Source: Spizellomyces punctatus DAOM BR117 (taxonomy: Eukaryota). From it: 64,000 nt of DNA. Of the stretch, positions 1 through 64,000 are shown piece by piece. Below the pieces are notes generated by a model. The model did no database searches, was not told where the DNA came from, and saw only the letters and a list, made by a program, of their open reading frames with translations. The stretch lies in NCBI GenBank assembly GCA_000182565.2, contig KQ257462.1, one strand, 5' to 3'. Every line of letters starts with the position of its first letter. Position 1 is the first letter of the stretch. A program made the translations under genes and the position numbers.

Positions 1-1918
1 ATGACAGTGAGGACTTGATTGTGGATGTTGAAGGCGAGGACAGTGATGCGAGTACGAGGAAGAAAAAGAAGGTAAAGGGCAAGGCCAAGACGGTTAAAAA
101 GGCAAAAGGCAAGGGGACAGGTACTGTTTCTTTGCTGTTCTTCAATTGTTTTGTTTGAGTTTTGTAAATGTTGATTGTTTTGATTGTATGTCGTAGGTGA
201 GGAAGACGAGGAAACCGCTAAAAAACGCAAGCCAACGACAACCAGCAAAAAACCTGTAAAAGCCAAGGTACATTCATCTAATCCCATTATTGCAAATGTG
301 TATATATATGTATATCGTGACCAACGTCCTCGCAACACACTAGTCCAAACTCCCACCTATCGACCCGACAGAACTCCTTGACCTCTCAACCACCTACCCC
401 GATACCTACTGGACCCACCTCCCAACCACAACCTCCATGATCGACACCGTCAACGAAACAACACCCCTGACACTCGTCAAACAAGCCGACATGCGCGACG
501 CAGGGCACATTACGGGTATGGTCCTCTCACCCGACGGCAGCATGCTCGCAACATTCTGCACAATGGGTCTCGCAAAAATATGGGATCTTGAAACCTACCG
601 CGTCATTCAAACCCTCCAAGACACGTCTGAACCCAATATTGATGAATTCTATGTGGGACGGTTCACACCTACCATGACCCGCCTCGTCGTAGGTGGGAAA
701 CTCAAGGACCCCAAGAAATGGAGTGATGAGGATGAGGATAATCATATTTTGCCGTGTCCTCTTAAAGTGTTTGATTTGATTTCTGGGAATGTGGTTGAGA
801 GGCTTGAGGGGCATGAAGAGGAGATTTTGTGTTGTAAAAGTGTCGAGTTTCGGGGGGAGAGGTATTATGTTACTACCAGTCAGGATGGGTATATTATTAA
901 ATGGAAAGTAGACCAAGATTGGAGGTACGTTTTGCTTTTATTGGTTGTTGGATGATGCCGTTTTGTCTCATGGTGCTTTTCTTTTTTTTCTAGTCGGTTA
1001 CAAGAGTATAAACGCATGGAAGATGGCAAGACGTGCATGGCGTTCAACGTCTCGTTTCTACCCAACACTGGAAACAAGTACTTTGTCGCAGCATGCGATG
1101 GCGGGATATGTCTCTTTGATTTTGAAAACGCAGTGGTAAGCCGGGAACCCACAATGTCAAAAAGCAAGATCAAACTGACTCGCATTTAGAAACTCCAAAC
1201 ATTTGAAAATCTTTATACGTGCTATTGCGATTGTACCAAAGTCGTGGAATGCCTAGAGTACCCTGAACCCCCTCGGACATGGCAAACGGTCTTGGAAGAT
1301 GGGGAGCCGATGTTTACTTATCTCTTAAGTCGGGGTGTTGAAGAAGTGGATACTGTGGATGGAGGGGATGTGCCGATTAGTATGTTTGCAAAGATGTTTA
1401 AATCGTCCTTTATGGAATGCTAATATGTTTTTGGTAGATACGGAGCCGAACACGGTGCGATTGCATAAACTTGTTTATCCCACGCGACGGGGCGGAGTGT
1501 TTTCGTTGGAGGAGGTCAAGAGGTTTCAGCATGAAGAGTATGTCAGGATTGCATTTTTCTTTGTGGATACATGTGTATCTGTGTATTGATGATTTGGGAT
1601 TTTCAAAGGTACCGCTCCAACTCTTGGTTAACAAAAATCTCGTCCAACGGCCGATACGTTCTTGCTCCCACATATGATGGAGCCGTTGTCGTGTTTTCAT
1701 TGGCGAGTGGGCAAGTGACGGCTGTCTTGCGGGATCATGAGGGGGTGGAAGTGAGAGATTGTGTCTGGGGATGGAGGTGGGGACAGGTGTTTACATGTGG
1801 TGATGGTGAGTTTTCTTGATTTTGATTTTTGTAACCTTGGGTTTGCTCAGTTTTTATGTCTTTAGATGGGACGGTCAAGGTGTATGTGCAGGACAGGGAT
1901 ACGATGGACGAGTCATGA
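1..1918 (+). CDS. WD40-repeat protein (5'-partial, multi-exon), Lys-rich N-terminus
   Basis: WD motifs (LSPDGSMLAT..KIWDLET; LEGHEEEILC..VTTSQDGYIIKW; LRDHEGVEVRDC..FTCGDDGTVKVY). GT-AG introns such as 121-196, 268-343, 925-993 and 1136-1190 join in frame; stop TGA at 1916-1918. Confidence 0.85.
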
Positions 1919-2911
1919 TGGGTGGACGGGATGATTGGGTACGAGGCCAAGTGTCAACGCCAAACTAGGGGCGCGTCATTTCATTCGCTATCCAACCCGG
2001 CTTGGTTCTCAAGCACTTATCCAGTGTTCCAAAACAAAACTCTTTAATGCGCACCTTTAATAACATTTTATTGTTGTTGAGCAGCCCATTGCTCGGGTGT
2101 AAATGTTTTTTGTGAAAAGGCGTGGATTTGTGATATTTCGTCCTTTAGTGCTTCGTTGACCATCCTGATCCCAACATTATGAATAAACTCACAAAAACAA
2201 ACCGTTCGTAGTAAGATTGCGGATATTTACCTGTGTCGACTCAAGAGAGGTTTCCCGGCAAAGAGTTTAGAAACGATCACGACTTCAAAACTTTGGCCGC
2301 ATCCGTTCGAGGTATCTGTCACTTCCTAACATGTTTTGTGTGTTGAATATTTATGGTGCAGATGAGAGGTTCATTTTTGTGGGGGTGGAACGTACCACAT
2401 GCTCTGCTTCGAGTTTGGATTTTATTTGAGCTTCGAGGTGGGATTGGGCTACTGGCATGTTTGCAAATGTTGGAAATGCCAAAACGTTGAGTTGCTTATG
2501 CGACCTTACTATGTTGCCAGGCAAAGGAAATTATCGGCAAGTCACGTGTATATTCTTTGTTGCTGGGCGTTTTGCAAGTCGGATTTTGCGGGACTAGTTC
2601 TGCGTTTTAGAAAGCGGTTGTGCTAGTCGGTGGAAGACGCGCAGAAAGCCCACCCGTAACGCACTCATCCTTTTTACGACGGACGGACCTCGTTTTTGCA
2701 CGTCCTTGCTTGTTTTCGTTGCATTTGTGGGTACTGTGAGTTGTTTCGTTTTGGTTTGCGGTCCTCCCTTCCTACCCGCGTTTTTCGATACGTTTATCAT
2801 TCGATAGAGATACCTTGTTTATAGGTATGTTTTGGTAGCATCTGCATTGAAGAAACGGGTTGTACAAAAGACAGTTGATTAACCTTTACGTTGTTTTGTA
2901 GTGGAGCCACG

Positions 2912-4153
2912 ATGCTTTCCAAGGTAGCATACACGACCACCGCCCGCGCTTTCCGCGCATCATCCACCTTCCGCCCCGTCCGTTTTGCATCGACACAAGC
3001 GGGTCCGTTTGGCGCTAACCGCAAGGCCGCCATGATGTGGTTCACCAAAGCGGCTGCCGCGTCGGCCATTGTCGGGTACGGAATCTCCAACTATGTTTTA
3101 ACCGATGACCGCATGGCACCTGTCTACAAGGCTGTTTCGGAGGCTTCCACCGAGTTGAAAAAGAAGGCAAAGGAGTTTGGGATTGAGTTGGAGATTCCCT
3201 TTACGGTTGCGCATGCATTTTCGACTGCCGACCATGGGTTGCATCCACCTCATTACCCGTGGGACCATTACAGCCCATGGAAGAGTTATGACCATGCTTC
3301 GTGAGTAGAGTGTGTGATTTTTTTTTTTTGTGTGCTGTTTATTGATGGATTGGGTAGCATTCGCCGTGGTTTCCAGGTGTACAAGGAGGTTTGCTCTGCT
3401 TGCCACTCTATGGATTACATCTACTACCGTAACTTGGTGGGTGTAAGTCACACGGAGGCTGAGGCCAAGGCGCTTGCTGCCGAGTACGAGTACGAGGATG
3501 GTCCCGATGACTCTGGTCAGATGTTTATGCGTCCTGGAAAGGTATGTGTGTGTGTGGTGTGTTTGTGTTTTGTTTGAAAACTGGGGTTTTGACATTTGCA
3601 AACTATCTGGTAGCTTACGGACGCGATGCCCAAACCATATCCTAATGAGGAGGCTGCGCGTGCTGCCAACGGAGGAGCCTACCCCCCGGACTTGAGTTGC
3701 ATTGTTCGTGCAAGGCACGGTGAAGAAGATTACATTTTCGCCCTTCTTCTCGGGTACTGCGATCCCCCGGCCGGTGTCAACATTCGTGAGGGTCTTCACT
3801 ACAACCCCTACTTTCCTGGAGGAGCGATTGCCATGGCCCGGTCCATTTTCGATGAAGTGGTAGATTACGAGGATGGCACGCCCAACAATGCCTCCCAGCT
3901 TGCCAAGGACGTGACGACGTTCCTTTCTTGGGCTTCCTACCCTGAGCACGATGAGCGCAAAAAGATGGGATTGAAGACGTTGGCGATTAGTGCAATGTTG
4001 CTTGGATTGTCTGTGTGGTGGAAGAGGTTCAAGTGGAGCTATGTCAAATCCAAGAAGATTGTGTACAGGCCCGGAAAGGTAAGAAGTGTTTGTCTGGAAA
4101 CTCCCGCATATTGATGTTAATGTTGCCTTGTCTTGTAGTTTGACGAAGTTTAA
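2912..4153 (+). CDS. CYT1: Cytochrome c1, mitochondrial (complex III heme protein)
   Basis: Mitochondrial presequence, [29 protein letters not shown] (CxxCH heme motif), [32 protein letters not shown] and a C-terminal TM helix. Exons 2912-3300, 3358-3541, 3614-4078, 4139-4153. Confidence 0.97.
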
Positions 4154-4278
4154 TTTTTCTTTTTTTTGCAAAATGTCATCATAAAAATATCCATTTTCAA
4201 AATAAATGTGAGGGATAGGCGGTAGCCCCCGCATTTTTTGCAGATGGGTTGGGAACTTGGCTTTTTTTTTAATTTCAT

Positions 4279-4326
4279 ATGTGTGTGTGTGTGTTGTGTG
4301 TAGACATGTATGATGCTTGTGTGTGT
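4279..4326. repeat. Imperfect (TG)n microsatellite in the CYT1 3' region
   Basis: tgtgtgtgtgtgtgttgtgtg...tgtgtgtgt seen directly. Confidence 0.6.
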
Positions 4327-5062
4327 TGGGGGGGTGAATGGGGGCACTCGGTTTCTTTTCATTCTTGTGTGTGCAAAAAACAGTGTGCCCTTTCTAAGAA
4401 TCCTGGTGCCAAATCCCTCATATATAGATAATTTGTTTGGAAAGATGCAGCAGCGCATGGCCAAGTGTTGTGCTTAATGAATGAACAGTGTGCATTGTTT
4501 TGAAAAGGAAATCATTGCTGCGGGCTATGCGTTGGTTTTGATGATTTGTGGTAAATGCGAGTGTTATGTGCGAGGTGATTTTGTAGTACGTCCATGGCAA
4601 AAATCACTTGTGTGATATCGCTCTGTGCGCAGTGATTCTGTAGTTGGAAGGAAATGGTTTCTTGATGATGCCTTTCTGCATTGCTGCATTGCATTGCTTT
4701 GCGAGTTGCTTGTGTGTGTTATGGTTTCTTGTTGTAATATCTCTTGTATGTATGTGCATTGCCAAGAGTATTGCATATTGCCTATCGCTCTTCCTGTCAT
4801 CGGAACTTTCAACTCGCTAAAAATTAAAGTCTGCGCGTTGGAACACTTGATTGTGTGTATTTAAAAAAAATAAGAGTTTCTTTTGCACAAAAACGGCTGC
4901 GGAAGGAAAAAGAGATAGCGCCCATGGCAAAAAACGGGATATTGCAAACGACCTCTAGGTTTGTGTTATTTTGCTTATTATTTGGGTTTTTACCATCTTT
5001 TTAACTGTTGTTTTCAAAAGCAGCTCATTAGCGGTCTTTCCTACCTTGAGCAACTCCCAACC

Positions 5063-6932
5063 ATGGCCGCCACTGCATTAGGTCGCCCCGCATTCCCAAC
5101 TCCCACTTTTACATCCCTCAGACCTAAACCGCCACTCACCGTCCGACATGACCCCCCTGGCTCCTTTTCCCAACACATTTCTGTTGACATTCGGCCACAT
5201 GCCTCTGGCGCGTTCATTACGGGTGTACCAGGTCTGAATGCATGGACCGTGTCTGGCACCGTTCGCATCAAAAACACTTCTGCCACCAAACACAAGCGGG
5301 TCTTGTCGGTTCGACTCGCTTTTCGCGGGTGTGTAGAGACGGTCGTTTTAGATGACAAGGGGGATTTATACCTTGATGTCAAGGAACTCTTGTCCAAAGA
5401 ACAAATCTTAAATAACCCTGAAGATAATGCAGTCTTGCACGAAACGGAATCGAGGTCGAGTGGATCGAGTTCAACTGGGGATGCAAATACAAAGGGCATC
5501 ACCATTCCACCTTCCGCATCCGTCACAATGTCATTCCAATTCGAGTTTTCAGAGCCGGAAGGAGGATTCCATTTACCCGACTCGAGTATCATTGGAGAAC
5601 AACGGTCAAGCCGCGCTACGATCCATTACTTTCTTGAAGCTGCCGTGGTCGCCCAAGGTCGACTCTTGGGTTCCCAGAAACGCTGTTTTCGCATCCCAGT
5701 CCCATTAGCATGGTGTCCCACCGCTATTGCATCCTACCTCCGTCGCTCCAATTCACCCATCCTATCCCCCACACCCAAATCATGGAACCAGTCCGTCCAA
5801 GATCCCCGTCCAGGCCGCTTCCCATCCTCCATGCTGGACACCTCGATCCAAGTATCGACAACAACCTTGGAACCAGGTCAACCCTTTTCTGTCCATGTTT
5901 TGACGAGTATCGTTCCAACAGCCGGTATCCGCATCTCAAAAATCCATGTCAACCTCCACGGAACAGCTCACCTCAAATCCACTCGAACGAAATCCCAAAA
6001 CAAATTATCCCTTCCTGCTCTTCAGTGGATACGTATACCGTCAACTGACTTGACCGTCATTCCCTGTCGTATACCCGCTCCGACTCTGACGCATCCAAAT
6101 TTGATTCCACCGAGTGTGGATGTACCCGATATGCTCACTCTCTCCTACACCCTCATTATTCGCATCCAACTCGCCAAAACATCTACAGATAGATTCCGGC
6201 TGGAGGATATTGTTGTTGAATTTCCGGTTACGATCCTTGGATGTGGTCCACGGGCTGCGCGACCTGCTGTTTCCTCCAAATGGACTGATATGCCTTTTGA
6301 GAGTGTTCCTGATGATGTCGGCCATGGTTCGGGTCCTGTTCCGTGGGTTCAGCATCCCATCATCCAGCATCCCACTTTACGTGATCCAGCATTGCAACAG
6401 CAGAATGACAAGGCCACCAAATGGACTGACGTGCCTTTTGGTTCTGCTGCTGATGATGTCGGCCACATTTCCGGTCCTGTTCCGTGGGTCCAGCATCCCA
6501 TTCGATATCCCACCTCACACGCTCCAGCATTGCAACAGCAGACAGACAAGGCCACCAAATGGACCGACATGCCCTTTAGTTCTGCTGCTCATGATGCCGG
6601 CCATATTTCGGGTCCTGTTCCGTGGGTCCAGCATCCCATTCAATATCCCACGTTACGCCATCCTACCCAGCAAGACCGAACGAACAGGGATGTATATGAA
6701 GCTACAGCGAGGTTTTACCCGAAATTGAATGATGAAGTCGAGTTGTGGCCTGGGGATCGTGTTCTTGTCAAGTATGTTTTTCCTTGTATGTTTTTTTTCA
6801 TTTTATAAAAGTGTCGACTTAGACATTTTATTTTATAGTGAAATTATGGAGGATGGATGGGCACAGGGATTCAATCTCCGCTCAGAACAATCCGGCGTGT
6901 TCCCTATGGGCGCCGTGAAACGCATGGAATAA
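5063..6932 (+). CDS. Arrestin-like (N- and C-sandwich) protein with internal 46-47 aa repeats and a C-terminal SH3 domain
   Basis: Arrestin-like strands (VSGTVRI..SVRLAFRG; FQFEF..LPDS..ATIHYFLEA; IPPSV..LSYTLIIRI..VEFPVTI). SH3 motif ATARFYPKLNDEVELWPGDRV..EDGWAQGFNLRSEQSGVFP is split by intron 6772-6838. Confidence 0.75.
6278..6670 (+). repeat. Coding tandem repeat, about 2.8 copies of a 138-141 bp unit (KWTDxPF..DDxGHxSGPVPWVQHPI..)
   Basis: Units start at 6278, 6419 and 6557 with near-identical DNA (ggtcctgttccgtgggtycagcatcccat three times). Confidence 0.95.
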
Positions 6933-7393
6933 TTACCAGAGCAAGCAATAGATTTTCTTGATACTAGCACCACACCATGAACTTTATAGAGGGCTAGAGT
7001 AGTGTTTTGTTTTTGTAGATAGATGGTGGGAAAATAGAATAGAATTGGATGATAAATGTTGGTTTTTGTCACTGTTTACCAAGCTCATCACCATTGGGGA
7101 TAGATATTCTAAAAGATCATGGACTCTAATGTTCACGAGGATAAACTAAAGTGGTGAAAGCGAATGAACAAAGGGCGGCCTTAAATGCAATTTGTATTCC
7201 CCTTTTGTTTTTGATATTTTCTCTTTTTTACAAAAGGTTCGGTGGGTGGGCGGGTGAGTAGGTGGGTGGATGGAGCGGACATTCAATTCACGCAAACAAG
7301 AATAATAAAAAAAACAACAAGAATACCCTACACGCAAACAATTTGAGCTCAGATGTCACCCATGCCAATACAAACACACACACACAAAAGGAG

Positions 7394-10300
7394 TTATCGT
7401 GACGCATCTCGCTCATGTTCCCCATGTTCTCCCAGTCTCCCACGTCCCTTATTTCCTTTATCCGGTGCCGAGCGCCGTCGATGGGTATTGTCCAACTGTT
7501 CTTCATCAGTGGCAGGTCGGTCCACTGAGGGTTCCAACAAGGACTCGGGCTCCACGGTGTGTCGCTTGACAGCTCGTGCGCTATTAATTCGATCAGGGCT
7601 TTTGGCGGATCGGACATCCTGCCAGGGTGATTTGGGAGCAGCAGACGCAGAGAGAGAGCGGGGTCGGGTCCAGGCTTTTGGGTCTCTTCCGTGCTTGTCG
7701 CGTGGGTATGCTTCTCGTCCGCGTCGGTTGTCTACTGGTGTCTGTTCGTCTTCTTGTTTAGGTGGGTCTGCCAAACCGTTTAGATTGGGTTTGCGGCTTG
7801 TTGTGGTTGTTGTAAGGGTATCCATGCGTTGGGAATGATTCGCCCACAAGAGTATGCCTTTGCTACCCCGGCGTTTTGGATGATGCGTCGTGTCTCCTGG
7901 TGGAAGGTGTCCTTCCCGTCGCGAGACGTCAGGGTAGGATCGGTTCATGTGATGTTCATCCGAATGTTGCCGCGAGTGAGGCTTGTAAGGTCGGTGCCAG
8001 TCGCGGTCCATTTCAGGAGGGGCGTCGTGCTTGGTAGGTGATCTGCGGCGGCGGTCTCGCTCAGGTTCGTGATCGTGGTGTGATACGTGCTTTTTAGGAG
8101 ATATTCGGCCTTCTGACTTTGTTTTACGTTCGGGAACGGAGGGCGACGTATGGCCATTGTGCTTGGTCTGGACCGAGAGGGTCTCTGGATGGGATGCTGC
8201 TTTGCGTCCATTCGGACTCTTGTCTCGGCGGTCATGGACAGGAGACCGACGACCGTTGTGGTGGTTGTGAGGCTGAAGATGTGATGATTTAGGCTGCGGC
8301 TGGGATTCGGCCGCGGAGGTGACGCGTTGCTCTGGTGGCGATCGTAAAGTTTTGGACGGTTCTGGCGGCAAGGGTTCGGGAGCATGATGGGTAAGCGGAC
8401 CTGGCAACGATACGTCGGGGGCTGTATCGGCACGTTCACAAGATAATGTTCGTGACCGCCCATCACTTCCAATCTCGCTAATAATAACCTCCTTCACATC
8501 ATCGCCGTCTGATTGCTTCTCAATATATACCTGAATAGGTGATCGCGGAGAGCTATGCCCGACATCCCCAGTTTTCTCCATTTTTTCTGCTTTCTCGGGA
8601 TCCTTTTTGCCACCAACATCTGTAGCTTTTTTGTAAAGAGAGCCGGCAGGTGCACTTGCGCCGTTACGATCGCGCGGTTGGGACGGAGTGGCCCAGACAT
8701 TAGTCACCCCTCTTCGCTTGATCTCGGCCGCCCTCCGCTCGCTTGCGTACGAATAGTAATTGGGACGTACTCGGTGGTTCTCGAGATGTCGGCTCTCCAG
8801 TTGCAGTGAAGACAAGCGGTGTATATCTTCCGGAGTAATATGTGGGGCTCCGCCACGCATGAGGTTGAGGCCAGCTAACAAGCGCCGGTCACCATTGTCC
8901 AAACTAGCGCATCCGTTCGAGCGTGGATCTGGACCGGAAGCCGCGCTGGCTGAAGTGTGTGCATATGGTGGGTGGTTTGTGTAAAAAAAGTTTCCTGGCT
9001 GACCGTTTGTTTTGTACCCATAATGACCGCCCCGTGTGTCGTAAGAAAGTTGTGATTGATATGCATCATATTTCCGCCATCCGTATAGTTCATGATGCAT
9101 GGCATTTCGGCCAATGTCGTTCAAATACGTTCTGTGGCCATTCATAAGTAATGGACCAAGGTTGCTGATGGGTATTCGGCGATGTAGTGGGATATAGGGT
9201 TCGCATGCAGCCTCAAGTCCTTCTCCCTTTTCGAGGATCGAGAGTGCACGATCGAATTCTTTTCTCAGACCAGCGACAGACACAGCATCCGCGGAATTTG
9301 CAAGGTTTCTCTGAGGATTGAATGGCTCCTCAACACAGAGAAACCGACAAGTACGTTCAACATCCAAATTCCACCCTTTTTCTTCCTTCGTAAGATACCG
9401 GCCATGTCTCACGGAAATAACATGCGCTTCATAATTGAACTCTACGGCGTATCTCCGAAAGAAGCCGAAAAGAAGGGATGCTAACGTTTCATTGTTTTTC
9501 TGCCCGAATCCTCGCACAGACTCGAGGTTCTCGAAAAATGAACAGTCCACGCCATCCACAATCACTGGTTTGACCTTGTGAGGATCGGCCTTTAGCTGTT
9601 CGAAATACATTGTGTGCAAACATGGTAATATTGGAGGCTGGCGCATTTGTAGGAAATTGAGAACCTTTGATTCCCACAAGGTGTCAGCCGCTGCGAAAAA
9701 AACTCGTCCAATAACAATTCCGCTATCTCACCATCATCGTCCAACAATAGGTGCTTAGTGTTCCTCCTTTTGCAGCTATTATGCAAAGATTAATTAGAGC
9801 TCGATGCATAGCGATAACGGTTGAGGACGCTTACCATCATTTAGCGCCCTTTGTCGGGTCCAATGCTTTATTACAAGCATCAATGGCTTCACTCGAGGAT
9901 CAATGTCCACGTATGTCTTGATCAAACGGGTATTTCGCAATGCAATGGTGTTATTTACATTGATGTCGCAATTTACATGGCTGAAAATACGGACAAGAAG
10001 ACGATCAATCGTGCGCAGAAGGAATCGTGCGACCTTGCAGTTGTTTGCAAATACATACTATTCGGGATCGTAGAACTTGCATATTGGAACTTTTGCTTTT
10101 GCCACCGTGTTCACTCCTTCCATCCCATCTACAAGAAATGTAAGTCTCAGCAGCGTCCAAATATTGAAGATTGCCTGTACACCTACGCTTTTGTAACGCA
10201 GCCGCTAAAACATGCATATTTGCAACCCCATTTATTCTATCATCCCAAGGTGTAGTGAGACAAATGTCCACATCACTACTAAGTGTTCCCAACCCATTTG

Positions 10301-10930
10301 TTGAAGATCTGAATGGATGCTTTAGCGTCATATACCAGCAGTACGGGACGGGATCTCAAATCCACCTACCCAAACAGATGTACAGTGATATTCTTATCCG
10401 GCCATTCTATGTCAAGGATACTCTGGAGTTTTGCGACAAAACGTGCACGCAGTTGTTCGCTCTCTGGTGACGGTAACAATCTCTGTTCCAAAATAATACC
10501 TACATCAGTTGTGGACTCGAGTTACTCCAATTCCAAATGTCATACCTGACACAAGTCATTCATCTCAAACGTTAAAAGCTCCTCTATATCATCTTTCAAT
10601 CGGCAGCTAATATCCTCTGCAGATCGCATTCGTATGCTAGTGGGACTAATGGCTAGCTGTCCACCAAACACAAACTGAACAAGAATGATTAAAGATCAGC
10701 AACGAGATATCAGCCAAGCCATTTTCCGAAGTCAAAGCACAAGCAATGGGCAACTCCACCACATGAGGTTGCAGATAATTGCTTCTCCGAATATTTACCT
10801 CCGCCTCTTCCAAGATCTCGGAGAATCGCTCTCCGCCGGAAGGCTTCACCGGGAGACTGACATCTGGTGGCGGTGGCATATCTTCCTCGGCCGTAGTAGG
10901 GGACAACTTCACTGGATATTGCATGGGCAT
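7394..10930 (-). CDS. Non-canonical RNA 3' nucleotidyltransferase, Cid13/Cid11/CutA-like, with a long disordered C-terminus
   Basis: Spliced HLFGSSTNGLGTLSSDVDICL (GS..DxD motif), CDINVNN (third Asp), PAP-associated motif CVEEPFNPQRNLAN. Multi-exon; the start codon is uncertain (ATG at 10930 or further upstream). Confidence 0.85.
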
Positions 10931-12108
10931 ACCAGTTGAGATCTGTACAAGAGGCGGTAGTTGAAAATGTTTCGGTGGGATTTTGGTGACGACCCGTACA
11001 GTGCAAACGGGGTGCCAGCTTCGGAAGGGGGGTACGGGTTGGGGAGCGGAGCTGCGGCTAACAGGGTATAAAGGGGGCAGAGGTGTGCAGAGCATACTTA
11101 GAATCCCGACAGCAGTCAAACAAACTTGCTTAATGGAAGATAAGAAAACGTACGCGAACTGCTGCACTGAGGTGAAAGTAAATTCTCACTCAATGCGCCT
11201 TTGCTTTCTGTATGAATGCTTGGCTTGCTTGGCTCTACTTTAGAGTCTGTTCGACTCGAAACTGGATACAGCTAGGTTGTCTTCCGGGCCAGATATCTGA
11301 CAAATAGCTGTCAATGTGGAAGCTCGATTCACGTCCCACTGGTAGAGAAGCCGGAAAGCTGGTAGCCCAAGTCTCAACAGAACAAGCTCTGCGCTGTGGT
11401 GGCCGTTGCAAACTCCTTTAAAGGACAGAAGGGATGGAGATGCAGTGCGGAGGGAAGGAAGCTTGTCGGTGCCACCAGCAACAGGAAGGGCGGAGGAGCA
11501 GCAAGCGAGACAAGTTTCTCCAGCAGAAATGGGAACTGACACGCGATGTTACAGGTGGTAAAACAGCCTGTAGATTTCAACGATATTTGGTTGAGTTTTG
11601 CAGCTGGCTGCTTTAAGTCTAGTTTTTCTTCCAAGAAACCATTTCAACGGCTGCTGCCATTTATTTTATTTTTGTATTATGGACTGCAAGCAGTTTGCAG
11701 GATCTCTACTTTTTTTTTTAAAAATCGCTGCGGAAACCCAGCCCACAGTAACCCATTGCGTGGCTTTCCCGTGGTACTCGTGCGCTGACGAATCGGTCGG
11801 GGCCATGGCATAAGCAGAACATCCATTGGCAAAGGATCGTCCACCACCCACAGCGCTGAGAGGATATCTTACCTTTGATGAATAGTAATCTAGCTGCTAA
11901 CAGCGTAACATGCTATGTACACAAGAAACTCAAGTTTCTATTCAACGGCGGGTCCGGGACTCACAGCAATCTGTCACAATTCTAGTAAATATTGAATCAT
12001 TGGGGTATTCATGCCTATTAGAGAAAATGATCACTATGATACAAAGAGAGAGAATCCCTAGTAAAACTGCATCAAATTGTGCTGTTCCATCAACAATATC
12101 AACGTCCG

Positions 12109-15100
12109 TCAAACATCCTGTTTCGTTGTCCGTGACGACATCAAACCCGTCAGACTTTCCCTTCGTCCCTCAATAGTATTCCCTCGTAACGATTCTACGG
12201 TGTCCATACTCCGGCTTTTGTTTTTCTCTTCCTGCGATTTTCGTTTCAGGTTGAATGCAGATAGCAAGCCGTGGTTGGGAGTCTTCCTCTTGCCTGTATC
12301 TAAATGGGTATGAGAAAGAATAACACTCACTATGCGGCTGAACGCAGACTACTACCTTCCCCTGCGACTTCTGGTATGGATTCTGCTGAAGAGAGCGCAT
12401 TCGTTGAGCGTGACCTTATTTTAGCTGGTGATAGCAATAACATCAATATTAGAGCCAAAAACCGGTACCAATGGCGTCAACAAACTGACCCTCTGTATCG
12501 AGTTTCGTACTCTTGGACCTGGCCAGCTTTCTAAAGCCTTTCTTTTTCTTTGGTTCTGCTAGCGCATCCATGCTTCCTCCGTACAATTTAGAATGAGCAA
12601 GATTCGATGGTGATGGTGCGGGGCATTCTTCCACCAACAAATCTGGTATCGAACCCTTCCGAGAAGAGGGAACTGGTAGTCCAGAAGAACCATCAGTCTC
12701 CACCGTACTGCCCCGCCTTGCAAACCCTCCAATGCCTGTAAATAGAGAGCCTCGGCGATGTGGACCGGCTTCTGACCCTCGCGGTGTGCCACCATGCTGC
12801 TGTTGCAGCACAATTGTACTCGCATCGGAACTAACGGAACCCACTGAAGAACGTGCAGATGCGCCATTCTTATCCTCGTTTCGGCGACGATCCCCTCTTC
12901 CCTTTGATATTGACCAGTAGTCCCGAATAATCTCATCAATCACGGCATTTCTGGTACGGTGGTGTGGTGTCTTGAACTTGGGTGCTTTGTAGGCGGCATT
13001 TTCGGCGTTCACCACTGCAAGGTAGAGTTTAGCTCGCACGCCACATAAGTTAAGCTAGAATTCACGAGACTTTTGGCCACGTACTTTTCGCCAGTAGGAA
13101 ATCCCTCAACTCTGCCTTATCCCAGAATACCGGTGGGGTCGGGAGAGGAGGTGCGAAAGGCGGTACGTCCACATTACTTGCCAGCGCAATCCGATAACCA
13201 ACCTCCCCGGGACGGGTCACTCTGTCTTCCCGCACCACAATAAAAACATGCAGGAATTGCGATTTGACCGATTTTGGGTTGAATTTTCCGTCACCCTCAA
13301 GGAAGATTATCGTCACAATATCTATAACGGAGATATCAGCCAGCGCGTATGGTAAGCTGTCTACCGAAATCACACCGACCATTCCCAATATGCCTTTTTC
13401 GCTGGATTTGCTGCTTATCCTCCTTTTTATACGGCAGGTAGGTTGATACGTGAAACATAATATCAAAGTTTCTCCATTTGGTGAAAAGAGAATGCTTCCC
13501 CGTCTGGCCATGTTTGGTATCTAACCCTGCCGCGTAACCTTGCCAGCCTTGCAGCTCCACTTTGTCCCCGAGACAAGAAAGAAACTCTTCGAATGCTTGA
13601 CTTCCCGTTTCTAAGAGAGGGTTTGTGACTTTAGCAAAACTGATCGATTGATTTTAGTGAAGATAACTGATGCGCGATTTACCGTTACTGAAGTATTCTT
13701 CTTCAGTGCTCTGATTGCCTTTGCAATACAAGGCGCCAAACTTATATCTCGTAATTAACTGACAAGCGGGACATACAATGTTTATACATCTCACGCATAA
13801 ACAAGATCTGCTGCATCTGACGTACCTGCAATTCGTCCAATACCATAAGTTTCTTCTCAATGGAAGGGTCCGAAACCTTACGCAGTTTATGCGCTTGGAG
13901 ATCTTTATGTAACATTTGCAGCACCGCCCTCGCGTCAGGCTTATTTCGCAACACACCATGCCCAGACACTTGCGATGCTTGTATAACTGCTCGTAAGTCA
14001 AATGCCTGATGATGTTGGTAATGTCTCAGTGATGGAACCGAAATGAAGAATCCGCAACGCAAGCTTGCCTCCTTTGTCCGCATTATGGCCCAAAACTCTG
14101 CATCACCTCCTGATTCCTTTTCCTTCTCTCCTCCACCACCAGCGGATCCCACGCCGCCCGCAGCCTGGGAATCGCCTTTGCGCGGTTCATTTGGTCTGTA
14201 CATCAAGGATATTATAACCGGACCAAGTTTACTATGGTCACCAATAAATGTTCTGTGATCTATGACAGATACTTATGTTGTTAGCATAGAGGAAAAGTAC
14301 CATACCAGATGAATCCTACCATGTCCGTGAAAATGTTTACGATAGTAGTCTGCATCCCCACCAATGTGCTCTAAGGGATACGAGGAATATATGTTGTTGA
14401 CAGGTTGATTCGATGAGGGGATAATGGGTGAGGTATCCGGATCTCCGAAAGCTTCTAATCGGTACCCTTCTGCTGATGTGATATATAACTGCCAGGACAA
14501 GCATCAATAAGGTTGTCAGATTCAAAGATTTGTCAAATGAAATTTGACCAACCTTTTTCTGCGTAGCAGTATACTGTGTGACCACGGATTGCGCTGCCCA
14601 CACTGTGTCTTGGATCTACAAGCAAGATAAAAGCAATGATTATGAAACCCTGCAAGAATTGGAAATGTTGGAAACGATTCCATACCGCTTGTCGCAGGGA
14701 GTCTATTGACGGACACATCCCATTGGAAGTAACCTCCTTTTCTGCCTCTCTCTCCTTCACAGCCAGGGCCATAGAATAGCTTTTCAGCTCTTTAGTTGAT
14801 ACTAGTGGGCTGGCAAGCTCCGTAATCTTTCGAACACTGTCCATAATGCCGCGAAAGACTGTAATGGAAATCTCCGTATGCGCATGCCTTCCAGCGTTAC
14901 TGACGTCTATCGAGGAGGGTCCAACTGACCGCCGCGAGCGCGAGCGTCCAACGGACTCGTAAAGCGAGATCAAATCGGATCCTTGTGTAGACACGATATG
15001 TGCCAGCTCGGCGAGAATAGAAATCGTGTGTGTCGACGATACACTGCTAATTGATTCGATGGAGAGGGAGTTTGTTGGACCAGCCTAGACCACAGAAATC

Positions 15101-16718
15101 GTTGAATGACGCCAATCACCGAGTAAGAGCAAAAATAATGGTCATCAGTCACATACCCCAAGTAGCAATTGTTGCAAGCTCGATGTCCTTTTCTTTTTGG
15201 TCAACGCCTCCAATGAGAGTGAGAGGCGGTGGCCTTTTTTCTCCTTCAGATCACCATTGGACTCGAATGGATCACTCTCCATTTGCGTCAATGCGTTCAC
15301 GCTCAAATTCAATAATGACTGTATACTCCCGTCCCCACTGGATACCCGCGGAGACTTCTTTCTTAGTGCGTGAAGCCGCTCTTGCTCTGTCAATTGTACA
15401 CCTGGCTCCGAACGCCATTTGTTTATGGTCAATCTCGACTTATCCTTTGCTTCCCCGACTCCTAAATTCTCCAAGTCGCTATGGCTTGAGTTTGCCGATC
15501 TCTGAGTCGATCGCAGGGATTCATAGCTAGCACTAGGGTGTAGGAGAGATCGGTACTGGTCGGAGCCTGTGGAAGGGCGCCGAGCATTGGCGGGATAGTG
15601 ATGCGTACTGGTCTGCTCCACGCTGAATGCTCGACGATGGGAGCCTCCGGTATTTACCCACAGGCCCTGGCCTGGAGCCCGCTGTTTGAGAGATGCAAGG
15701 TGACCTCTGCCATATGGTCCTTCGAAGTCCATAGTACCATCTTCCGGTACGGTTGTGGTTGGGGGTGAAGGCGAAATGGTATCTAATCCCGACATTCTCT
15801 CGGTATGCCCCCCTCGCTGCCTATCTTTGCGAACTTCGCTCTGAGTTCTGCGAAGCGACGACCCCGATACGCTGTGTTTGTCGTCAATATCTCGCCTATC
15901 TGGTTTCGGATCTTTACCAGCAGAGGTTTTCTCGTTCGAAAATGCACGAACTCGTTCTGACACTGAACTCCCACAATTCATGCCTCCTGGGAAAGGCGGT
16001 AGCTGAAATGTTTGAGGGTTCATCTGCGGACGTGAGGATCCGGAAGAGTGGAATCGAGATGAAGATGGGCCGAAGGAACGTTCACTCCAGGTCCGGTCTG
16101 GAGATAATGGCGAGGAACATTCAGTTTCGGTTTCTGAGTTGTGCCTCTTTATGCCTAACGGAGACAGTGTACCGCTCGGGGGGAAATTGTGATGCTGATG
16201 CTTTGGAAACGTTGAGGGATGACCGGTCGGGGATCGCGGGTTTGTTGGTGACAAGTTATCACTAGACCGCCGGCCCACGACTGGTGTAGTCTTGGGCATA
16301 TGTGCGTTGCAGTATATCCATCCATTGTGAGTGTCATAATTCATCACCTGGTAGACATATACGAGGTGAACAATTGATATCCGGTTTGCGACCTTTTTTC
16401 ACGCCACCTACCGAAAGAGTGCGATGACATTGAGCACACCGAAAGCACTAGACAGCGAGGTCAGCCACATGTTGGGTTGAAGCAGGTAGGACCCATCGAG
16501 AAATGGTCCAGCATACATACCGCTTTGTGATAGAACTTGAACTCCGCAATGATTGCTTCCATAGCATACCTGCAGAAAAAATCATGAGCAGGATTCCCAG
16601 CCTCTATCCACCGACGCAAGAATAATGCAATACAGCCATACACAGGTCTCAAGCAGATGCAGCAGGTACCGTTTCTTGACGGATCCGCGGGGACACATGA
16701 TGATGTGGCCGAAGCCAT
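12109..16718 (-). CDS. Rap GTPase-activating protein with an N-terminal LIM domain
   Basis: RapGAP motifs [47 protein letters not shown] (catalytic Asn) and [15 protein letters not shown]. Spliced N-terminal LIM: CCIC..H KAC FRC AQC..YCNAH. Confidence 0.85.
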
Positions 16719-17079
16719 GTCTGCCCTCTCCTTAGGAATAGTTTTCAGCAGCAAGATTGTGACCTAAGGATAGTTGCAAGGGAAACGGGTAGGTCTAGCC
16801 TGGAGCAGCAATGAAAAGTGTCGTGCTCCACGCCGGCAGCCAGACTTACCCCCCTGGTCCTTAGCGAAAGCGCTTGTTAGTTTCTACCCTTAGTTAATCT
16901 GTGTCAAATAGCACGCAGAAAACGCTGGTATTCAAGTTGCATGACAAACCAAAACATTGGTTCGTGCAACTAGAATAAACCATCGGATCATTATGAGATG
17001 AAAATAGCATCAATTCCTGGTTCACATGGACGGCACTTTCCAAACATTCATCAATTGAAAGGAACCCAATTTCGCTTAT

Positions 17080-17516
17080 CTATTGACGCTGTGCTATTGG
17101 AATTGAAATTGAGTTTGGGAACCATCCATAGCCATGTAGATCTACAAAAAAAAGACCCATGGAATCTACTTCAACTACGACTCCTTCTTGCCGAAGTATT
17201 TCGGCCTGTGTACCGCAACTGTCACTAGGAACTCGAGGCGATATTCGACCCCGATGGTTCACCACACGTTGCCAGGGTATCCGTAAACCTTCTTCCCCAT
17301 TGAGGCCCCGTAGAACACGTCCGACGTATCTGGCATGCCTTGGATGATCAACGAGCTTTGCAATATGACCTACTCGCATAAAGAACAATGTTGACCAAAT
17401 GCTAAATCTTTACCTCACCAAGGCACCTGCTTCATACCGTACGATGTCACTCTTCCTTTTGGAATTTGTTGAATAACGTTCAGGACGCTGGCTCTAAAGT
17501 CCTCGTAGTCAGACAT
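17080..17516 (-). CDS. ATL1: Alkyltransferase-like protein (Atl1/YbaZ family, MGMT fold lacking the catalytic Cys)
   Basis: Exon 17516-17438 (MSDYEDFRASVLNVIQQIPKGRVTSYG) plus exon 17369-17080 (HIAKLV..ARYVG..IPWQRVVNHRG..Q..L.QEGV). Trp replaces Cys in the PCHR motif. Confidence 0.9.
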
Positions 17517-18215
17517 TTTGCTTGGCAGCCACAATGTAATTTTCTGCTGGCTTCAAATCCAAATGACGTGTTCTTCGACTAGAAATCTTTGACAAACTGC
17601 AACGGATCTTCAAAGATGAACAGCGCTGAACGCTGGAAAAAGTGGAAATAAAAACTCTAAAGTCTAAATGACTTGTAGAGTATTCCGCCATGAAAAGTTC
17701 CAGATTCGCCTGCCCTGGCGACCTCTCCATATTCTCTTGTTGGCAGTGAAAACCCAACAAACATCTGCCAATGAATCCATAAACCTCCTATTCACACCAT
17801 TTGCATGCACAAAAAGCCAGGTTGGCCAACATCCTTTAATCCCCCCAATCCAAGAATCCAAAATCCGTTTGCATCGTGGCACGTGTGTGGTGGCTTAGTA
17901 CTGCATCATGCTCATCGATATCACATATCTGATCCAAACCCATCGACCAACAGTGGCGGCTTGGTTTCTTCCTCCACACACCTGCAACTTGCGAAACAGG
18001 AAAACGTCCGCTCATTTCTTAGAGGATAAGGAAGCATAGAACCTTCCTAGCTGCAGTCATTGAGTAGAAATATCAAGGTATGGGTTTAGTGTGTCCCTTG
18101 AAGACGTGCCTAGTCCTCGTGCAATGCGAAAGGCCAAGAAGCTATTCTCATCTCCCTTGCTAACTTTCAATTTTATCATTCAACCCACTGAATGCTGAGA
18201 TAGATATCTCTTACA

Positions 18216-20461
18216 ATGTCGGACGCACAGTACATCGCGGCGGCCGGTACGCATCTAGGATGGGTTCAGAAGGATCGCGTACTGATGCTGACATTGCCAT
18301 TCTTGCATTCAACGCAGACCGTCACGTTCAAATTAAGACCAAGATAATCTGTACGATTGGTATGTCTGTCAAAATGGAAAGCAGCAGAGAGCTCCTTTGT
18401 TATATATACTGGTTCTTATGACAGAGCTGTTCTTGCAGGTCCCAAAACCCAGTCGGTGGAAATGTTAGGCAAATTGATCGAGGCGGGAATGAACGTGATG
18501 CGAATGAATTTCTCTCATGGAAGCCATGAGGTACTATCTTTGCGTAGCTCGGCTCGAGAGTGCTCTGTTACTCACCTTGCGTCACAGTATCATGCCAAAA
18601 CCGTCAAAAACTTACATGCCTACCTGGAAGGGACAAAAACACCAAAATCAGTTGCTATTCTGCTCGATACCAAGGGCCCCGAAATTAGGTTCGTTTTGCA
18701 GTAGTGACATTATCTCTCCAATTGATGAGGTCTAACTTGACACGACGCAGAACTGGCAAACTAGTGGGTGGAACCGACAAAAAGCTTCAAGCAGGCTCTA
18801 TTTTCACCTTCCATAACGATGACTCTGTGCTCGGTGACGAAACACAAGTGTCAACTTCCTACAAGTCCCTCCCCACGTCTGTCCAACCCGGTGACCGAAT
18901 TTTGGTAGACGATGGGCTGATTGGTATGCAAGTTGTCGAAGTCCGCTCGCAAACAAGCGAGGTGGTATGCAGGGTAGAGAACGATGGTATCCTTGGTGAG
19001 ACGAAAGGTGTCAACTTGCCGGGCATTCAAGTAGACTTGCCGGCTATCACAGAAAAGGACGCAGGAGACATTCGATTTGGAATTGAACAGGGTGTAGATT
19101 TTATCGCAGCGAGTTTCATCCGAAAGGCTGCGGATGTTCTTGAAATCCGCAAGTTGATTGAAGGCACAGGGATTAAAATCATCTCGAAAATTGAGAATCA
19201 AGAGGGTTTGGAAAACTTTGATGAAATATTGGCTGTGTCAGACGGTATCATGGTGGCGCGTGGTGACTTGGGCGTCGAAATTCCAGTCGAGCAGGGTGGG
19301 TACTGGTTATAACGCCATTGCATGCCCGCTACGCAGAGTCGGAATTGGAACTAACTGGTGTGATTCTGCAGTTGCGCGGTATCAAAAAATGATGATCCGC
19401 AAATGCAATGCGGCCGGGAAGCCTGTGGTAACTGCGACGCAAATGCTGGAGAGTATGATCGTCAACCCGAGGCCAACTCGGGCAGAAGCAACAGATGTTG
19501 CAAATGCCGTATTGGATGGCAGTGACTGTGTGATGTTGTCTGGAGAAACCGCAAAGGGTGAGATAAATTCGTTTACCGAGTTATGCTTGTGGGTGGCGTC
19601 GATGTTCATCGCATGGACGACTTTCAGGTTCTTTTCCGATTCATGCTGTCGAGATGATGGCGAAAATTTGTCGCGAAGCGGAGATTGACATTAACTACAC
19701 GGAATTGTACCCCTCCATAAGACGGCAAGTGCGCCTGCCCATTGGTATTTCCGAAACTATCGCATCCGGTGCAGGTGAGCGTTGGCGTTGTGCGGATGGG
19801 ATACTCACGGACGATGGAAGTATCCATTGATAAAGGGAACTGTGATGGCGATGAGGGAACCTGGTGGAAAGAAGCTTTTATTTCGCACTCGTAGGCTAAC
19901 GCCACATATTTTCCAGTCAAGACATCATGGGATGTCCACGCGGTACGTTTTGGAATTGCGGGCCTGTGATTACCGGCGATTGGTGGGTCTAAACTTCTTC
20001 TCACCTCGCAGGCATTGATTATTGTGCTTACTCAAACGGGCAACACCGCTATTGCTATTGCAAAATACCGCCCCATTGCCCCTGTGCTTGCTGTCACATC
20101 GTCACCTCAAGCAGGTAACAACGAGTTCTCAGAGTACTGTATACTTCTATGGCTCATCTTGCATGCTGCACTTCCGTGAATTTAGCACGACAATGTCAAG
20201 TCCTACGTGGCATCTACCCTATGCTCGTGGAAAATATGGAAGGAACGGAGAACATTATTCACCGCGCGATGCTTTGGGGTGTAAAGATGGGCATGGCACA
20301 ACGCGGGGATCCGGTATGACCATCTCTTGGTTCAACGATAGCCATGATTTTTGTCTCACTTCTATTTTCCTAAGGTTGTTGTGACATCAGGTGTTTTGGA
20401 GGCCCGAGCTGGCTCTACAAATATCATGCGTGTACTCAAGTGCGTTGGATTTGAGGTTTGA
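18216..20461 (+). CDS. PYK1: Pyruvate kinase
   Basis: [84 protein letters not shown]. Many introns; stop TGA at 20459-20461. Confidence 0.97.
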
Positions 20462-20901
20462 AAGCGATCTATTTGCAATGATATGCCAAATGTTCTTTGG
20501 TTTTTTCTTGCGAAAACCAGATGTGTAGATGACGAAGGCAGGGAATAGCCAGGACTGTTTAGTACCCCTGATAAGTAGGTCTATAGATGCGGTGGGCAAG
20601 AGTCTGGGGCAATTCGTCGGTACAATCTCGATTTCATACTCGCTCCCTCGCGACGGTTTGGTTGTTGCATCTGATTGCTCTGATGGTTAAAAAAAAATGA
20701 AATAAAAAGTAAACTTGTGTCGAAGAGTGTCGCATCGAAAATTCGAACCTTTACATGCGTGACATCAGCCGACGATCTGGCATGTGATTCAGGGTATTCA
20801 ATGACGTTCCATTCTTCCAGGGCCGTTTGACGGCAAAATACAGCAACTTTCTTTTTTAGCAACTTTGAACAAGGTCTTGGTCTGTCTATGTATGAGCTGT
20901 A

Positions 20902-23702
20902 ATGGCGAATGACGACGCTCAGGCCCGCCGATATTCGATTGCCAATATCAATCCCACCCCCGATTCTCCCCAGAATAGGGATCCCAACGACGTCTTTGAC
21001 GAGGATGGAAATTTCAAGGCGGTGTTGCCCTCTTCGCTATGTGCCAGTTTCGACATAGATGGAAACCCTACTCTAGTCGAAACGCCGCAAGCTCGAGACG
21101 ATGAACCCCCAGTATTCCCAGAAAAACCGTGCCCCATTATTATACCCAATGCCCAGCCTGTCAAGTCACCGGAAATTCTGGAAGAGAAAGAGGACTTTGA
21201 GCCGGGTACTAGTACTGAGGAAGAGTTTCTCGATTCAGAGCTGGAAAGCGAGTTGCTGGCTAAAGAGAGGAGAGAAAAGGAGAGAAAATTGACAAGAAAG
21301 AGCAGCAAGGAGGTTTTGGGTCGTAGGAGGAAGGGCTGGTGGAGATTATTTGGAGGGACGGGAGGAACAAAGAGTATCTTCTGGGCGTTCCTTCGGTGGC
21401 CGCTCCTGGTATGTCTTTCTCCTATCGCAAATTTGGTATGGAATTTCTGATTTTAATTCTGATCTGGGTTTTGTTCGCCAGCTTGCGTTCTCCGCATTCA
21501 TCTTGGTTGATCTTGCTTGTTATATAGTTGTTCGTCAGGTAGCTATCGCGCAATCGATTGCTGGTTTAACGTGATATTCAACATCTTTGTTGTCAGTGGG
21601 TACGATGGTACGAATGGGCTATTATCTGGCGAGGAAAGAGGCGCGTTTTGAGAGAAAAACTCAACAGCGCCACAGACTATGAAGAATATAAACATGCTGC
21701 TAGACAATTAGACGAGTATCTGGGGAATAGTGCCTGGAAAGCGGAAGAGTTTTGTCCGTATTACGATGTCGATCTAATTCACCGCACCGTTCGCCGATTG
21801 CGACGGCATCGTCTAAGTATCATTTCCGCAAACCGTGCCATTTCCGATGCCCGCAAGCGAGGTGAAAACAGCGATATTTTGGACAAGGAAACGCGGGCGA
21901 GTGCGACCCGAGGGATTCAAAAGATTTTACAGCACGGTGCTTGCAAGTCAAACTTTGGAGGTGTGGAAAATGAGTCGCTGTACAGCCATTCTTACCTTGG
22001 CACAAAAGTATTGGTGGAGGAATATGTAGGCGAATTGTGTGCCTCTTTAGAAGCGCTTTCCAATTCAGAAGATATGACCTTGGAGGAGAAGCGGGAATTC
22101 ATACGGAAAGCTTCTAAGGACTATGGAAGAACAGCGTTGTGTTTAAGTGGGGGAGCTACTCTAGGGTATTATCACAGTAAGTCTAAATTCCGACTCCACG
22201 ATTGCGCGCGCCAATTACTTATGGCATTCGGTTCTTCCAATCTGTGCCGGCGCATCTCTAGTTGGTGAGTCACATGGCTTTTACGTGCTCAATGGACCAG
22301 AGTTATACTTAGAGCCTTCTTTAGGGGTTGTCAAGACTTTATTCGAGAACAAGTTATTGCCTAACATTATAACTGGCACTAGCGCAGGAAGTTTGATAGG
22401 TACGCCTGTAACCTTTTGGTATTGATGGAATGGCAATCGTTGACGGAGCTGAAACGTGTTCTTGCATAGCTGCGCTAATTTGCTGTCGTACTGATGCGGA
22501 GCTGGTGGAAGAGGTCTTTGATCCTTCTATCCACAAAATTTTGACGGCCTGCGATGTCCCGTATTGGGTAAGGGCTTGAAATCCTTTGGTGCTGTGGGAG
22601 TAGCCTAGACTGAATTCTTTTGTCTAGGAACGGGCAAAGCGGCTTTATAGAACAGGGGCGATGTTTGACCATCGGGAGTGGTATCAGAAAACAATGATCG
22701 CCACGAAGGGTATAACATCCATTGAAGATTACATGCACCTAAGGAATGTATTTAACCAAGTGATGCTTTGCAGGACCTTTGACATTCTTGGAGGCGTATC
22801 AGCGAACCGGACGTGTCCTTAATGTTGCCATTGTACCGGATGAGCCACATAGCCCCTTCAAGTTGTGCAACTACATCACGACCCCAAACGTAGTTGTTGC
22901 AACTGCGGTCATGGCTAGTAGCGCGGTTCCGGGAGTGTTAAACCCTATTGAGCTTTTAATGAAGAACGAAACCGGCCAGCTCGTGCCTTTTCGCGGTTCT
23001 GGTCGACGGTGGAGAGACGGTAGCCTCATGATGGATATCCCCGAAAGAGAGCTGCATCGCCTATGGAACGTGAATTTTACTATTGTGAGCCAAGTTAATC
23101 CACATATTGTCCTCTTCTTCTTTGATCGACGTGGAAGTGCTGGATCTCCCACCTCCCACCGGCATGGTCAAGGATGGTATGAATGGCGACTTCTCCAGAG
23201 CAACTTCTTAATAGCCCTCTTATTAACGAACTACGTATCTAGGCGTGGAGGTTTTGTTGCGTCGGCACTTGTTCATCACTTTAAACTCGATCTGCAGAAG
23301 TGGATGACCCTGATCAAAGATTTTGAACTTCTCCCGAGGGTTCTAGGCACGGATGTTTCGGACGTTTTCCTACAGCGCTTTGAAGGATCAGTGACAATAG
23401 TCCCTAAACCCACCATATCGGATTACCGATATATTCTAGAGGACCCGACCAACGAGCGCATGGTGAAATATATCTCAAAAGGCCAAGTACAAGCATGGCC
23501 TAAATTTCACATGATACAAAACCGGATGAGGATTGAAAAGACTTTGGCAAGGATTAAAAGGACGTTGGGAAGCGATGAGAAGCTCAATAGCGGAACAGGC
23601 CGCAGGAGCAGTCGGTTGTCCAATGGTTGTCTTAGTGCCAAGAGTCCCAGATGGATCGCAGGGCTGGATGAAGCAAGGGAGGACACCGCAGTAGATGAAT
23701 AA
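20902..23702 (+). CDS. Patatin-like triacylglycerol lipase/phospholipase (Tgl3/4/5-type)
   Basis: YGRTALCLSGGATLG (oxyanion hole), LPNIITGTSAG (GxSxG), TFLEAYQRTGRVLN, RWRDGSL (catalytic Asp), IVSQVNPH, and an N-terminal hydrophobic segment. Confidence 0.93.
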
Positions 23703-23900
23703 ACAGTAGATTAGATAGTTTGCTTAGTTTGATTATGCGATATGATTAACCGGATTTGATATTCTTTAATTATTCAATGACATTACATTTCCATCGACAG
23801 GTTGCCTTGAAGTTCTGACGCGACTATGTGGCGCAGCGGCCGAAAAAACGCGACTCGGAAGCAACTCATGCGAGGTTAAACTGGTAGCACTGCGACGACC

Positions 23901-26900
23901 ATGATACGTGCAGGATTTGGGAGGGCTATTTGTCATGCAAGGCGGTTGTCGACGATAGAGATACGGGCATTGCGGCACCAACCAGCTACCCCGCTGCTCT
24001 TGGACAATCACACCTTGTGGAAGAGAAAGGCGAGTACTGCGACACAAGAAGCTTCGTTGGCAGAGGGCAAAGAAAGGCCATTATTGGATGCAGATATCGC
24101 GCAAAAGATAGATGTGAAGGCGGATCGAGATGTTACTGCTGAACAGGCTGTTCCTGAAGAAGACTGGCAGCAGGATAACATTGCTCTTAGCTTGGCCGAG
24201 ACTGGGGCGGAAAAGAAAGTTGCAGCAGAGGGAGGGAAGGTTATCGACGATTTGCTCGAAGACTGTGCTAAAGACTTGAAGGTAGCGACTCAGCGATACT
24301 TGCATCTGGAGGAGTCGAACAGAACTGCAGATTGGACGTCTGTACAATATAGTCACCTCATCAACCGTGTTGGGAATATCCCGTCCCAAGATTTGCCCAC
24401 AACCGTCTTTGATAAAGTCCGACAGATCACCAGAAGCCGAAGCATAAAATTGGATGAAAAAGCGCATTTGCAAATGGTCCGAGTGTACACAGCGGCGGAT
24501 ATCCGACGTGCACAGCGGTACTTGGCCATGGAATCCGAATTGGAAGTGGAGCGAGCAAGAATAACCGGGGAAGCTCCCAAGAGTGTTCAAAACCGAATCC
24601 AGCGTCTGCAGAAACGCATGGAAGCGTGCTCCTCGCAAGCACATGCGGATGCTGCTGAGGAACTGATGCAGCAGGCATTTGACGAGGGCTACCGTCCGCG
24701 CCCCTCGGATTATGCGGCCATGTTGCACATGCATGGAACTCGCCGAAACGTCGCGTCTGTGGAAAAATGGGTGCAGCTGCTGTCGGAACGGGATGTTGAG
24801 ATCAAACTTCCAATATACGTCGCGGTAATCACTGCATACGGATATCTTGGAGACGCATACAATGCTCAGAAGTGGTTTGAAAAGTATGTCAGCACTCATG
24901 GGCGTCGCGCCGAAGTTTATAAAGCTTTTATCGAAGCGTTGGGAAGGGTGGGCCGTGCACCACTTGCACGGGATATTCTTGAACGCGTTATGCCTGAACA
25001 AAAGGTGCAGCCGACCATTGATACGTACACTGCTGTTTCGAAAGTCCTTGGCTCGAGTGGGGACTTTGTTGGCGCTATTGAGATCCTTGGTCGAATGCGG
25101 GCGGATTCTGTTCTGGCGAAGGGCATAGAAGATGCTTATTCTGTCATATTAGAGCAAGCGATCCTCAAAGGCGATTATGCTGTTGCGTCGGATATGTTCG
25201 CGCATCTTAAGGAACGGCGGCTACCGAACTTTACGTATTCCCAGTATGGACGACTATGCATTGAACAGAATCATCTCGATGAAGCCCTTGCTGTTTATCG
25301 GAAGATATACAGCCGGAGTGGAATGGCTGATCCAATGTTTTCCGGTGATCTAGCGAACTCTTTAATCAAGGCAGGACGAAAGTCGGATGCATTCCGTCTG
25401 TTGGAAATCGTACACAGCGCTAGTGCCAAACGCAAGGCTTCCTCCCCGGGAGGCGACGGGAATGTTTTCCGTCTAGTTCCTATCCTCATGGATGCGGCGA
25501 AAGGTGATTTAAAGATGTTATTACGATTACAAGAAATTGCAGAATCACAGGGATACTATGGGTCCGAAAGCAAATCACCTTGTGGCGCTTTGTTGGCTGC
25601 ATACCAGCAGAAGAAAGATTCGGTAGATCTGTCCATAGAAGACTATCGTATTTTGTACCTGTCCTTGTTCTCCTCCAGAAAGGCTACGAGCAAGGACGAC
25701 CTTCAAAAGGCATCGTTCGCCTTTCTGAAGGATATGGAGTTGAAGGGGTTGAAGCCTACGGAAGCCCTCAGCGATCTGGTGATTTCAGGATTTAAAGGCC
25801 GCTACATGGTTGGAGCGGAGATCGAGTGGAAGAAGGCAATGGCTAAACTTGACGTCAAGACACCAGAAATCTCTTCTGAATATGCCTCTTTCATTACGAG
25901 GGAGGAACAGCAAAGTTTGTGTCGAAAGATTGTGAGCTGCTGTAGCAGCGGAAACGTGGCAGAAGCGCTACAGATAATGGAGAAACTCCAGAAAGTGAAC
26001 CTCTTCCCTGACCCGTTTACTGTTTCGCGTTTGATATTGACGTTGGGATCGAGAGGCGAATTCGAGACCGTCACGCAGGTATTCACGAAGGCTCTGGAAC
26101 GGGCAAGAACACTACGTAATCTGAAGGTCAGGGAACATTGGGAAGATTCTGCGTTCGAAGCTGTGATAATAGCTTATACGCGGGCAGGTTACGTGTCCGC
26201 GGCCGCCAAATTTTTCATTGAAAGTGTAACTGTGCTGGGACGACATCCGTTTGCTCAGAAGACATATGTGTGGTTCTTTGACACGGTTGGTCGAAGCAGG
26301 GGTATAGCGAATGAGGATTACGCGGACATATATGCCGTTTTCGAAGCGTATAGGGATTTGGTTGGGGCAAAGACAATATCACTCGCTGTCTACAACGCAG
26401 TGTTGAGAATTATGCGCAAAGCAGGAAGATATGAACACGTCGTTGAACTCGCACGCTTGATGCAGGAGGCTGAGATCACATTAGATCCGCCCACCTACCA
26501 GAACTTGATTTTGTCATTGATTCGATCTCAGCGTATTGATGAGGCGGCAAAGCTGTTTGAGAAGTACCTGGACGAATATTGGGAGCGTATGGATATTACG
26601 GTTTTCAATGTGATGATCTCTGGATACCTGGCACACGATGATTTTGCAGACGCGTTACGTGTGTTGAAAATTGCCGAAAGTGCAGACCTTCGAGCAAATG
26701 TAGAGACATATGAATTGTTGATTACTGGTTTGGCACGATCTGAAGAGTACGCAGGCAGCGCGTTGTCCTTGGTACACAAAATGAAGGAGAGCGGTCTTCC
26801 TGTTCGACCGCAGGTCTACGAATCTGTGATTTTGGGAACCTGCTCGGGGAAAACAAAGTCATTATCCGTAGCTCTGCAATGTTATCGCGCGATGGAGCAA

Positions 26901-27293
26901 GCCAACATGCGGCCAAGCCCTAATGTGTTTGAGAAGCTTATCGTTGCGATGATTGATCAGGGCGATATGGTGACCGCGGAGAAGTTACGCCTGAGTATGG
27001 ACACCATTGGTCGTCATCCTACGTCGGAAACCGAGGCGGCCCTACAAGCAGGGTATCTCAAAAGAGGCGATCTGCTCTCTGCGCGACGGGTATTTGATGG
27101 AATGGCAAATCCAGTTTCGGAAACATCAATACCTCACCCGACGCGAACCAAGGAGTCATACCAGATGATAATAAACGCTGCCATCAAGGCAGGAAGAACG
27201 GATTTAGCGGCAGAGTACGTAGCACAAGCGAAAGGTAGTCCTTATGAGGCAGAATCTCCAGGGTGGGCGGAAAGCTTAGCGCTGGGGGCATAG
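23901..27293 (+). CDS. Pentatricopeptide-repeat (PPR) protein, probably mitochondrial
   Basis: Intronless 1130-aa ORF with an Arg-rich presequence and ~35-aa helical repeats (YAAMLHMHG, YVAVITAYG, YKAFIEALG, YNAVLRIMR, FNVMISGY, YELLITGL). Confidence 0.9.
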   Translation: MIRAGFGRAICHARRLSTIEIRALRHQPATPLLLDNHTLWKRKASTATQEASLAEGKERPLLDADIAQKIDVKADRDVTAEQAVPEEDWQQDNIALSLAETGAEKKVAAEGGKVIDDLLEDCAKDLKVATQRYLHLEESNRTADWTSVQYSHLINRVGNIPSQDLPTTVFDKVRQITRSRSIKLDEKAHLQMVRVYTAADIRRAQRYLAMESELEVERARITGEAPKSVQNRIQRLQKRMEACSSQAHADAAEELMQQAFDEGYRPRPSDYAAMLHMHGTRRNVASVEKWVQLLSERDVEIKLPIYVAVITAYGYLGDAYNAQKWFEKYVSTHGRRAEVYKAFIEALGRVGRAPLARDILERVMPEQKVQPTIDTYTAVSKVLGSSGDFVGAIEILGRMRADSVLAKGIEDAYSVILEQAILKGDYAVASDMFAHLKERRLPNFTYSQYGRLCIEQNHLDEALAVYRKIYSRSGMADPMFSGDLANSLIKAGRKSDAFRLLEIVHSASAKRKASSPGGDGNVFRLVPILMDAAKGDLKMLLRLQEIAESQGYYGSESKSPCGALLAAYQQKKDSVDLSIEDYRILYLSLFSSRKATSKDDLQKASFAFLKDMELKGLKPTEALSDLVISGFKGRYMVGAEIEWKKAMAKLDVKTPEISSEYASFITREEQQSLCRKIVSCCSSGNVAEALQIMEKLQKVNLFPDPFTVSRLILTLGSRGEFETVTQVFTKALERARTLRNLKVREHWEDSAFEAVIIAYTRAGYVSAAAKFFIESVTVLGRHPFAQKTYVWFFDTVGRSRGIANEDYADIYAVFEAYRDLVGAKTISLAVYNAVLRIMRKAGRYEHVVELARLMQEAEITLDPPTYQNLILSLIRSQRIDEAAKLFEKYLDEYWERMDITVFNVMISGYLAHDDFADALRVLKIAESADLRANVETYELLITGLARSEEYAGSALSLVHKMKESGLPVRPQVYESVILGTCSGKTKSLSVALQCYRAMEQANMRPSPNVFEKLIVAMIDQGDMVTAEKLRLSMDTIGRHPTSETEAALQAGYLKRGDLLSARRVFDGMANPVSETSIPHPTRTKESYQMIINAAIKAGRTDLAAEYVAQAKGSPYEAESPGWAESLALGA

Positions 27294-27480
27294 GCAGCAT
27301 AGACGCATGATATTGGATAGGCATACTTTTTATAGAATCGTTGGCGACCAATAGTGTGCCAGATGGGTGCCCCTACGCGCATATTTATGTTATACATTCG
27401 CAAACATCACTTATACTCTGTCAAAGGTCCTTATTTACAATGTATTGTACAAAAACTTTGCAATATACAAACAAAAAAGT

Positions 27481-30400
27481 TTAATGAGGCGTTCGAATGA
27501 GATATACCAGAACTAGACCATCCACGGTTCCAACGACAATAGACCTTTGGTTGGCGCCAACCGCCAAGGAGGTAGGCTGACTGGCAAGCGGGACCATGGC
27601 ACATACTTCTCCGTTAGCCCTCGCTTGCCTAACAAAGTTCTTGCCATTATGATCAGGCTGACTATCCACCTCTGAAGCCAGCCCAATATCCCAAACCCTC
27701 ATTATGTGATCCGCTGCAATAGTGATAATATATCGGGGATTGTCCATAAAGCTCCATAAGACAATTCGACCTGATTCGTGACGAAGCGAACAATGCCTCC
27801 ATGGTTTATCTAGTCGCATGACAACGATAATGCCGACATCTTGGGAGGATGTGTGATTCACGATATCGCCTTGCTCCTCCATTTCTACAGCAGAGTATGC
27901 GAATAATTTCCCTAGCTTATGCGATCGGCACTCTTGTATCTGTATGTTATCTCCCTCTGAACCACCAGAAGACCAGATTTCGCCATTGACCCACACACTC
28001 GATGCAGAGCAGTAGATAATTTGATGCGAAGCGGACCAGCACAAATCTTGAACACGTTCTCCTTCCCAGGTTTCAAATGTCTGAAGATCGTGCCCGGTAT
28101 GCGGATCTACCATATAAACGCAATTTCCGTTTGCCATGGCTATTCGTGTGCCATCCGGAGAGAATAGGCGGGACGGCAGAGATGTGCAGTGACGCTGAAA
28201 GAGAGGTGTTTGGTGGTATGTTAGTGAACGGTCTGCTCGCCGGAGTAGTTGCCAAGCAGTAAATGTGTCGTGGACTCCCCAAGTGTACAAGCACAGACCA
28301 TGGTGCTCTGTTTTCAGACGGCTGAGGGTAACTCGACGGAGGCGACTTGAGTGTAGAATGCGCAGAGATTCTTTATGATTGTGAAGATCGAAGACAATGC
28401 CTAGATTCCCACAGGCACTTGCTATATAGTTTTCCATCTTTGAAACGTGGACAGAGTTTGGTTGGTCGGGTAACGTGGTTTGAGTAATAGGACGGACCTG
28501 GGTAAAGTTTGCATCGATAGACCAGATGATGTAGGTCTTGTCATTGGAAGATGATATCAAGCTTAAACCGCTATTGGCGCTATTGCCGCGAGTGAAGTCC
28601 AGATGCGAAACAGCCTTTGTGTGATGAGGATCGGACACAGACATGAGTGGCACGATCTTTCCTTCATTCTTCCAACTATGTGTGTTGCACACAAGCAGTT
28701 GGTTTTCACTCGATAAGAGAAACCGTTCCCTTCCCCGAGAGGTGGCGGTACACATGTTCGTTAAGCACGATGCACCTGTATTCACCCGCTTAATCCAGCG
28801 TCCCGTTTCGACCTCTGCGACGGTGATCACACCGAGCGGTGTTCCGCAGAAAAGCAGAGTTTCATCCGCGGAGAAACTGAGGCATTGGATGGGTGTGTCA
28901 GAGGGGGTGTGAATCAATGCGCATCGAGAGTGATTGTCAATTCGCCATATCATGATTCCACCGTCGATGCGCGTTACCGCCAATAAATCTCGCCCGAGGG
29001 AGAATGCTCCTACAGATGTTGCCGACGTAAGTTCCTCGTTGAACCGACATATTTCCCGCATCTTGACCGCGTTGAAGACAATAATGCCTTTATTTCGGCG
29101 CGAATACGTGGCTATCCTATGCCCGTCGATGGAGTGAGCGATAACTGCATCAGAGGTGCCTTTTGTTTGAGTAGGAGGCATATCCGCGTCCAACACACTC
29201 AACACGTCATCTCCACGATCTGATCGAGGTGCAGACTTATTGGGCGCTTCAGCATCGAAGTCGATGCACTCGAGCTGCGTGTGTTCACCGGATTGCCAGA
29301 TGCTCTCAAGACTCTCAGAGAAAAATATGGCCCCTCCCCTATAGGAAGATTCTACGAAGGCAATCATTTTGCCATTTGACAGGTTGTACAAGCAAATGTC
29401 CTTATTGCGTAAGGCAATGGCGACCCTTTCAGCACCATTCAGACTGAAGCAGCACGCAACAGCTGAAGCTGCCGGAAAGGGTGACTGAAGTAGCACTTCG
29501 GTCAACACGTAAGAATCGATGTCCCACGCTTTGACTGTGCCCTCGTCTGTCACGGTCAGGCAGCATCGTCCAATGGCTTTCTGTACTTGTACGGTAACTG
29601 CTATCAGCTTCGTAGCTTCCGTTGCCACTATAATGGACTCAGCATGTGATTCGGAAGGCGTAATACATTCGAGCAGGCTGTCGCCGTGCGCTCTGTTGTT
29701 GCGTGACCGAGCATCCTGTCGCACGCTAGGGCAGGCTCCTTTTGGGAGATTATAGGCCAACGTAAAACACATTTTGGGATATTGGCGAAGATAGTGCCCA
29801 TACGTCTCGACGAACAGGTTGTAGTCACCCAGTCGGGTAATCAGCTCATTGTCGCTCTCCGTCTGGGCTCGCTTGAGAACCTCTGCGATGAAGCCGACAA
29901 CCTCATATCCAACACCTGCAACAAACGCGCTTTCAATGAAACCCAGATTACAAAGTACTCGCGCAGTTTCATGAGGAGAAAATCCAGCCGTTAACTGATG
30001 GTGAACAATATCCACTGCCCGATGAGAGTCATACTTTCGCCACTGCTGCTGTCCAGCGGATACCGTTATGCAGGTAGATGCGTAAAACATTGCAAGAAGG
30101 CGATGCTGATGGGTCACGTCGGCTGAGCTTCTGATATATCGCTTTTTGATGGCCGTCGTGAACTCTTCGTGGAAAGGAATCAAATGCCCCGACTCTGTTT
30201 CGGCAAGAAGATCTTTCAGAGATTCATAAATGAGATTCCAGTCCAAGAATGGGAGTTTCAACAGCTCAATTATTTCGACTTCTCGTAGCCCCGAGCGAGA
30301 ACTGGCGATTGCAGTGAGCGTACCAGCAATGACATCTCGACCATGGATCTGCTCGAATTCGTTCAACATTTGGTCAAACATGGACGCAACGTCAACCGGT

Positions 30401-33400
30401 ATGTCCAGATTTGAGAAAGTGCGGCCAAATTCAGTGCGCTTGATTTTTTTGAGTAGCAATGCAAGATACAATGGCTTGGAAAGATTCATCTTGGCAAGAA
30501 TACTTTGAACCTGCCGGTGTTCCACATCTATGTTCATACGAAGGCATTGCATCCTCAGGATGTCCTTCTGCTCCTGATTAGTCAAACCTCCGAGTTTCCA
30601 GCTTTTCGTGTCAGGATGTCTCTTTCTTAGGGCAGGAAGGACCTTCTCGTCAGCAGCACTGAATAACCAGCGTACTCGCAACAGAGTTTGGTTATCGACA
30701 TCCGCAATGGATGGAAGCCAACTGAAATCATGCTGTTTTTTGCTTCCCAAAATGCTTAGGCGGTCGACCCCGTCCACAATGATAAGCACGTTTGTTCCTA
30801 GCTTGGCGACCTTCTTCAGCTTTGTGGCAAAACCTAATATATTCTGCTCCGAGGTACCGGTCCCAATATCAATCCTTTCTGCCTCCAAGTGTTTTGACAA
30901 TTGTGTTTGAAATCGTCGAAGCATTTGGCTGATGTCAAAGGATCCATACCACGTTCGCACAAAATTTGTCAAAACAAGAAAACCATTCGCTTGAAACTCG
31001 GAGCATATCTTGCCTAGAAGAGTAGTTTTTCCCATGCCGCTTTCGCCATGGAGGAGCAAGGTGTTCTCCATTGGTACCTCGCCCTCTGCCGCTGGATTGT
31101 TGTTTATTGATAGGAAGGCTCGGCGGACATGTTCCAGTACCTCTGATCGTCCAGAAAAATCGGTCAGATTGCTGACGGGAGCAATGGGCAGAGAACTGAA
31201 GTCTCGCAAGTCTATGCATTGTGCGATGTCTTTGGCTACTTGTAAACCCCAGACTTCCAGACCGCCCATTTTGACTCTTCGATCTTCGATCCGGGAGAAA
31301 TAGCTTTGATAAATGTGAACTGGACACCTGGACTCTGAAAGTTGCTGCTTCAGTTTCTCAACCCGTTCTATGGCTCTTGAGTTTTCTGGTTCGTACAGCG
31401 ATCGGAAGCTTTTTGGGACAGAGCGGGTGAAAGCGGCATCGCGGAAATAAAATATGAACGAACTATTCTGGACAGGTAGCTCTAGAGCACAGTCGATTTC
31501 AATTTCCCACAATTTTGAGTGCGCTTGCATCGTGCCCTGAACTTCAAGACTCCTGTCGGGAGAAGAATCGCCGAGTTTCGAGCCAATAATTGATAAGAAG
31601 ATGTCTGCACGTCGAATTTGCCATCTACTTGCTTGAACATAATCACTTTCACTAACACGGGCACTTGGGTGCCCAGCACGGAAATCCACGACGTGTAGCA
31701 GAATATGTTTGCGCAACATTTTATGTTGAAGCTGAGGTAGTATGTTACTGTAAAAATATTCTCGTTCGTTGTAAGTGTCTGGTGTGGAGCACAAGTAGAC
31801 AGTGACGTAGCGGGTAAAGGTGGGTGCACTGCCAGCGGAGGAGGCATGGAAAGAACTTTTCCCCCAATTCAGCTCGCTTAAATGCTCAAGATCGGCGATA
31901 CTGAACGGCTCCGAGGAACACAAGGCAGTCACGCCATGCAAATACAATTCTGAAGGAGAAACTCGCGTACGCAAGGATAGATCAGGTAGGCTATTATCCG
32001 GACTGTCCAGGTGTACGGCAGATGAGTCGCTGATCACCTGCGCAGGCACACTGATTTCATATTCACTCATCATATTGGTCGCTGGGGGTTCACCGGCTCC
32101 AGTAGTCAGGGGTCCTTCATTTTTCACATACAATCGCAATACCAACGGGGGAAGGATTGACGAGCACCCAAGAGCTATAGCTTCAATAGCTTCATTCTGG
32201 ATCCTTACGTTCCTTAACAGTAGATCTGTCAGTATGTACGAGGACTCGGAGAGAGTATCCTTCGCTTGCAGGCAGTTCATTTCGTTAGAGCCCACGTGGA
32301 ATTCTAGACAGCTTTTGACTCTCTCGAGTGGAACCGCATGCGTGTTACAATAACCCATCATGGCAGCATGCACCACTTGTGTCACTGATATGGGTAGCTT
32401 CACGCTGACGAACTGCAGTGGATTCGAGATGGTACATCCTGAGAGGAATTGTGCAGCAATTCCAAGCTCTTGAAAATATGATGAAATCTCGTACTCTAGA
32501 TGTTTGGGTGCCAAACACCATGAGTGGGGTATTCGACGAGCTGTCAGAATTTTCAAAATGTGCCGACTTTCGTACGTATCGCATCCACTAAGGATTGCAT
32601 CTAGCCCTTGTTTCACGCGGCGGAAGACAAGATTGTAGCGCCCCGCTTCTCTCAGTAAGAGTGTCCGTCCATTTTGAACTCTGGAGGCTGACTCATAAAG
32701 ATGGCGAACACTCGGCAGTCTAGGTAAGGTCCTCCAAAATCTTCCTATTTTACTTAGGAAGTCTTTATCCAGCATCGAAAGGGAAGAAAGGGAAGCTTCA
32801 CTGGCGTGTAGCGCAGGGCCGCATGGACAGTCGAGCAGCAGCTGCAGCTTCTCAGATACCCTCTTCCGTAGCCGCTGGCAATTGATCGTGCCTGCGCCGA
32901 TTTTTGAATCTAAGGACTCTTGCGCAGATAGGTGCTGATCATTGTCAAAGCTTTTCTCGAAGTTTTCATAGTTGACCACGTCGAGTTCTGATGGTTTAAC
33001 GTACTCATCCAAAATGGCAAGCACGGACGATCGGACGCTTTCTACGCGCTTCTTCTGATACCTAGGTGCCGCCTCCTTCAGATACACCGACTCCAATAGC
33101 AATGTTTCGGATATAGCCGGTGGTAAACCCCTGTTCCTGGCTTCTGCAATTATCGTGATCGATAGGTCAAAATCTACATCGTTAAAGTAAACGATTTTGG
33201 AGAACATCGTTTCGGGCCTTCTCGCTGTCACCACGAGCCCGACATGTCCATAAATGACGGAATAATATAAACGATCAACAGGGAGAGGTTGCTTGTTGTC
33301 GCGAACTATATAGTGCTTGCAGAAATGCTTTGCGAGGTGCCTGTTGTGAAGATGAGAGTAGTCCCAAATGAATGAGTTCGACCTTGCTCTTACCGAAATG

Positions 33401-36400
33401 ATAGATTTTTCTCGTGAAAGCAAACACGAACAAGGGTTGGCACATCCGCAGGGAGCCTTTCCTGTACAAACGCCGGGCAGAGGAACCACATCCGAAAGCT
33501 GGCAGCAGATTTCTGCACCATGTAAATTATAGCCTTCAATTGGCCAATCCAGTACGCATCGGCGTGAATAACCAGCCAATCTCCGTTTCCCGCAGCGTGA
33601 GAGACCTTGTCTTTCCACTTGTCACCTGCTTGCCATTAGCATACATGCTGCAAACGCAAATGAGATTAAACATACCACGCTTATCTTCTTCTGTCATTAT
33701 AGTTATCTGTATCTGTGTCCCTTCGTAATCTTCACAGCCCTGGACCACCAGACGATGTGTATCGGCCAATTCATCGGTCACAATCAGGACGATGGAATGG
33801 TTCCCTTGCAGACGCATGAACTGATCGCTACTACTGTCTTCTACAAGCAAGCCATAGCTCGTCAACATATTGACAAGGACTGGTTTTAGCATATCCGGAC
33901 GATTAATCCTGCATATTGAGTGTTAGTCACAGCAGTCATACGCCATCTCTACATAACACAGCACATGATGATACGTACAGGGTAGCGACAAATTTCTCCA
34001 TATTAGAGAGCCGACGACTCCAAACGTTGGTAGACGAAGTAGTTTCAAAAAAGTCATATGCAGCGCATTCTGCATTGTGTGTAGCAGTAGTCAGGAATTC
34101 ATGCAAATCTGGCCAGCTGTCCAATTGAGAAAGAATAGTGGTCTGCAACGGTGTTCATAAAATCATTAGCGTCCACTTAATTTGCGACATGTCGCTGGTT
34201 GCATACCGTATTTAACTCTTCTGACTGGTTTTCATTCAAATACACCAAGACCTTTTCGAGAAGATTGACCTCGTTTCGGCTCACTAGACCCCGACGACGA
34301 GCATTCACAGTTGCTAGCACAAAGTGTACCGGTATTCGGTCCTCTTCCCGCAGCATATCATTGACCTTGATCATTAGCTGTAGAGTGAGTGCATTTGCTA
34401 CCTTATTGACCGCGGAATCGCTAAGCGCAGAAACTTTCAGGGTCGAGACTTCATTTCGTAGACAGTCATTGAAAATTTGGGTGAAGACCTGGTCATCGGT
34501 GGCATACAAACTATTGAGTAGCTTTATACGCTTGAACGCAGTATGGAGCTCACACCCGAATGTGGCCAGGCTCATGAATGGTTTATACTGGGGCAAAATA
34601 TCTGACTTGAATGCTTTGTATGCCTCGGTCATCGATTCAACAAGATAACCTTCACGTTGAAATAAAATGATATCGTGCATGAGATCCTCGCTGTCGGTAA
34701 TACTGCAGGTTTCCATCATGGTTATGCATGCGTCGAAAGAACTTTCGCTCGTGTGCTTCTTGGAGGATAGCTTCGCCTCTACGGATCTCAGTAAGAATTA
34801 ATGGTAAACGTGCATAGGTAGAATCAATATTCATTAACTTACGCATGCTTTTCCGCTGCTGACTGAAGCTTGGTGTGGCATTGCTCATGATAAAGTCAAA
34901 GAGTAGGCTTTGGAGGGTCGTCCCACAGTGCGTAAAATTTACGACCTGAAATTTATCGAGCATTGGTTCATTTGCCACGCCAGCATCTGCAAATACGACC
35001 AGCGGAGATCGTTGGGTAATGCTCGTTCGTAACTCCTTCAGCCTCTCCTGCTGAAATTTCAAAATCTCTCTGCCCAACTCCTTGCTAGTAAGGCCTTCTA
35101 TCCAAATTGGCTTCCAGCTTCCCTTTAGCCTGTTTAGCTGTTCTACAAAATCCGGGCGTCGTGCGTCCAAACGATCCGGTTCGCTTCCTTCAGATGTTAG
35201 GTATCCATACTGCTCCAGTATCAGTTTGGCTAAACCATTCGGGTCGATAAGCCATTTGTCACGTTTTGTTGCATGCATCAAGGTCAGATTTTGTCGAACA
35301 ATCTTGACTTTAAAGAGAGCTGAATTGGCTGGCATTCTTGTATCTTTCGTTAGGGGAATATTGGCAGCATGCCCATTGATATGTCGCTTGATGAGATGTC
35401 GCCATACGTCCTCGAGCTCAACCCTTTTTTCATCCGATAACGGGCCGAAATAGGCAAGAAGCCCACTGCGCATGAGCGTATTTGCCAGTAACAATTCTTT
35501 ACGGCTGCCGAGAGCATCAATACGGCTTTGGATTTTCTTTGACAGCTGTTGCAAAGACTTGATGAAGCGATCTTGGAACTGCAAATACTTTCCTGTTTTT
35601 TTGCCATCATGGAAGGCACAGGTGGCTTGGAACATCTCGGCAAGAAGCGTGAAGATGGATTCAGAAGCCCTTGAACGTTCGGTGACTGGGGGGTCCCACA
35701 GATGCAAGGGTTCTCGTACAGTACCAGGAATATTGACATCTACAGTAATAAGAGCTACCCCTCGCAATTGGCTCGGTTGCTTCCGAAATCGTTCTATTGT
35801 CGGATGTAGGAGACCAGCCTTACGAGCGCGAATCATAATCAACTCATGAACCTCTTTAGAGGGAAAGACCAAACCTGTCGCCGCTCGCAAGGCAATAAAT
35901 GCTTTGCGATGCCGAAGAGGTGAATGCTTTGCACCAGCCTGTTTTACTGGTAGGACCACATCCGCGCCGGAGGTTCCGTACTCTGCGAGGTATTCGGAGA
36001 ACGCCCTTTCTGCGGCAATAAACACATCATTGGTGACTTCCAGCTGAATGACGTTGTCCCATTGATTCGCGGATTGCCTTCCGTTTCGACTTAGTTGTAC
36101 ATATTCTGGCAATCGTTTCAGAAAAGCGGTCAACTTAGCATAGGCCCTAGAGGAATAAGGATAAGGGGGTAATTAGGTGGCCTTAAACCGACGCGATCCT
36201 ACTTGATTCCAAGAAGTCCCCCCATATTCGTTTTCACGGAAGACTCGATCAGGTTTATTCGCTTTTCGATTTGGTTTGCCAAAGTGAAATAGAACACTTT
36301 CCAATCCATGTCTTTAGGATAAACAAATGTGACTCCCCATCCGCGGCGATACGACATCCATTTCCAAAACTCTTCATCTGCCAATAAATCCGCCCACTTT

Positions 36401-39400
36401 CGGTTGACAGAGGATCCACGAGCAAGGGTTTTGCAGTCGATGAACGAAAGCACCTTCAATCCCAGCTGGCACGGAAGCTCCCCTACTATATCCACGTATA
36501 GGCGATTAACCTGACGTACAGCTATTGCACGCAAGCATATAAGGTTTTCTCCCTCTAAGCCGCTTTGTATCAAGTCCTTCACCCTCAGGTCGCCGATTTT
36601 GACATTTGCGATTTCTCGCAAGAACAACGTGGGATTCCGCATCACCCACTTCGAAAGTAGGGAGAAGTCCGCATTCCATCCTACGAGTGCGCAACCAACT
36701 TTGATAATTTTCGTCAGCAACGGGTTTGGGTTAGAGGCTGTAAGATGGAGCTTCATTAGGGTGAGATCCGCAATTTCCAGCCGTCGACGAATATCCTGTC
36801 AGATGAATTGGTATTGGTAAATCCCACGATCAGCTGAGAAACGCCGTCGCGGAAGAATTCATGCCTTAATGGTGTTCACAATGACTTCAAATGACCAAAA
36901 CTCTGCTCTTCCCGCGTATGCTGCAGACCATTTCTCGTCAAACACCGCCTTTTTCTGCTTCACAACTTCTTCGGCTTCACGAAGCGAAATCATTATCCGT
37001 TGATGCTTTGCTTTGAAGGAGCGGATTGCAGGAAGTATGTTAGACACCGTTATTGCGGCACGTGAGGCAACAAAAGGCGTAATTGCAGTGGAAGCTGCCA
37101 CGTTTTTATCTGATCATTTGAGATATGCGAGGATGAGTGAGAAAATAGTAGCAAGCAACATACGCGACAAATGCTGATACCGTATAGAACTGGACGATGG
37201 TAACCAAAGGCATTTGTTGGCTGCTTCATTGGAACCGGTAGCGTTTCAATGCTACAAGATCGTAGCTAGGAGAAGGCGTATATAGGTGAAATCACATGAG
37301 ACCTTTAGCCGCAAAGTATAAGATAAGCACCTTGTCGTAAACTACAGTTGGTGTCGAGTGCGCTGGTAGCTGCAATAAATCCAGCAACGAGGCTCTCGCT
37401 TGCAACACGTAGGGATTGTCCGCAGGTTCCAGTAATTCTTCAATATCTTCCATCTTGAGAGACTCGAACAGATCGCGAATCGCTTTCAATTGCTTTTGTC
37501 CTTCTTCAACATCCGACGCCAATCTTTCTCTTAAAGTTTTAAGTTCATATAGCGCCGCCTGATAATCACTGTGAGCAGCGGCGACCTTAGGATTTTCAAA
37601 GACAGGAGTATCATCCTCGCAGTGGAACGCTTGCTGCATCCATTGACTTTCCGAGATGTGATCAGCATGTCCGGGCTCGTGAGCATCGAAGATGCTAGTT
37701 GGAGAGAAGATTTCGTGAAGGAGAGCAATGCGACCAACCAGCTCACGTTTAGTGCTAGCAAGAATGGAATATTGCCGTTGGAGGTTGGCACATTCTCCGG
37801 TAGATTCTATAAGCTTATCGCGAGATTTTGATAGCCGAATGTGAGCATTTGCTGACCCTACGACACGTTTTGCAGTATTCAACCGGCTCTGGGATTGCTC
37901 TTCTTTGATCCGTCGTACCTCACGAGAGGAAGAATAGAGCGTTTGAATCCATGCACATAGCTCGCGTGCAGCAATCCCGACTACCGCACACCGGTCGGGT
38001 CTGAAAGTCGGTTCCTCCATGATTTTCTTGAGTTTATCGAGTACCGCCTCCGGAAGTGTATCGGCCGTCAGAGATGAGATGCGGAATATAAAAGAATGAC
38101 TTGCAATGACTTTTCGGGCTTCCGTCCACGACTGTGGCTTATCGAACAGAATGCAGATGGCGCTGGCAAGAAACTGAACAGGAGGTGGTGGATCTGTCTC
38201 AGCTTTCAATTCCTCAAAAGCATCCTTGCGAAGAGCCTGCAGGCGCCGTATGCTTTGTTCCAAATTCTGCCGTGCAGCGGCTAGGCACGCATCCGCAGCA
38301 TCTTGTTGTTTTTGGCGCCACTGTCGGTCTATGCTTTCTTCGTCGCTCTTTAGTTCCTTTCGCAATTTTTCTACATCCATTTGTTTTTCTTTAAGCTGCT
38401 TCGTGACCACATTTAGTTGTGCCATTGTCGATTCCAGCAATGCTGGGAGATTCTGAAGTTGGCTTCGTGTGTTGTCGACAATCGTTTTCACCACTTCCCG
38501 TGCGTCACCAACTTTTTTCAAACACCGGCGGAACTTCTGATTCTGAGAAATAAGTTCGTTTTTGGTATTCATATAATATTCTGAGACGTGTTCAAGGAAT
38601 TTTTCGTAGCCATTGATCGGCATTGATTTCAAGAAAGGATGTGACCCGCATTGGATTGCATGAATTACCGCGAGGAACATCTGCGCTGTGCATGTGCTTA
38701 GGGATTCGGCAGAGGTGGACTCATCATTAACAGCCTCCAAGAGCCCTGAGTCTGCGAAATAGTTTTGTGCCAGCGTTCGTAGGGATGTTTCATTATAGTC
38801 ATAGTAGATATCGATTGTCAGGCTCGAGATAATTTTGGGATATTCGGCTGTCAAAGCACATCAGTCGAATGGAACAAGTATCGCATGCTATACGAAAAAG
38901 CAAAAATCGCATACCCAGCTGATCCAGGACCATTAGATTTGCCATATCCACGCATACGACTATCTTCAAGTTTGTTAATGTTCTCTCGTTAAGTTCTCTC
39001 TCAACATCCAACGCGCTCAAAGCTTTTCTATTCTCCCCTTTTACCAACCCAAGAACCGCTCCCCGCGATATCTTTCCTCTCTCATCCCGCTCCGTCTGCT
39101 TGGCCTGATGTGCAATTTTGCTCAACATATCGTCGTACTCTCCCGATGTCCATAACTGGACCGATCTGCCGCGATCAAGAAGAGCATTCAGATCCCCCAA
39201 AAAAGTAGGATTGAGCGCGCATTCTGCCGGGAGAAAAATTCCGACAACAATTTTTTGGAGCGAAATGGCGGCGTCGATGATTTGCTTCCGAATGAAGAGG
39301 CGCCAAGTAGGAGTATCAACTGGGCCGATTATATTGTACTCTCGGAATCGATATCCTCGCATTGCAGAGGCTTGTTTTGCGAGGTCTTTTTGCACATCGT

Positions 39401-42400
39401 GGAGACAATGCCCAATTAGGAGCGCACTTGGATATTGATCATCGCCCAAAACCCTGTCCAGCCTACAGAAATGATCGATAGCTCCAGGATACAAGGTAAT
39501 GTCTCTCTTTACGAGTCCTTTTGCATCTCCCTGAGTGGTGAATATAGATATGGCTTCCTTAATAAGTTTCTCGCTGACCCCGCGGTAGGCTGTTCGATCC
39601 ATGTATGCTGCTTGGGTGAGCGATACGGTGGACTGCCTTATTGATGGTGAGAAGCCGAGCGTAAAAATAGATCGGTTTGTGTCGCGTTCATTGGGACGCA
39701 CAGCCATCGTTGTCATATCGGAATACAGATATGACAAGCTGGATGACGGTGCTGTCTGGTGAAAGTATTGCAGACAGACACGACCGACGATATCGTGGTA
39801 TATCGAGGTGTCGCTAGGGCTTATTCGATCCTATGAAAAGGTCATTATAAGCTCACAGGAATGGGCTTCCAGGCAAGGATAATTACTCACCAAATAGACT
39901 CTGTCAACCTCAAAGCACCATGCAGTCATCAGCGACTTGCTACTCATCCACTCTTCCTCACTAATTTTCATCAAGCCCCTTAGAACTTTAGCTGCATCTG
40001 AGGGCACAAAAATCCTTATTCCTGATCGTAGTATTCTCATTTTAATCAAGTGGTGACACCGGAGGGTTGCATCAATGACCATGTCGACTTTGTTCCCACG
40101 ATGATGCATACATTCCAGAAACGATCCTCGCATTTCGCAGTACGCATCCGCATCATGGAACCTGAACACAATAAAATGACGCGCAAGACGATGCGTTGGG
40201 GCTTCCAAATCAGAGCATCCGAGGATCGAGATGCGTCTTACAGCTCTAAAAGTTGTAGCGTTGCTCCAGTATCCACCCATATCCGGAAAGGAGCGCCAAA
40301 ACTCAGCTACCGGAGATGGTGAAGAAGGCCGCGCGGCCATAGGTATATGTAAATCGTCAACAAAAAGGGTCAACGTTTTATTATTGGGGGGAACGTACGC
40401 CGCGGTTGCTTCATCTCTTACAAGGGTTTTATGCAACTGAGCGTGAAATTCCTCTGGAGTGGATGTTGGATGGAGCATGTGTGTATGAATGATAGTCTTC
40501 TGCTCTGGTAGGTTGGCGAGAGTGCGTTCCGCAGCAAAGGTTTTGCCGGCACTCGGGCCACCGGTAAACAGAACGCTTTTGTGGTGCTGAAGGAGCGTAC
40601 TGGCGAGGTTCCTAATGTGGGAAATGACACTATGTGTGGGCGATGGTGTCCATGATCCAGTGACAGTGTTGAACACCAGCAGGAACAGACTGGGACCTTC
40701 GTGATGACTATGGAGTACGGCCCAGAGCTGACTGGAAGATTGGTTGTCTTCCAGCAGTCTATATATAGTGGCTTCAAATCCTTTCCGATGCTCCACATCG
40801 ACGGCCAACCCGAATGACCACACTACAGCGTACCAGAAGGCGTCTTCAATTACTGCTTGACAATCTTTCTCGAGACAAGCTTCCCCTAAGAGACACTGTA
40901 AGATTCCCAGAAAACTACTAACGGATGATTGAAGATCCATTCCCCGGAGACGGCAAATCTCATCCAAAGAGGATACTAATTCCTTCATATAGATGCCAAA
41001 GATAGCCTTTAAAGTGCATTGAAGCGCTGTAGCGAGCGGCGAGAACTTAGGATCTTTCGGTATCTGGTATATCCATTCGGAAACGCAGACCTCCCACGTC
41101 CACTTGGTTTTCACATGCACGAGACTGAATCGCGAAATAAATCCAGCTGAGACGTTATGGATATCTTCGGCTTCCCATATGAGGGTTACATTCTGGGACA
41201 ACATTAGCCTTTTCCCTGTGCTTAAGCACAGTGCGCTTGGGTGCATCAACGAGGCGACCGCCTCGGTCCAGGAGGAGGAGTACGGGCCGTCGAGATGAAT
41301 CCACGCGGGATTAGGGCTTGAAGCGAGATCTTCTAAAATACCTTTTGTGAACCCCGTTTGGGATGGGGATCCAAAGAGAAGAGCCGAGGAAAGTGCAGTT
41401 GGATTGATCGTGTATAATGGCATGGAATTGAAACGAGAAGCTGCGCGGATTGTCGTCGTTTTACCAGTTTGTGGCGCTCCAAGGACGAGAACGTGGGTGC
41501 CTGGTATGGATGTTGCAGTGAGGAGACCGCTGATGGCATTTTTCAGATGCATATGCAAAGGATCACAGTCGGGAGTTACGATATCATTGCGGATATTGCA
41601 AGGGGGGCCTGTGGATATGGCCTCGAAGGTTGATCCAAAAACGGCTCCCAAAACGTCCCTCAATATACCAACTTCTTCTCCGACCGCCTTCAGCAGTCCC
41701 CACTCCCATAAACACTTCGCAACAACTTCGAGCTCAGCAAAATTGTCTCTCATCCGCTCCATATACCGGCAAACAGATATTACACTTCTCACGGATCCCA
41801 TTCGTACGCCCAGCCCCTCGCACCCCCGCCAGAAGGCGGCAACTTTTGCGGCACAGCTTTCTGCATCCTTGAACCCCGCATTCCGTAGCAATACGGCGGT
41901 AACAATTTCAACTCCAGGTAAACGTAATGCAATCGGTACCATCCGATTCCGCACCGTACCCCTAAACAGATCATCGTCCATCTTCTCTGACGTTGCAAAA
42001 CATCTTACATGCACGACCGGCGGTAATTTCATCACTCTTCCCAGAAACGATACAGAAGAAAGTTCCTTTCGTGAGGATGCAGCTGTTAGTTCCCTAACCG
42101 CTTCTAGACCCGCCAAGCAAACGCCCAAAGAATCCTGGCTTAATCTGTCCAATTGCCGGAAGACAAGAAAACATCCTGTCAGGACCATCCCCGTCAACAG
42201 CCTCCGCATGACCGCACTTGAGACTGCCGGAGAACAGCAGCATACGACCGCAAATCGACCAAGAATTTGCGTAAATTCGAGGAGAAGGGTCGTTTTCCCT
42301 GTATCAGGTGGACCGTGCGATAAGATTCCATGATTGGAAATTAATCCAGGCCAGAGGTTAGTGAATGTTCTGGACGAAATACCCAGAGCCACACGGGCAG

Positions 42401-45400
42401 TGGGCGGAATGTATTCGAAGCCGTACGAGGCATGGTAAAGATCTTGAGAGATAGTCACGGTCACTTCGTCTTCGTCGTAGTGATATTTGAGCGCATTCAG
42501 CCATTCCAGCGACGTTTTCATATTTTCCGTTGTGCGTTGGGCATTTAAAAGGCATTGAATCCAGTCACGATGAGATAGGGTAAGGGTCAGAAGAATTTTG
42601 GCTAACTTGTCTGATCGGGTAGTTAGCTTCCTGATTTTGTCCAAGGTTTGCGACAATAGGGTGTCCAATCCGCCTTTGATGCCCAAACTATTTTCAACCT
42701 CGAGCGTCCGTCGTACTTGGTGGGCTAAAACTCGAATTTGTTCAGGAACATCCTCACCGTCCTCGTCGCTATTTTTGTTTCTTAAAACGGTGAATATTAT
42801 CTCCTTGAGAGTGGATTGAATCTGCGTCTCAATCTTGGAAAGCAATTCTTCGATGCTCAGATGGGAAGTGCTGATGAAATTACGAAAAATCAGAGCTTCG
42901 CTTGTCCCGGATGTGGTGGATCGAATGCCGGTTATTTTGTGGTCCTGCGCTGCTGAGGCGGAGGACTGATGGATAAGAGAGGTAAAATAAAAGTATCTAA
43001 CATAACAGGTGGGATATTGTTAGTTCATAGATAGATAACGTTTGGCCCATCTCGTCGTAGGAACGTACTTTGACAAATATCCATTCAACTCTTTGGGTTC
43101 TCTCTTAACCTTAACCAGCTCCAGCAGTTCCTCATCAGCGCCAAAAAACAATCGCGGAAACCCAATCCGCTTTCCATCTAACCACCCTTGAACATCCTCA
43201 ACCAGAGATCCCAGAACGCCCCTCATCTCCGTCAATCCCTCGGCCAGATCTGGCGCAGCGTCCACCAATGCTTTCATTCCCAAGTTCTTCTCAGCCTTTG
43301 CTAGGAGGGCGCGGTAAGTAGTTTCAACGGCTCTATATCGTTTGGTTTCCAATGGAAGCGCCAGCTGAACCTCCGTAGCATTAAAGAAAGAATGGGTCGA
43401 GAGAAGAAGTGGCTGAGTTTTGGACCATTCAGTAAGAGATTTGAGAGCTCTTTGAAGGTCGTTTTGGAGCGCTGTAAATTGGTCAACGTAATGTTCAATT
43501 CCTGGCTCAGATGACCCTTCCAACAGCAGCTCAACCGACAGCAAGTCCGATTCAATAACGCCGATAAGCCTCTCAAAACGGCTGATAACTGACAGGCCCG
43601 TTGCCTCATCCCGCATAATCTGGATGGAAAGCTGGGCAAACCGGTTTTGTATCTCAGAGAGCGTGCTCGAGAGAGACTGTTCTTGCTCTGCTTCTTGGAG
43701 AATTTCCAAGAGGTCTTCATATGTCAGCCCTAGATTTCGCCGTCCGATGGTTTTAGTGACAAGGGAAAGAGGTGTGGTGGTGATGTCAAAATCGGCCAAG
43801 CCCAGAGCGTTGCGAACGGAATCCCAATGCCAACTACGGAATGAATCATAAGTAAGGACTTCCACAATAGGGTATTCCGTCTCAAGAAATGCTGCTATTT
43901 CTTTCGCAGCGTGCTGCGCGATAGGTGGGTGCGCAATGCCCGTTGGTGTAAAAACTTCTAGTAGTTCCGCACAGCGCTTCCGAATCTCGGATGCATGAAT
44001 ATTACAGATTGGCTCATATCGCCAGCGGTCAAGATCTTCTCGATATTGCAGTAAACATGTGACCAAAACTCTACGAATGTGCATTGATGTATGTAGGTTT
44101 TGCAGTTGCGACAGTCGTTGAGTATCATCAATACACGAAGCTTTGCGGATGATGACGGCTGCGATATCAAGCGCATTTACTATGTGCTTGGAGATAGGTG
44201 TGAGAGACTTGAGCGTAATTGTGGTGGGATGATTCTGTGCTCTGGCGTCCTCATGCTCGTCATCTTCCGTCCTATCCTCCTCTTCTTCCTGTTCCTCGTT
44301 ATCCGAACCACTGCTGCTTGTAGCGTCACCGATTGGTGTGGTCAGTACCTTATCCAAAGCAGCCTCCACCTCATCCCACAATTCAACTATCATACACATT
44401 TCCTTCTCCACAACGGCGCTCAGTCGTTCAATGGCTTCACTCACTGCTTGTTTTCTCAATGCAGCAAACTCGGTCAAACGGTCATACATGGTGTAGGCGT
44501 CGTAGAAGCGCGTCACCAACTCATCATCTACAGCCCACTGTCGTTCGTCCAGAAACGATTTGAGTGACTTTACAAAGCTAGTTTGGCCTTGCAGAAGAGG
44601 AAGAGCAGCATCTAGAGACTGCAGAGATACGGACGCAGATTTTGTTTGATCAAAGTTGCCGGGGGGTGGGTGCGTGGTATACGTCGTGTACACATCATGG
44701 ATTTCCTGTACTTTACGGTCCAAGAGTCCTTCCAGATTGGTGAAAATCCTTCGTCGGGTCTTCGAAACCCATTCCTTGATCTCGCTCTGGAAGTTTTCAC
44801 TGAATACAGCAAACATCCCACGCGGAGTTACCTTTGCAAGACCAGCACAGTGTTTCTCAACAATGGATATGTCCCGCAATTGGGCATCGCACTTATTTAA
44901 GATATTTTCGGCCGGGTTGGCGATATCAACATCTAGCACTGACACATGCGAGGCCGAACGAACTCGCGGCAGTATTGCAGCCGACAGCCAGTTCACGAAA
45001 TCACGACATGAGTCAATCCCTTCGTCAATCATTTCAGAGCAAAGCTCCTTCAAGAATACGTGGTCCTCGGGCGTCGGTATGTACGGCCCAGTAGGGAATT
45101 TGCATGAAATTGGGGTGAGCATGCAGGACAATGATTTGTTGAGAGCAGATTTCCACGATTCAAAGTCAGTGCTGAAAGTAATACTATAGTCGGCGTTCCA
45201 GTCAAAGATGAGGTCAACTCGGATGCGTATGGCCCCTTGATGGAACGACTTATATATATCGGTTATCTTTGTTCGGAAGATGGGCATAATGGTCGATTTT
45301 GCGATGACAGCGACAAAGAATTTGAGAAGGGAGCGGGCAGTCTCAGCATCTTGTGCCTCCATAGTTGATAACATCGTTTCCGCTGAGTCCCTGGGTTCTA

Positions 45401-47687
45401 CCTGATGCGCTCGAAAAGCCGTAGTTACCGCTGCTGATAGTACATTACCAATGTGCTCCGAAACAGTTTGTACGAATTCCCCATGTATGTGTGCGCATGC
45501 TTCAACAAATTCTTTGGGGGTAAAGAAGATACACCTCGTGTTGAGATCCTCAGAATCGTACGGGATTTCTCCACGTCGCAGGACATCACTAATACCATCC
45601 TTCAATAATCTCTGACACTCGTTTCGCAAGCAGAACACGGCATCGGTGCATTTCTGCCGATAAAACTCAATGCGCGGATATAGCAGTGCTGCTAAACGTG
45701 CTACTTGACCTTTCACGGAGGACGTGACGCGGATCCGCTCATCTTGCCAGTGTAATTCTGAGAGTGTTGGAATAGTGAGGGGCTGAGGAAGGAACCTTTG
45801 CAAGTGACCGCTACAAAGAAGGGCAGCTTCGATCTGAGATCTTGTGTAATCATTCTGAATTTCGGCCCTAAGATTAATGAGAACCTCCGGTGCAAATGTA
45901 AGAGATTCATCTTCCTCTTCTTCGGTCTCCCCGGCGTGATCCCCCTTGCCAATGGTAGTACCACATATGAACTTGGTCCACTGTCTTCTTTCTTTCCTTC
46001 TCTTCCTTAGCTCATCAGCTAGTAATCGCTCAGACGCCCTCACTGGCGCATTGGCTATATAATCTTTCAGAAAGGGCCGTGCGATTGCAACACATTGGCG
46101 AAGCGCAAGACGATATTCAAACTCAACACGGATGGCATGGGCATGTAAAAGTTTCTGATGGTGGGCATTTGGCGTTTCGTGAGGTAGCAGGATGTCGGCA
46201 CGAGTAAGTTGCGTTGGCGGATTGCGGCGTTCTGGAAGGGGTTCTTCCCATTTGATAGTATATCTGTTGTCAGTCGGATCATAGGAGAGGACAGTACATG
46301 GATGCCAGGCAATGGCAGGCGCCAATGCAGGGTCGGGCGTATCAGGGCCACTTGGAGCTTGAATACCTGGAGCTCGGCCCTTGGTGCGGACACCGGCTTT
46401 GTCCAATTGGGTCGAGAGAGGATCAACTAGTTGCTGCTGAGCGTCTTCGTGGTCCATAAAGAAATCTATTGGGAACGTGTGTCCAAGACGTCTCCCAGGC
46501 CTAGAAATGGGGCGGTCGGGGAGTGATGTATAATGCCGGTCGATATCCTTCTGTTCTGTCAACAGAATCGAAGGTATGTGAGGCACTTCGTCGCCCAGCC
46601 ATTGTATTACATCTGCAGGAGTAGGTCTACCATCGTTGATGTGCTCCTCCTCCCTCTCTTCCCCTCTCATTTTTGGCATACTGACACCTCGATACCCTTC
46701 CATTCTTGCCTCTATTCTAGATGGCGACGGAGTCAGCCGTTTAGAAAATCGTCCAAGTTTAGGCAGCGGGTATTGTTTCGCAATATGACTGACCATGACA
46801 TGCCCATCCTCTTCATCAAAGTAGTAAGATGGAATGCGATGGAGCCCAAGCTGAGGTGGTAGGCGAACGTATACTTTCGGGCCCGCCGTGCCACCAGTAG
46901 TACCGATGGGGACCAGAGCATGGTCTGCGGCAGGTGCCAGATGCCTGTCTGAATGCTGTACAGTTGCTGGATCCGGAACTACCGATGGTGCAGTCCATGC
47001 AGTCCGAAAGATATCCGCTATTACTTTAAAGAACAAGGATTTTGTCTCTCTGGAGAGAGGCCGGCTCTTTCTTGGCAAGAAGAGATCATCAAGAGGTTCG
47101 CCGCCCATCATTGTAGCTCGACGAGCAGAGATAATTCTTCGGCCCCTGTCGCCATGGAGAACAGATTCCGCTGATGCGGAACCCAATCGGCGACCCGTGG
47201 CTGCAGAGGGCGGTCTGAGAAAAACCAGCTCATCCAGTTCTCGAAATGCGTTTAATCTTGTTTTCTGTTCCTGAGATAGATCAGCGGTACGTGGGCGAAT
47301 GATCCGATTTGATGAGGAAGGAGTCGCAAAGCAATCCGATGTCAAATCATCGGATTCGTCAATGAGATGGATAGGAGGTCCATAGTGGACATTGGACGTC
47401 AGGTCAAACGAGACTTTTGATGATCTTTGGGGATAGTCAAACCTCCCTTTACCCAAACCACGCTCTTTTCCAAAAAAGAGCTCCAGAAAGCGTTCTTCTG
47501 CTTGCTCCCAGCGGGATCCTGCTTCATCATCATTTTGGGTTTGATTTTGTTCATCGCCTGAAACTGATTGGATCTTTGTATATGGCGGCTGCAAGGTATT
47601 GATGTCGTCCTTATTAAAATCATCCATAGGAAGAGAATCATGCTTCCTTTCTGGCTCACTGAGGCAAGCCCCATCAGGAGGTTGCAT
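27481..47687 (-). CDS. Giant (~6,480 aa) fusion: degenerate axonemal-type dynein heavy chain with an internal F-box, followed by a DUF4062-like domain, NACHT NTPase and WD40 repeats
   Basis: 13 exons: 47687-43069, 42996-39891, 39830-38915, 38847-37331, 37265-37181, 37109-36865, 36795-36203, 36146-34843, 34778-34207, 34142-33979, 33908-33676, 33625-33394, 33340-27481. They total 19,446 nt (divisible by 3) and the junctions are phase-compatible. Dynein motifs: KRIGFPRLFF, YGFEYI, GPPDTGKT, WIHLDGP, FVDDLHIP, EVDRVYLDRI, PPPPV, WLIDPNG, GDWLVI..FRMWF. NACHT motifs: GESGMGKT and IIVDGVD. Confidence 0.8.
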
Positions 47688-48683
47688 ATTCTGTTATCCA
47701 GAGTCGCGATCCTTCCCTCCGCTTGCTGACTTTGCAAAACGCGTTCGCCTTGTGAGTCAGTCCAAGCCACTCACATGTGATGTGGCAAAGGCAAAAAGAA
47801 CCTTTAGCGCGTTTCTCCAAGAAATACGCTGTTAAGAATCGAACCCTCGAAATGATGACAAAGCAGCAAAGATCAGCGATAATGCAAGGGACACCATCGC
47901 ATGTCTTCCATCCCATGTTGATGATCTTGTTTATCAGTTAGAGATGGACGATTATTATCTTGGGGCTAGCTGCGAAAACTTTGAACTCGTCCACGATCTT
48001 GCCTGTAACGGGATCTCTTTGGCACGCTGCAGCAAGGAGAAAAGCACGACAAGGATGACGGCATTTGCCTATCTCTTGGCTTTGCCTCCTTTCAACCCCC
48101 CAGCTCCAACATTCCACGGGGTGATCGGTGTCCCTGAGTGGTCTCCGGCCCTGATCTCAACGCGCAGCATCTGCTGTGATGCTACATAGCCTCTTTCGGC
48201 AATCCCAATGCGCGAACAGTCCGCGCTGTCAAGGAGGATTACGTTTCCACCATGCTGATAGGAGAGATGGCAAATACAATGCCTCCGTGGTCAGCATCAT
48301 TTTTATACATCTAGCCAGCAAGAATGGAGAATTTGTGAAAGAGGTGTGGGGAACACACTATCCAATCAGGACGGATCAAGATTGTAGATCCATGTGCGGA
48401 CACTGAAAACATGGTCGTTGATTAGAAGGCAAGGGTGCTTGATCTTGCAAATACTTGATCAAGTGGTATTACCAGCGAGTCCAGCACAAATTATACATCT
48501 TCCAAAAACACTTGGAATGTCCAATCGTTATATATGGCCCTGAAGAATGCTATGGGCCACGGGTGGGGATATAAATAACCCAACAAATTCAATCCCCCAT
48601 TTATCAGCCAGAAATAGCTTCTTCAAAGTTATTGCAAGTAGTTCTGAACCTCATCCTCCCCATTCCTTTGCCGTGTTCTCGCC

Positions 48684-49866
48684 ATGCATCTCCTCTCGTC
48701 CATCGCGCCAATCTTCCTACTTGCCACATTAGCATCGGCAAAGCCGGTACCGCGATCGGACCAAGTCGTTCGGTGTACCCTCACCTCCGATGCGCAGATC
48801 GCCCACATAAAGGCATCTCACCTTGATGTCTGGTCCCACAGCCTTGGTCTCAACCACCCTGCAGACATTCGGGTTTCTGCTACCGAAAGAGCCCAACTGG
48901 AGGCCACAGGGGCAAAATGTGATGTCTTTATCGACGATCTTGCTCCTCTTCTTGAAGCAGAACAGCAACCTCATCTGGCAATTCGACAAGGACCAAGTGC
49001 GCTGGCCGCTGACCCGTACTTCTCAAGCTATAAGCCTTACTCTCAGATCGTCGACAAAGTCAAAGCATGGGCGCAAGCTTATCCTGACCGCGTCAAGTAC
49101 TTGGGCAGCATCGGCGCGTCAACAGAGGGTAGAGAAATTCCCGCGTTCAAGATTACGAATAACAAGATTCCAAGTTCTTCCAAAAAGAGCATCTACTTCA
49201 ACGGAGGAATCCACGCCCGCGAATGGATTTCCTCCGCGACGGTGATGTACGTTGCCAATGCGCTCATCACATCCACTGACCCCCAGCTCTCCGACTTCCT
49301 CGACAAGGTCGAGTTTTACATCACCCCGATATCTAACCCAGACGGATACGAATATAGCCGTACGCAGGACAGGTATTGGCGGAAGAACAGAGGCAGCAAC
49401 TCGAACTCAAACTGCGTAGGTGTGGATCTCAATCGTAACTGGGACGAACATTTCGGAGTTGTGGGCGTAGATTCCAACCCATGTTCCGAAACTTACAATG
49501 GTCCATCTGCGTTCTCGGAACCGGAAACCAAAGCTCTCTCCAAATTTATCCTCTCACTTCCCAACCGTATCGCTGGAATTGACTGGCATTCATATGGCCA
49601 GTACATCCTCCGTCCATGGGGATGGACAACAACAAAGAGCAAGAATGAAGCCCTCTACAAGGCCCTCGGTGATGGTGTTCGTGACGCTATCGCAACGTTC
49701 AACGGAAACCGATATAGCTCAATCACCGGAGCAGAACTGTATCCTGCTTCAGGGGCCACGGATGACTGGATGACCGCCAAAGCTAAAATGACCGGTTTTA
49801 CGATCGAGTTGAGAGACACGGGTCGGTATGGCTTTCTCCTGCCAGCCAGCCAGATTGTCCAACCGA
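48684..49866 (+). CDS. Secreted zinc metallocarboxypeptidase (M14A), 3' end lost in an assembly gap
   Basis: Signal peptide and prodomain, then GGIHAREW (HxxE), WRKNR, GVDLNRNW, DWHSYGQ, LYPASG and TIELR. No introns in the visible part. Confidence 0.95.
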
Positions 49867-49966
49867 NNNNNNNNNNNNNNNNNNNNNNNNNNNNNNNNNN
49901 NNNNNNNNNNNNNNNNNNNNNNNNNNNNNNNNNNNNNNNNNNNNNNNNNNNNNNNNNNNNNNNNNN
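49867..49966. other. Assembly gap (100 N)
   Basis: Run of N; 100 is a common placeholder for a gap of unknown size. Confidence 0.99.
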
Positions 49967-50029
49967 GCAGTCAAGATTTGTGACTATGTATGAAGACGAG
50001 CATCCCTCCTGCCGTTTGAGATAGACTCT

Positions 50030-50302
50030 ATTAGTACATGTATATCCCTCATAATGCTGTGAGACTTGGTATTTTTTTTATAATACGTAGTATTGCTGAC
50101 AATGTCAATACATTACATGGCATTTCTTTGACGATCCAGTGAGACCTGTTAGATAAATTCTTCCCATCCAGTACTTGTATATCATCATAAGGCTTGATCT
50201 TCTTCAGTAAAAAGTACTATATCCATCACAGTGCTTTGAACTCCTTTGTATCAAGTACTATTGCCGGCAATGGCAATATCTGGCATTTCATTGACGATCC
50301 AG
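50030..50302. repeat. Degenerate direct duplication (two imperfect copies) next to the gap
   Basis: ggcatttc(t/a)ttgacgatccag at about 50119 and 50282; agtacatgtatatc vs agtacttgtatatc; gtagtattgctgacaatg vs gtactattgccggcaatg. Confidence 0.55.
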
Positions 50303-50394
50303 CGTCTAATAGATTAAATTGAAAGGACATAACCCACAGTCTCCCCTCATCATCCTTAGTATACTACAAAGTCAAAGGCAGCTTGCTAGGAGCA

Positions 50395-51525
50395 CTACAT
50401 CCCATCATACCACCATTCCTGACGTATCCCAGCTCCAACGCACGACGCACATGTACAGCCACACACTGGGGTGATCAGATTTGCATATGTCAGTGTCGGT
50501 GCAGGTGGAATGTTGATTGGTGTAAATGGCGTTCGAGCAGCCAGCGGTGTTCGCATCGCTACAGGCGTCAAATGCGCTGAGCGCGGCCGTCTTGAGGGAG
50601 TATTCAAGGATGTGGAGTAGGAGAACGATCCACTTGCTGCCGCTGTTGGACCTGGAATGTGGAGGCGAGGAGGTCTTGGATGGCGACGGCTGTTCAAGTC
50701 GTGACTTTCCGTGGATATACAATACTGTTGCGTTTGTGGTTGTGATTGTGGTGGTGGCATGGGATTTATCCATCTTTCATATAATTTCTTCTGCTCGTCT
50801 GCCTCCCAATCCACCATTCGCCCAGCAAATTGAACGACTCTGCCGACCCTCCCGCTCAGAAGCCCGCGAGCGCTCAACTCGCCTAATCTCATCACCCACG
50901 CCCAATATTCATCTCCGGAAACAAAAAGTTCCCATTCGACCGCTTCAGCAAATCTCCATTCAATCCCATTCAGCTCTTTCACTGGCATGCTCAACACTGA
51001 TGACCACGACTTTGTTGACAAGACATTATCGTGTAAGAGTTTGTTAGCAAGGAGTGCGGCACCTATGATCGCTGTTGGAAGCGTCCATGTGACTGGCTCT
51101 GGGTGCGCTGTGGTGTAAGTAGGTGGTGACGGCGATCCCAAGGTAGGAAGAGGTGGTAAAACTCGTTTCTTTAGGCGACGAAGAAATCGGAGCATAATGA
51201 ATACTTCTGGCCCTGTTATCCCCGCTCGAGCAATAATGGTAAAGCAGAGGTGATAGAGAATTTCCCATGTTGATGGTGGTGCATACGGACTGTAGCCAGT
51301 CGATGGGCTGAGACCGTAAGTCTTGCCAACCCAGATATTCGAATCACTCCCCCAGAGTGGTGTTACTGGTACGGGCTGGATAACTGGGAACTCTGGCGAT
51401 TTCCATATATATTCCGCCAACTCAACAGTAATCGCCGCCAATTCCTGGATATCTACGGGGAGAAGGGTGGGGACAACAGGTGTCGATGGTGGAAAGAAGC
51501 GAATGCACTGTATTGGCATGGACAT
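50395..51525 (-). CDS. Pho80/Pcl-family cyclin (Clg1/Pcl5-like), intronless
   Basis: Cyclin box AALLANKLLHDNVLSTKSWSSVLSMPVKELNGIEWRFAEAVEWELFVS followed by a Pro/Ser/Thr-rich tail. Confidence 0.85.
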   Translation of the reverse strand: MSMPIQCIRFFPPSTPVVPTLLPVDIQELAAITVELAEYIWKSPEFPVIQPVPVTPLWGSDSNIWVGKTYGLSPSTGYSPYAPPSTWEILYHLCFTIIARAGITGPEVFIMLRFLRRLKKRVLPPLPTLGSPSPPTYTTAHPEPVTWTLPTAIIGAALLANKLLHDNVLSTKSWSSVLSMPVKELNGIEWRFAEAVEWELFVSGDEYWAWVMRLGELSARGLLSGRVGRVVQFAGRMVDWEADEQKKLYERWINPMPPPQSQPQTQQYCISTESHDLNSRRHPRPPRLHIPGPTAAASGSFSYSTSLNTPSRRPRSAHLTPVAMRTPLAARTPFTPINIPPAPTLTYANLITPVCGCTCASCVGAGIRQEWWYDGM

Positions 51526-52423
51526 TGCGGCACGCTGCGTCTATCCGGGAAGAACCTCTCGTACAAAATATATGTCTAGGTTGGGAAGATGCAAAGAAAG
51601 CGGACATGGTACCCAACAAACGGAAAGCCCCACCGTTGCAATTCAAATGGACGAAAAGAGCACAGAACGCCCAAAGAATACATACACAAATCGGAGCGAA
51701 TCGCAGTTACTGAAGCCCCCATACAGAGAATACAATCTTCGAAAAAAAACTGCCGGAAAATCATAAGTGTATCGGAAAGAGTTCCTAAAATAAACCTCAA
51801 CCCCGCAAGTGTCCAATGAGGAAATGCTCCAGGCGCTTAATCTTGGAATGGAACCTGGCCCCTATTTGCAAACCATCCTAAGTTGTGTGGCCCGGTTGCA
51901 AACCTTGTCCAGTAAATAGTGTCTTTGACATCATCAAATATTGTCAGTCGTATGTCTTTTGTTTTCGCCTGTGTCGTGACTGGATTGTTGTGTGGTCGCT
52001 GCTCAAAGAATCCCTTCTTCATCTGGTTTCTAGATTGTCGGTGCATGAACCAACCCATTGGGAAGGGTGCAATCTTTCGTAACGCCGTTAGGTGAACGTG
52101 TGATCAGCCCTTGCAAAACCAATTTATAAATAGATGCACTCGAAATGCTATTGTTCAGGTAACGCATTCTCGACATGAAACTGGGATATGAATCTTGCAA
52201 TCTGTTTTGAGGCAATGAAAATACTTTTGGGTGACATATATCCTCATTTCATTGGCTTGTGCGCCGTCTAACGATCGGCTTACGATCAGCACATGACTGT
52301 TTTAACAGGTTGCAAAATAAAATCACGACGTCGTTGTTACAGAATAAAGTAGAGTTTCATAGCGCACGCACTAAAATAAAGCTAAATGCCGTGCACGCTA
52401 TGGTTCCTATTTGACCCACACTA

Positions 52424-53960
52424 TCATCTTGCTGTTGAATTCGTCTGTGTCACCACCTGGGCGGCACTCCATTTTTCTTCACACCACGGCATTCCCGGTA
52501 TACAATTCAAATACTTACACCAAGTACATCCAGGTCCACTGCCATAAAACCCTCGAATCAGGAAAACCATTATCAACACCAAGGCAGGCAAGGCGATGAT
52601 CATCAGTATTCGCTTTCTCCACTTGTCCCATTTACCGAAATGGATCGTTGGCATGAAGAGAAGCCCTGCTACAATGCCAGTGTAGAAACCGCCTATGTGG
52701 GCAAAGTTGTCGATGAAGGGAAGCATTCCAATTAGGAGAGAGATCACGATTTGGATCAGCATTTTGAAAAGTTCGAGCCAGGGTCGCGAAATGAGACGCC
52801 AATTTTGGAACAAGTCCAGGAGTAGGCACGCCATAAGACCTATAAGAAACAAAATGGCATTTTGAGTGATGCTTGCAGCTATTCATTCAAGTCGAGGTCA
52901 CACTAACCATATAATGCCCCAGAACATCCAACGCTAGGAGTCAAGGGATTGAAGTTGGCTCCAAACACAAATCCTGCAATTCCACTCGCAAGGTAAATAG
53001 CGGCAATCCGCCACCACCCAAAGTCCTTTTCCATTTGGAAACCCGTGCGGACTTGAAAACTCATGTTGAAGGCCAAGTGCAGCACACCACCGTGCAAACC
53101 GATGGCCGTAATAAATCGGTACCATTGGTTGGGAACTTCTCCATTCAAACCCGTAAAGCCGCATATATCGGCGAGCGTGCATATTGTTCCCCCCTCTTGG
53201 GACCCTTGAATGCCTATTGGACACTCAATTCGCGTGACATTCTCGAGACCTGTGCCTGTTCGCATGCAAGGAACAAAGCGCGCTCCCATTGATATGAGAA
53301 CCTGTTGAGAAGGTGAATAATAAATTAGATCTGCATATCGAAACAATATGAACATTGCAATGTACTTGCCCCAGACGTAGGTCCAATCATGTAGTTGAAC
53401 GGATTTGTTTGAATGATACTCCCAGTGTTCTTTTGGTTGATGACAAAACTAGCAATCAACGTTCCGACCTGCAACAGCGTCATAAGACCCAGAAACCATG
53501 GTCGATGCGGTTTCAGCTTTGCTAGCTGTATTCGAACTTTGGGATTATGCAGCGCAGCCGGAAGTTTCTCGACTGCCTCCGCTTCCTCCGCTGCCATGCG
53601 TGTGTAGTATGACATATCAGGAGCCTTTTCGCGGAACCCCTCTGAACCGGCAGTACCACCTTCTTCTATGACCGTTGCATAGTCGACGCTGGGCTTATGT
53701 GATGGGGATACTATCAGGGGTGACGTCGGGGAATGTGGTTGTGAGCTGTTGCGCTTGCTGCTGGTGGAGGTGCCTTTCTTTTCATCTGGACTACGGCGGA
53801 GATCCTCGCGGGACAGAGGGTCGGAGTAGAAGACATAGTTGCGAAGATCTGAGTCGGAAGAGGAGTCGTGTGCGTCGCCTTCATAAATTGACGGGTACCA
53901 TGCAGAGGTAGGGTATGGTGAGACTTGGGTTTTGTGGGTTAATGCACTGTATGGCATCAT
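52424..53960 (-). CDS. Rhomboid-family intramembrane serine protease (secretase type)
   Basis: NQWYRFITAIGLHGGVLHLAFN, SVGCSGALYG (catalytic GxS), IDNFAHIGGF (catalytic His). Introns at 53302-53369 (GC-AG) and 52840-52907. The start is uncertain, with possible extra 5' exons up to the ATG at 54090. Confidence 0.92.
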
Positions 53961-56397
53961 TTGGCATCATGCAACGATGTACTCTTTGCCGCAATAAACA
54001 ACACCTCATTGAGGCTGCCCTCCTCAAATGCCTAACCGCATACAGCCCATACCACCTCGCGAGTTTGACATTGATGCTTACCTTTGCCATTCTTTTTGCT
54101 TTTTCCCATTATGTATGGTGGCGACCGCGAAATGTACGGAGTGGAGGGAAAAGGGTATTCAGGCGCGTCACCAGCGGTTGTTGGAAGGTTTGAGACAAGA
54201 GCAAGACGGCACGAGCGTTGATGTGGCCAGGTAGGAAAGGTTTAAGCAAGGGAATTGGCGTAGGCGAAAACGGACAAGAAAGCAAGGATAGGTTCCCAAT
54301 GGTCAGTGCAAGGGTTTCTTAGATGGCAATCCCAAGGCCTCCCAGTTATATGCGCTGCTTCTGCGCATCCAACAAAGCACAAGAGCTATGGTTATCCACG
54401 TCTCTTCCCGTCTTGGCCAAAAGACACAGAAGGAAACAAACAGTAGAGACCTATCGAACTATTTATAGAATGATCCCGTAATCCAGTTTCTTTGATCCCC
54501 TTTTACCACACGCTTTTGAACCCGAAGCGCAGGGATGCGCTGCCCGCCAAGCTCAAACTACATTTGCCAAGAGGCCATAACAAAAAACAGCACGAAACAT
54601 ACCCAGAAGCATCTCTTTCATATTCATGCGTGTTTCCGGGTGCGGTATGGATTGTGTCTTGCTGCGATTGCTCCGTCGTCGCCAACCACCATGCCCTTAG
54701 CTCTTCATCCCCCAGAGGGGAACGTGGCTCCTGTCGCTGTCCTTGCTGCTCATATTGTTGTTTTACTTCCGACATTGTATAGCGGACAGCGTGGGCAGTG
54801 TTGGGGAGACGTTAGGGATGACCAGCAGCCCTCGCAATTGTCTATAGCTATGGGACAAGGTGATTTCTTTTTGAAGGTCTATTCCTTTCTAGCCTTGTTC
54901 ACTGTTCATGAGGTTGGAATGTGTGTTCTTTGGGGAGAATAATCCTGTTCACTTTTGCCTTGGCGTGGGCATTTCTCCCCCAGCCCTTTTAAAGTGGTTT
55001 CATCGCAAGCGGAAACCTTCTTCAGTTGAATTAAACTGCTGTCCGCGTGCCTTTGCCGAGTTTCACGATGGGGTTCGATACTCGCTGCTCGCATTCTCAT
55101 TGGTGTTTTTGTTTTTTATGCTTAAACTCCCCAAATGGGAGACTTGGAGGCAACGCAAAGATATAAACAATGAGCCTATTTAATGCCAACAAGATACAGA
55201 CTAGAATCATTCGAGACAAATGAAACAATGTCAATTCCATACATGATTATTTCTACTCTTAAAAGTCATATCTAGAGGCATGATGCTGCGATGGGTATAG
55301 AAAGCTACGGCAAACACTTGAAAAAAAGGTTGAACGCAGTTGGCTCTGCCTAAATCACGTCCCCAATCATGGTATTGTGGGCTGGCGACTCTGTATAAGC
55401 CTACCAATGTTCGCTTTACATCTGACGGGTGGTTTGGATAAGTCGTTTTCTGAGGTTGCTGAGCCAGACTGGAAGGGCATTTCACTTTCGTGAAGACTTT
55501 AGATTAAAAGACACAGTCTTGGAGACGAGATCTCTATTTTCGTCCGTCTTGGGTGCATTCTCGCAAGGCTGTACTGGGGAAGCGATCGATGGTCGTCGGA
55601 GAGCAGATTTGACTGGCCGGGCGATTGGATGCTCTCGTGTGGATTTCGAGCTTGCCTCTGCGACGGCGACTCTATGCTGACGGTTTACATTCAAGGTCTG
55701 GAATAGCTTTGAAAGGTCAGTCGCTTGATCATCGTCTTTGGACGAACGAAGGTAGAATCCAAAGCGCATTCCGCTAATTGGGAAGGAAGACAAGCAGGCC
55801 ACATCTAAAGGCCCATAACATATATTGCATAAATGAAAATTCCTTGGCACCATGGTCGTAGTCTTAAAATAGATACTATGAGGGCGTTGAATTCATTGTT
55901 TTGCCAGGCATCTGTACACATTGTTTAATAAAAGATTTTATTATGGGGCATACCCTCAGCACAGATGCCCCGCCGGTCGGTAGAATCCATTTGTGCTAGA
56001 TTCACGATTTTATCCGACCTCTATCAGACAACTGTTCTGCCCATTGAACGATGAAAGAGCCCGAACAGGGATCCGGGTGCACATCGTCATGAAAACTATG
56101 TACGGAAGTGCTGATGATAATCCAAATGGATCGTCTTCCATCAATTAATGTTCAACAATAATTAATGTGTTGTGACATTTGTTATTGCCAGTACCTACTT
56201 TATTTCTGGCAAGTGGCTGTGGAGTACATTAATGACAGGTGGCTGGTATATTCATTACGGGCGGGGACGAGTCTGTGGTGGGAAACCCCGCTACTGGCAT
56301 CTTGGCAGGCGACGAATGGTCCGTACCCGCACATACATACCCTTTATTGGACATCCCTACCATCACAATTATCATTGTACTTGAGTCAAGTGAAATA

Positions 56398-58990
56398 ATG
56401 TCTGCCATCACTTGGTCCGCGAAGCGCACGCCCATTACGTACCGTGCTCACACGGCTGGCAAGTCAAAGTTTAGGCAACGGCTGGAGAACGAAATGCGGC
56501 GCCTGAAAGGCGGTCTGCAGCTAGAGCCCCCAGTTGTTTATACATCTGCACATGAGCAAAAGCCGTATCAGCTCAGAAAGGAGCCTGAGAACGCGAGGAG
56601 CCGCAGACACAGTCCTGAATATGAGGGAGGATCGATACGAGGATCCATGCCAAGTAAATGGTACGCAGTCTGGTTGACAGCGGAGTAGCATCTGAATGAA
56701 ATTGAATTCTCTTTCTGTCCTAAAATAGCTCCCACGATGGAAAGCCCAAAGCGCACCACACTGTGGACTCCAGCGTATCCGTTGTAGTCACGCACTTTGG
56801 ACCACAAGATGTCGTGTTATCCAAAAATGACACTTTTCAAGCTCCTAGAAAGAGACGGTTGCGGCGAAGAAAAGATCGAAAACCCAGCCCGAAAACAGAC
56901 GATGACGATTCGGGAGCAATGGATCGCCATCTTTCAGTGGATGCTCGTGGAATGAAAACCACAACAGTGTTTGAGTTTCTTGGAAGCGCATTTGGAAGTC
57001 CCAACCAAAAGCGCCGTGCAAACAAGACGAAAGTTGCACCCACTCCACCGAGACGCTACAAAAGAATGAGCGATGAAGCATATGTGGACGAGCTGAACCC
57101 TCTAGTTACCAAAGTCGATTCACGGAAGCGACTCAAATTTGTGAAGAGTGATGGCGACGATGAAGGAGATAGTGTATCCCCATGTCGCATGTATATCCGC
57201 GAAGGGCGTAGCCCAAACAAGATCGTCTATAAAGCACACAAGAGTAAGACCACCACGGAGATGGGGTTGACAACTAAGATGGAATCATTGGCTGGTACAA
57301 CGAGAAATTTTAGTTCACTTGCCAACTCTGCAACTGCTTGCCAAAGATTGCAGACAAGAGAAGCCGCACTGACTGATGTTGCTCAGGATTCGGATATCCT
57401 ACAACGTTCGTCTTTCGGTAAGCTACCATCAATATGCTTTACGTTTTGGGCTTTGCACAGATTTATAACCAGTGTAAAGCAGACAAGATTGAAATCAACG
57501 ACCGTTCCACGAATGGTCTAATTCTACAAGATGAAAGCGTGGTGATTGGGAGCGACATTAAACCTAGCATGCAGGACCGCGCAGTTCAGGATCGTACTGC
57601 AACATCAAGCCATTCATCTCCGCCACGAAAGAAAAAGGTTCTCAATTTTACTGCGTCCACAATTCTAAGGTCATTGGAACATGAACCGGACAGAGGTCCG
57701 GCAAATATATCTTCATCCGACACTCATCGGATTAGCCGAATGAAGAAAATGACCGATTCGTGCCCTTCAAAAGGAAATTATGACATTGGAAATGTGCGAC
57801 GAAACAGAAGCGGTATCAGCGCTTCTGATAGGCAGAGCGTAGGTATCAGCCTTTTGGGAGTCGAAAATCTATCATATATACTCACCAAGTCCTACTTCTT
57901 TTTTGCAGCAGCAGACTACTGCCGAAAATAACCTGGAAAAACCTGAAGATTCTGTCACTTTCTTCTCTTCAGCGGAACTAACGGATCTATCACAACTCCC
58001 ATGCACCTCTGTGACATCAGGAGAAGACGAAGATTCCCCGGTGAACCTTGACTCGCTGTGGCAACAACATGATGACCACGATGCTGATCGCGTCCCACGT
58101 TCACGCATCCGTGAATCGAGACGAAAAGCAGAATGGATGGAAACCATTTCCTCTGGCGGCGAAAGCGCGTCTAATGGTTCTGACAGATGTATTCAGGCGG
58201 ACGCTGAGCATGCTAGGGAACTTCTTCCGGGAGATTGTCGCGAAAATAGGGTGCCAAGTCCAATCATGGAAAGAGGATCGTACCCGTCACCCCCTCCAGC
58301 GCAGAACCAATTGGCCACTTTTCGCGACTCGGACGTCATGGAAGACATAGGGTCTGTAACCAAATTAATGGACAGTCAAGTAGTCCCATTAAGTACACAA
58401 AAACAAAATCCGTGGGTCACGCCAAAGAGGACAGGTGTGTCACTTGAAGACAAAGACCCGAAGACACCGCGTCCCCTCCTCGACATCATTCAGAATCAGA
58501 AGCCCACCTGGGATCGAGCAATTAGTACCGCGACACGAAAAAAGCGCCAGCTGGTAATCACCGAATCTCCTGTCCCCCACCCTAGTCCTTGCAAGCGGAC
58601 CCCTTCTGCTTGGGATGATGACGACGTTTGGAACTTTGGTTATAGTACGGACGCTGAGGGACGCAAATCGAAGACACGTGTCGAGAGCAACATCCCTGGG
58701 GAAGGAATGCAATCACTGAAAATCCCCATAGAACGAGAAAATCTCACTTTAGAGTATCATCCCGTTTCCCTGAGGCCATTGGAAGGAGAACGGCTCATCA
58801 ATAAAAACAATGGATATCATGTTTTGGGATTTTCCGATGATGGAGTCCCACTCCGTCGGTAAGTCAAAGTGGAAATTAATTGTTTCTGAGTACGGGTGTC
58901 GTATACTAAGGCGCTAATGTCTCTTACAGGACTCTGCATGCAGTGAAGACGGACCGTGCACTAGACGACTTATTTGATCGGGTTTGGTGA
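56398..58990 (+). CDS. Hypothetical low-complexity, basic/Ser-rich protein (multi-exon, possibly nuclear)
   Basis: Successive long ORFs separated by GT-AG intron-like gaps; NLS-like RKRRLRRRK and PRKKK; a last exon ending ..DDLFDRVW* at 58990. No recognised domain. Confidence 0.6.
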
Positions 58991-59181
58991 TCTTTAGTAG
59001 CTTCCTACTGCATCAGAATCCACCTGCAAACTAAATATCTCCTGATACAATTTGTTGACCTATTACTAAATTTGCATTTTGTATGTACTGCTGCACTATC
59101 TTTCCAATGGACATTTTTGTTTTTTCGCATTGAATACATTTCAAGTGTACACACTTTTGAGACAAAAGAGCATTTTCTACA

Positions 59182-59553
59182 TCACTCAATCCAACCTCGT
59201 TTCACATCCTCCTCCCATCCTACATTAGGATCTTTGTTGTCTGATTTGTTGTCAAACTTGGACTCCCCTCGAATACAGCTCGCCTTATCTGCTGTGCTCA
59301 ACCCAGGATCGTCGCCGTTCCCGTTTTGCTCTCCCGCAGCAGGTTGATCGCCCTCATTCGCCAACGTAACTGCATCATCAGCTGGATCCATACCCTTGCC
59401 CGTAGGTGGTATACTGCTCACTTTTCCAGGCTCCGGGTCAGAGTTGTGGCGAGGTGTGTTGAAGTGGGTGGCGGGTGGGGTCCTCGAAGGAACTGTGACA
59501 TGTCGTATGAGCTGGAATGGCCGACATAGCCGAATGAATGTGGTATTGCGCAT
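59182..59553 (-). CDS. Small hypothetical protein with a mitochondrial-presequence-like N-terminus
   Basis: 123-aa ATG ORF with an Arg/hydroxyl-rich, acid-free N-terminus followed by an acidic hydrophilic body. Confidence 0.4.
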   Translation of the reverse strand: MRNTTFIRLCRPFQLIRHVTVPSRTPPATHFNTPRHNSDPEPGKVSSIPPTGKGMDPADDAVTLANEGDQPAAGEQNGNGDDPGLSTADKASCIRGESKFDNKSDNKDPNVGWEEDVKRGWIE

Positions 59554-59925
59554 CTGTCCTAAAGTGTATCAAAAATATACGACTGTATGGAGAGTGTAGT
59601 ATCTGGTCAAAGGAGAGGGTAACGCGCGAGTTCGTTATTTAGTGGTGATCGAGTACCATTACATCATCCAAGGCCAAGCCACACGATTTACATCCGATGT
59701 TGTCTGAGCAGATTTCCATTCAGGCATTGCTGTATGCACTCCCAACTGTCATTCCCAACAAAGAAAATCGAACTGCTGCATTGCTCTTATGTTATAACCA
59801 AGCAAAACTATGTTATTTTCAAAATGATTTACGGTAGAACATGCATATCCTCCGCTACTATCTTATCCAGACATTTGTTACAACGGTAGCAATAGCCATG
59901 TACCCAGAGATTCGACATGATCTTT

Positions 59926-60388
59926 TTACAATGATTTGTAACGTCGGGAAGGTTCATCCTCTGCTTCCCCCCTGCTGTGACTTTGTGCAGCGTGGTGCGT
60001 TCCGCCTGCTTCCTCACCGCTATGCTTCATTCTTTCTTCCTGTCTGTGCTTGCCAATTTCAGCTTCTTTGTACGGATCGATTTTTTCGCCAGTGCGTTTT
60101 TCATGAATCTGTGGAAGAGATGTCGAATTATTGATGCGAGGATTGGTGGAAAGCAGCCAAGTAATGAATATGCCTCACCTCTGCGAGCTTGAAAGCCGCG
60201 TGAAGGCGTCCAGCATCAGTGTTTGCGGGATTATGAGCTGAGGCCTGTGCACATAAGGACGACATTAATCGTAAGGAAAGCTTGTACAGACCACAGCCAT
60301 ATATCAGAAATACCAAATAAGACCGCTCCTTGCGGCCCTCCTCATCACTGGCATCAACATGCGGGACTTGACTTTCTTCCCTATCCAT
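59926..60388 (-). CDS. Small hydrophilic protein (107 aa), conidiation/spore-protein (Con-6)-like, 3 exons
   Basis: Exons 60388-60314, 60244-60179 and 60108-59926 with phase-0 GT-AG introns give MDREES..KERSYL-ASAHNPANTDAGRLHAAFKLAE-IHEKRTGEKIDPYKEAEIG.. Confidence 0.7.
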
Positions 60389-60873
60389 TTTGCTCACGAA
60401 AAAGTGCGATTTGTCTTTGCTTTCAGTATCTGAAGTTGGTTCACGCAGGAGATGTGATACAGAGCAACTTCTACTTATAGATTGTTTCTTTCTCCCTTGG
60501 ATTCGCTGTACAAAGGTCGAGTCATGCCGTTGCGTGATGGGGGGCTTGCCAACCTTCAATCATCACACATAACATTGGCCACGTCACATACCTAACCCAA
60601 ACACATTGGGTCTGCCGAGAACACTTTACCAGATTGCGAGAGTTCTTTTACGTAAAACTATAATGAAAGCAACAGGATGCTTGATAGGATGATACCTGCC
60701 GGAAATGCTGACTAAAAAATTGCGAAAATGAAAAGCCTTTGCATCAAGGATGTAACGCAGCTGAAAGCTATTGGGTGCCGGTGCTGCTTTTGCAGATCAT
60801 ATTTTGGCCGTCTCCAAAACCAAGTTCCGAAAGTCTATCTATCTATCTATCTAAACTGACCTGTTTGTCAGTT

Positions 60874-62509
60874 ATGTCACTCATCTGCTCCAGGCTGCTA
60901 CTTCGTCCTTGCCCGGCTAGAGTGGCAGGACGTATTCCCTTGTGCCGCTCTCCAGTCACCAATGCCATCAAACCGGTAGTTCAGCGTCGCAACTACGGCA
61001 TTCTAGACAAAATTTTGGGTGAAAACGATGAGAATACAAAGGGAGAGAAAAAGAGCGAGGAGCAGAAAACAGATTCTTTCCTACGAGATGATGATAAATG
61101 TCTGAGCCCCTTCAAAGTGGTTTTCATAGGCGCCGGCGGTATCAACTTTGGTAGTGTATCCGGACCATGGGGCGAGTCTACTCAATCTGAGAGATTTGAG
61201 CGGTACGTATGAAATTTGGATCTAAAAACAAATGTCAGTCGGTCATATATTCTTCTATATAGAGTTCTAGGGCCGCGCATGAAAGTTCCCGCCATCATTG
61301 ACCCGAATGCTACGTTGCTACGCACAACGGTGGAGAACAAGCAAGATCCAGAGAACCGCTTCCACAGCGCCTACAAAGACACAGCGGAATTTCGTAGCCT
61401 CGACGAATATTTAGCCAGCAAACCAGAAAAACCACATGTTATTGTCTTTGGTCTTCCTCCGTACCAACGACAAAAATTGGTGCGGGATGGTGATCCAGAG
61501 ATTAAGATTGCGGATGCGTTTCCTGGAATCGGGTTGATGATTGAGAAACCGGTTGCAGCGGTAGAGGATCATGAAAAGTTAAAGAAGATTGGAAGCAAAT
61601 TTCAGGAGAAAAATCTTATTGTTAGCGTAGGATATATCTTGAGGTATCTGAGAGGTAACCACCATTACTTGCTTTCAAAGTTTAATATCGCAAATATTTC
61701 CTCATTCGCAACTAATTTGGCCTACAGCGGTGCAAAGGATAAAGGAAGCCATCGCTCAGATGCCTAATCCCGTAATGGCCACTCATGCTCGACTCTCGAG
61801 CAGCTACGTAACCGAAACTCGTCCCTGGACTTGGCGCAAAAGCGCTGGTGGCGGACCCATCATTGAAGAAGGGACCCAAATATGCGATCTGAGCCGATAC
61901 CTGTCGAACCGGGAAGTTAATTTGAATGACATTGATGCCCGTGCTGTCGAGTGGTGGGAGGAGGCTGGGAAACTAGCCTTGATGCCTGTTGATGAGAATC
62001 TGATTCCTGAGGATGAAAGGATCCCAAGGGTTACCGGGGCTCTCTGGTATTTGCTTTGTCTTCTCGATATTGCCCACGGTCGATAGTTGCTTAATCCGTC
62101 AGGATAGGAAATACACCTCAGGCGCCGTTGGCACTCTCTTGCACACTATAAATCTTCAAACTCCGTCTCCGTATCCAGACACAGATGTCGAAGTTCATGC
62201 GGACGGATATCTCTTCAAAATTCTGGACCTTTATCACGCACCGACGTTGCTTACTCGTGCCGGGGATCATGATCCGTTGGTTCTTCAGGTAGGCGCAACT
62301 TGGGTATGTAGTCTTAAGCGGCTGATCTGATCCCGATGTTCGTCGATGCATAGTACCAGAATGATGACCCTTATCTGCGCGAGGTGGCCGCGGTTGTCGA
62401 TGCCGTCGAGGGAAGGGGCAAAGGCAAGGAGGAAATCCTATGTGATTGGAATGATGCAGTGGAAACCTATTTGCTCAGTTGGGCGATTAGGAACGCTTCT
62501 GAGGAGTAG
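60874..62509 (+). CDS. Gfo/Idh/MocA-family NAD(P)-dependent oxidoreductase, fungal type, with a mitochondrial-like presequence
   Basis: Rossmann motif KVVFIGAGGINFG, IEKPV, VSVGYILRYL, WRKSAGGGPIIEEGTQICDLSRYL, IPEDERIPRVT. Multi-exon; stop TAG at 62507-62509. Confidence 0.88.
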
Positions 62510-63019
62510 CTTGTATAGCGCTATCCTTTGGTCACTGCTTTGCATCTAAATATCTGGCACGATCTTGAATTTCGCAATCACATTTTTGATCACGTAATAA
62601 CTCCCGATCATAATGAAAAAACCCAGTAGTTTAGACAATTTCTGGAGGGCAGAGCTTGTTTAAAGGCCGATATCAAACCAAAAACTTTCTCCAACAACCA
62701 CGGTAGTGGTCCCTGAGCGGTCAGAAGAGCTTCAGCTGAAGCCAGGGGCTCCACTGACGTGACAAGCCAATTGTACTTGAGCCCCATTGAGTCAGTATGC
62801 ACTCAGCAATCGTGCTGTCGTGAAGGATGAGCTCGTTAGGTAATGAAAAGGTACAAAGAACCTCCCAGAAAGAGTTTCATTCTGTAAATACGGACATTGT
62901 CATAAAACCCCGTCGAGCAGCAACAACAAGTGATTAATTTTCGCATCGCTCCTGTCTACTTTGGCTGTTCACTACCTATAGTCTCTGCTTCACGAAATCT
63001 GCTTAGAAACATAGCCATC

Positions 63020-64000
63020 ATGGCCACAACCCAAACTGCACCTCAGACAGCTCCTACCGCGCCCACCAGCCTAAAAAGTCTTCCCTGGCCTTTCCCTATC
63101 GACTTCCTCAGAAACCATACCATTGATGAGATTCTTGAAGATCGCATGGTGGCTCGTGCCAATTCAGCAGCCAACTATGAGCTGGCAGAAGTTAATGAGA
63201 ATGCAACCGTTGCGCAGGTATTGTCTATCTCCGGTCAAGTACACAGTTTGAAATTTGGTCTTGTCTGATTGAAACCGCCTTGTTACATATTGCAACATTG
63301 CATAGGCATTTGACAAACTCCGCGCAGACGATGTCACCGCCCTTCCCTGTTTTCGCGAGGAAGGTGGCAAAAAAGAGTACACCAATATGATCAATATTCT
63401 CTCCCTGGCCGCTTATACTATCTTTATGGTGATCAATAACTCTTTTAGCACATGTTGCAGCCAACCACGAAATGACTGTTTTCTTTTGGATGGTTGATAG
63501 ACTCTCTGGGACGAATTGGAGGATAGAGATTTCCGCAAGGCAGAGAGCGAAGCGGAACGAGACGAGCGACGTGCCCGCATGGTCAAGGAGCACATGGACA
63601 ACTACTTTACGGTAATAGAAGCCTTTGGATTGATGTCATTACGGTTGCTTATCATGTCGCCTATTCTCCCCAATATAGCGGCCTGTAAAAGATGTGATTG
63701 GCTTTCATGCCGAGTCCTTTAAACTCCATTCGCTTCCCCGTACAGCCAGCGTCCTCGATCTAGTCAACATAATGAAGGACGGAGTTCACCATGTCCTGAT
63801 TCCGCCGCAAGGTGACCAAGAAGCGGATATCGTCAGTCAGGGTGATCTGGTGAGGTGGTTAACCAGCGAAAAACATGACGATTTGAGTTTGAGGCAGCTG
63901 TGGCAGATTGGAGTGGATACTGCTACAACGTATGCGTTGAAGGTATGAGTCGAAAATGGGCTACGTTGACATCACCGGTTTTCCTGTTCTCACAATCCAA
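63020..64000 (+). CDS. CBS-domain protein (Sds23/AMPK-gamma-like), 3'-partial
   Basis: Spliced CBS motifs VNENATVAQAFDKLRADDVTALPVF and LPRTASVLDLVNIMKDGVHHVLI..IVSQGDLVRWL. Confidence 0.75.

Follow-up and report, generated by a model that had tools for sequence, protein, structure and literature searches.

Spizellomyces punctatus DAOM BR117 very probably carries a single-gene class-10 dynein with an F-box insert and a STAND-WD40 tail, which would act as a scaffold rather than as a motor. The gene lies on the minus strand of a 64,000 nt stretch of contig KQ257462.1 (the window).

Domain architecture

The predicted dynein part has the domain order tail, linker, AAA1-AAA4, stalk with microtubule-binding domain (MTBD), F-box insert of ~660 aa, AAA5, AAA6 and C-terminal domain; beyond the latter, ~1,510 aa form a second tail made of DUF4062-like, NACHT and WD40 regions.

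27481..47687, minus strand: class-10-type dynein heavy chain, from ATG to stop (13 exons, 12 introns)
44118..47687, minus strand: N-terminal tail, ~aa 1-1190, in exon 1 (47687-43069), from orthologue conservation
43069..44105, minus strand: dynein linker (DHC_N2), Pfam E 2e-37, 129.5 bits against a cutoff of 31.9
41457..42425, minus strand: AAA1, Pfam AAA_6 E 5.6e-21
42314-42291, minus strand: AAA1 P-loop GPPDTGKT, from alignment to DNAH9
40158..40616, minus strand: AAA3, Pfam AAA_7 E 2.9e-21
39081..39503, minus strand: AAA4, Pfam AAA_8 E 1.4e-10
37769..38350, minus strand: stalk coiled coil 1 and MTBD, Pfam MT E 8.1e-11
35588..37846, minus strand: family-specific insert, ~660 aa (model aa 3215-3880), interrupted by four introns (exons 4-8), from orthologue conservation
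36352..36480, minus strand: F-box inside the insert, exon 7 (36795-36203), Pfam F-box-like
34207..35587, minus strand: end of stalk coiled coil 2, AAA5 and extension (exons 8-9), family profiles
33007..34142, minus strand: AAA6 region, exons 10-12 and start of exon 13, including exon 33625-33394, family profile
32017..33006, minus strand: dynein C-terminal domain, last exon, family profile
31240..31818, minus strand: DUF4062-like alpha/beta domain, phmmer to TEP1 chain 11gz_A, E 2.2e-4
30553..31062, minus strand: NACHT NTPase, Pfam NACHT 33.2 bits against a cutoff of 26.7
27502..29565, minus strand: WD40 beta-propeller region, ~690 aa (P0001 1353-2040), Pfam

The dynein scaffold proposed in an earlier, sequence-only reading of this DNA is borne out, with the six AAA+ modules in canonical order: Pfam detects the linker, AAA_6, AAA_7, AAA_8, MT and also Dynein_AAA_lid, and family profiles detect AAA5, AAA6 and the C-terminal domain. 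The best PDB matches are the axonemal DNAH9 and DNAH2 (E ~3.5e-42), and the linker on its own likewise matches axonemal dynein linkers (best 4.1e-17). The AAA5 profiles match canonical dyneins at their AAA5 positions (E 5.9e-10 and 3e-6, Z=1e6), the single-sequence match of this region to DNAH1 3120-3197 being weak. For AAA6, the profile match at the AAA6 positions of canonical dyneins is itself weak (E 5.8e-4, n=120) and Pfam Dynein_heavy stays under its cutoff (E 0.007). Pfam Dynein_C is also under cutoff in the S. punctatus C-terminal domain (E 0.0027, 17.4 bits against 25.7); the family profile of this domain matches the extreme C-termini of canonical dyneins (E 6.5e-8, n=120), and the orthologue fragment P0007 from B. 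dendrobatidis matches Dynein_C with an E of 1.9e-21. The AlphaFold model of P0004, an orthologue 91% identical to the S. punctatus protein, matches the stalk/MTBD structures 5ayh (TMt 0.53), 8i3j and 3wuq in Foldseek and superposes on 6rzb_C with a TMt of 0.76 (rmsd 3.0); at the level of the model, this confirms the fold of stalk and MTBD. The N-terminal tail has no Pfam match, its family profile is without a match among 120 canonical dyneins, and its identity among orthologues from outside the genus is 17-35%.

The insert interrupts stalk coiled coil 2, between its MTBD-proximal part and its AAA5-proximal end. It is conserved in all orthologues, and its profile has no match in the 120 canonical dyneins. 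The F-box that it contains (LPxxLxxxILxxLDxxxLxxxxxVxxxW), already suspected in the sequence-only reading, scores above the Pfam cutoff (F-box-like E 1.6e-7, 31.4 bits against 24.3), is matched in all five orthologue segments, and as a profile retrieves 40 solved sequences at E<=1, nearly all of them F-box proteins (best matches 3.1e-9, for FBXW8, to 5.6e-8); this part of the structure model has a pLDDT <50. Because AAA5, AAA6 and the C-terminal domain follow it in dynein order, the F-box lies inside the motor and not between genes.

The tail had been read as DUF4062-NACHT-WD40, running on without a stop from the dynein C-terminal sequence. The continuous frame is as proposed, and NACHT and WD40 are upheld by Pfam; the first domain can only be called DUF4062-like, since the expected Pfam DUF4062 match is absent from the S. 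punctatus protein at E<=0.01. This domain aligns to relatives that do carry Pfam DUF4062, and its AlphaFold pLDDT is ~90, as it is for the STAND fold over residues 510-1200. The NACHT domain has a Walker A GESGMGKT and a Walker B IIVDGVDR, and Foldseek places it with Apaf-1 (TMt 0.52), MalT (TMt 0.66), RPP1, Avs3, NLRP9, NOD2 and NLRC4; in the model, the NBD-helical-winged-helix STAND fold is confirmed. Several Pfam beta-propeller families match the WD40 region (best E 2.7e-19; ANAPC4_WD40 31 bits against a cutoff of 22.9). TROVE, which the relative P0020 carries, has no match in any exon, so the STAND module is TEP1-like and not a TEP1 orthologue.

Motor motifs and proposed function

Alignment of AAA1 to DNAH9 pairs the P-loops GPAGTGKT/GPPDTGKT and the Walker B motifs cfdefnr/lvfrqldr, the D-E of the latter becoming R-Q in S. 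punctatus. The corresponding pair in the six orthologue rows is R-Q, R-N, Q-N, T-H or D-K: both acidic residues are gone in S. punctatus and most orthologues, and the glutamate is gone in all. The combination that marks a hydrolytic AAA1 in dynein heavy chains (GPAGTGKT with D-E) is thus absent. According to the orthologue alignment, AAA3 retains its Walker A (GGPSAGKT) and a Walker B DD, and the P-loop of AAA4 is degenerate or lost. With the AAA1 Walker B lost, a conventional motor is unlikely; the loss argues against motor activity without proving its absence, and the class-10-type protein is probably not a conventional motor.

Several features would nevertheless fit a functional axonemal motor whose WD40 tail replaces an intermediate chain in docking, and whose NACHT and F-box have neither switch nor ligase function. 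Axonemal dyneins are its closest PDB matches, the AAA3 motifs are intact, and conservation along the protein is highest in linker and stalk/MTBD (50-52% identity to Phlyctochytrium). We consider such a motor unlikely, as the AAA1 Walker B glutamate is missing throughout the orthologues and the class-10 WD40 region has, according to the main text of Kollmar (PMC5100056), no homology to intermediate chains. Retained function of the added modules is also argued for by their conservation: the core residues of the F-box are kept in 5/5 segments, and NACHT Walker A in 5/6 and Walker B in 4/6 rows (with Lobulomyces and Clydaea counted as one lineage, the figures would be 5/5 and 4/5 minus that lineage). 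The orthologues from outside Lobulomycetales all have GxxGxGK[TS] and DG[VIL]D.

As a scaffold, the protein could use the conserved tip of its stalk to bind microtubules and would also bind nucleotide, but would not run the AAA1-driven power-stroke cycle; without this power stroke, it would therefore be a nucleotide-sensitive, microtubule- or axoneme-docked scaffold and not a motor. The F-box could recruit Skp1, and hence an SCF-type ubiquitin-ligase core, beside the microtubule surface, and the STAND module may be a ligand- and NTP-dependent switch or an oligomerisation device, read out via the WD40 propellers. A microtubule-anchored scaffold combining an NLR-like switch with a ubiquitin-ligase adaptor is plausible on these grounds. 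Its apparent restriction to flagellated fungi suggests a role related to the zoospore or the flagellum. Among the best 150 of 2,292 matches, all named matches with the full architecture are from Chytridiomycetes, and no named match is from Neocallimastigomycota. Axonemal docking is a proposal that leans on this phyletic pattern and on a general statement in Kollmar's main text (PMC5100056), because the profile of the N-terminal tail matches no canonical dynein tail.

Gene model and orthologues

Taken as a predicted gene, the locus is one real, single 13-exon gene. The coding frame runs on the minus strand from an ATG at 47687 to a stop that ends at 27481, and the spliced coding sequence of 19,446 nt (6,481 codons and the stop) has no internal stop. 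The ORFs and the spliced frame confirm the extent of the gene and the joining of its minus-strand ORFs by 12 introns of 50-72 nt as the sequence-only reading had them, and the splice sites are also positioned as it proposed; one of the introns is GC-AG, the other 11 being GT-AG.

43068-42997, minus strand: intron, 72 nt
39890-39831, minus strand: intron, 60 nt
38914-38848, minus strand: intron, 67 nt
37330-37266, minus strand: intron, 65 nt
37180-37110, minus strand: intron, 71 nt
36864-36796, minus strand: intron, GC-AG, 69 nt
36202-36147, minus strand: intron, 56 nt
34842-34779, minus strand: intron, 64 nt
34206-34143, minus strand: intron, 64 nt
33978-33909, minus strand: intron, 70 nt
33675-33626, minus strand: intron, 50 nt
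33393-33341, minus strand: intron, 53 nt

All 12 introns are required, because 9 of them shift the frame and the other 3, whose lengths are multiples of three, hold in-frame stops. The GC donor of intron 36864-36796 retains VNTIK, residues that P0004 shares and whose type is conserved in the orthologues; an alternative GT donor at 36879 was rejected, as it would remove these residues. Dynein motifs restored across splice junctions (...EVDRVYL|DRI... and ...QL|AEYPKIISS...) recur in P0004, a protein of Spizellomyces sp. 'palustris'. The 'hidden' exon 33625-33394 and the last exon into which it was said to splice (33340-27481) are both present in the spliced model, and this last exon encodes the C-terminal domain of the dynein together with the STAND-WD40 tail in 5,860 uninterrupted nucleotides.

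By blastp, the spliced product matches P0004 from end to end at 91% identity, from residue 1 to residue 6481 in both proteins, and P0005 at 39% (residues 58-6477 against 48-6417); chance is therefore excluded. Among the matches listed, collinear predicted proteins of 6,161-6,766 aa come from five orders (Spizellomyces, Phlyctochytrium, Borealophlyctis, Gorgonomyces and Lobulomyces), as expected had the linkage been conserved in other chytrids; these orthologues are themselves gene predictions, and annotation has split or merged the gene in several genomes. Identity to Phlyctochytrium is 24-52% depending on the region (NACHT 39%, WD40 42%, F-box 47%), and this similar conservation of all domains argues for selection on the whole protein.

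We find it very improbable that two or three neighbouring same-strand genes, one for a truncated dynein and the others for an F-box and a NACHT-WD40 protein, have been joined by prediction alone. Such genes would account for the absence of reported splice joints from the only RNA run with raw reads, a sparse one that placed 104 short reads (48 of them at 99% identity or above), for two weak intron donors (GTGCTT and GTATCA) besides the GC donor, and for the automated annotation of B. dendrobatidis and Clydaea as separate models of 1,160-3,611 aa. They would not account for AAA5, AAA6 and the C-terminal domain following the F-box exon in dynein order, nor for an exon in which the C-terminal domain and the STAND tail are open to one another. 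The gaps between ORFs within the gene (at most 72 nt) are too short for a terminator and a promoter, whereas the true spacers measure ~190 nt, to a convergent PPR gene, and ~960 nt, to a divergent M14 peptidase gene. Even the split B. dendrobatidis models each span the dynein-STAND junction, one of them joining Dynein_C (1.9e-21), a STAND P-loop and WD40. The main text of Kollmar (PMC5100056) came to the same single-gene conclusion for class 10, arguing from the single exon that the fusion is no artefact of annotation.

The reading as a non-functional 'ghost' dynein gene in decay, to which the very divergent motor (Pfam E only 1e-10 to 1e-21, canonical dyneins scoring far higher), the lost AAA1 Walker B and AAA4 P-loop and the very low RNA coverage might point, deserves almost no credence given a 6,481-codon frame intact through 12 precise splices, full-length collinear orthologues in five orders (among the matches listed) whose domains are all conserved to a similar degree, and Kollmar's own argument against ghost genes for the new dynein classes (main text, PMC5100056).

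Relation to known protein families

By its predicted architecture, compared with the class description, the gene belongs to the family called class 10. Class-10 (DHC10) dyneins, as described in the main text of Kollmar (2016, Mol Biol Evol 33:3249, PMC5100056), occur in Chytridiomycota and Neocallimastigomycota and are distinguished by a long stretch near AAA5 that is unique to them and by a 1,500-aa tail with WD40 repeats at the C-terminus. The S. punctatus gene likewise encodes a chytrid dynein with a unique region (here ~660 aa, the insert corresponding to Kollmar's 'very long unique region') and a WD40 tail (here ~1,510 aa), and its motor-tail junction also falls within one exon. It differs in that five introns separate AAA5 from the last exon, whereas the main text has AAA5 to the C-terminus as a single exon in all members, and in that AAA5 is still detectable after the insert, whereas the unique region is there placed 'where usually AAA5 is found'. 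The sequence-only reading knew of no such architecture in the literature; novelty fails for the fusion as such because the family had already been described. The words 'NACHT' and 'F-box' have no occurrence in that main text, and neither domain was found for such dyneins in the other literature searched; what is apparently new is the recognition that the added parts are an F-box and a STAND module of DUF4062-like and NACHT domains.

Axonemal DNAH9, DNAH2 and the single-headed inner-arm DNAH1/7/12 share the order of linker, AAA1-AAA6, stalk/MTBD and C-terminal domain. The S. punctatus protein differs from them in having lost the AAA1 Walker B and the AAA4 P-loop, in its added 660-aa F-box stalk insert and 1,510-aa STAND-WD40 tail, and in an N-terminal tail without detectable similarity to theirs. 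F-box/WD40 SCF adaptors (FBXW8, beta-TrCP, Cdc4/FBXW7) have the canonical F-box motif in common with it, but there the F-box is directly N-terminal to the WD40 region, whereas here it lies in the dynein stalk, ~2,200 residues upstream. RNF213 (mysterin), a dynein-like six-AAA E3 ligase, offers an analogy only: it too couples a giant AAA+ ring to ubiquitin-ligase function, but is no homologue of the dynein heavy chains with their linker, stalk and MTBD, and has its own E3 module instead of an F-box. TEP1/NWD1-type STAND proteins have the same DUF4062-like, NACHT, WD40 order; they are free-standing proteins, whereas the module is here a C-terminal appendage of a dynein and is without TROVE. Among the matches listed, the nearest relatives that are not dyneins (E to 1e-45) bear the name 'DUF4062 domain-containing protein' or 'telomerase protein component 1'; they contain either Pfam DUF4062 or TROVE together with TEP1 propellers.

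Gene structure and the dynein-STAND junction

Long open reading frames on the minus strand, changing frame from one to the next, are chained across 27481-47693. Introns were modelled by reading the raw sequence and from a listing of short GT/GC-AG candidates, and the resulting spliced frame runs without an internal stop from an ATG at 47687 to a stop ending at 27481 (19,446 nt, 6,481 codons).

Introns of the dynein gene
43068-42997, minus strand: intron 1, 72 nt
39890-39831, minus strand: intron 2, 60 nt
38914-38848, minus strand: intron 3, 67 nt
37330-37266, minus strand: intron 4, 65 nt
37180-37110, minus strand: intron 5, 71 nt
36864-36796, minus strand: intron 6, 69 nt, GC-AG
36202-36147, minus strand: intron 7, 56 nt
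34842-34779, minus strand: intron 8, 64 nt
34206-34143, minus strand: intron 9, 64 nt
33978-33909, minus strand: intron 10, 70 nt
33675-33626, minus strand: intron 11, 50 nt
33393-33341, minus strand: intron 12, 53 nt

This spliced model, including its small exon at 33625-33394 and its last exon of 5,860 nt, agrees with the sequence-only reading, which had described one gene joined by 12 introns. For intron 6 the GC donor at 36864 is favoured over a GT donor at 36879, as it retains five residues (VNTIK) conserved in type in all orthologues. RNA run X7, with the same species label (~6% of the run), gave 104 short reads (identity classes 48/15/41, depth at most 0.56) and no joints, and runs X8 and X9 gave no reads at the locus. 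Run X1 behaves like genomic DNA, since its contigs continue through the introns.

Could the dynein and STAND modules belong to two or more adjacent genes? Scanned exon by exon, the AAA5 exons returned no Pfam family, and a single-sequence search with the 506-aa exon reached residues 3120-3197 of DNAH1 at E 0.59. Family profiles built from six orthologues were searched against 120 canonical dyneins (Z set to 1e6), and those for the end of coiled coil 2 plus AAA5 (E 5.9e-10), the AAA5 extension (E 3e-6), AAA6 (E 5.8e-4) and the dynein C-terminal domain (E 6.5e-8) each found the canonical dyneins at the expected place. The exon carrying the F-box is therefore not intergenic, as the dynein parts downstream of it lie at their canonical positions. 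A single open exon holds the dynein C-terminal domain together with the DUF4062-like, NACHT and WD40 regions, and the gaps within the gene measure 50-72 nt, against ~190 nt to the neighbouring PPR gene and ~960 nt to the M14 carboxypeptidase gene.

The same junction is found in other chytrids. A homology search for longer proteins containing the junction, which covered those of 3,582-5,000 aa and so not the orthologues of ~6,400 aa, found none. An exhaustive HMMER search with 1,200 residues across the dynein-STAND junction matched the following predicted proteins across the junction or the tail:

Orthologues matched by the junction query
P0004, Spizellomyces sp. 'palustris': 6,481 aa, 89% identity
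P0005, Phlyctochytrium arcticum: 6,419 aa, 36% identity, E 2e-209
P0006, Borealophlyctis nickersoniae: 6,579 aa, 30% identity, E 1.2e-131
P0009, Gorgonomyces haynaldii: 6,161 aa
P0014, Clydaea vesicula: 4,812 aa

Lobulomyces angularis adds a protein of 6,766 aa to this set, whose species represent five orders of Chytridiomycetes. The spliced model aligns with P0004 from residue 1 to 6481 (91% identity) and with P0005 from 58 to 6477 (39%), and the other orthologues are collinear. The Batrachochytrium dendrobatidis gene is variously split or merged among annotations; its fragments of 1,876, 2,081 and 3,611 aa each span the junction, and one of them has Pfam Dynein_C (E 1.9e-21) followed by the STAND P-loop and WD40 propellers. 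All the orthologous proteins are gene predictions, drawn from several pipelines and taxa, which together with the open exon makes the two-gene reading very unlikely. The downstream dynein profiles, the shared exon, the short gaps and the junction-spanning proteins favour the earlier proposal of one gene with both halves, and the observation is confirmed by the modelled spliced frame and the end-to-end orthologue alignment. The linkage that the sequence-only reading proposed to look for in other chytrids is present in predicted proteins of five orders and in the B. dendrobatidis fragments.

In Clydaea the orthologue is divided between two models: the N-terminal tail belongs to the adjacent P0155, where it is joined to an inositol-phosphatase-like protein. 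P0014 and P0155 (C. vesicula) and P0154 (L. angularis) represent one lineage, being >90% identical and in the same 90% cluster.

Motor domain, stalk insert and STAND tail

Pfam, run on the exon translations, identified DHC_N2 (E 2e-37), AAA_6 (E 5.6e-21), Dynein_AAA_lid (E 1.1e-8), AAA_7 (E 2.9e-21), AAA_8 (E 1.4e-10), MT (E 8.1e-11), F-box-like (E 1.6e-7, above cutoff), NACHT (33.2 bits against a cutoff of 26.7) and many WD40 propeller families (best E 2.7e-19), with a weak match to Dynein_heavy (E 0.007). DHC_N2, AAA_6/7/8, MT, an F-box, NACHT and WD40 had all been predicted from the sequence; DUF4062, predicted with them, missed its threshold in the window protein. Among solved structures AAA1-AAA3 match axonemal dyneins best (DNAH9, 3.4e-42; DNAH2, 3.6e-42), with cytoplasmic dynein-1 at ~1e-24, and the top match of the linker is to single-headed inner-arm dyneins. 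The first 1,190 residues matched nothing in Pfam, in solved structures or, by profile, in the 120 canonical dyneins.

In alignments with the orthologues and DNAH9, AAA1 retains its P-loop (GPPDTGKT) and has R-Q in place of the Walker B D-E, the orthologue rows having R-N, Q-N, T-H or D-K; the canonical AAA1 motif is directly visible in the DNAH9 alignment. AAA2 retains its P-loop in the same alignments, AAA3 retains both Walker A and a D-D Walker B, and AAA4 has no P-loop. The lineage of Clydaea and Lobulomyces has a degenerate AAA1 P-loop (GDYASGKK) and a degenerate NACHT Walker B.

AAA4 is followed by a coiled coil and a microtubule-binding domain (MTBD) that is recognisable as such. The AlphaFold model made for residues 2962-3954 of the orthologue with 91% identity, from a 6-row alignment (mean pLDDT 58, pTM 0.28), is confident only in its first ~300 residues, the insert and F-box being mostly below 50 pLDDT, and the confident part resembles dynein stalk/MTBD structures (5ayh, TMt 0.53; 8i3j, TMt 0.48; 6rzb_C, TMt 0.76, rmsd 3.0). 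After the MTBD come ~75 residues of returning coiled coil, an insert of ~660 residues (model aa 3215-3880), the final stretch of coiled coil 2 and then AAA5. The insert is common to all orthologues, its profile matched none of the 120 canonical dyneins, and within it lies the F-box:

36480-36352, minus strand: F-box inside the insert (Pfam F-box-like)

Pfam recognised F-box-like in all five orthologue segments (best 2.1e-10) and F-box in four of them. The F-box alignment excludes Borealophlyctis and Clydaea, as their gene models lack part of this stretch. The five-segment profile found FBXW8 (3.1e-9), beta-TrCP, GID2, Cdc4, FBXW7 and, weakly, Skp2 among solved F-box proteins.

The top-conserved short motif of the insert, ISESQWIQQAFH, at model aa ~3290-3330 (window ~37620-37500), is nearly invariant across the five orders and matched no known family in the searches made. 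Two stretches look MTBD-like by eye, and an internal duplication of the MTBD within the insert was considered and rejected for lack of support (hhalign E 0.02, probability 2%).

The end of the dynein C-terminal domain lies at about model aa 4970, and a poorly conserved linker with pLDDT <50 follows. The last ~1,440 residues open with an alpha/beta domain (TEP1 chain 11gz_A, E 2.2e-4; a weak Pfam NPHP3 match, 4e-4), next to which come the NACHT NTPase and helical domains. AlphaFold, with 45 rows, modelled this tail at pLDDT ~90 over residues 510-1200 (mean 75.4, pTM 0.61), and Foldseek matched the model to the STAND proteins RPP1, Avs3, Apaf-1 (TMt 0.52), MalT (TMt 0.66), NLRP9, NOD2 and NLRC4. 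Among the matches listed, the nearest non-dynein relatives begin at their own N-termini and carry the annotation 'DUF4062 domain-containing protein' or 'telomerase protein component 1'; one has Pfam DUF4062 (1.2e-14) and another TROVE and the TEP1 propellers. As the window protein has no TROVE and does not reach the Pfam DUF4062 threshold, it is TEP1-like rather than a TEP1 orthologue. Outside Lobulomycetales, both Walker motifs of NACHT (A and B) are retained. Between the window protein and Phlyctochytrium, identity by region ranges from 24 to 52%, with the added modules (F-box 47%, NACHT 39%, WD40 42%) conserved on a par with the AAA modules, and the linker and stalk/MTBD conserved most.

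Relation to class-10 dyneins and possible function

The sequence-only reading knew of no such architecture in the literature, which proved not to be so; its interpretation is supported in part. Kollmar (2016, PMC5100056) defined 17 dynein classes, and the fusion is an already described family, since the present gene fits the description of class 10 in that text; a figure legend on architectures there names Spizellomyces punctatus, and the class-10 WD40 region is stated to be without homology to intermediate chains. The present gene differs from that text in having five introns between AAA5 and the last exon and an AAA5 still detectable downstream of the insert. The words 'NACHT', 'F-box' and 'P-loop' do not occur in the main text of PMC5100056, and in full-text literature searches only Kollmar turned up for a class-10 dynein of Chytridiomycota and the F-box, NACHT and DUF4062 modules of this dynein were nowhere described. 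Searches for NACHT with dynein in chytrids returned nothing, those for NACHT with WD40 in Batrachochytrium only unrelated papers, and a near-miss is a figure legend of a ctenophore genome paper that has DHC_N among the domains accompanying NACHT. Class-10 dynein is also absent from a 2026 atlas of fungal flagellar proteins. What appears to be new annotation is the identification of the F-box and of the STAND module, along with the lost AAA1 Walker B. Both 'unique' parts of class 10 can now be named, the stalk insert by its F-box, which is well conserved, and the tail of 1,500 aa as a STAND NTPase of TEP1-like type combined with WD40 sensor propellers. Taken with the lost catalytic Walker B of AAA1, they suggest a hypothesis open to testing for what was an unexplained 'divergent axonemal dynein': a regulated ubiquitin-ligase scaffold docked on microtubules in flagellated fungi, with Spizellomyces as a convenient test organism.

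Given the conserved MTBD and linker, and an AAA1 that would bind ATP without hydrolysing it by the canonical mechanism, we infer a scaffold that is docked on microtubules and sensitive to nucleotide, not a motor. The simplest reading of the conserved F-box core positions is that the stalk would recruit Skp1, and possibly a cullin ligase. By analogy with such modules elsewhere, the STAND module may switch or oligomerise in response to NTP and ligand, with the WD40 propellers as its read-out. The restriction to flagellated fungi and Kollmar's tail argument suggest a putative axonemal or zoospore context. The tails of the new classes are said in PMC5100056 to be alignable to those of known classes; our tail profile matched no canonical tail among the 120 canonical dyneins, so that this statement was not reproduced and homology of the tail went undetected in our own search.

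The chytrid axoneme is internalised at encystment and degraded partly via the proteasome (Venard et al. 2020, as cited in PMC11772885 and PMC8887899). It is conceivable, if improbable, that class-10 dynein is a microtubule- or axoneme-docked SCF substrate adaptor, gated by its NACHT-WD40 module and serving proteasome-dependent dismantling of the internalised axoneme after encystment. The stalk F-box would then bring Skp1-cullin to the microtubule surface, and the C-terminal STAND switch would gate activity or clustering. We know of no targeting factor for chytrid axoneme degradation, and a microtubule-docked F-box protein would be a long-shot candidate for one. If true, a dynein would have been turned from a motor into a regulated ligase scaffold.

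Neighbouring genes

Other features of the window
23880-27293, plus strand: 1,137-codon ORF for a PPR-repeat protein (PPR_2, E 5.1e-29; PPR_long, 3.2e-14), convergent to the dynein gene
48648-49866, plus strand: gene for a zinc carboxypeptidase (Peptidase_M14, E 3.8e-87), in divergent orientation relative to the dynein gene
49867-49966: run of 100 N, the window's only assembly gap
21570-23702, plus strand: ORFs matching DUF3336 (E 3e-40) and, weakly and below cutoff, a patatin-like phospholipase (E 9.7e-5)
7394-9727, minus strand: ORF whose product has a poly(A) polymerase-associated domain of the Cid1 family (PAP_assoc, E 2.5e-19)

The assembly gap cuts the carboxypeptidase gene and lies outside the dynein gene, and the ORFs at 21570-23702 are probably one patatin-domain lipase gene split by an intron. 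The PPR ORF ends (27293) ~190 nt from the dynein stop. Its adjacency to the dynein gene seems to be conserved between orders, as PPR homologues in B. dendrobatidis (1,160 aa, E 8e-40) adjoin the 3' part of the dynein there, and the 3,611-aa B. dendrobatidis model P0162 merges PPR and dynein parts.

What the first reader, a model, noticed from the sequence alone, without database searches (positions are those of the whole stretch)
36355..36492. F-box domain inserted inside the dynein stalk region
Seen: exon 7 encodes DIVGELPCQLGLKVLSFIDCKTLARGSSVNRKWADLLADEEFWKWM followed by ..DWKVFY, a textbook F-box pattern (LPxEl..IlsfLd...L...s.V.r.W......lW). It lies between the MTBD-like segments and AAA5 (WLIDPNG). 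Established: F-boxes recruit Skp1-Cul1 ligases and typically pair with WD40 substrate receptors. Inference: the chimera may tether an SCF ligase to microtubules or the axoneme, possibly for flagellar retraction or axoneme degradation at zoospore encystment.
Basis: partly seen in the sequence, partly recalled or inferred. Interest (0 to 1): 0.8.

Follow-up and report, generated by a model that had tools for sequence, protein, structure and literature searches.

The report
Conserved F-box inside chytrid class-10 dynein
A genuine, evolutionarily conserved F-box (the module that normally recruits the Skp1 ubiquitin-ligase adaptor) sits inside a giant, probably non-motile dynein-like protein of chytrid fungi that also ends in a NACHT switch and WD40 propellers, hinting at a microtubule-docked ubiquitin-ligase adaptor whose function is still untested.

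Summary
Window 36492..36355 (minus strand) encodes the quoted peptide. It matches Pfam F-box-like above the curated cut-off (31.4 vs 24.3 bits).

It lies in exon 7 (36795..36203) of a 13-exon, 6481-aa gene (47687..27484). The public protein SPPG_06767 of Spizellomyces punctatus threads onto this gene exactly.

The segment is conserved at the same position in giant orthologues from four orders of Chytridiomycetes:
- 13 of 13 short relatives match both F-box Pfam models.
- 6 of 7 long relatives score above the F-box-like cut-off.

The host protein fits the chytrid-specific "class-10 dynein" of Kollmar 2016. That paper's main text describes a long unique region at AAA5 and a WD40 tail, but never mentions an F-box or NACHT.

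The F-box lies in a conserved ~620-aa insertion between stalk helix CC2 and AAA5. AAA1 has lost its Walker B Asp-Glu in the window and in 5 of 5 orthologues examined, while the tail NACHT motifs are intact in 6 of 6.

The best reading is a microtubule-docked Skp1-recruiting adaptor. Skp1 binding, transcript continuity and any role in axoneme turnover remain untested.

The parts
27484..47687 (-). Whole coding region of the giant gene (13 exons, 12 introns of 50-72 nt, 6481 aa). It equals SPPG_06767 of Spizellomyces punctatus DAOM BR117 (P0107).
   Evidence: P0107 threads onto the window with no unresolved residue; 11 introns are GT-AG and 1 is GC-AG. tblastn identity is 98-100% in exon-only pieces.
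36203..36795 (-). Exon 7 (593 nt, 197 aa plus a split codon): a helical N-terminal half, the F-box, and a conserved post-F-box block.
   Evidence: The length is not a multiple of 3. Joining exon 6 to exon 8 reads GGC CTA TGC TAA, a stop in the fourth codon (sequence, boundaries).
36352..36480 (-). F-box domain (exon residues 107-149; P0107 about 3602-3644).
   Evidence: PF12937 31.4 bits vs cut-off 24.3. 13 of 13 short relatives hit and 6 of 7 long orthologues score above cut-off. PDB sequence hits are mostly F-box proteins: 23 of the 37 listed, the other 14 being coronavirus 3C-like proteinase or polyprotein chains at E 0.3-0.97, and no hit is below E 0.016. Foldseek top hits are F-box chains in Skp1 complexes, prob 0.95-0.99 but E>0.1.
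36289..36342 (-). Conserved block after the F-box, GWGVTFVYPKDMDWKVFY (exon residues 153-170).
   Evidence: G153 and W154 are invariant; F158 and Y170 are >=90% conserved (alignment). The phmmer alignment to bovine FBXO6 (8zuh_A) extends through an identical DWKVFYF.
36499..36795 (-). N-terminal half of exon 7: a conserved helical domain, possibly MTBD-like in fold.
   Evidence: Foldseek hits to dynein MTBDs: 6kjo prob 0.94, 6rzb, 6kjn, 9fqr_K2, all with E>=0.95. No support from an HMM self-search or hhalign (prob 0.3%).
36796..36864 (-). Intron 6 (69 nt), the only GC-AG intron of the gene, directly upstream of the F-box exon.
   Evidence: The GC donor is favoured over a nearby in-frame GT donor (36879) because the five residues it retains (VNTIK) have counterparts in all six long orthologues aligned.
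36147..36202 (-). Intron 7 (56 nt, GT-AG), directly downstream of the F-box exon. Its first bases create an in-frame TAG if it is retained.
35590..37708 (-). Conserved insertion of about 620 aa (P0107 about 3261-3880, introns included) between the CC2 helix of the stalk and the last helix leading into AAA5. It contains the F-box.
   Evidence: Sequence match to solved dyneins stops at P0003 residue about 375-380. In the AF2 model the CC2 helix ends at model residue 310 and a late long helix runs 931-976. The region is conserved in six long orthologues. It corresponds to the 'very long unique region' of class-10 dyneins in Kollmar 2016.
37901..38248 (-). Canonical dynein microtubule-binding domain (P0003 residues 205-320).
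   Evidence: phmmer hits to isolated MTBD structures (6rzb_C 205-318, 3j1t_A, 2rr7_A). Pfam MT PF12777, E 8.1e-11. Foldseek hits to whole-stalk structures 5ayh, 8i3j and 3wuq at E 7e-7 to 5e-6.
38237..38617 (-). Stalk coiled-coil helix CC1 (AF2 helices 8-134 of the modelled part).
37709..37900 (-). Stalk coiled-coil helix CC2, the part before the insertion.
42291..42314 (-). AAA1 Walker A, GPPDTGKT (intact).
   Evidence: Alignment to DNAH9 GPAGTGKT. The GK[T] is kept in 5 of 5 orthologues.
42144..42161 (-). AAA1 Walker B position, FRQLDR instead of FDEFNR: the catalytic Asp-Glu is absent.
   Evidence: The Asp-Glu is also absent in 5 of 5 orthologues (RQ, RN, QN, TH, RH).
43068..44105 (-). Dynein linker (DHC_N2).
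   Evidence: PF08393, 129.5 bits, E 2e-37.
35234..35254 (-). WLIDPNG motif at the start of AAA5 (counterpart of the dynein 'IDPQ' motif; that equivalence is recalled, not computed).
   Evidence: Position. Pfam AAA_9 scores only 11.2 bits vs cut-off 27.4.
30553..31062 (-). NACHT NTPase in the C-terminal tail, in the same exon (33340..27484) as the dynein C-terminal region.
   Evidence: PF05729, 33.2 bits vs cut-off 26.7. Walker A and Walker B are conserved in 6 of 6 family members.
27502..29565 (-). WD40 beta-propeller region at the C-terminus.
   Evidence: Many WD40/beta-propeller Pfam models at E 1e-7 to 3e-19, e.g. ANAPC4_WD40 31 bits vs cut-off 22.9.

Best explanation
Shown here. The F-box is a constitutive, conserved part of a chytrid-specific giant dynein heavy chain that fits the 'class-10' dynein of Kollmar 2016. 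It sits in a conserved insertion of about 620 aa that leaves the stalk after CC2 and returns just before AAA5. The stalk itself carries a normal CC1-MTBD-CC2 hairpin. The main ATPase site, AAA1, keeps its Walker A but has lost the Walker B Asp-Glu in every family member examined. The C-terminal tail carries an intact NACHT NTPase and WD40 propellers.

Inferred. The dynein part no longer works as a motor. It serves as a large microtubule- or axoneme-docking scaffold. The F-box recruits Skp1, and with it probably Cul1-Rbx1, next to the stalk. The distal WD40 propellers, possibly gated by the NACHT NTPase, select the bound proteins. The whole polypeptide would then act as an F-box/WD40-type ubiquitin-ligase adaptor held on microtubules.

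Most speculative step: the target is axonemal or microtubule-associated protein. This could be relevant to the proteasome-dependent removal of the retracted axoneme in chytrids.
For: F-box identity:
- PF12937 scores above its cut-off in the window, in 13 of 13 short relatives and in 6 of 7 long orthologues.
- The hallmark LP and two Trp positions are (near-)invariant at 23-37% overall identity.
- The AF2 model has pLDDT 69-89 over the F-box, and the Foldseek top hits are F-boxes bound to Skp1.

One gene:
- Exact threading of the public 6481-aa model.
- Collinear orthologues of 6.1-7.4 kaa in Spizellomyces, Phlyctochytrium, Borealophlyctis, Gorgonomyces, Entophlyctis and Batrachochytrium.
- Exon 7 cannot be skipped in frame.
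- The dynein C-terminal region, NACHT and WD40 share one exon.

Docking scaffold:
- Canonical MTBD and stalk.
- AAA1 Walker B lost in the window and in 5 of 5 orthologues.
- Kollmar 2016 argues from tail homology that the new dynein classes are axonemal (section 10 read).

F-box plus WD40 logic:
- Many of the closest PDB sequence hits are FBXW-type proteins.
- WD40 propellers are present, and the NACHT motifs are conserved in 6 of 6.

Background: the proteasome contributes to axoneme degradation in chytrids (Venard 2020 as cited in PMC11772885).
Against: - No Skp1 sequence of this organism was available, so binding was not modelled or tested.
- PF00646 is just under its cut-off in the window itself (18.4 vs 20.5).
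- All Foldseek F-box matches have E>0.1.
- The F-box and the WD40 region are about 2,900 residues apart, unlike any FBXW protein, so they need not cooperate.
- No RNA evidence for the exon 6-7-8 junctions was obtained.
- Loss of Walker B at AAA1 is inferred from alignment only. Other AAA sites (AAA3 keeps Walker A and an Asp-Asp) could still cycle.
- Nothing links the protein to encystment or axoneme turnover beyond taxonomic coincidence.
- Placing the insertion at the stalk base rests on a low-confidence model (mean pLDDT 65, pTM 0.33).
Confidence: 0.55

Rival explanations
1. The F-box binds Skp1, but not as part of an SCF ligase. Skp1 would be a structural or regulatory subunit attached to the stalk region of this dynein-like protein. 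Recalled analogies: Skp1-Ctf13 in the yeast CBF3 kinetochore complex, Skp1 in RAVE, and light chain LC1 on the MTBD of outer-arm dynein.
For: The evidence for a functional F-box is the same as for the best explanation. The position next to the stalk and MTBD is where accessory subunits could tune microtubule binding. The large distance to the WD40 region argues against a classical receptor geometry.
Against: Most F-box proteins do work in SCF complexes (established knowledge). The presence of WD40 propellers on the same chain fits a substrate-receptor logic. No test here separates the two readings.
Confidence: 0.2
2. The F-box fold is kept as an internal structural element of the insertion, for example packing against neighbouring helices or the AAA ring, and no longer binds Skp1.
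For: In the 1060-aa model the first F-box helices have only pLDDT 53-64 and sit among other helical modules. The flanking blocks (YVDI before, GWG..F..PK..DW.FY after) are as conserved as the F-box itself, which suggests a larger co-evolving unit.
Against: The residues conserved best are exactly the F-box hallmark positions (LP, two Trp). Isolated F-boxes are typically poorly ordered without Skp1 (recalled), which would also explain the low pLDDT.
Confidence: 0.15
3. Gene-model artefact: exon 7 belongs to a separate or nested transcript, or the giant protein merges neighbouring genes.
For: No RNA read covered the F-box bin and no splice joint was seen. The upstream intron has an unusual GC donor. 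All orthologue evidence comes from predicted gene models, not proteins.
Against: - Conservation starts at the first residue of the exon, before any Met.
- The flanking exons are conserved and collinear in all long orthologues.
- All 12 introns are 50-72 nt and keep one frame.
- Skipping exon 7 gives a stop within four codons.
- The dynein C-terminal region and the NACHT-WD40 tail are one uninterrupted exon.
- Kollmar 2016 reached the same single-gene conclusion for the class.
Confidence: 0.04

Closest known systems
Class-10 dynein heavy chain (DHC10) of Chytridiomycota and Neocallimastigomycota, Kollmar 2016, Mol Biol Evol 33:3249 (PMC5100056; passages and section 10 read, supplements not seen)
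   Same: It is chytrid-restricted. [quoted passage not shown] It has a C-terminal tail of about 1,500 aa with WD40 repeats, no identifiable strut, and the motor end and tail in one exon. S. punctatus and B. dendrobatidis are among the species in that paper's figure 2.
   Different: The paper's main text contains 0 occurrences of F-box, NACHT or P-loop. The F-box in the unique region, the NACHT in the tail and the loss of AAA1 Walker B are not described there. Class membership was inferred here from the description, not from a phylogeny. In the window only the AAA6 end, C-terminal region and tail share one exon, whereas the paper says 'from AAA5'.
Canonical axonemal inner-arm dynein heavy chains (DNAH2, DNAH6, DNAH3/7/12 types)
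   Same: It has a linker, AAA1-AAA4, a CC1-MTBD-CC2 stalk and recognisable AAA5/AAA6/C-terminal motifs. These dyneins are the best non-family hits.
   Different: It is very divergent: the best non-family E-value is 1.5e-46 over 1401 aa, against <=1e-108 within the family. AAA1 Walker B is lost. There is a 620-aa insertion with an F-box after CC2, and a NACHT-WD40 tail of about 1,450 aa.
FBXW-type F-box/WD40 substrate receptors of SCF ligases (Fbw7/Cdc4, beta-TrCP)
   Same: The F-box sequence is most similar to these in the PDB: FBXW7 is the top hit, followed by Fbxw19, FBXW8, FBXW11 and Fbxw12. WD40 propellers are on the same chain.
   Different: The F-box and WD40 are not adjacent. They are separated by about 2,900 residues that include AAA5, AAA6, the dynein C-terminal region and a NACHT domain. 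Skp1 binding is untested.
FBA-type F-box proteins Fbs1/FBXO2, Fbs2/FBXO6, FBG3/FBXO44 (F-box plus linker)
   Same: These give the lowest-rmsd Foldseek matches: 2e31_A 2.7 A over 73 columns, 3wso_A 2.6 A, 8zuh_A 3.5 A. The sequence alignment to FBXO6 runs through an identical DWKVFYF after the F-box.
   Different: No sugar-binding FBA domain follows. All E-values are weak (0.025-0.16 by sequence, >0.7 by fold).
NACHT-WD40 STAND NTPases (fungal NLR-like NWD/HET-E type; NPHP3-like N-terminal region)
   Same: NACHT scores above its cut-off with conserved Walker A/B, and is followed by WD40 propellers. NPHP3_N scores 25.6 bits vs cut-off 24.8.
   Different: Here this module is the C-terminal tail of a dynein heavy chain. 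It is conserved one-to-one across chytrid orders rather than expanded and variable.
DNHD1 (dynein heavy chain domain-containing protein 1)
   Same: It is another highly divergent dynein-like protein.
   Different: It is only a distant hit (E 2.1e-12, last row). It is not the same family, and no F-box, NACHT or WD40 is listed for it.

Membership tests
F-box domain (Pfam PF12937 / PF00646) | Match to the family HMM above the curated cut-off | tested here: met
   PF12937 scores 31.4 bits vs 24.3 in the window; PF00646 scores 18.4 vs 20.5, just below. Both models match 13 of 13 short relatives at E<=0.01. PF12937 scores above its cut-off in 6 of 7 long orthologues.
F-box domain (Pfam PF12937 / PF00646) | Hallmark residues: the LP at the start of helix 1 and the two conserved Trp positions | tested here: met
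   L108 and P109 are >=90% conserved; W135 and W145 are invariant in 13 sequences. The pattern is visible in the window and in 17 of the 18 relatives aligned; P0010 keeps only the LP half and lacks the second half with both Trp.
F-box domain (Pfam PF12937 / PF00646) | Three-helix F-box fold as seen in Skp1 complexes | tested here: inconclusive
   The AF2 model has pLDDT 69-89 over the domain. Foldseek top hits are F-box chains of Skp1 complexes (7t1y_B, 2e31_A, 8zuh_A; prob 0.95-0.99), but 0 of 119 matches reach E<=0.001.
F-box domain (Pfam PF12937 / PF00646) | Binding to Skp1 | not testable with these tools
   No genome is held for the window and no Skp1 sequence of this organism entered the session.
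Dynein heavy chain | Linker (DHC_N2) followed by the AAA1-AAA4 modules | tested here: met
   PF08393 129.5 bits, AAA_6 75.3, AAA_7 76.2 and AAA_8 41.4, all above their cut-offs.
Dynein heavy chain | Antiparallel coiled-coil stalk with a microtubule-binding domain | tested here: met
   PF12777 scores 42 bits vs 24. Alignments to MTBD and stalk structures. Foldseek hits to 5ayh, 8i3j and 3wuq at E 7e-7 to 5e-6, TM (target) about 0.5.
Dynein heavy chain | Catalytic AAA1 with Walker A and Walker B (Asp-Glu) | tested here: not met
   Walker A is present. Walker B Asp-Glu is replaced by Arg-Gln in the window and is absent in 5 of 5 orthologues.
Dynein heavy chain | AAA5, AAA6 and the C-terminal domain | tested here: inconclusive
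   AAA_9 scores 11.2 bits vs 27.4, and P0002 has no PDB sequence hit. Motifs such as WLIDPNG and GDWLVIH were recognised by eye. Dynein_C (PF18199) is listed only for P0017 and P0109 in precomputed annotations.
Class-10 dynein (Kollmar 2016) | Chytrid-restricted, with a long unique region at the AAA5 position and a WD40-containing C-terminal tail of about 1,500 aa | tested here: met
   All named family members are Chytridiomycetes. Insertion of about 620 aa. NACHT-WD40 tail. Description.
Class-10 dynein (Kollmar 2016) | Phylogenetic placement within the class-10 clade of motor-domain trees | not tested
   No tree was built. The paper's sequence lists are in supplements that were not available.
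FBXW-type SCF substrate receptor | F-box joined by a short linker to a C-terminal WD40 propeller | tested here: not met
   The F-box is at P0107 about 3602-3644. The WD40 region starts about 2,900 residues later, with AAA5, AAA6 and NACHT between them.
NACHT-WD40 STAND NTPase | NACHT domain with Walker A/B, followed by WD40 repeats | tested here: met
   PF05729 scores 33.2 bits vs 26.7. Walker A and hhhhD[GE]xDR Walker B are conserved in 6 of 6.

The most novel reading that the evidence does not exclude
Class-10 dynein is not a motor. It is an axoneme- or microtubule-docked, NACHT-gated SCF substrate receptor. The stalk and MTBD park it on the microtubule lattice, the F-box beside the stalk recruits Skp1-Cul1, and the WD40 propellers present axonemal substrates. 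The complex would then drive the proteasome-dependent destruction of the internalised axoneme when chytrid zoospores encyst. This would be the first example of a dynein heavy chain repurposed as a ubiquitin-ligase adaptor.
Probability: 0.12. Interest if true: 0.85.

Novelty: new variant of a known kind. Interest (0 to 1): 0.6.

Why it matters
Dynein heavy chains are among the most conserved motors of eukaryotes. Finding a ubiquitin-ligase recruitment module built into the stalk region would be unexpected, especially together with loss of the main catalytic site and a fused NACHT-WD40 tail. It would point to a dynein that has become a positioning scaffold.

The family is conserved across four orders of chytrids, including Batrachochytrium dendrobatidis. 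It has been known since 2016 only as an odd 'class-10' dynein of unknown function.

The F-box gives a concrete, testable handle: Skp1 binding, Cul1 association and substrates. One candidate process is how chytrids destroy the retracted axoneme, which is known to involve the proteasome but has no identified ligase.

If the F-box proves inert, the finding is only a curiosity of domain shuffling in an already described family.

Tried and rejected
1. RNA evidence. No RNA holder was listed for the stretch. Four runs were laid on 27400-47399. The RNA run X7 gave 278 reads, with depth 0 in the F-box bin (36071-36737) and 0-0.24 in most of the gene body. It gave no joints. Runs X8 and X9 gave nothing. 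Transcript continuity is therefore neither supported nor contradicted by reads. A poly-T loose end before 27421 (3 reads) is compatible with a minus-strand poly(A) site about 60 nt after the stop.

2. Own genome. None is held, so Skp1 could not be fetched. Complex prediction was not run, so Skp1 binding remains open.

3. The search for homologous proteins with the exon and 'longer' searched only 350-2000 aa and found nothing. With the last ORF and 'longer' it searched only 3582-5000 aa and found one unrelated WD40 protein. Both runs were uninformative because the family is longer than 6000 aa.

4. The idea that the insertion is made of tandem MTBD repeats. An HMM of the exon-7 N-terminal half finds no second copy in six long family members. 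hhalign gives MTBD vs exon-7 N-half prob 0.3%, MTBD vs the preceding block prob 2.1%, and controls 0.1-1.8%. Only weak Foldseek hits remain. The idea is kept as a hint and is not claimed.

5. My first intron guesses from splice-site enumeration were wrong (a 193-nt intron 37302..37110 and an 84-nt GT intron 36879..36796). Threading the public protein and orthologue conservation corrected them.

6. The exon between the F-box and AAA5 (P0002) has no PDB sequence hit at E<=0.01.

7. Literature. Nine searches were run. None returned a paper describing an F-box or NACHT in a dynein heavy chain, or the locus tag. Only Kollmar 2016 describes the class.

8. The search of earlier findings returned nothing for this genome.

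Full report
**Observation**

The minus strand of 36798..36202 is an open frame of 199 codons.

Pfam F-box-like (PF12937) matches residues 107-149 with 31.4 bits, against a curated cut-off of 24.3 (E 1.6e-7). The classical F-box model PF00646 reaches 18.4 bits, just under its cut-off of 20.5.

A phmmer search of PDB sequences listed 37 hits, none below E 0.016:
- 23 are F-box proteins, led by FBXW7 and followed by Fbxw19, FBXO6, GID2, FBXW8, FBXW11 and beta-TrCP.
- The other 14 are coronavirus 3C-like proteinase or polyprotein chains at E 0.3-0.97.

**The gene**

The exon lies in a run of long minus-strand frames from about 47.7 kb to 27.5 kb. Pfam finds these modules in order:
- a dynein linker (DHC_N2, 129.5 bits);
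- AAA1 (AAA_6), an AAA lid, AAA3 (AAA_7) and AAA4 (AAA_8);
- the microtubule-binding stalk (PF12777);
- the F-box;
- a sub-threshold AAA5 hit;
- in the last 2046-codon frame, a NACHT NTPase and WD40 propellers.

A word-index search with an orthologue returned P0107, the 6481-aa 'uncharacterized protein SPPG_06767' of Spizellomyces punctatus DAOM BR117. UniRef names it 'F-box domain-con…'.

P0107 threads onto the window without a single unresolved residue, as 13 exons and 12 introns of 50-72 nt. The window is therefore S. punctatus or a near-identical strain.

Details of that exon and its neighbours:
- Eleven introns are GT-AG. The one directly upstream of exon 7 (36864..36796) is GC-AG.
- An in-frame GT donor 15 nt further upstream exists. 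The GC donor is favoured because the five residues it keeps have counterparts in all six long orthologues aligned.
- Exon 7 is 593 nt long, so it cannot be skipped in frame. Joining exon 6 to exon 8 gives a stop in the fourth codon.
- Retaining intron 7 gives a stop immediately (sequence, boundaries).

**Is it one transcript?**

Direct evidence could not be obtained. One RNA-Seq run under the same species label was laid on 27400-47399. It gave 278 reads, depth 0 in the F-box bin and no splice joints, so this says nothing either way.

The indirect evidence is strong:
- Conservation begins at the first residue of exon 7, before any methionine.
- The flanking exons are conserved and collinear in every long orthologue.
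- The dynein C-terminal region, the NACHT and the WD40 region lie in one uninterrupted exon, 33340..27484.

**Conservation**

An exhaustive HMMER search of 1.84 billion representative proteins with the exon gave 102 hits at E<=1e-3, 18 at E<=1e-10 and 3 at E<=1e-30.

The best hits place the segment at the same relative position in giant proteins (names):
- Spizellomyces sp. 'palustris': 6481 aa, 92% identity.
- Phlyctochytrium arcticum: 6419 aa, 45% identity.
- Borealophlyctis nickersoniae: 6579 aa.
- Gorgonomyces haynaldii: 6161 aa.
- Partial models from Rhizophlyctis rosea and Homolaphlyctis polyrhiza.

A further search added Entophlyctis helioformis (7433 aa) and Batrachochytrium dendrobatidis (7006 aa). 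These species belong to four orders of Chytridiomycetes. The long models are collinear from end to end. For example, P0005 60-6477 aligns to P0006 48-6417 in a single 38.7%-identity alignment.

F-box tests on the relatives:
- Both Pfam F-box models match 13 of 13 sequences, the window exon plus 12 short relatives, at E<=0.01 (best 2.2e-13).
- PF12937 scores above its cut-off in 6 of 7 long orthologues tested on an 86-residue segment.
- The seventh, the Borealophlyctis model, lacks the second half of the domain and scores 14.2 bits. This is probably a gene-model gap.
- At 23-37% identity to the window, D103, W135, W145, G153 and W154 are invariant. L108, P109, K146, F158 and Y170 are at least 90% conserved.
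- The F-box hallmarks (LP and two Trp) are thus among the most constrained residues. So is the following block GWG-x-x-F…PK…DW-x-FY.

**Structure**

An AF2 model of exon 7 with 12 relatives has mean pLDDT 72.6, and 69-89 over the F-box. Foldseek against the PDB gave no match at E<=0.001 (0 of 119). The top ranks fall into two classes:
- F-box chains in Skp1 complexes: Fbw7 7t1y_B, Fbs1 2e31_A at 2.7 A over 73 columns, and Fbs2 8zuh_A, with prob 0.95-0.99.
- Dynein microtubule-binding domains: 6kjo prob 0.94, 6rzb, 6kjn, 9fqr_K2.

The C-terminal half of the exon is therefore F-box plus linker. The N-terminal half may have an MTBD-like fold. That second point is not supported by an HMM self-search or by profile-profile comparison (prob 0.3%), so I treat it only as a hint.

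**Position in the dynein**

The exon upstream (P0003) aligns to axonemal dyneins from the AAA4 small domain through CC1 and a canonical MTBD (residues 205-320) into the first ~55 residues of CC2. The match then stops.

I modelled a 1060-residue part of P0107 (2951-4010) with eight orthologues as alignment. Confidence is low to moderate: mean pLDDT 65.4, pTM 0.33. The model shows:
- a long CC1 (helices 8-134);
- six MTBD helices (138-217);
- CC2 (222-310);
- about 620 residues of further helical and some beta modules, including the F-box helices (655-696);
- a late long helix (931-976) leading into AAA5.

Foldseek matches the model significantly to whole-stalk structures: 5ayh, 8i3j and 3wuq at E 7e-7 to 5e-6, TM (target) about 0.5, with 56 matches at E<=0.001.

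The protein thus has a normal stalk hairpin. The F-box lies in a conserved insertion that leaves after about 88 residues of CC2 and returns just before AAA5, that is, near the base of the stalk rather than at its tip. The exact exit point rests on the low-confidence model.

**State of the motor and the tail**

In AAA1 the Walker A is intact (GPPDTGKT). The Walker B FDEFNR of DNAH9 aligns with FRQLDR, so the catalytic Asp-Glu is missing. It is also missing in 5 of 5 orthologues (RQ, RN, QN, TH, RH), while the Walker A lysine is kept.

By contrast, the Walker A and Walker B of the tail NACHT are conserved in 6 of 6 family members.

Outside the family (E<=1e-108), the best hits over 1401 motor residues are single-headed inner-arm-type dyneins at E 1.5e-46 and weaker. 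DNHD1 appears only at E 2.1e-12.

**What is known**

Kollmar 2016 (PMC5100056; passages and section 10 read, supplements not available) defined 'class-10' dyneins, specific to Chytridiomycota and Neocallimastigomycota. The paper describes:
- a 1,500-aa C-terminal tail with seven WD40 repeats;
- no identifiable strut;
- motor end and tail in one exon.

The paper also argues from tail homology that the new classes are axonemal. The window gene fits this description. I did not test membership by phylogeny.

The main text has 0 occurrences of F-box, NACHT or P-loop. Nine literature searches found no paper on an F-box or NACHT in a dynein heavy chain, or on the locus tag. The F-box is, however, already picked up by automatic annotation: the UniRef name, and PF12937 in the precomputed domain lists of P0005, P0107 and P0109.

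**Mechanism**

Shown here: a conserved, constitutive F-box in a conserved insertion beside the stalk of a dynein-like protein. That protein keeps a canonical MTBD, lacks the AAA1 catalytic pair, and ends in an intact NACHT plus WD40 propellers.

Inferred: the dynein part acts as a microtubule- or axoneme-docking scaffold. The F-box recruits Skp1 and probably Cul1-Rbx1. The WD40 region selects partners, possibly under NACHT control.

Speculative: the targets are axonemal proteins, which could connect to the proteasome-dependent degradation of the internalised axoneme in chytrids (Venard 2020 as cited in PMC11772885; passages read).

Rival readings:
- Skp1 as a non-SCF accessory subunit of the stalk.
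- An F-box fold kept only as an internal structural element.
- A gene-model artefact, which I consider unlikely.

Skp1 binding could not be examined because no genome or Skp1 sequence of the organism was available.

**Verdict**

The host family has been published since 2016, and the F-box is flagged by automatic annotation.

Several points were not found in print: the conservation of the F-box across the class, its location in the 'unique region', the dead AAA1 site and the NACHT in the tail.

The ubiquitin-ligase-on-microtubules idea is attractive but wholly untested.

Noticed in passing
window 42144..42161 (-): The AAA1 Walker B Asp-Glu of the dynein motor is replaced (FRQLDR instead of FDEFNR). 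The same loss is seen in 5 of 5 orthologues, while Walker A is kept. This suggests a conserved non-hydrolysing main site.
   Followed up: partly
window 30553..31062 (-): A NACHT NTPase lies between the dynein C-terminal region and the WD40 propellers, with Walker A/B conserved in 6 of 6 family members. There are also weak NPHP3-like matches upstream of it. It is not mentioned in the main text of Kollmar 2016.
   Followed up: partly
window 36796..36864 (-): The only GC-AG intron among the gene's 12 introns lies directly upstream of the F-box exon. An alternative in-frame GT donor 15 nt upstream would delete five conserved residues.
   Followed up: partly
window 27403..27484: Convergent 3' ends. 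Poly-A loose ends lie behind 27484 (11 reads), compatible with the plus-strand neighbour. Poly-T loose ends lie before 27421 (3 reads), compatible with the minus-strand giant gene. This implies overlapping 3' UTRs of about 60 nt. RNA depth is high only in this bin.
   Followed up: no
window 48648..50021 (+): The divergently oriented neighbour just upstream of the giant gene encodes an M14 zinc carboxypeptidase (PF00246, 292.9 bits). Whether it is of the tubulin-modifying cytosolic type was not examined.
   Followed up: no
window 36289..36309 (-), exon-7 residues 164-170: The heptapeptide DWKVFYF after the F-box is identical to one in bovine FBXO6 (8zuh_A) at the equivalent place after its F-box. 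FBA-type F-box proteins also give the lowest-rmsd fold matches.
   Followed up: partly
P0010 (Borealophlyctis nickersoniae) about 3756-3841: This orthologue's public model lacks about 32 residues, the second half of the F-box, and scores only 14.2 bits. This is probably an annotation gap rather than true loss.
   Followed up: no
window 37181..37265 (-): A small 85-nt exon 5 encodes LRSCSIETLPVPMKQPTNAFGYHRPVLY inside the insertion. Simple ORF-joining missed it, and it was recovered only by threading the public protein. It has counterparts in 5 of the 6 long orthologues aligned, the Homolaphlyctis model being gapped across this block.
   Followed up: yes
window 23880..27293 (+): A 1137-codon open frame lies convergent with the giant gene, and by eye it looks like a helical-repeat protein. 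It was not analysed with any family search.
   Followed up: no
window 18689..19309 (+) and 7397..9727 (-): Fragments of ordinary genes: a pyruvate kinase barrel (PF00224, 218.7 bits) and a Cid1-family poly(A) polymerase-associated domain (PF03828, 69.7 bits).
   Followed up: no

Follow-up and report, generated by a model that had tools for sequence, protein, structure and literature searches.

The window, i.e. the 64,000-nt stretch of Spizellomyces punctatus DAOM BR117 contig KQ257462.1 analysed here, carries on its minus strand a dynein heavy chain gene whose ring motifs raise the question of whether its product is a motor at all, and, if it is not, what such a protein would do in a chytrid. 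An initial annotation, made from the letters alone, had described a ring that lost the AAA1 Walker B and the AAA4 P-loop. All the AAA1–AAA4 motifs that it quoted are real, each one in frame with the minus-strand gene.

RESULTS

Gene model and family membership

27481..47687 (−): whole gene, class-10 dynein heavy chain, 13 exons, 6,481 aa
44118..47687 (−): N-terminal tail of the single-headed inner-arm type, aa 1–1190 (family tail HMM)
42456..44117 (−): linker (DHC_N2), Pfam PF08393, E 2e-37

The gene has 12 introns of 50–72 nt (11 GT-AG and one GC-AG) and 19.4 kb of uninterrupted coding sequence; its product equals the public protein P0273 letter for letter and is 91% identical to P0121 over the full length. 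It is a member of the class-10 dyneins (DHC10), which are confined to Chytridiomycota and Neocallimastigomycota, are ∼6,500 aa long and have a long unique region near AAA5 and a ∼1,500-aa WD40 tail (Kollmar 2016, PMC5100056); the author says that class-10 hydrolysis sites were not analysed there. Here, a very long unique region is present where AAA5 is expected (a ∼610-aa insert ahead of AAA5), a WD40-bearing C-terminal tail of ∼1,500 aa occupies aa ∼4920–6481, and every named orthologue is a chytrid. The span of 20,204 bp is the value printed for one class-10 gene in Fig. S5 of that study. Unlike the published description, AAA5, the buttress and AAA6 are alignable beyond the insert. Moreover, whereas a single exon was described from AAA5 to the C-terminus, the last exon here (5,860 nt, covering the fusion point) begins within AAA6, and five introns fall within AAA5–6 by the borders set here, which may not be Kollmar's. 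The words ‘F-box’, ‘NACHT’ and ‘Walker’ do not occur in the Kollmar supplement file that was searched.

In a quick tree with long branches, 15 class-10 rows from five chytrid orders form one clade (SH-aLRT 99), and the same architecture is annotated as a single protein in P0121, P0122, P0123, P0125, P0129 and P0271. Word-indexed protein searches missed most orthologues; with residues 1,536–4,385, all matches among the 120 listed of 144 were ordinary dyneins (19–24%). The family tail HMM weakly matches (best E 6e-10) dyneins that, among named proteins, are closest to single-headed inner-arm chains, and the N-terminal tail gave no match against PDB sequences.

The AAA1 nucleotide site

41586..42428 (−): AAA1, Walker A kept, Walker B and sensor-I Asn lost
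42291-42314 (−): AAA1 Walker A GPPDTGKT, in frame, K1774/T1775 kept
42153-42170 (−): AAA1 Walker B FLVFRQ(LDRL), D to R1820 and E to Q1821
∼41982-41999 (−): AAA1 sensor I, Asn gone
41787-41789 (−): AAA1 sensor II, probably R1943 in one alignment register, Gly in the other

The loss of the Walker B acidic pair was confirmed, as RQ aligns gap-free on DE (HMMER, 4/4 solved dyneins shown). In an AlphaFold model of AAA1–3 (pLDDT 87, pTM 0.83, TM about 0.8 to dynein motors) FLVFR forms the Walker B strand, so that there is no shifted DE; neither alignment nor model revealed an intact DE elsewhere in AAA1, the finding that the initial annotation had named as contrary evidence. Sensor II was lost in our first reading, which was revised to probably kept as R1943. 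Among the features of an active motor, AAA1 thus has the Walker A Lys and Thr, and lacks the Walker B Asp-Glu and the sensor-I Asn.

The change is not a chance one: among 254 proteins outside the family that cover the site, 237 keep DE, versus 0/16 family rows (of the 17 outsiders without DE, P0183 was later assigned to the family and two are alignment gaps). Of the 13 dynein loci identified in the genome, 11 retain FDEFNR. Across class-10 lineages, the Walker B Glu is found in 0/15, the Asp in 2/15 and the sensor-I Asn in 1/13, and the replacing residues are unrelated (Q, N, F, H, K, Y), with no conserved substitute. The Walker A Lys persists in 13/15 (Walker A is lost in P0131 and P0135) and the Arg finger to AAA1 in 6/12. 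This lineage comparison omitted the near-duplicates P0121, P0271 and P0275, as well as P0130 and P0276, which have no AAA1; its canonical set was picked by the FDE motif (119/167 kept), and therefore the 237/254 and 11/13 tallies are the non-circular count. Structural Gly/Trp/Cys/Pro columns are retained, 33 of 94 canonical-invariant columns being kept at a level of at least 70%. AAA1 identity to orthologues is 26–45%, whereas the canonical AAA1 domains of this genome share 84–90% with those of four further zoosporic fungi. As judged by alignment and predicted structure, AAA1 is devoid of its hydrolytic residues.

It had been proposed that the protein may bind nucleotide and yet be non-motile. 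For the window protein this appears to stand, with K1774/T1775, R2162 and probably R1943 kept and the water-activating residues lost, but AAA1 binding would not extend to the whole family. In yeast dynein the AAA1 E-to-Q change alone is reported to give an inactive protein that retains nucleotide (10.1101/2020.09.22.308700), and the AAA1 of the window protein, with its Walker A, Arg finger and probable sensor II, resembles this laboratory trap mutant.

The remaining ring and the stalk

40626..41585 (−): AAA2, P-loop and Arg finger kept
41457-41480 (−): AAA2 P-loop GAPQTGKT, in frame
41130-41132 (−): Arg finger R2162, AAA2 to AAA1, kept
39576..40625 (−): AAA3, P-loop and axonemal-type DD Walker B kept
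40539-40562 (−): AAA3 P-loop GGPSAGKT, in frame
40347-40364 (−): AAA3 Walker B FVDDLH, in frame
38609..39575 (−): AAA4, PF12780, E 1.4e-10
39387-39425 (−): AAA4 destroyed P-loop ALLIGHCLHDVQK, in frame
37685..38506 (−): stalk coiled coil with intact microtubule-binding domain
37913-38278 (−): microtubule-binding domain (MTBD), HHalign 99.9%
32182..35599 (−): CC2 end, AAA5 with buttress, AAA6 and C-sequence, very divergent throughout

The P-loops of AAA2 and AAA3 are kept, as annotated. DD is the normal AAA3 Walker B in 9/9 canonical rows tabulated; therefore AAA3 is not a spare catalytic site. The annotated destruction of the AAA4 P-loop is shared by the family, GxxGxGK/R being missing in 12/12 rows covering AAA4, and on sequence grounds AAA4 is unable to bind nucleotide.

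The chassis of an active motor is present, i.e. linker, six-AAA ring, stalk with MTBD, and buttress. The stalk/MTBD fold matches 5ayh (VIA Z 17.3, rmsd 10.3, 250 aligned) and 6l4p (Z 14.1, rmsd 2.1, 121 aligned). From the CC2 end to the C-sequence, the family aligns with canonical dyneins at 99.9% (HHalign, 980 columns), and orthologue P0276 matches PF18199 at E 7e-19. Profiles and models show a ring, stalk and MTBD that are still predicted to fold.

The stalk insert

35600..37684 (−): class-specific ∼610-aa insert at the base of CC2, including an F-box and two weak MTBD-like repeats
36997-37531 (−): weak MTBD-like repeat 1 (HHalign)
36562-36780 (−): weak MTBD-like repeat 2 (HHalign)
36349..36489 (−): F-box, PF12937, E 1.6e-7, above cut-off

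The F-box is also present in P0132 (PF12937, E 2.9e-8), i.e. above the Pfam cut-off in two orders, and is conserved in the alignment; it is cut short in P0123 and absent from P0129, possibly through gene-model gaps. More than 2,000 residues separate it from the WD40 region. F-box and Skp1 are a textbook pair, and the genome has two Skp1 loci, both with an intron in the binding region. The MTBD-like repeats gave HHalign P of 0.0013 and 0.0014 (probability 17–19%), versus 0.045–0.44 in 10 control windows. Their helix pattern is visible in the model, in which the F-box, like part of repeat 2, has a pLDDT <50. Fold searches gave no confirmation of the repeats, as matches were all taken by the first stalk and Atlas returned no usable match, and a plain HMM found none in the window protein and faint ones elsewhere (best iE 0.011, P0132).

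The C-terminal module

31207..31809 (−): TEP1-type DUF4062/TeTIR/NIR domain (TIR-like NADase fold), PDB 11gz (TEP1), E 6e-14
31498-31500 (−): E5143, equivalent of TEP1 catalytic E1008 (residue table)
30556..31068 (−): NACHT NTPase, PF05729, E 5.8e-8
31024-31047 (−): NACHT Walker A GESGMGKT, kept; Walker B IIVDGVD kept too
27484..29589 (−): WD40 beta-propeller region, several Pfam beta-propeller matches, best E 2.7e-19, below family cut-offs

By Pfam, DUF4062 reaches only E 0.0075, under the cut-off. The order of a DUF4062-like domain directly ahead of NACHT, followed by WD40, matches TEP1-type STAND proteins. TEP1, NWD1, NWD2 and NPHP3, which are DUF4062 (TeTIR, NIR)-NACHT-WD40/TPR STAND proteins, share with it the domain order, the catalytic Glu position and the NACHT Walker motifs; in contrast, the module here is fused after the dynein C-sequence and is neither N-terminal nor TROVE-linked. 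TEP1 is an active NADase, its activity being nearly abolished by mutation of F902, R914, R942, C959 or R976, and full-length NWD1, NWD2 and NPHP3 were inactive in one study of the same set (bioRxiv 10.64898/2026.05.01.722283, 2026.09.04.749371, 2026.09.21.753143); ‘dynein’ does not occur in the main texts of these three preprints.

The window protein keeps the equivalents of E1008, S905, R914 and R942, and reads Y, R, R, S and K at F902, R914, R942, C959 and R976; unlike TEP1, the class-10 module is altered at the C959, R976, F902 and W943 equivalents. The catalytic Glu is kept in 6/7 family rows, the seventh being alignment-dependent, and the NACHT Walker A Lys in 7/7; C959 is kept in 0/7, R976 in 0/7 (Lys in 5), F902 in 0/7 (Tyr in 6), R942 in 3/7 and R914 in 5/7. 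Two stand-alone homologues keep all TEP1-required residues. Compared with distant orthologues, the TIR-like domain ranks with the best-conserved regions (29–41%). One word-indexed search returned three proteins, and another returned one orthologue half and two stand-alone DUF4062-NACHT-TPR proteins (22%); no stand-alone copy of the tail module was found in this genome.

Selection and expression

The dN/dS of the gene is roughly 0.16–0.31, which is a bounded estimate and not a codon fit (40 of 857 differences listed, amino-acid changes taken from P0121, 10/10 checked codons in agreement). Identity to P0121 is 93–95% in the insert, stalk, linker and NACHT versus 87–91% in AAA1–3. Among the 12 listed of 16 indels relative to the relative's sequence, five are uncompensated and frame-breaking, all intronic. 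Judged by these substitutions, the gene is under purifying selection. The earlier view that it is not a pseudogene holds, given the intact fold (pLDDT 87) and the low dN/dS; likewise, what the orthologues display is a loss shared by the family under purifying selection and not neutral decay. In one raw RNA run, 226 reads fell across 20 kb, mostly at the 3′ end and in the neighbouring gene's orientation, with no splice joints, and contigs X1 and X2 read through introns.

DISCUSSION

The class-10 dynein is very probably non-motile, judging from its residues. Dynein biochemistry suggests that a power stroke would be impossible at any site, while AAA2, and here also AAA1 and AAA3, may keep nucleotide as a structural ligand, leaving the ring fixed in one state as in DNAHX. 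We propose a non-motile pseudo-dynein that would serve the flagellar apparatus of zoospores as a scaffold docked on microtubules. The inner-arm-type tail might dock it on the axoneme, the F-box might recruit Skp1/cullin there, and the NACHT-WD40 part could be a switch recognising a substrate or signal. Its most likely job would be local ubiquitin-dependent axoneme remodelling, e.g. disposal after encystment. The proteasome contributes to chytrid axoneme degradation, as stated in PMC11772885, citing Venard 2020, and the link to axoneme disposal consists only in the fit of the parts to known biology. To this whole account, an axoneme-docked scaffold or ubiquitin-ligase adaptor, we assign a probability of about 0.5.

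A pure structural tether or spacer is rather unlikely. On this view ring, F-box, TIR-like domain and NACHT would all persist as folds, holding a flagellar structure peculiar to chytrids with neither ligase nor signalling output. In its favour, catalytic residues are degenerate in ring and TIR-like domain alike, the intact MTBD with two MTBD-like repeats could cross-link microtubules, and DNAHX provides a precedent. Against it stand the invariant NACHT Lys, the TIR-like Glu in all but the ambiguous seventh row and the F-box scoring above cut-off in two orders. SARM1 cleaves NAD+ in axons, and a comparable NLR-like axoneme switch can be imagined, in which WD40 would act as cue sensor, NACHT as nucleotide exchanger and the TIR-like domain as NADase, leading to flagellum destruction or defensive cell death, with the dead motor only as anchor. 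The domain order of the active NADase TEP1, the four retained equivalents and the conservation of the TIR-like domain favour such a switch; it is nevertheless unlikely, since TEP1-essential residues are changed in class-10 rows while two stand-alone homologues retain every one, and full-length NWD1, NWD2 and NPHP3 were inactive in one study. Quite unlikely, too, is a composite in which an inner-arm dynein became an axoneme-anchored NLR-like self-destruct switch, held in place by the dead ring together with as many as three microtubule-binding domains, WD40-NACHT sensing an encystment or damage cue, and TIR-like NAD+ cleavage together with F-box SCF recruitment starting rapid axoneme destruction.

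A slow or atypical active motor, hydrolysing ATP by a relocated base or at AAA3, would explain the retained linker, Walker A, Arg finger, buttress, stalk and MTBD; we consider it very unlikely, as the Walker B columns hold no conserved substitute, two proteins lack even the AAA1 Walker A, and AAA3 has DD. That the gene is a decaying duplicate is hardly credible: the very long branches and the near absence of RNA reads in one run would suit a ghost gene, but 19.4 kb of coding sequence is uninterrupted, dN/dS is about 0.2, the listed frame-breaking indels are confined to introns, and a single clade spans five orders.

The scaffold reading has parallels among known non-motile dyneins. The sea-urchin sperm dynein DNAHX (PMC11785096) likewise combines a degenerate AAA1 on an intact fold with stalk-region insertions, traps ATP and is non-motile; unlike class 10, it is outer-arm derived, animal-restricted and keeps Walker B, its stalk insertions are reported to disrupt microtubule binding, and no F-box or STAND tail is described in the sections of that paper covered here. 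DNHD1, to which the protein had been likened, also has an AAA1 without catalytic Walker B residues and is required for flagellar assembly; it serves as an analogue, is metazoan and was placed by Kollmar in class 11, apart from class 10. A second pseudo-motor-like dynein gene in the same genome has AAA1 and AAA4 dead and the AAA2 and AAA3 P-loops kept; therefore conversion to a pseudo-motor may recur. A literature search, covering mainly open-access papers and open supplements, yielded nothing published on the active sites or the non-motility of class 10.

The catalogued class-10 status, the F-box insert and the TIR-like/NACHT/WD40 tail go beyond the initial annotation. A dynein class known since 2016, whose active sites were never examined, thereby gains a testable pseudo-motor status outside animals, and its unexplained regions turn out to be an F-box insert and a TEP1-type TIR-like/NACHT/WD40 module, which links the chassis of a cytoskeletal motor with ubiquitin and NLR-type machinery. 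The class-10 dynein is a candidate for explaining how chytrids take their axoneme apart within a short time of encystment.

Gene structure and class

The dynein-like gene and the neighbouring genes occupy the following window positions.

47687 to 27481, minus strand: whole dynein gene, spliced by guidance of the closest relative (13 exons, 12 short introns, 6,481 aa)
36796-36864, minus strand: GC-AG intron of this gene, supported by the match to database proteins P0121 and P0273
23880-27293, plus strand: putative PPR-repeat-like gene, read from translation, converging on the dynein 3′ end
48648-50024, plus strand: secreted zinc-carboxypeptidase-like ORF, broken by a stretch of N at about 49870-49970

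The GGIHAREW motif presumably marks the last ORF as zinc-carboxypeptidase-like. Most RNA reads placed at 27481-28147 fit the strand of the PPR-repeat-like gene, thus its 3′ UTR may overlap the last dynein codons.

The spliced 6,481-aa reading frame has no internal stops, and 11 of its 12 introns are GT-AG and one GC-AG. It is 91% identical to P0121 across the full length, and the public protein P0273, labelled at source ‘uncharacterized’ or ‘F-box domain-containing’, equals the gene model letter for letter. When HMMER was run over all 1.84 billion representatives, 15 relatives (P0121-P0135) scored above ordinary dyneins, and a quick tree with long branches placed the 15 family rows in one clade (SH-aLRT 99). 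Among 13 relatives looked up, 8 were named, all chytrids (Spizellomyces, Phlyctochytrium arcticum, Borealophlyctis, Nowakowskiella, Gorgonomyces, Clydaea, Rhizophlyctis and Homolaphlyctis), and Lobulomyces sits in the same cluster as the Clydaea protein. Several relatives are annotated as one protein of 6,100-6,800 aa, with the match spanning from the tail to the WD40 end. The gene is Kollmar's class-10 dynein; the accessible text of that paper notes a unique region and WD40 tail in this class and states that its hydrolysis sites were not analysed (PMC5100056).

ATP sites of the ring

The initial annotation described an apparent pseudo-motor with AAA1 Walker B lost and AAA4 P-loop destroyed, and all motifs it quoted (AAA1 Walker A and B, AAA2, AAA3, AAA4) are present. 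RQ sits on the AAA1 DE without gaps in 4/4 PDB alignments shown, and an AlphaFold model of AAA1-3 (pLDDT 87, pTM 0.83; TM ∼0.8 to dynein motors) has FLVFR as the Walker B strand. Of the 254 proteins outside the family that span this site, 237 have DE, versus 0 of 16 family rows, and FDEFNR is kept in 11 of the 13 dynein loci found in the same genome, which holds at least 13. Across class-10 lineages, AAA1 has the Walker A Lys in 13/15, the Walker B Asp in 2/15 and Glu in 0/15, with substitutes unrelated to each other, the sensor-I Asn in 1/13, the sensor II Arg in 11/15 and the Arg finger in 6/12. The window protein still has K1774, T1775 and R2162, and R1943 is probably the retained sensor II Arg; its register differs between alignments, and the helix-cap pattern favours Arg. 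With Walker B lost and these residues kept, AAA1 is similar to that of yeast E1849Q, an inactive dynein mutant that still holds nucleotide according to the available part of 10.1101/2020.09.22.308700.

AAA1 is the principal hydrolysis site of dynein (PMC7215579, accessible text) and AAA2 never hydrolyses (10.1101/2020.09.22.308700). AAA3 has the DD form, as in 9/9 canonical rows tabulated, and the AAA4 P-loop is absent from all 12 family rows covering it. Taken together with the loss at AAA1, these features would leave no catalytic ATP site in the ring.

A second dead-looking dynein lies in the same genome (contig C12, ∼885-900 kb, plus strand), with AAA1 Walker A PVLTGSG, Walker B CLEHLDRL, changed sensor II and Arg finger, AAA4 P-loop lost, and AAA2 and AAA3 P-loops kept; it is possibly Kollmar's class 17. 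The AAA1 DE is also missing in the non-class-10 dyneins P0174, P0191, P0203, P0204, P0207, P0231, P0247, P0253, P0255, P0259, P0083 and P0150, and because these scatter over several positions of a quick tree, there is a hint that pseudo-dyneins arose repeatedly.

Selection on the gene

Over 11,021 nt, a relative's contig shows 830 letter differences from the window, and its listed changes give the P0121 residues at 10/10 codons checked. Setting the 277 amino-acid differences against the 830 nucleotide differences bounds dN/dS, approximately, at ∼0.16-0.31, which is not neutral decay. Among the 12 of 16 indels listed, five are uncompensated and frame-breaking, all intronic. AAA1 identity to four distant orthologues is 26-45%, whereas canonical AAA1 identity between the Spizellomyces genome and four other zoosporic fungi is 84-90%; judged by these values, ring constraint is relaxed yet present. 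The annotation's view that this is no pseudogene thus holds: decay is not supported and selection acts on the gene. We consider a ghost gene hardly credible.

Modules outside the ring

The N-terminal tail weakly resembles single-headed inner-arm dyneins (best E 6e-10). The stalk is complete, as is its MTBD (HHalign 99.9%; fold match Z 17.3, rmsd 10.3, 250 aligned). An insert of ∼610 aa at the CC2 base, well conserved in the family, is followed by AAA5, the buttress, AAA6 and the C-sequence (HHalign 99.9% over 980 columns). The insert contains an F-box (E 1.6e-7), also present in P0132, and two segments aligning weakly with MTBD (P 0.0013 and 0.0014 versus 0.045-0.44 in 10 controls), with no structural confirmation. 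In sequencing run X10, short extra contigs with loose ends match the F-box region (36152-36642) beside the relative's main contig, which suggests a second copy of this segment in that relative. The Spizellomyces genome has only distant F-box paralogues, and two Skp1 genes (C6 ∼1160 kb and C21 ∼236 kb).

The 5,860-nt exon continues past the C-sequence into a DUF4062-type domain, NACHT with intact Walker motifs, and WD40 repeats, in that order. The first matches the human TEP1 DUF4062 domain (PDB 11gz, E 6e-14), a TIR-like NADase per the accessible parts of three 2026 preprints. Applying preprint numbering to the window-TEP1 alignment, equivalents of E1008, S905, R914 and R942 are retained, and F902 is changed to Tyr, C959 to Ser and R976 to Lys; the C959 and R976 residues occur in 0/7 family rows. 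Since C959, R976 and F902 are needed in TEP1 (2026 preprint), NADase activity is possible but doubtful, and an NAD-cleaving switch appears improbable.

Possible function

Hydrolytic residues are lost, folds are kept and selection is acting. The protein very probably lacks a power stroke, and we give an atypical active motor only a slight chance. We favour, with a probability of about 0.5, a model in which the protein would be docked through its tail at a position like that of an inner arm and kept on microtubules by its MTBD and fixed ring; ubiquitin-ligase or switch activities would reach the axoneme through the F-box and the NACHT-WD40 module. The chytrid axoneme is internalised and then degraded with proteasome help (PMC11772885, accessible text, citing Venard 2020). 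A purely structural tether is the less likely alternative, though the strongest of those considered.

Non-motile animal dyneins include DNAHX (cryo-EM) and DNHD1, the latter without Walker B; the accessible text of that paper (PMC11785096) mentions no fungi or chytrids, and the accessible main text of a 2026 fungal flagellum atlas (PMC13358043) mentions no DNHD1, Kollmar or F-box. We found no published report that deals with the active sites of class 10 or with the STAND fusion; subscription papers and supplements could hold one. The pseudo-motor finding is real, class-wide and under selection, and in the window protein a fungal pseudo-dynein is joined to an F-box and to TIR-like, NACHT and WD40 modules.
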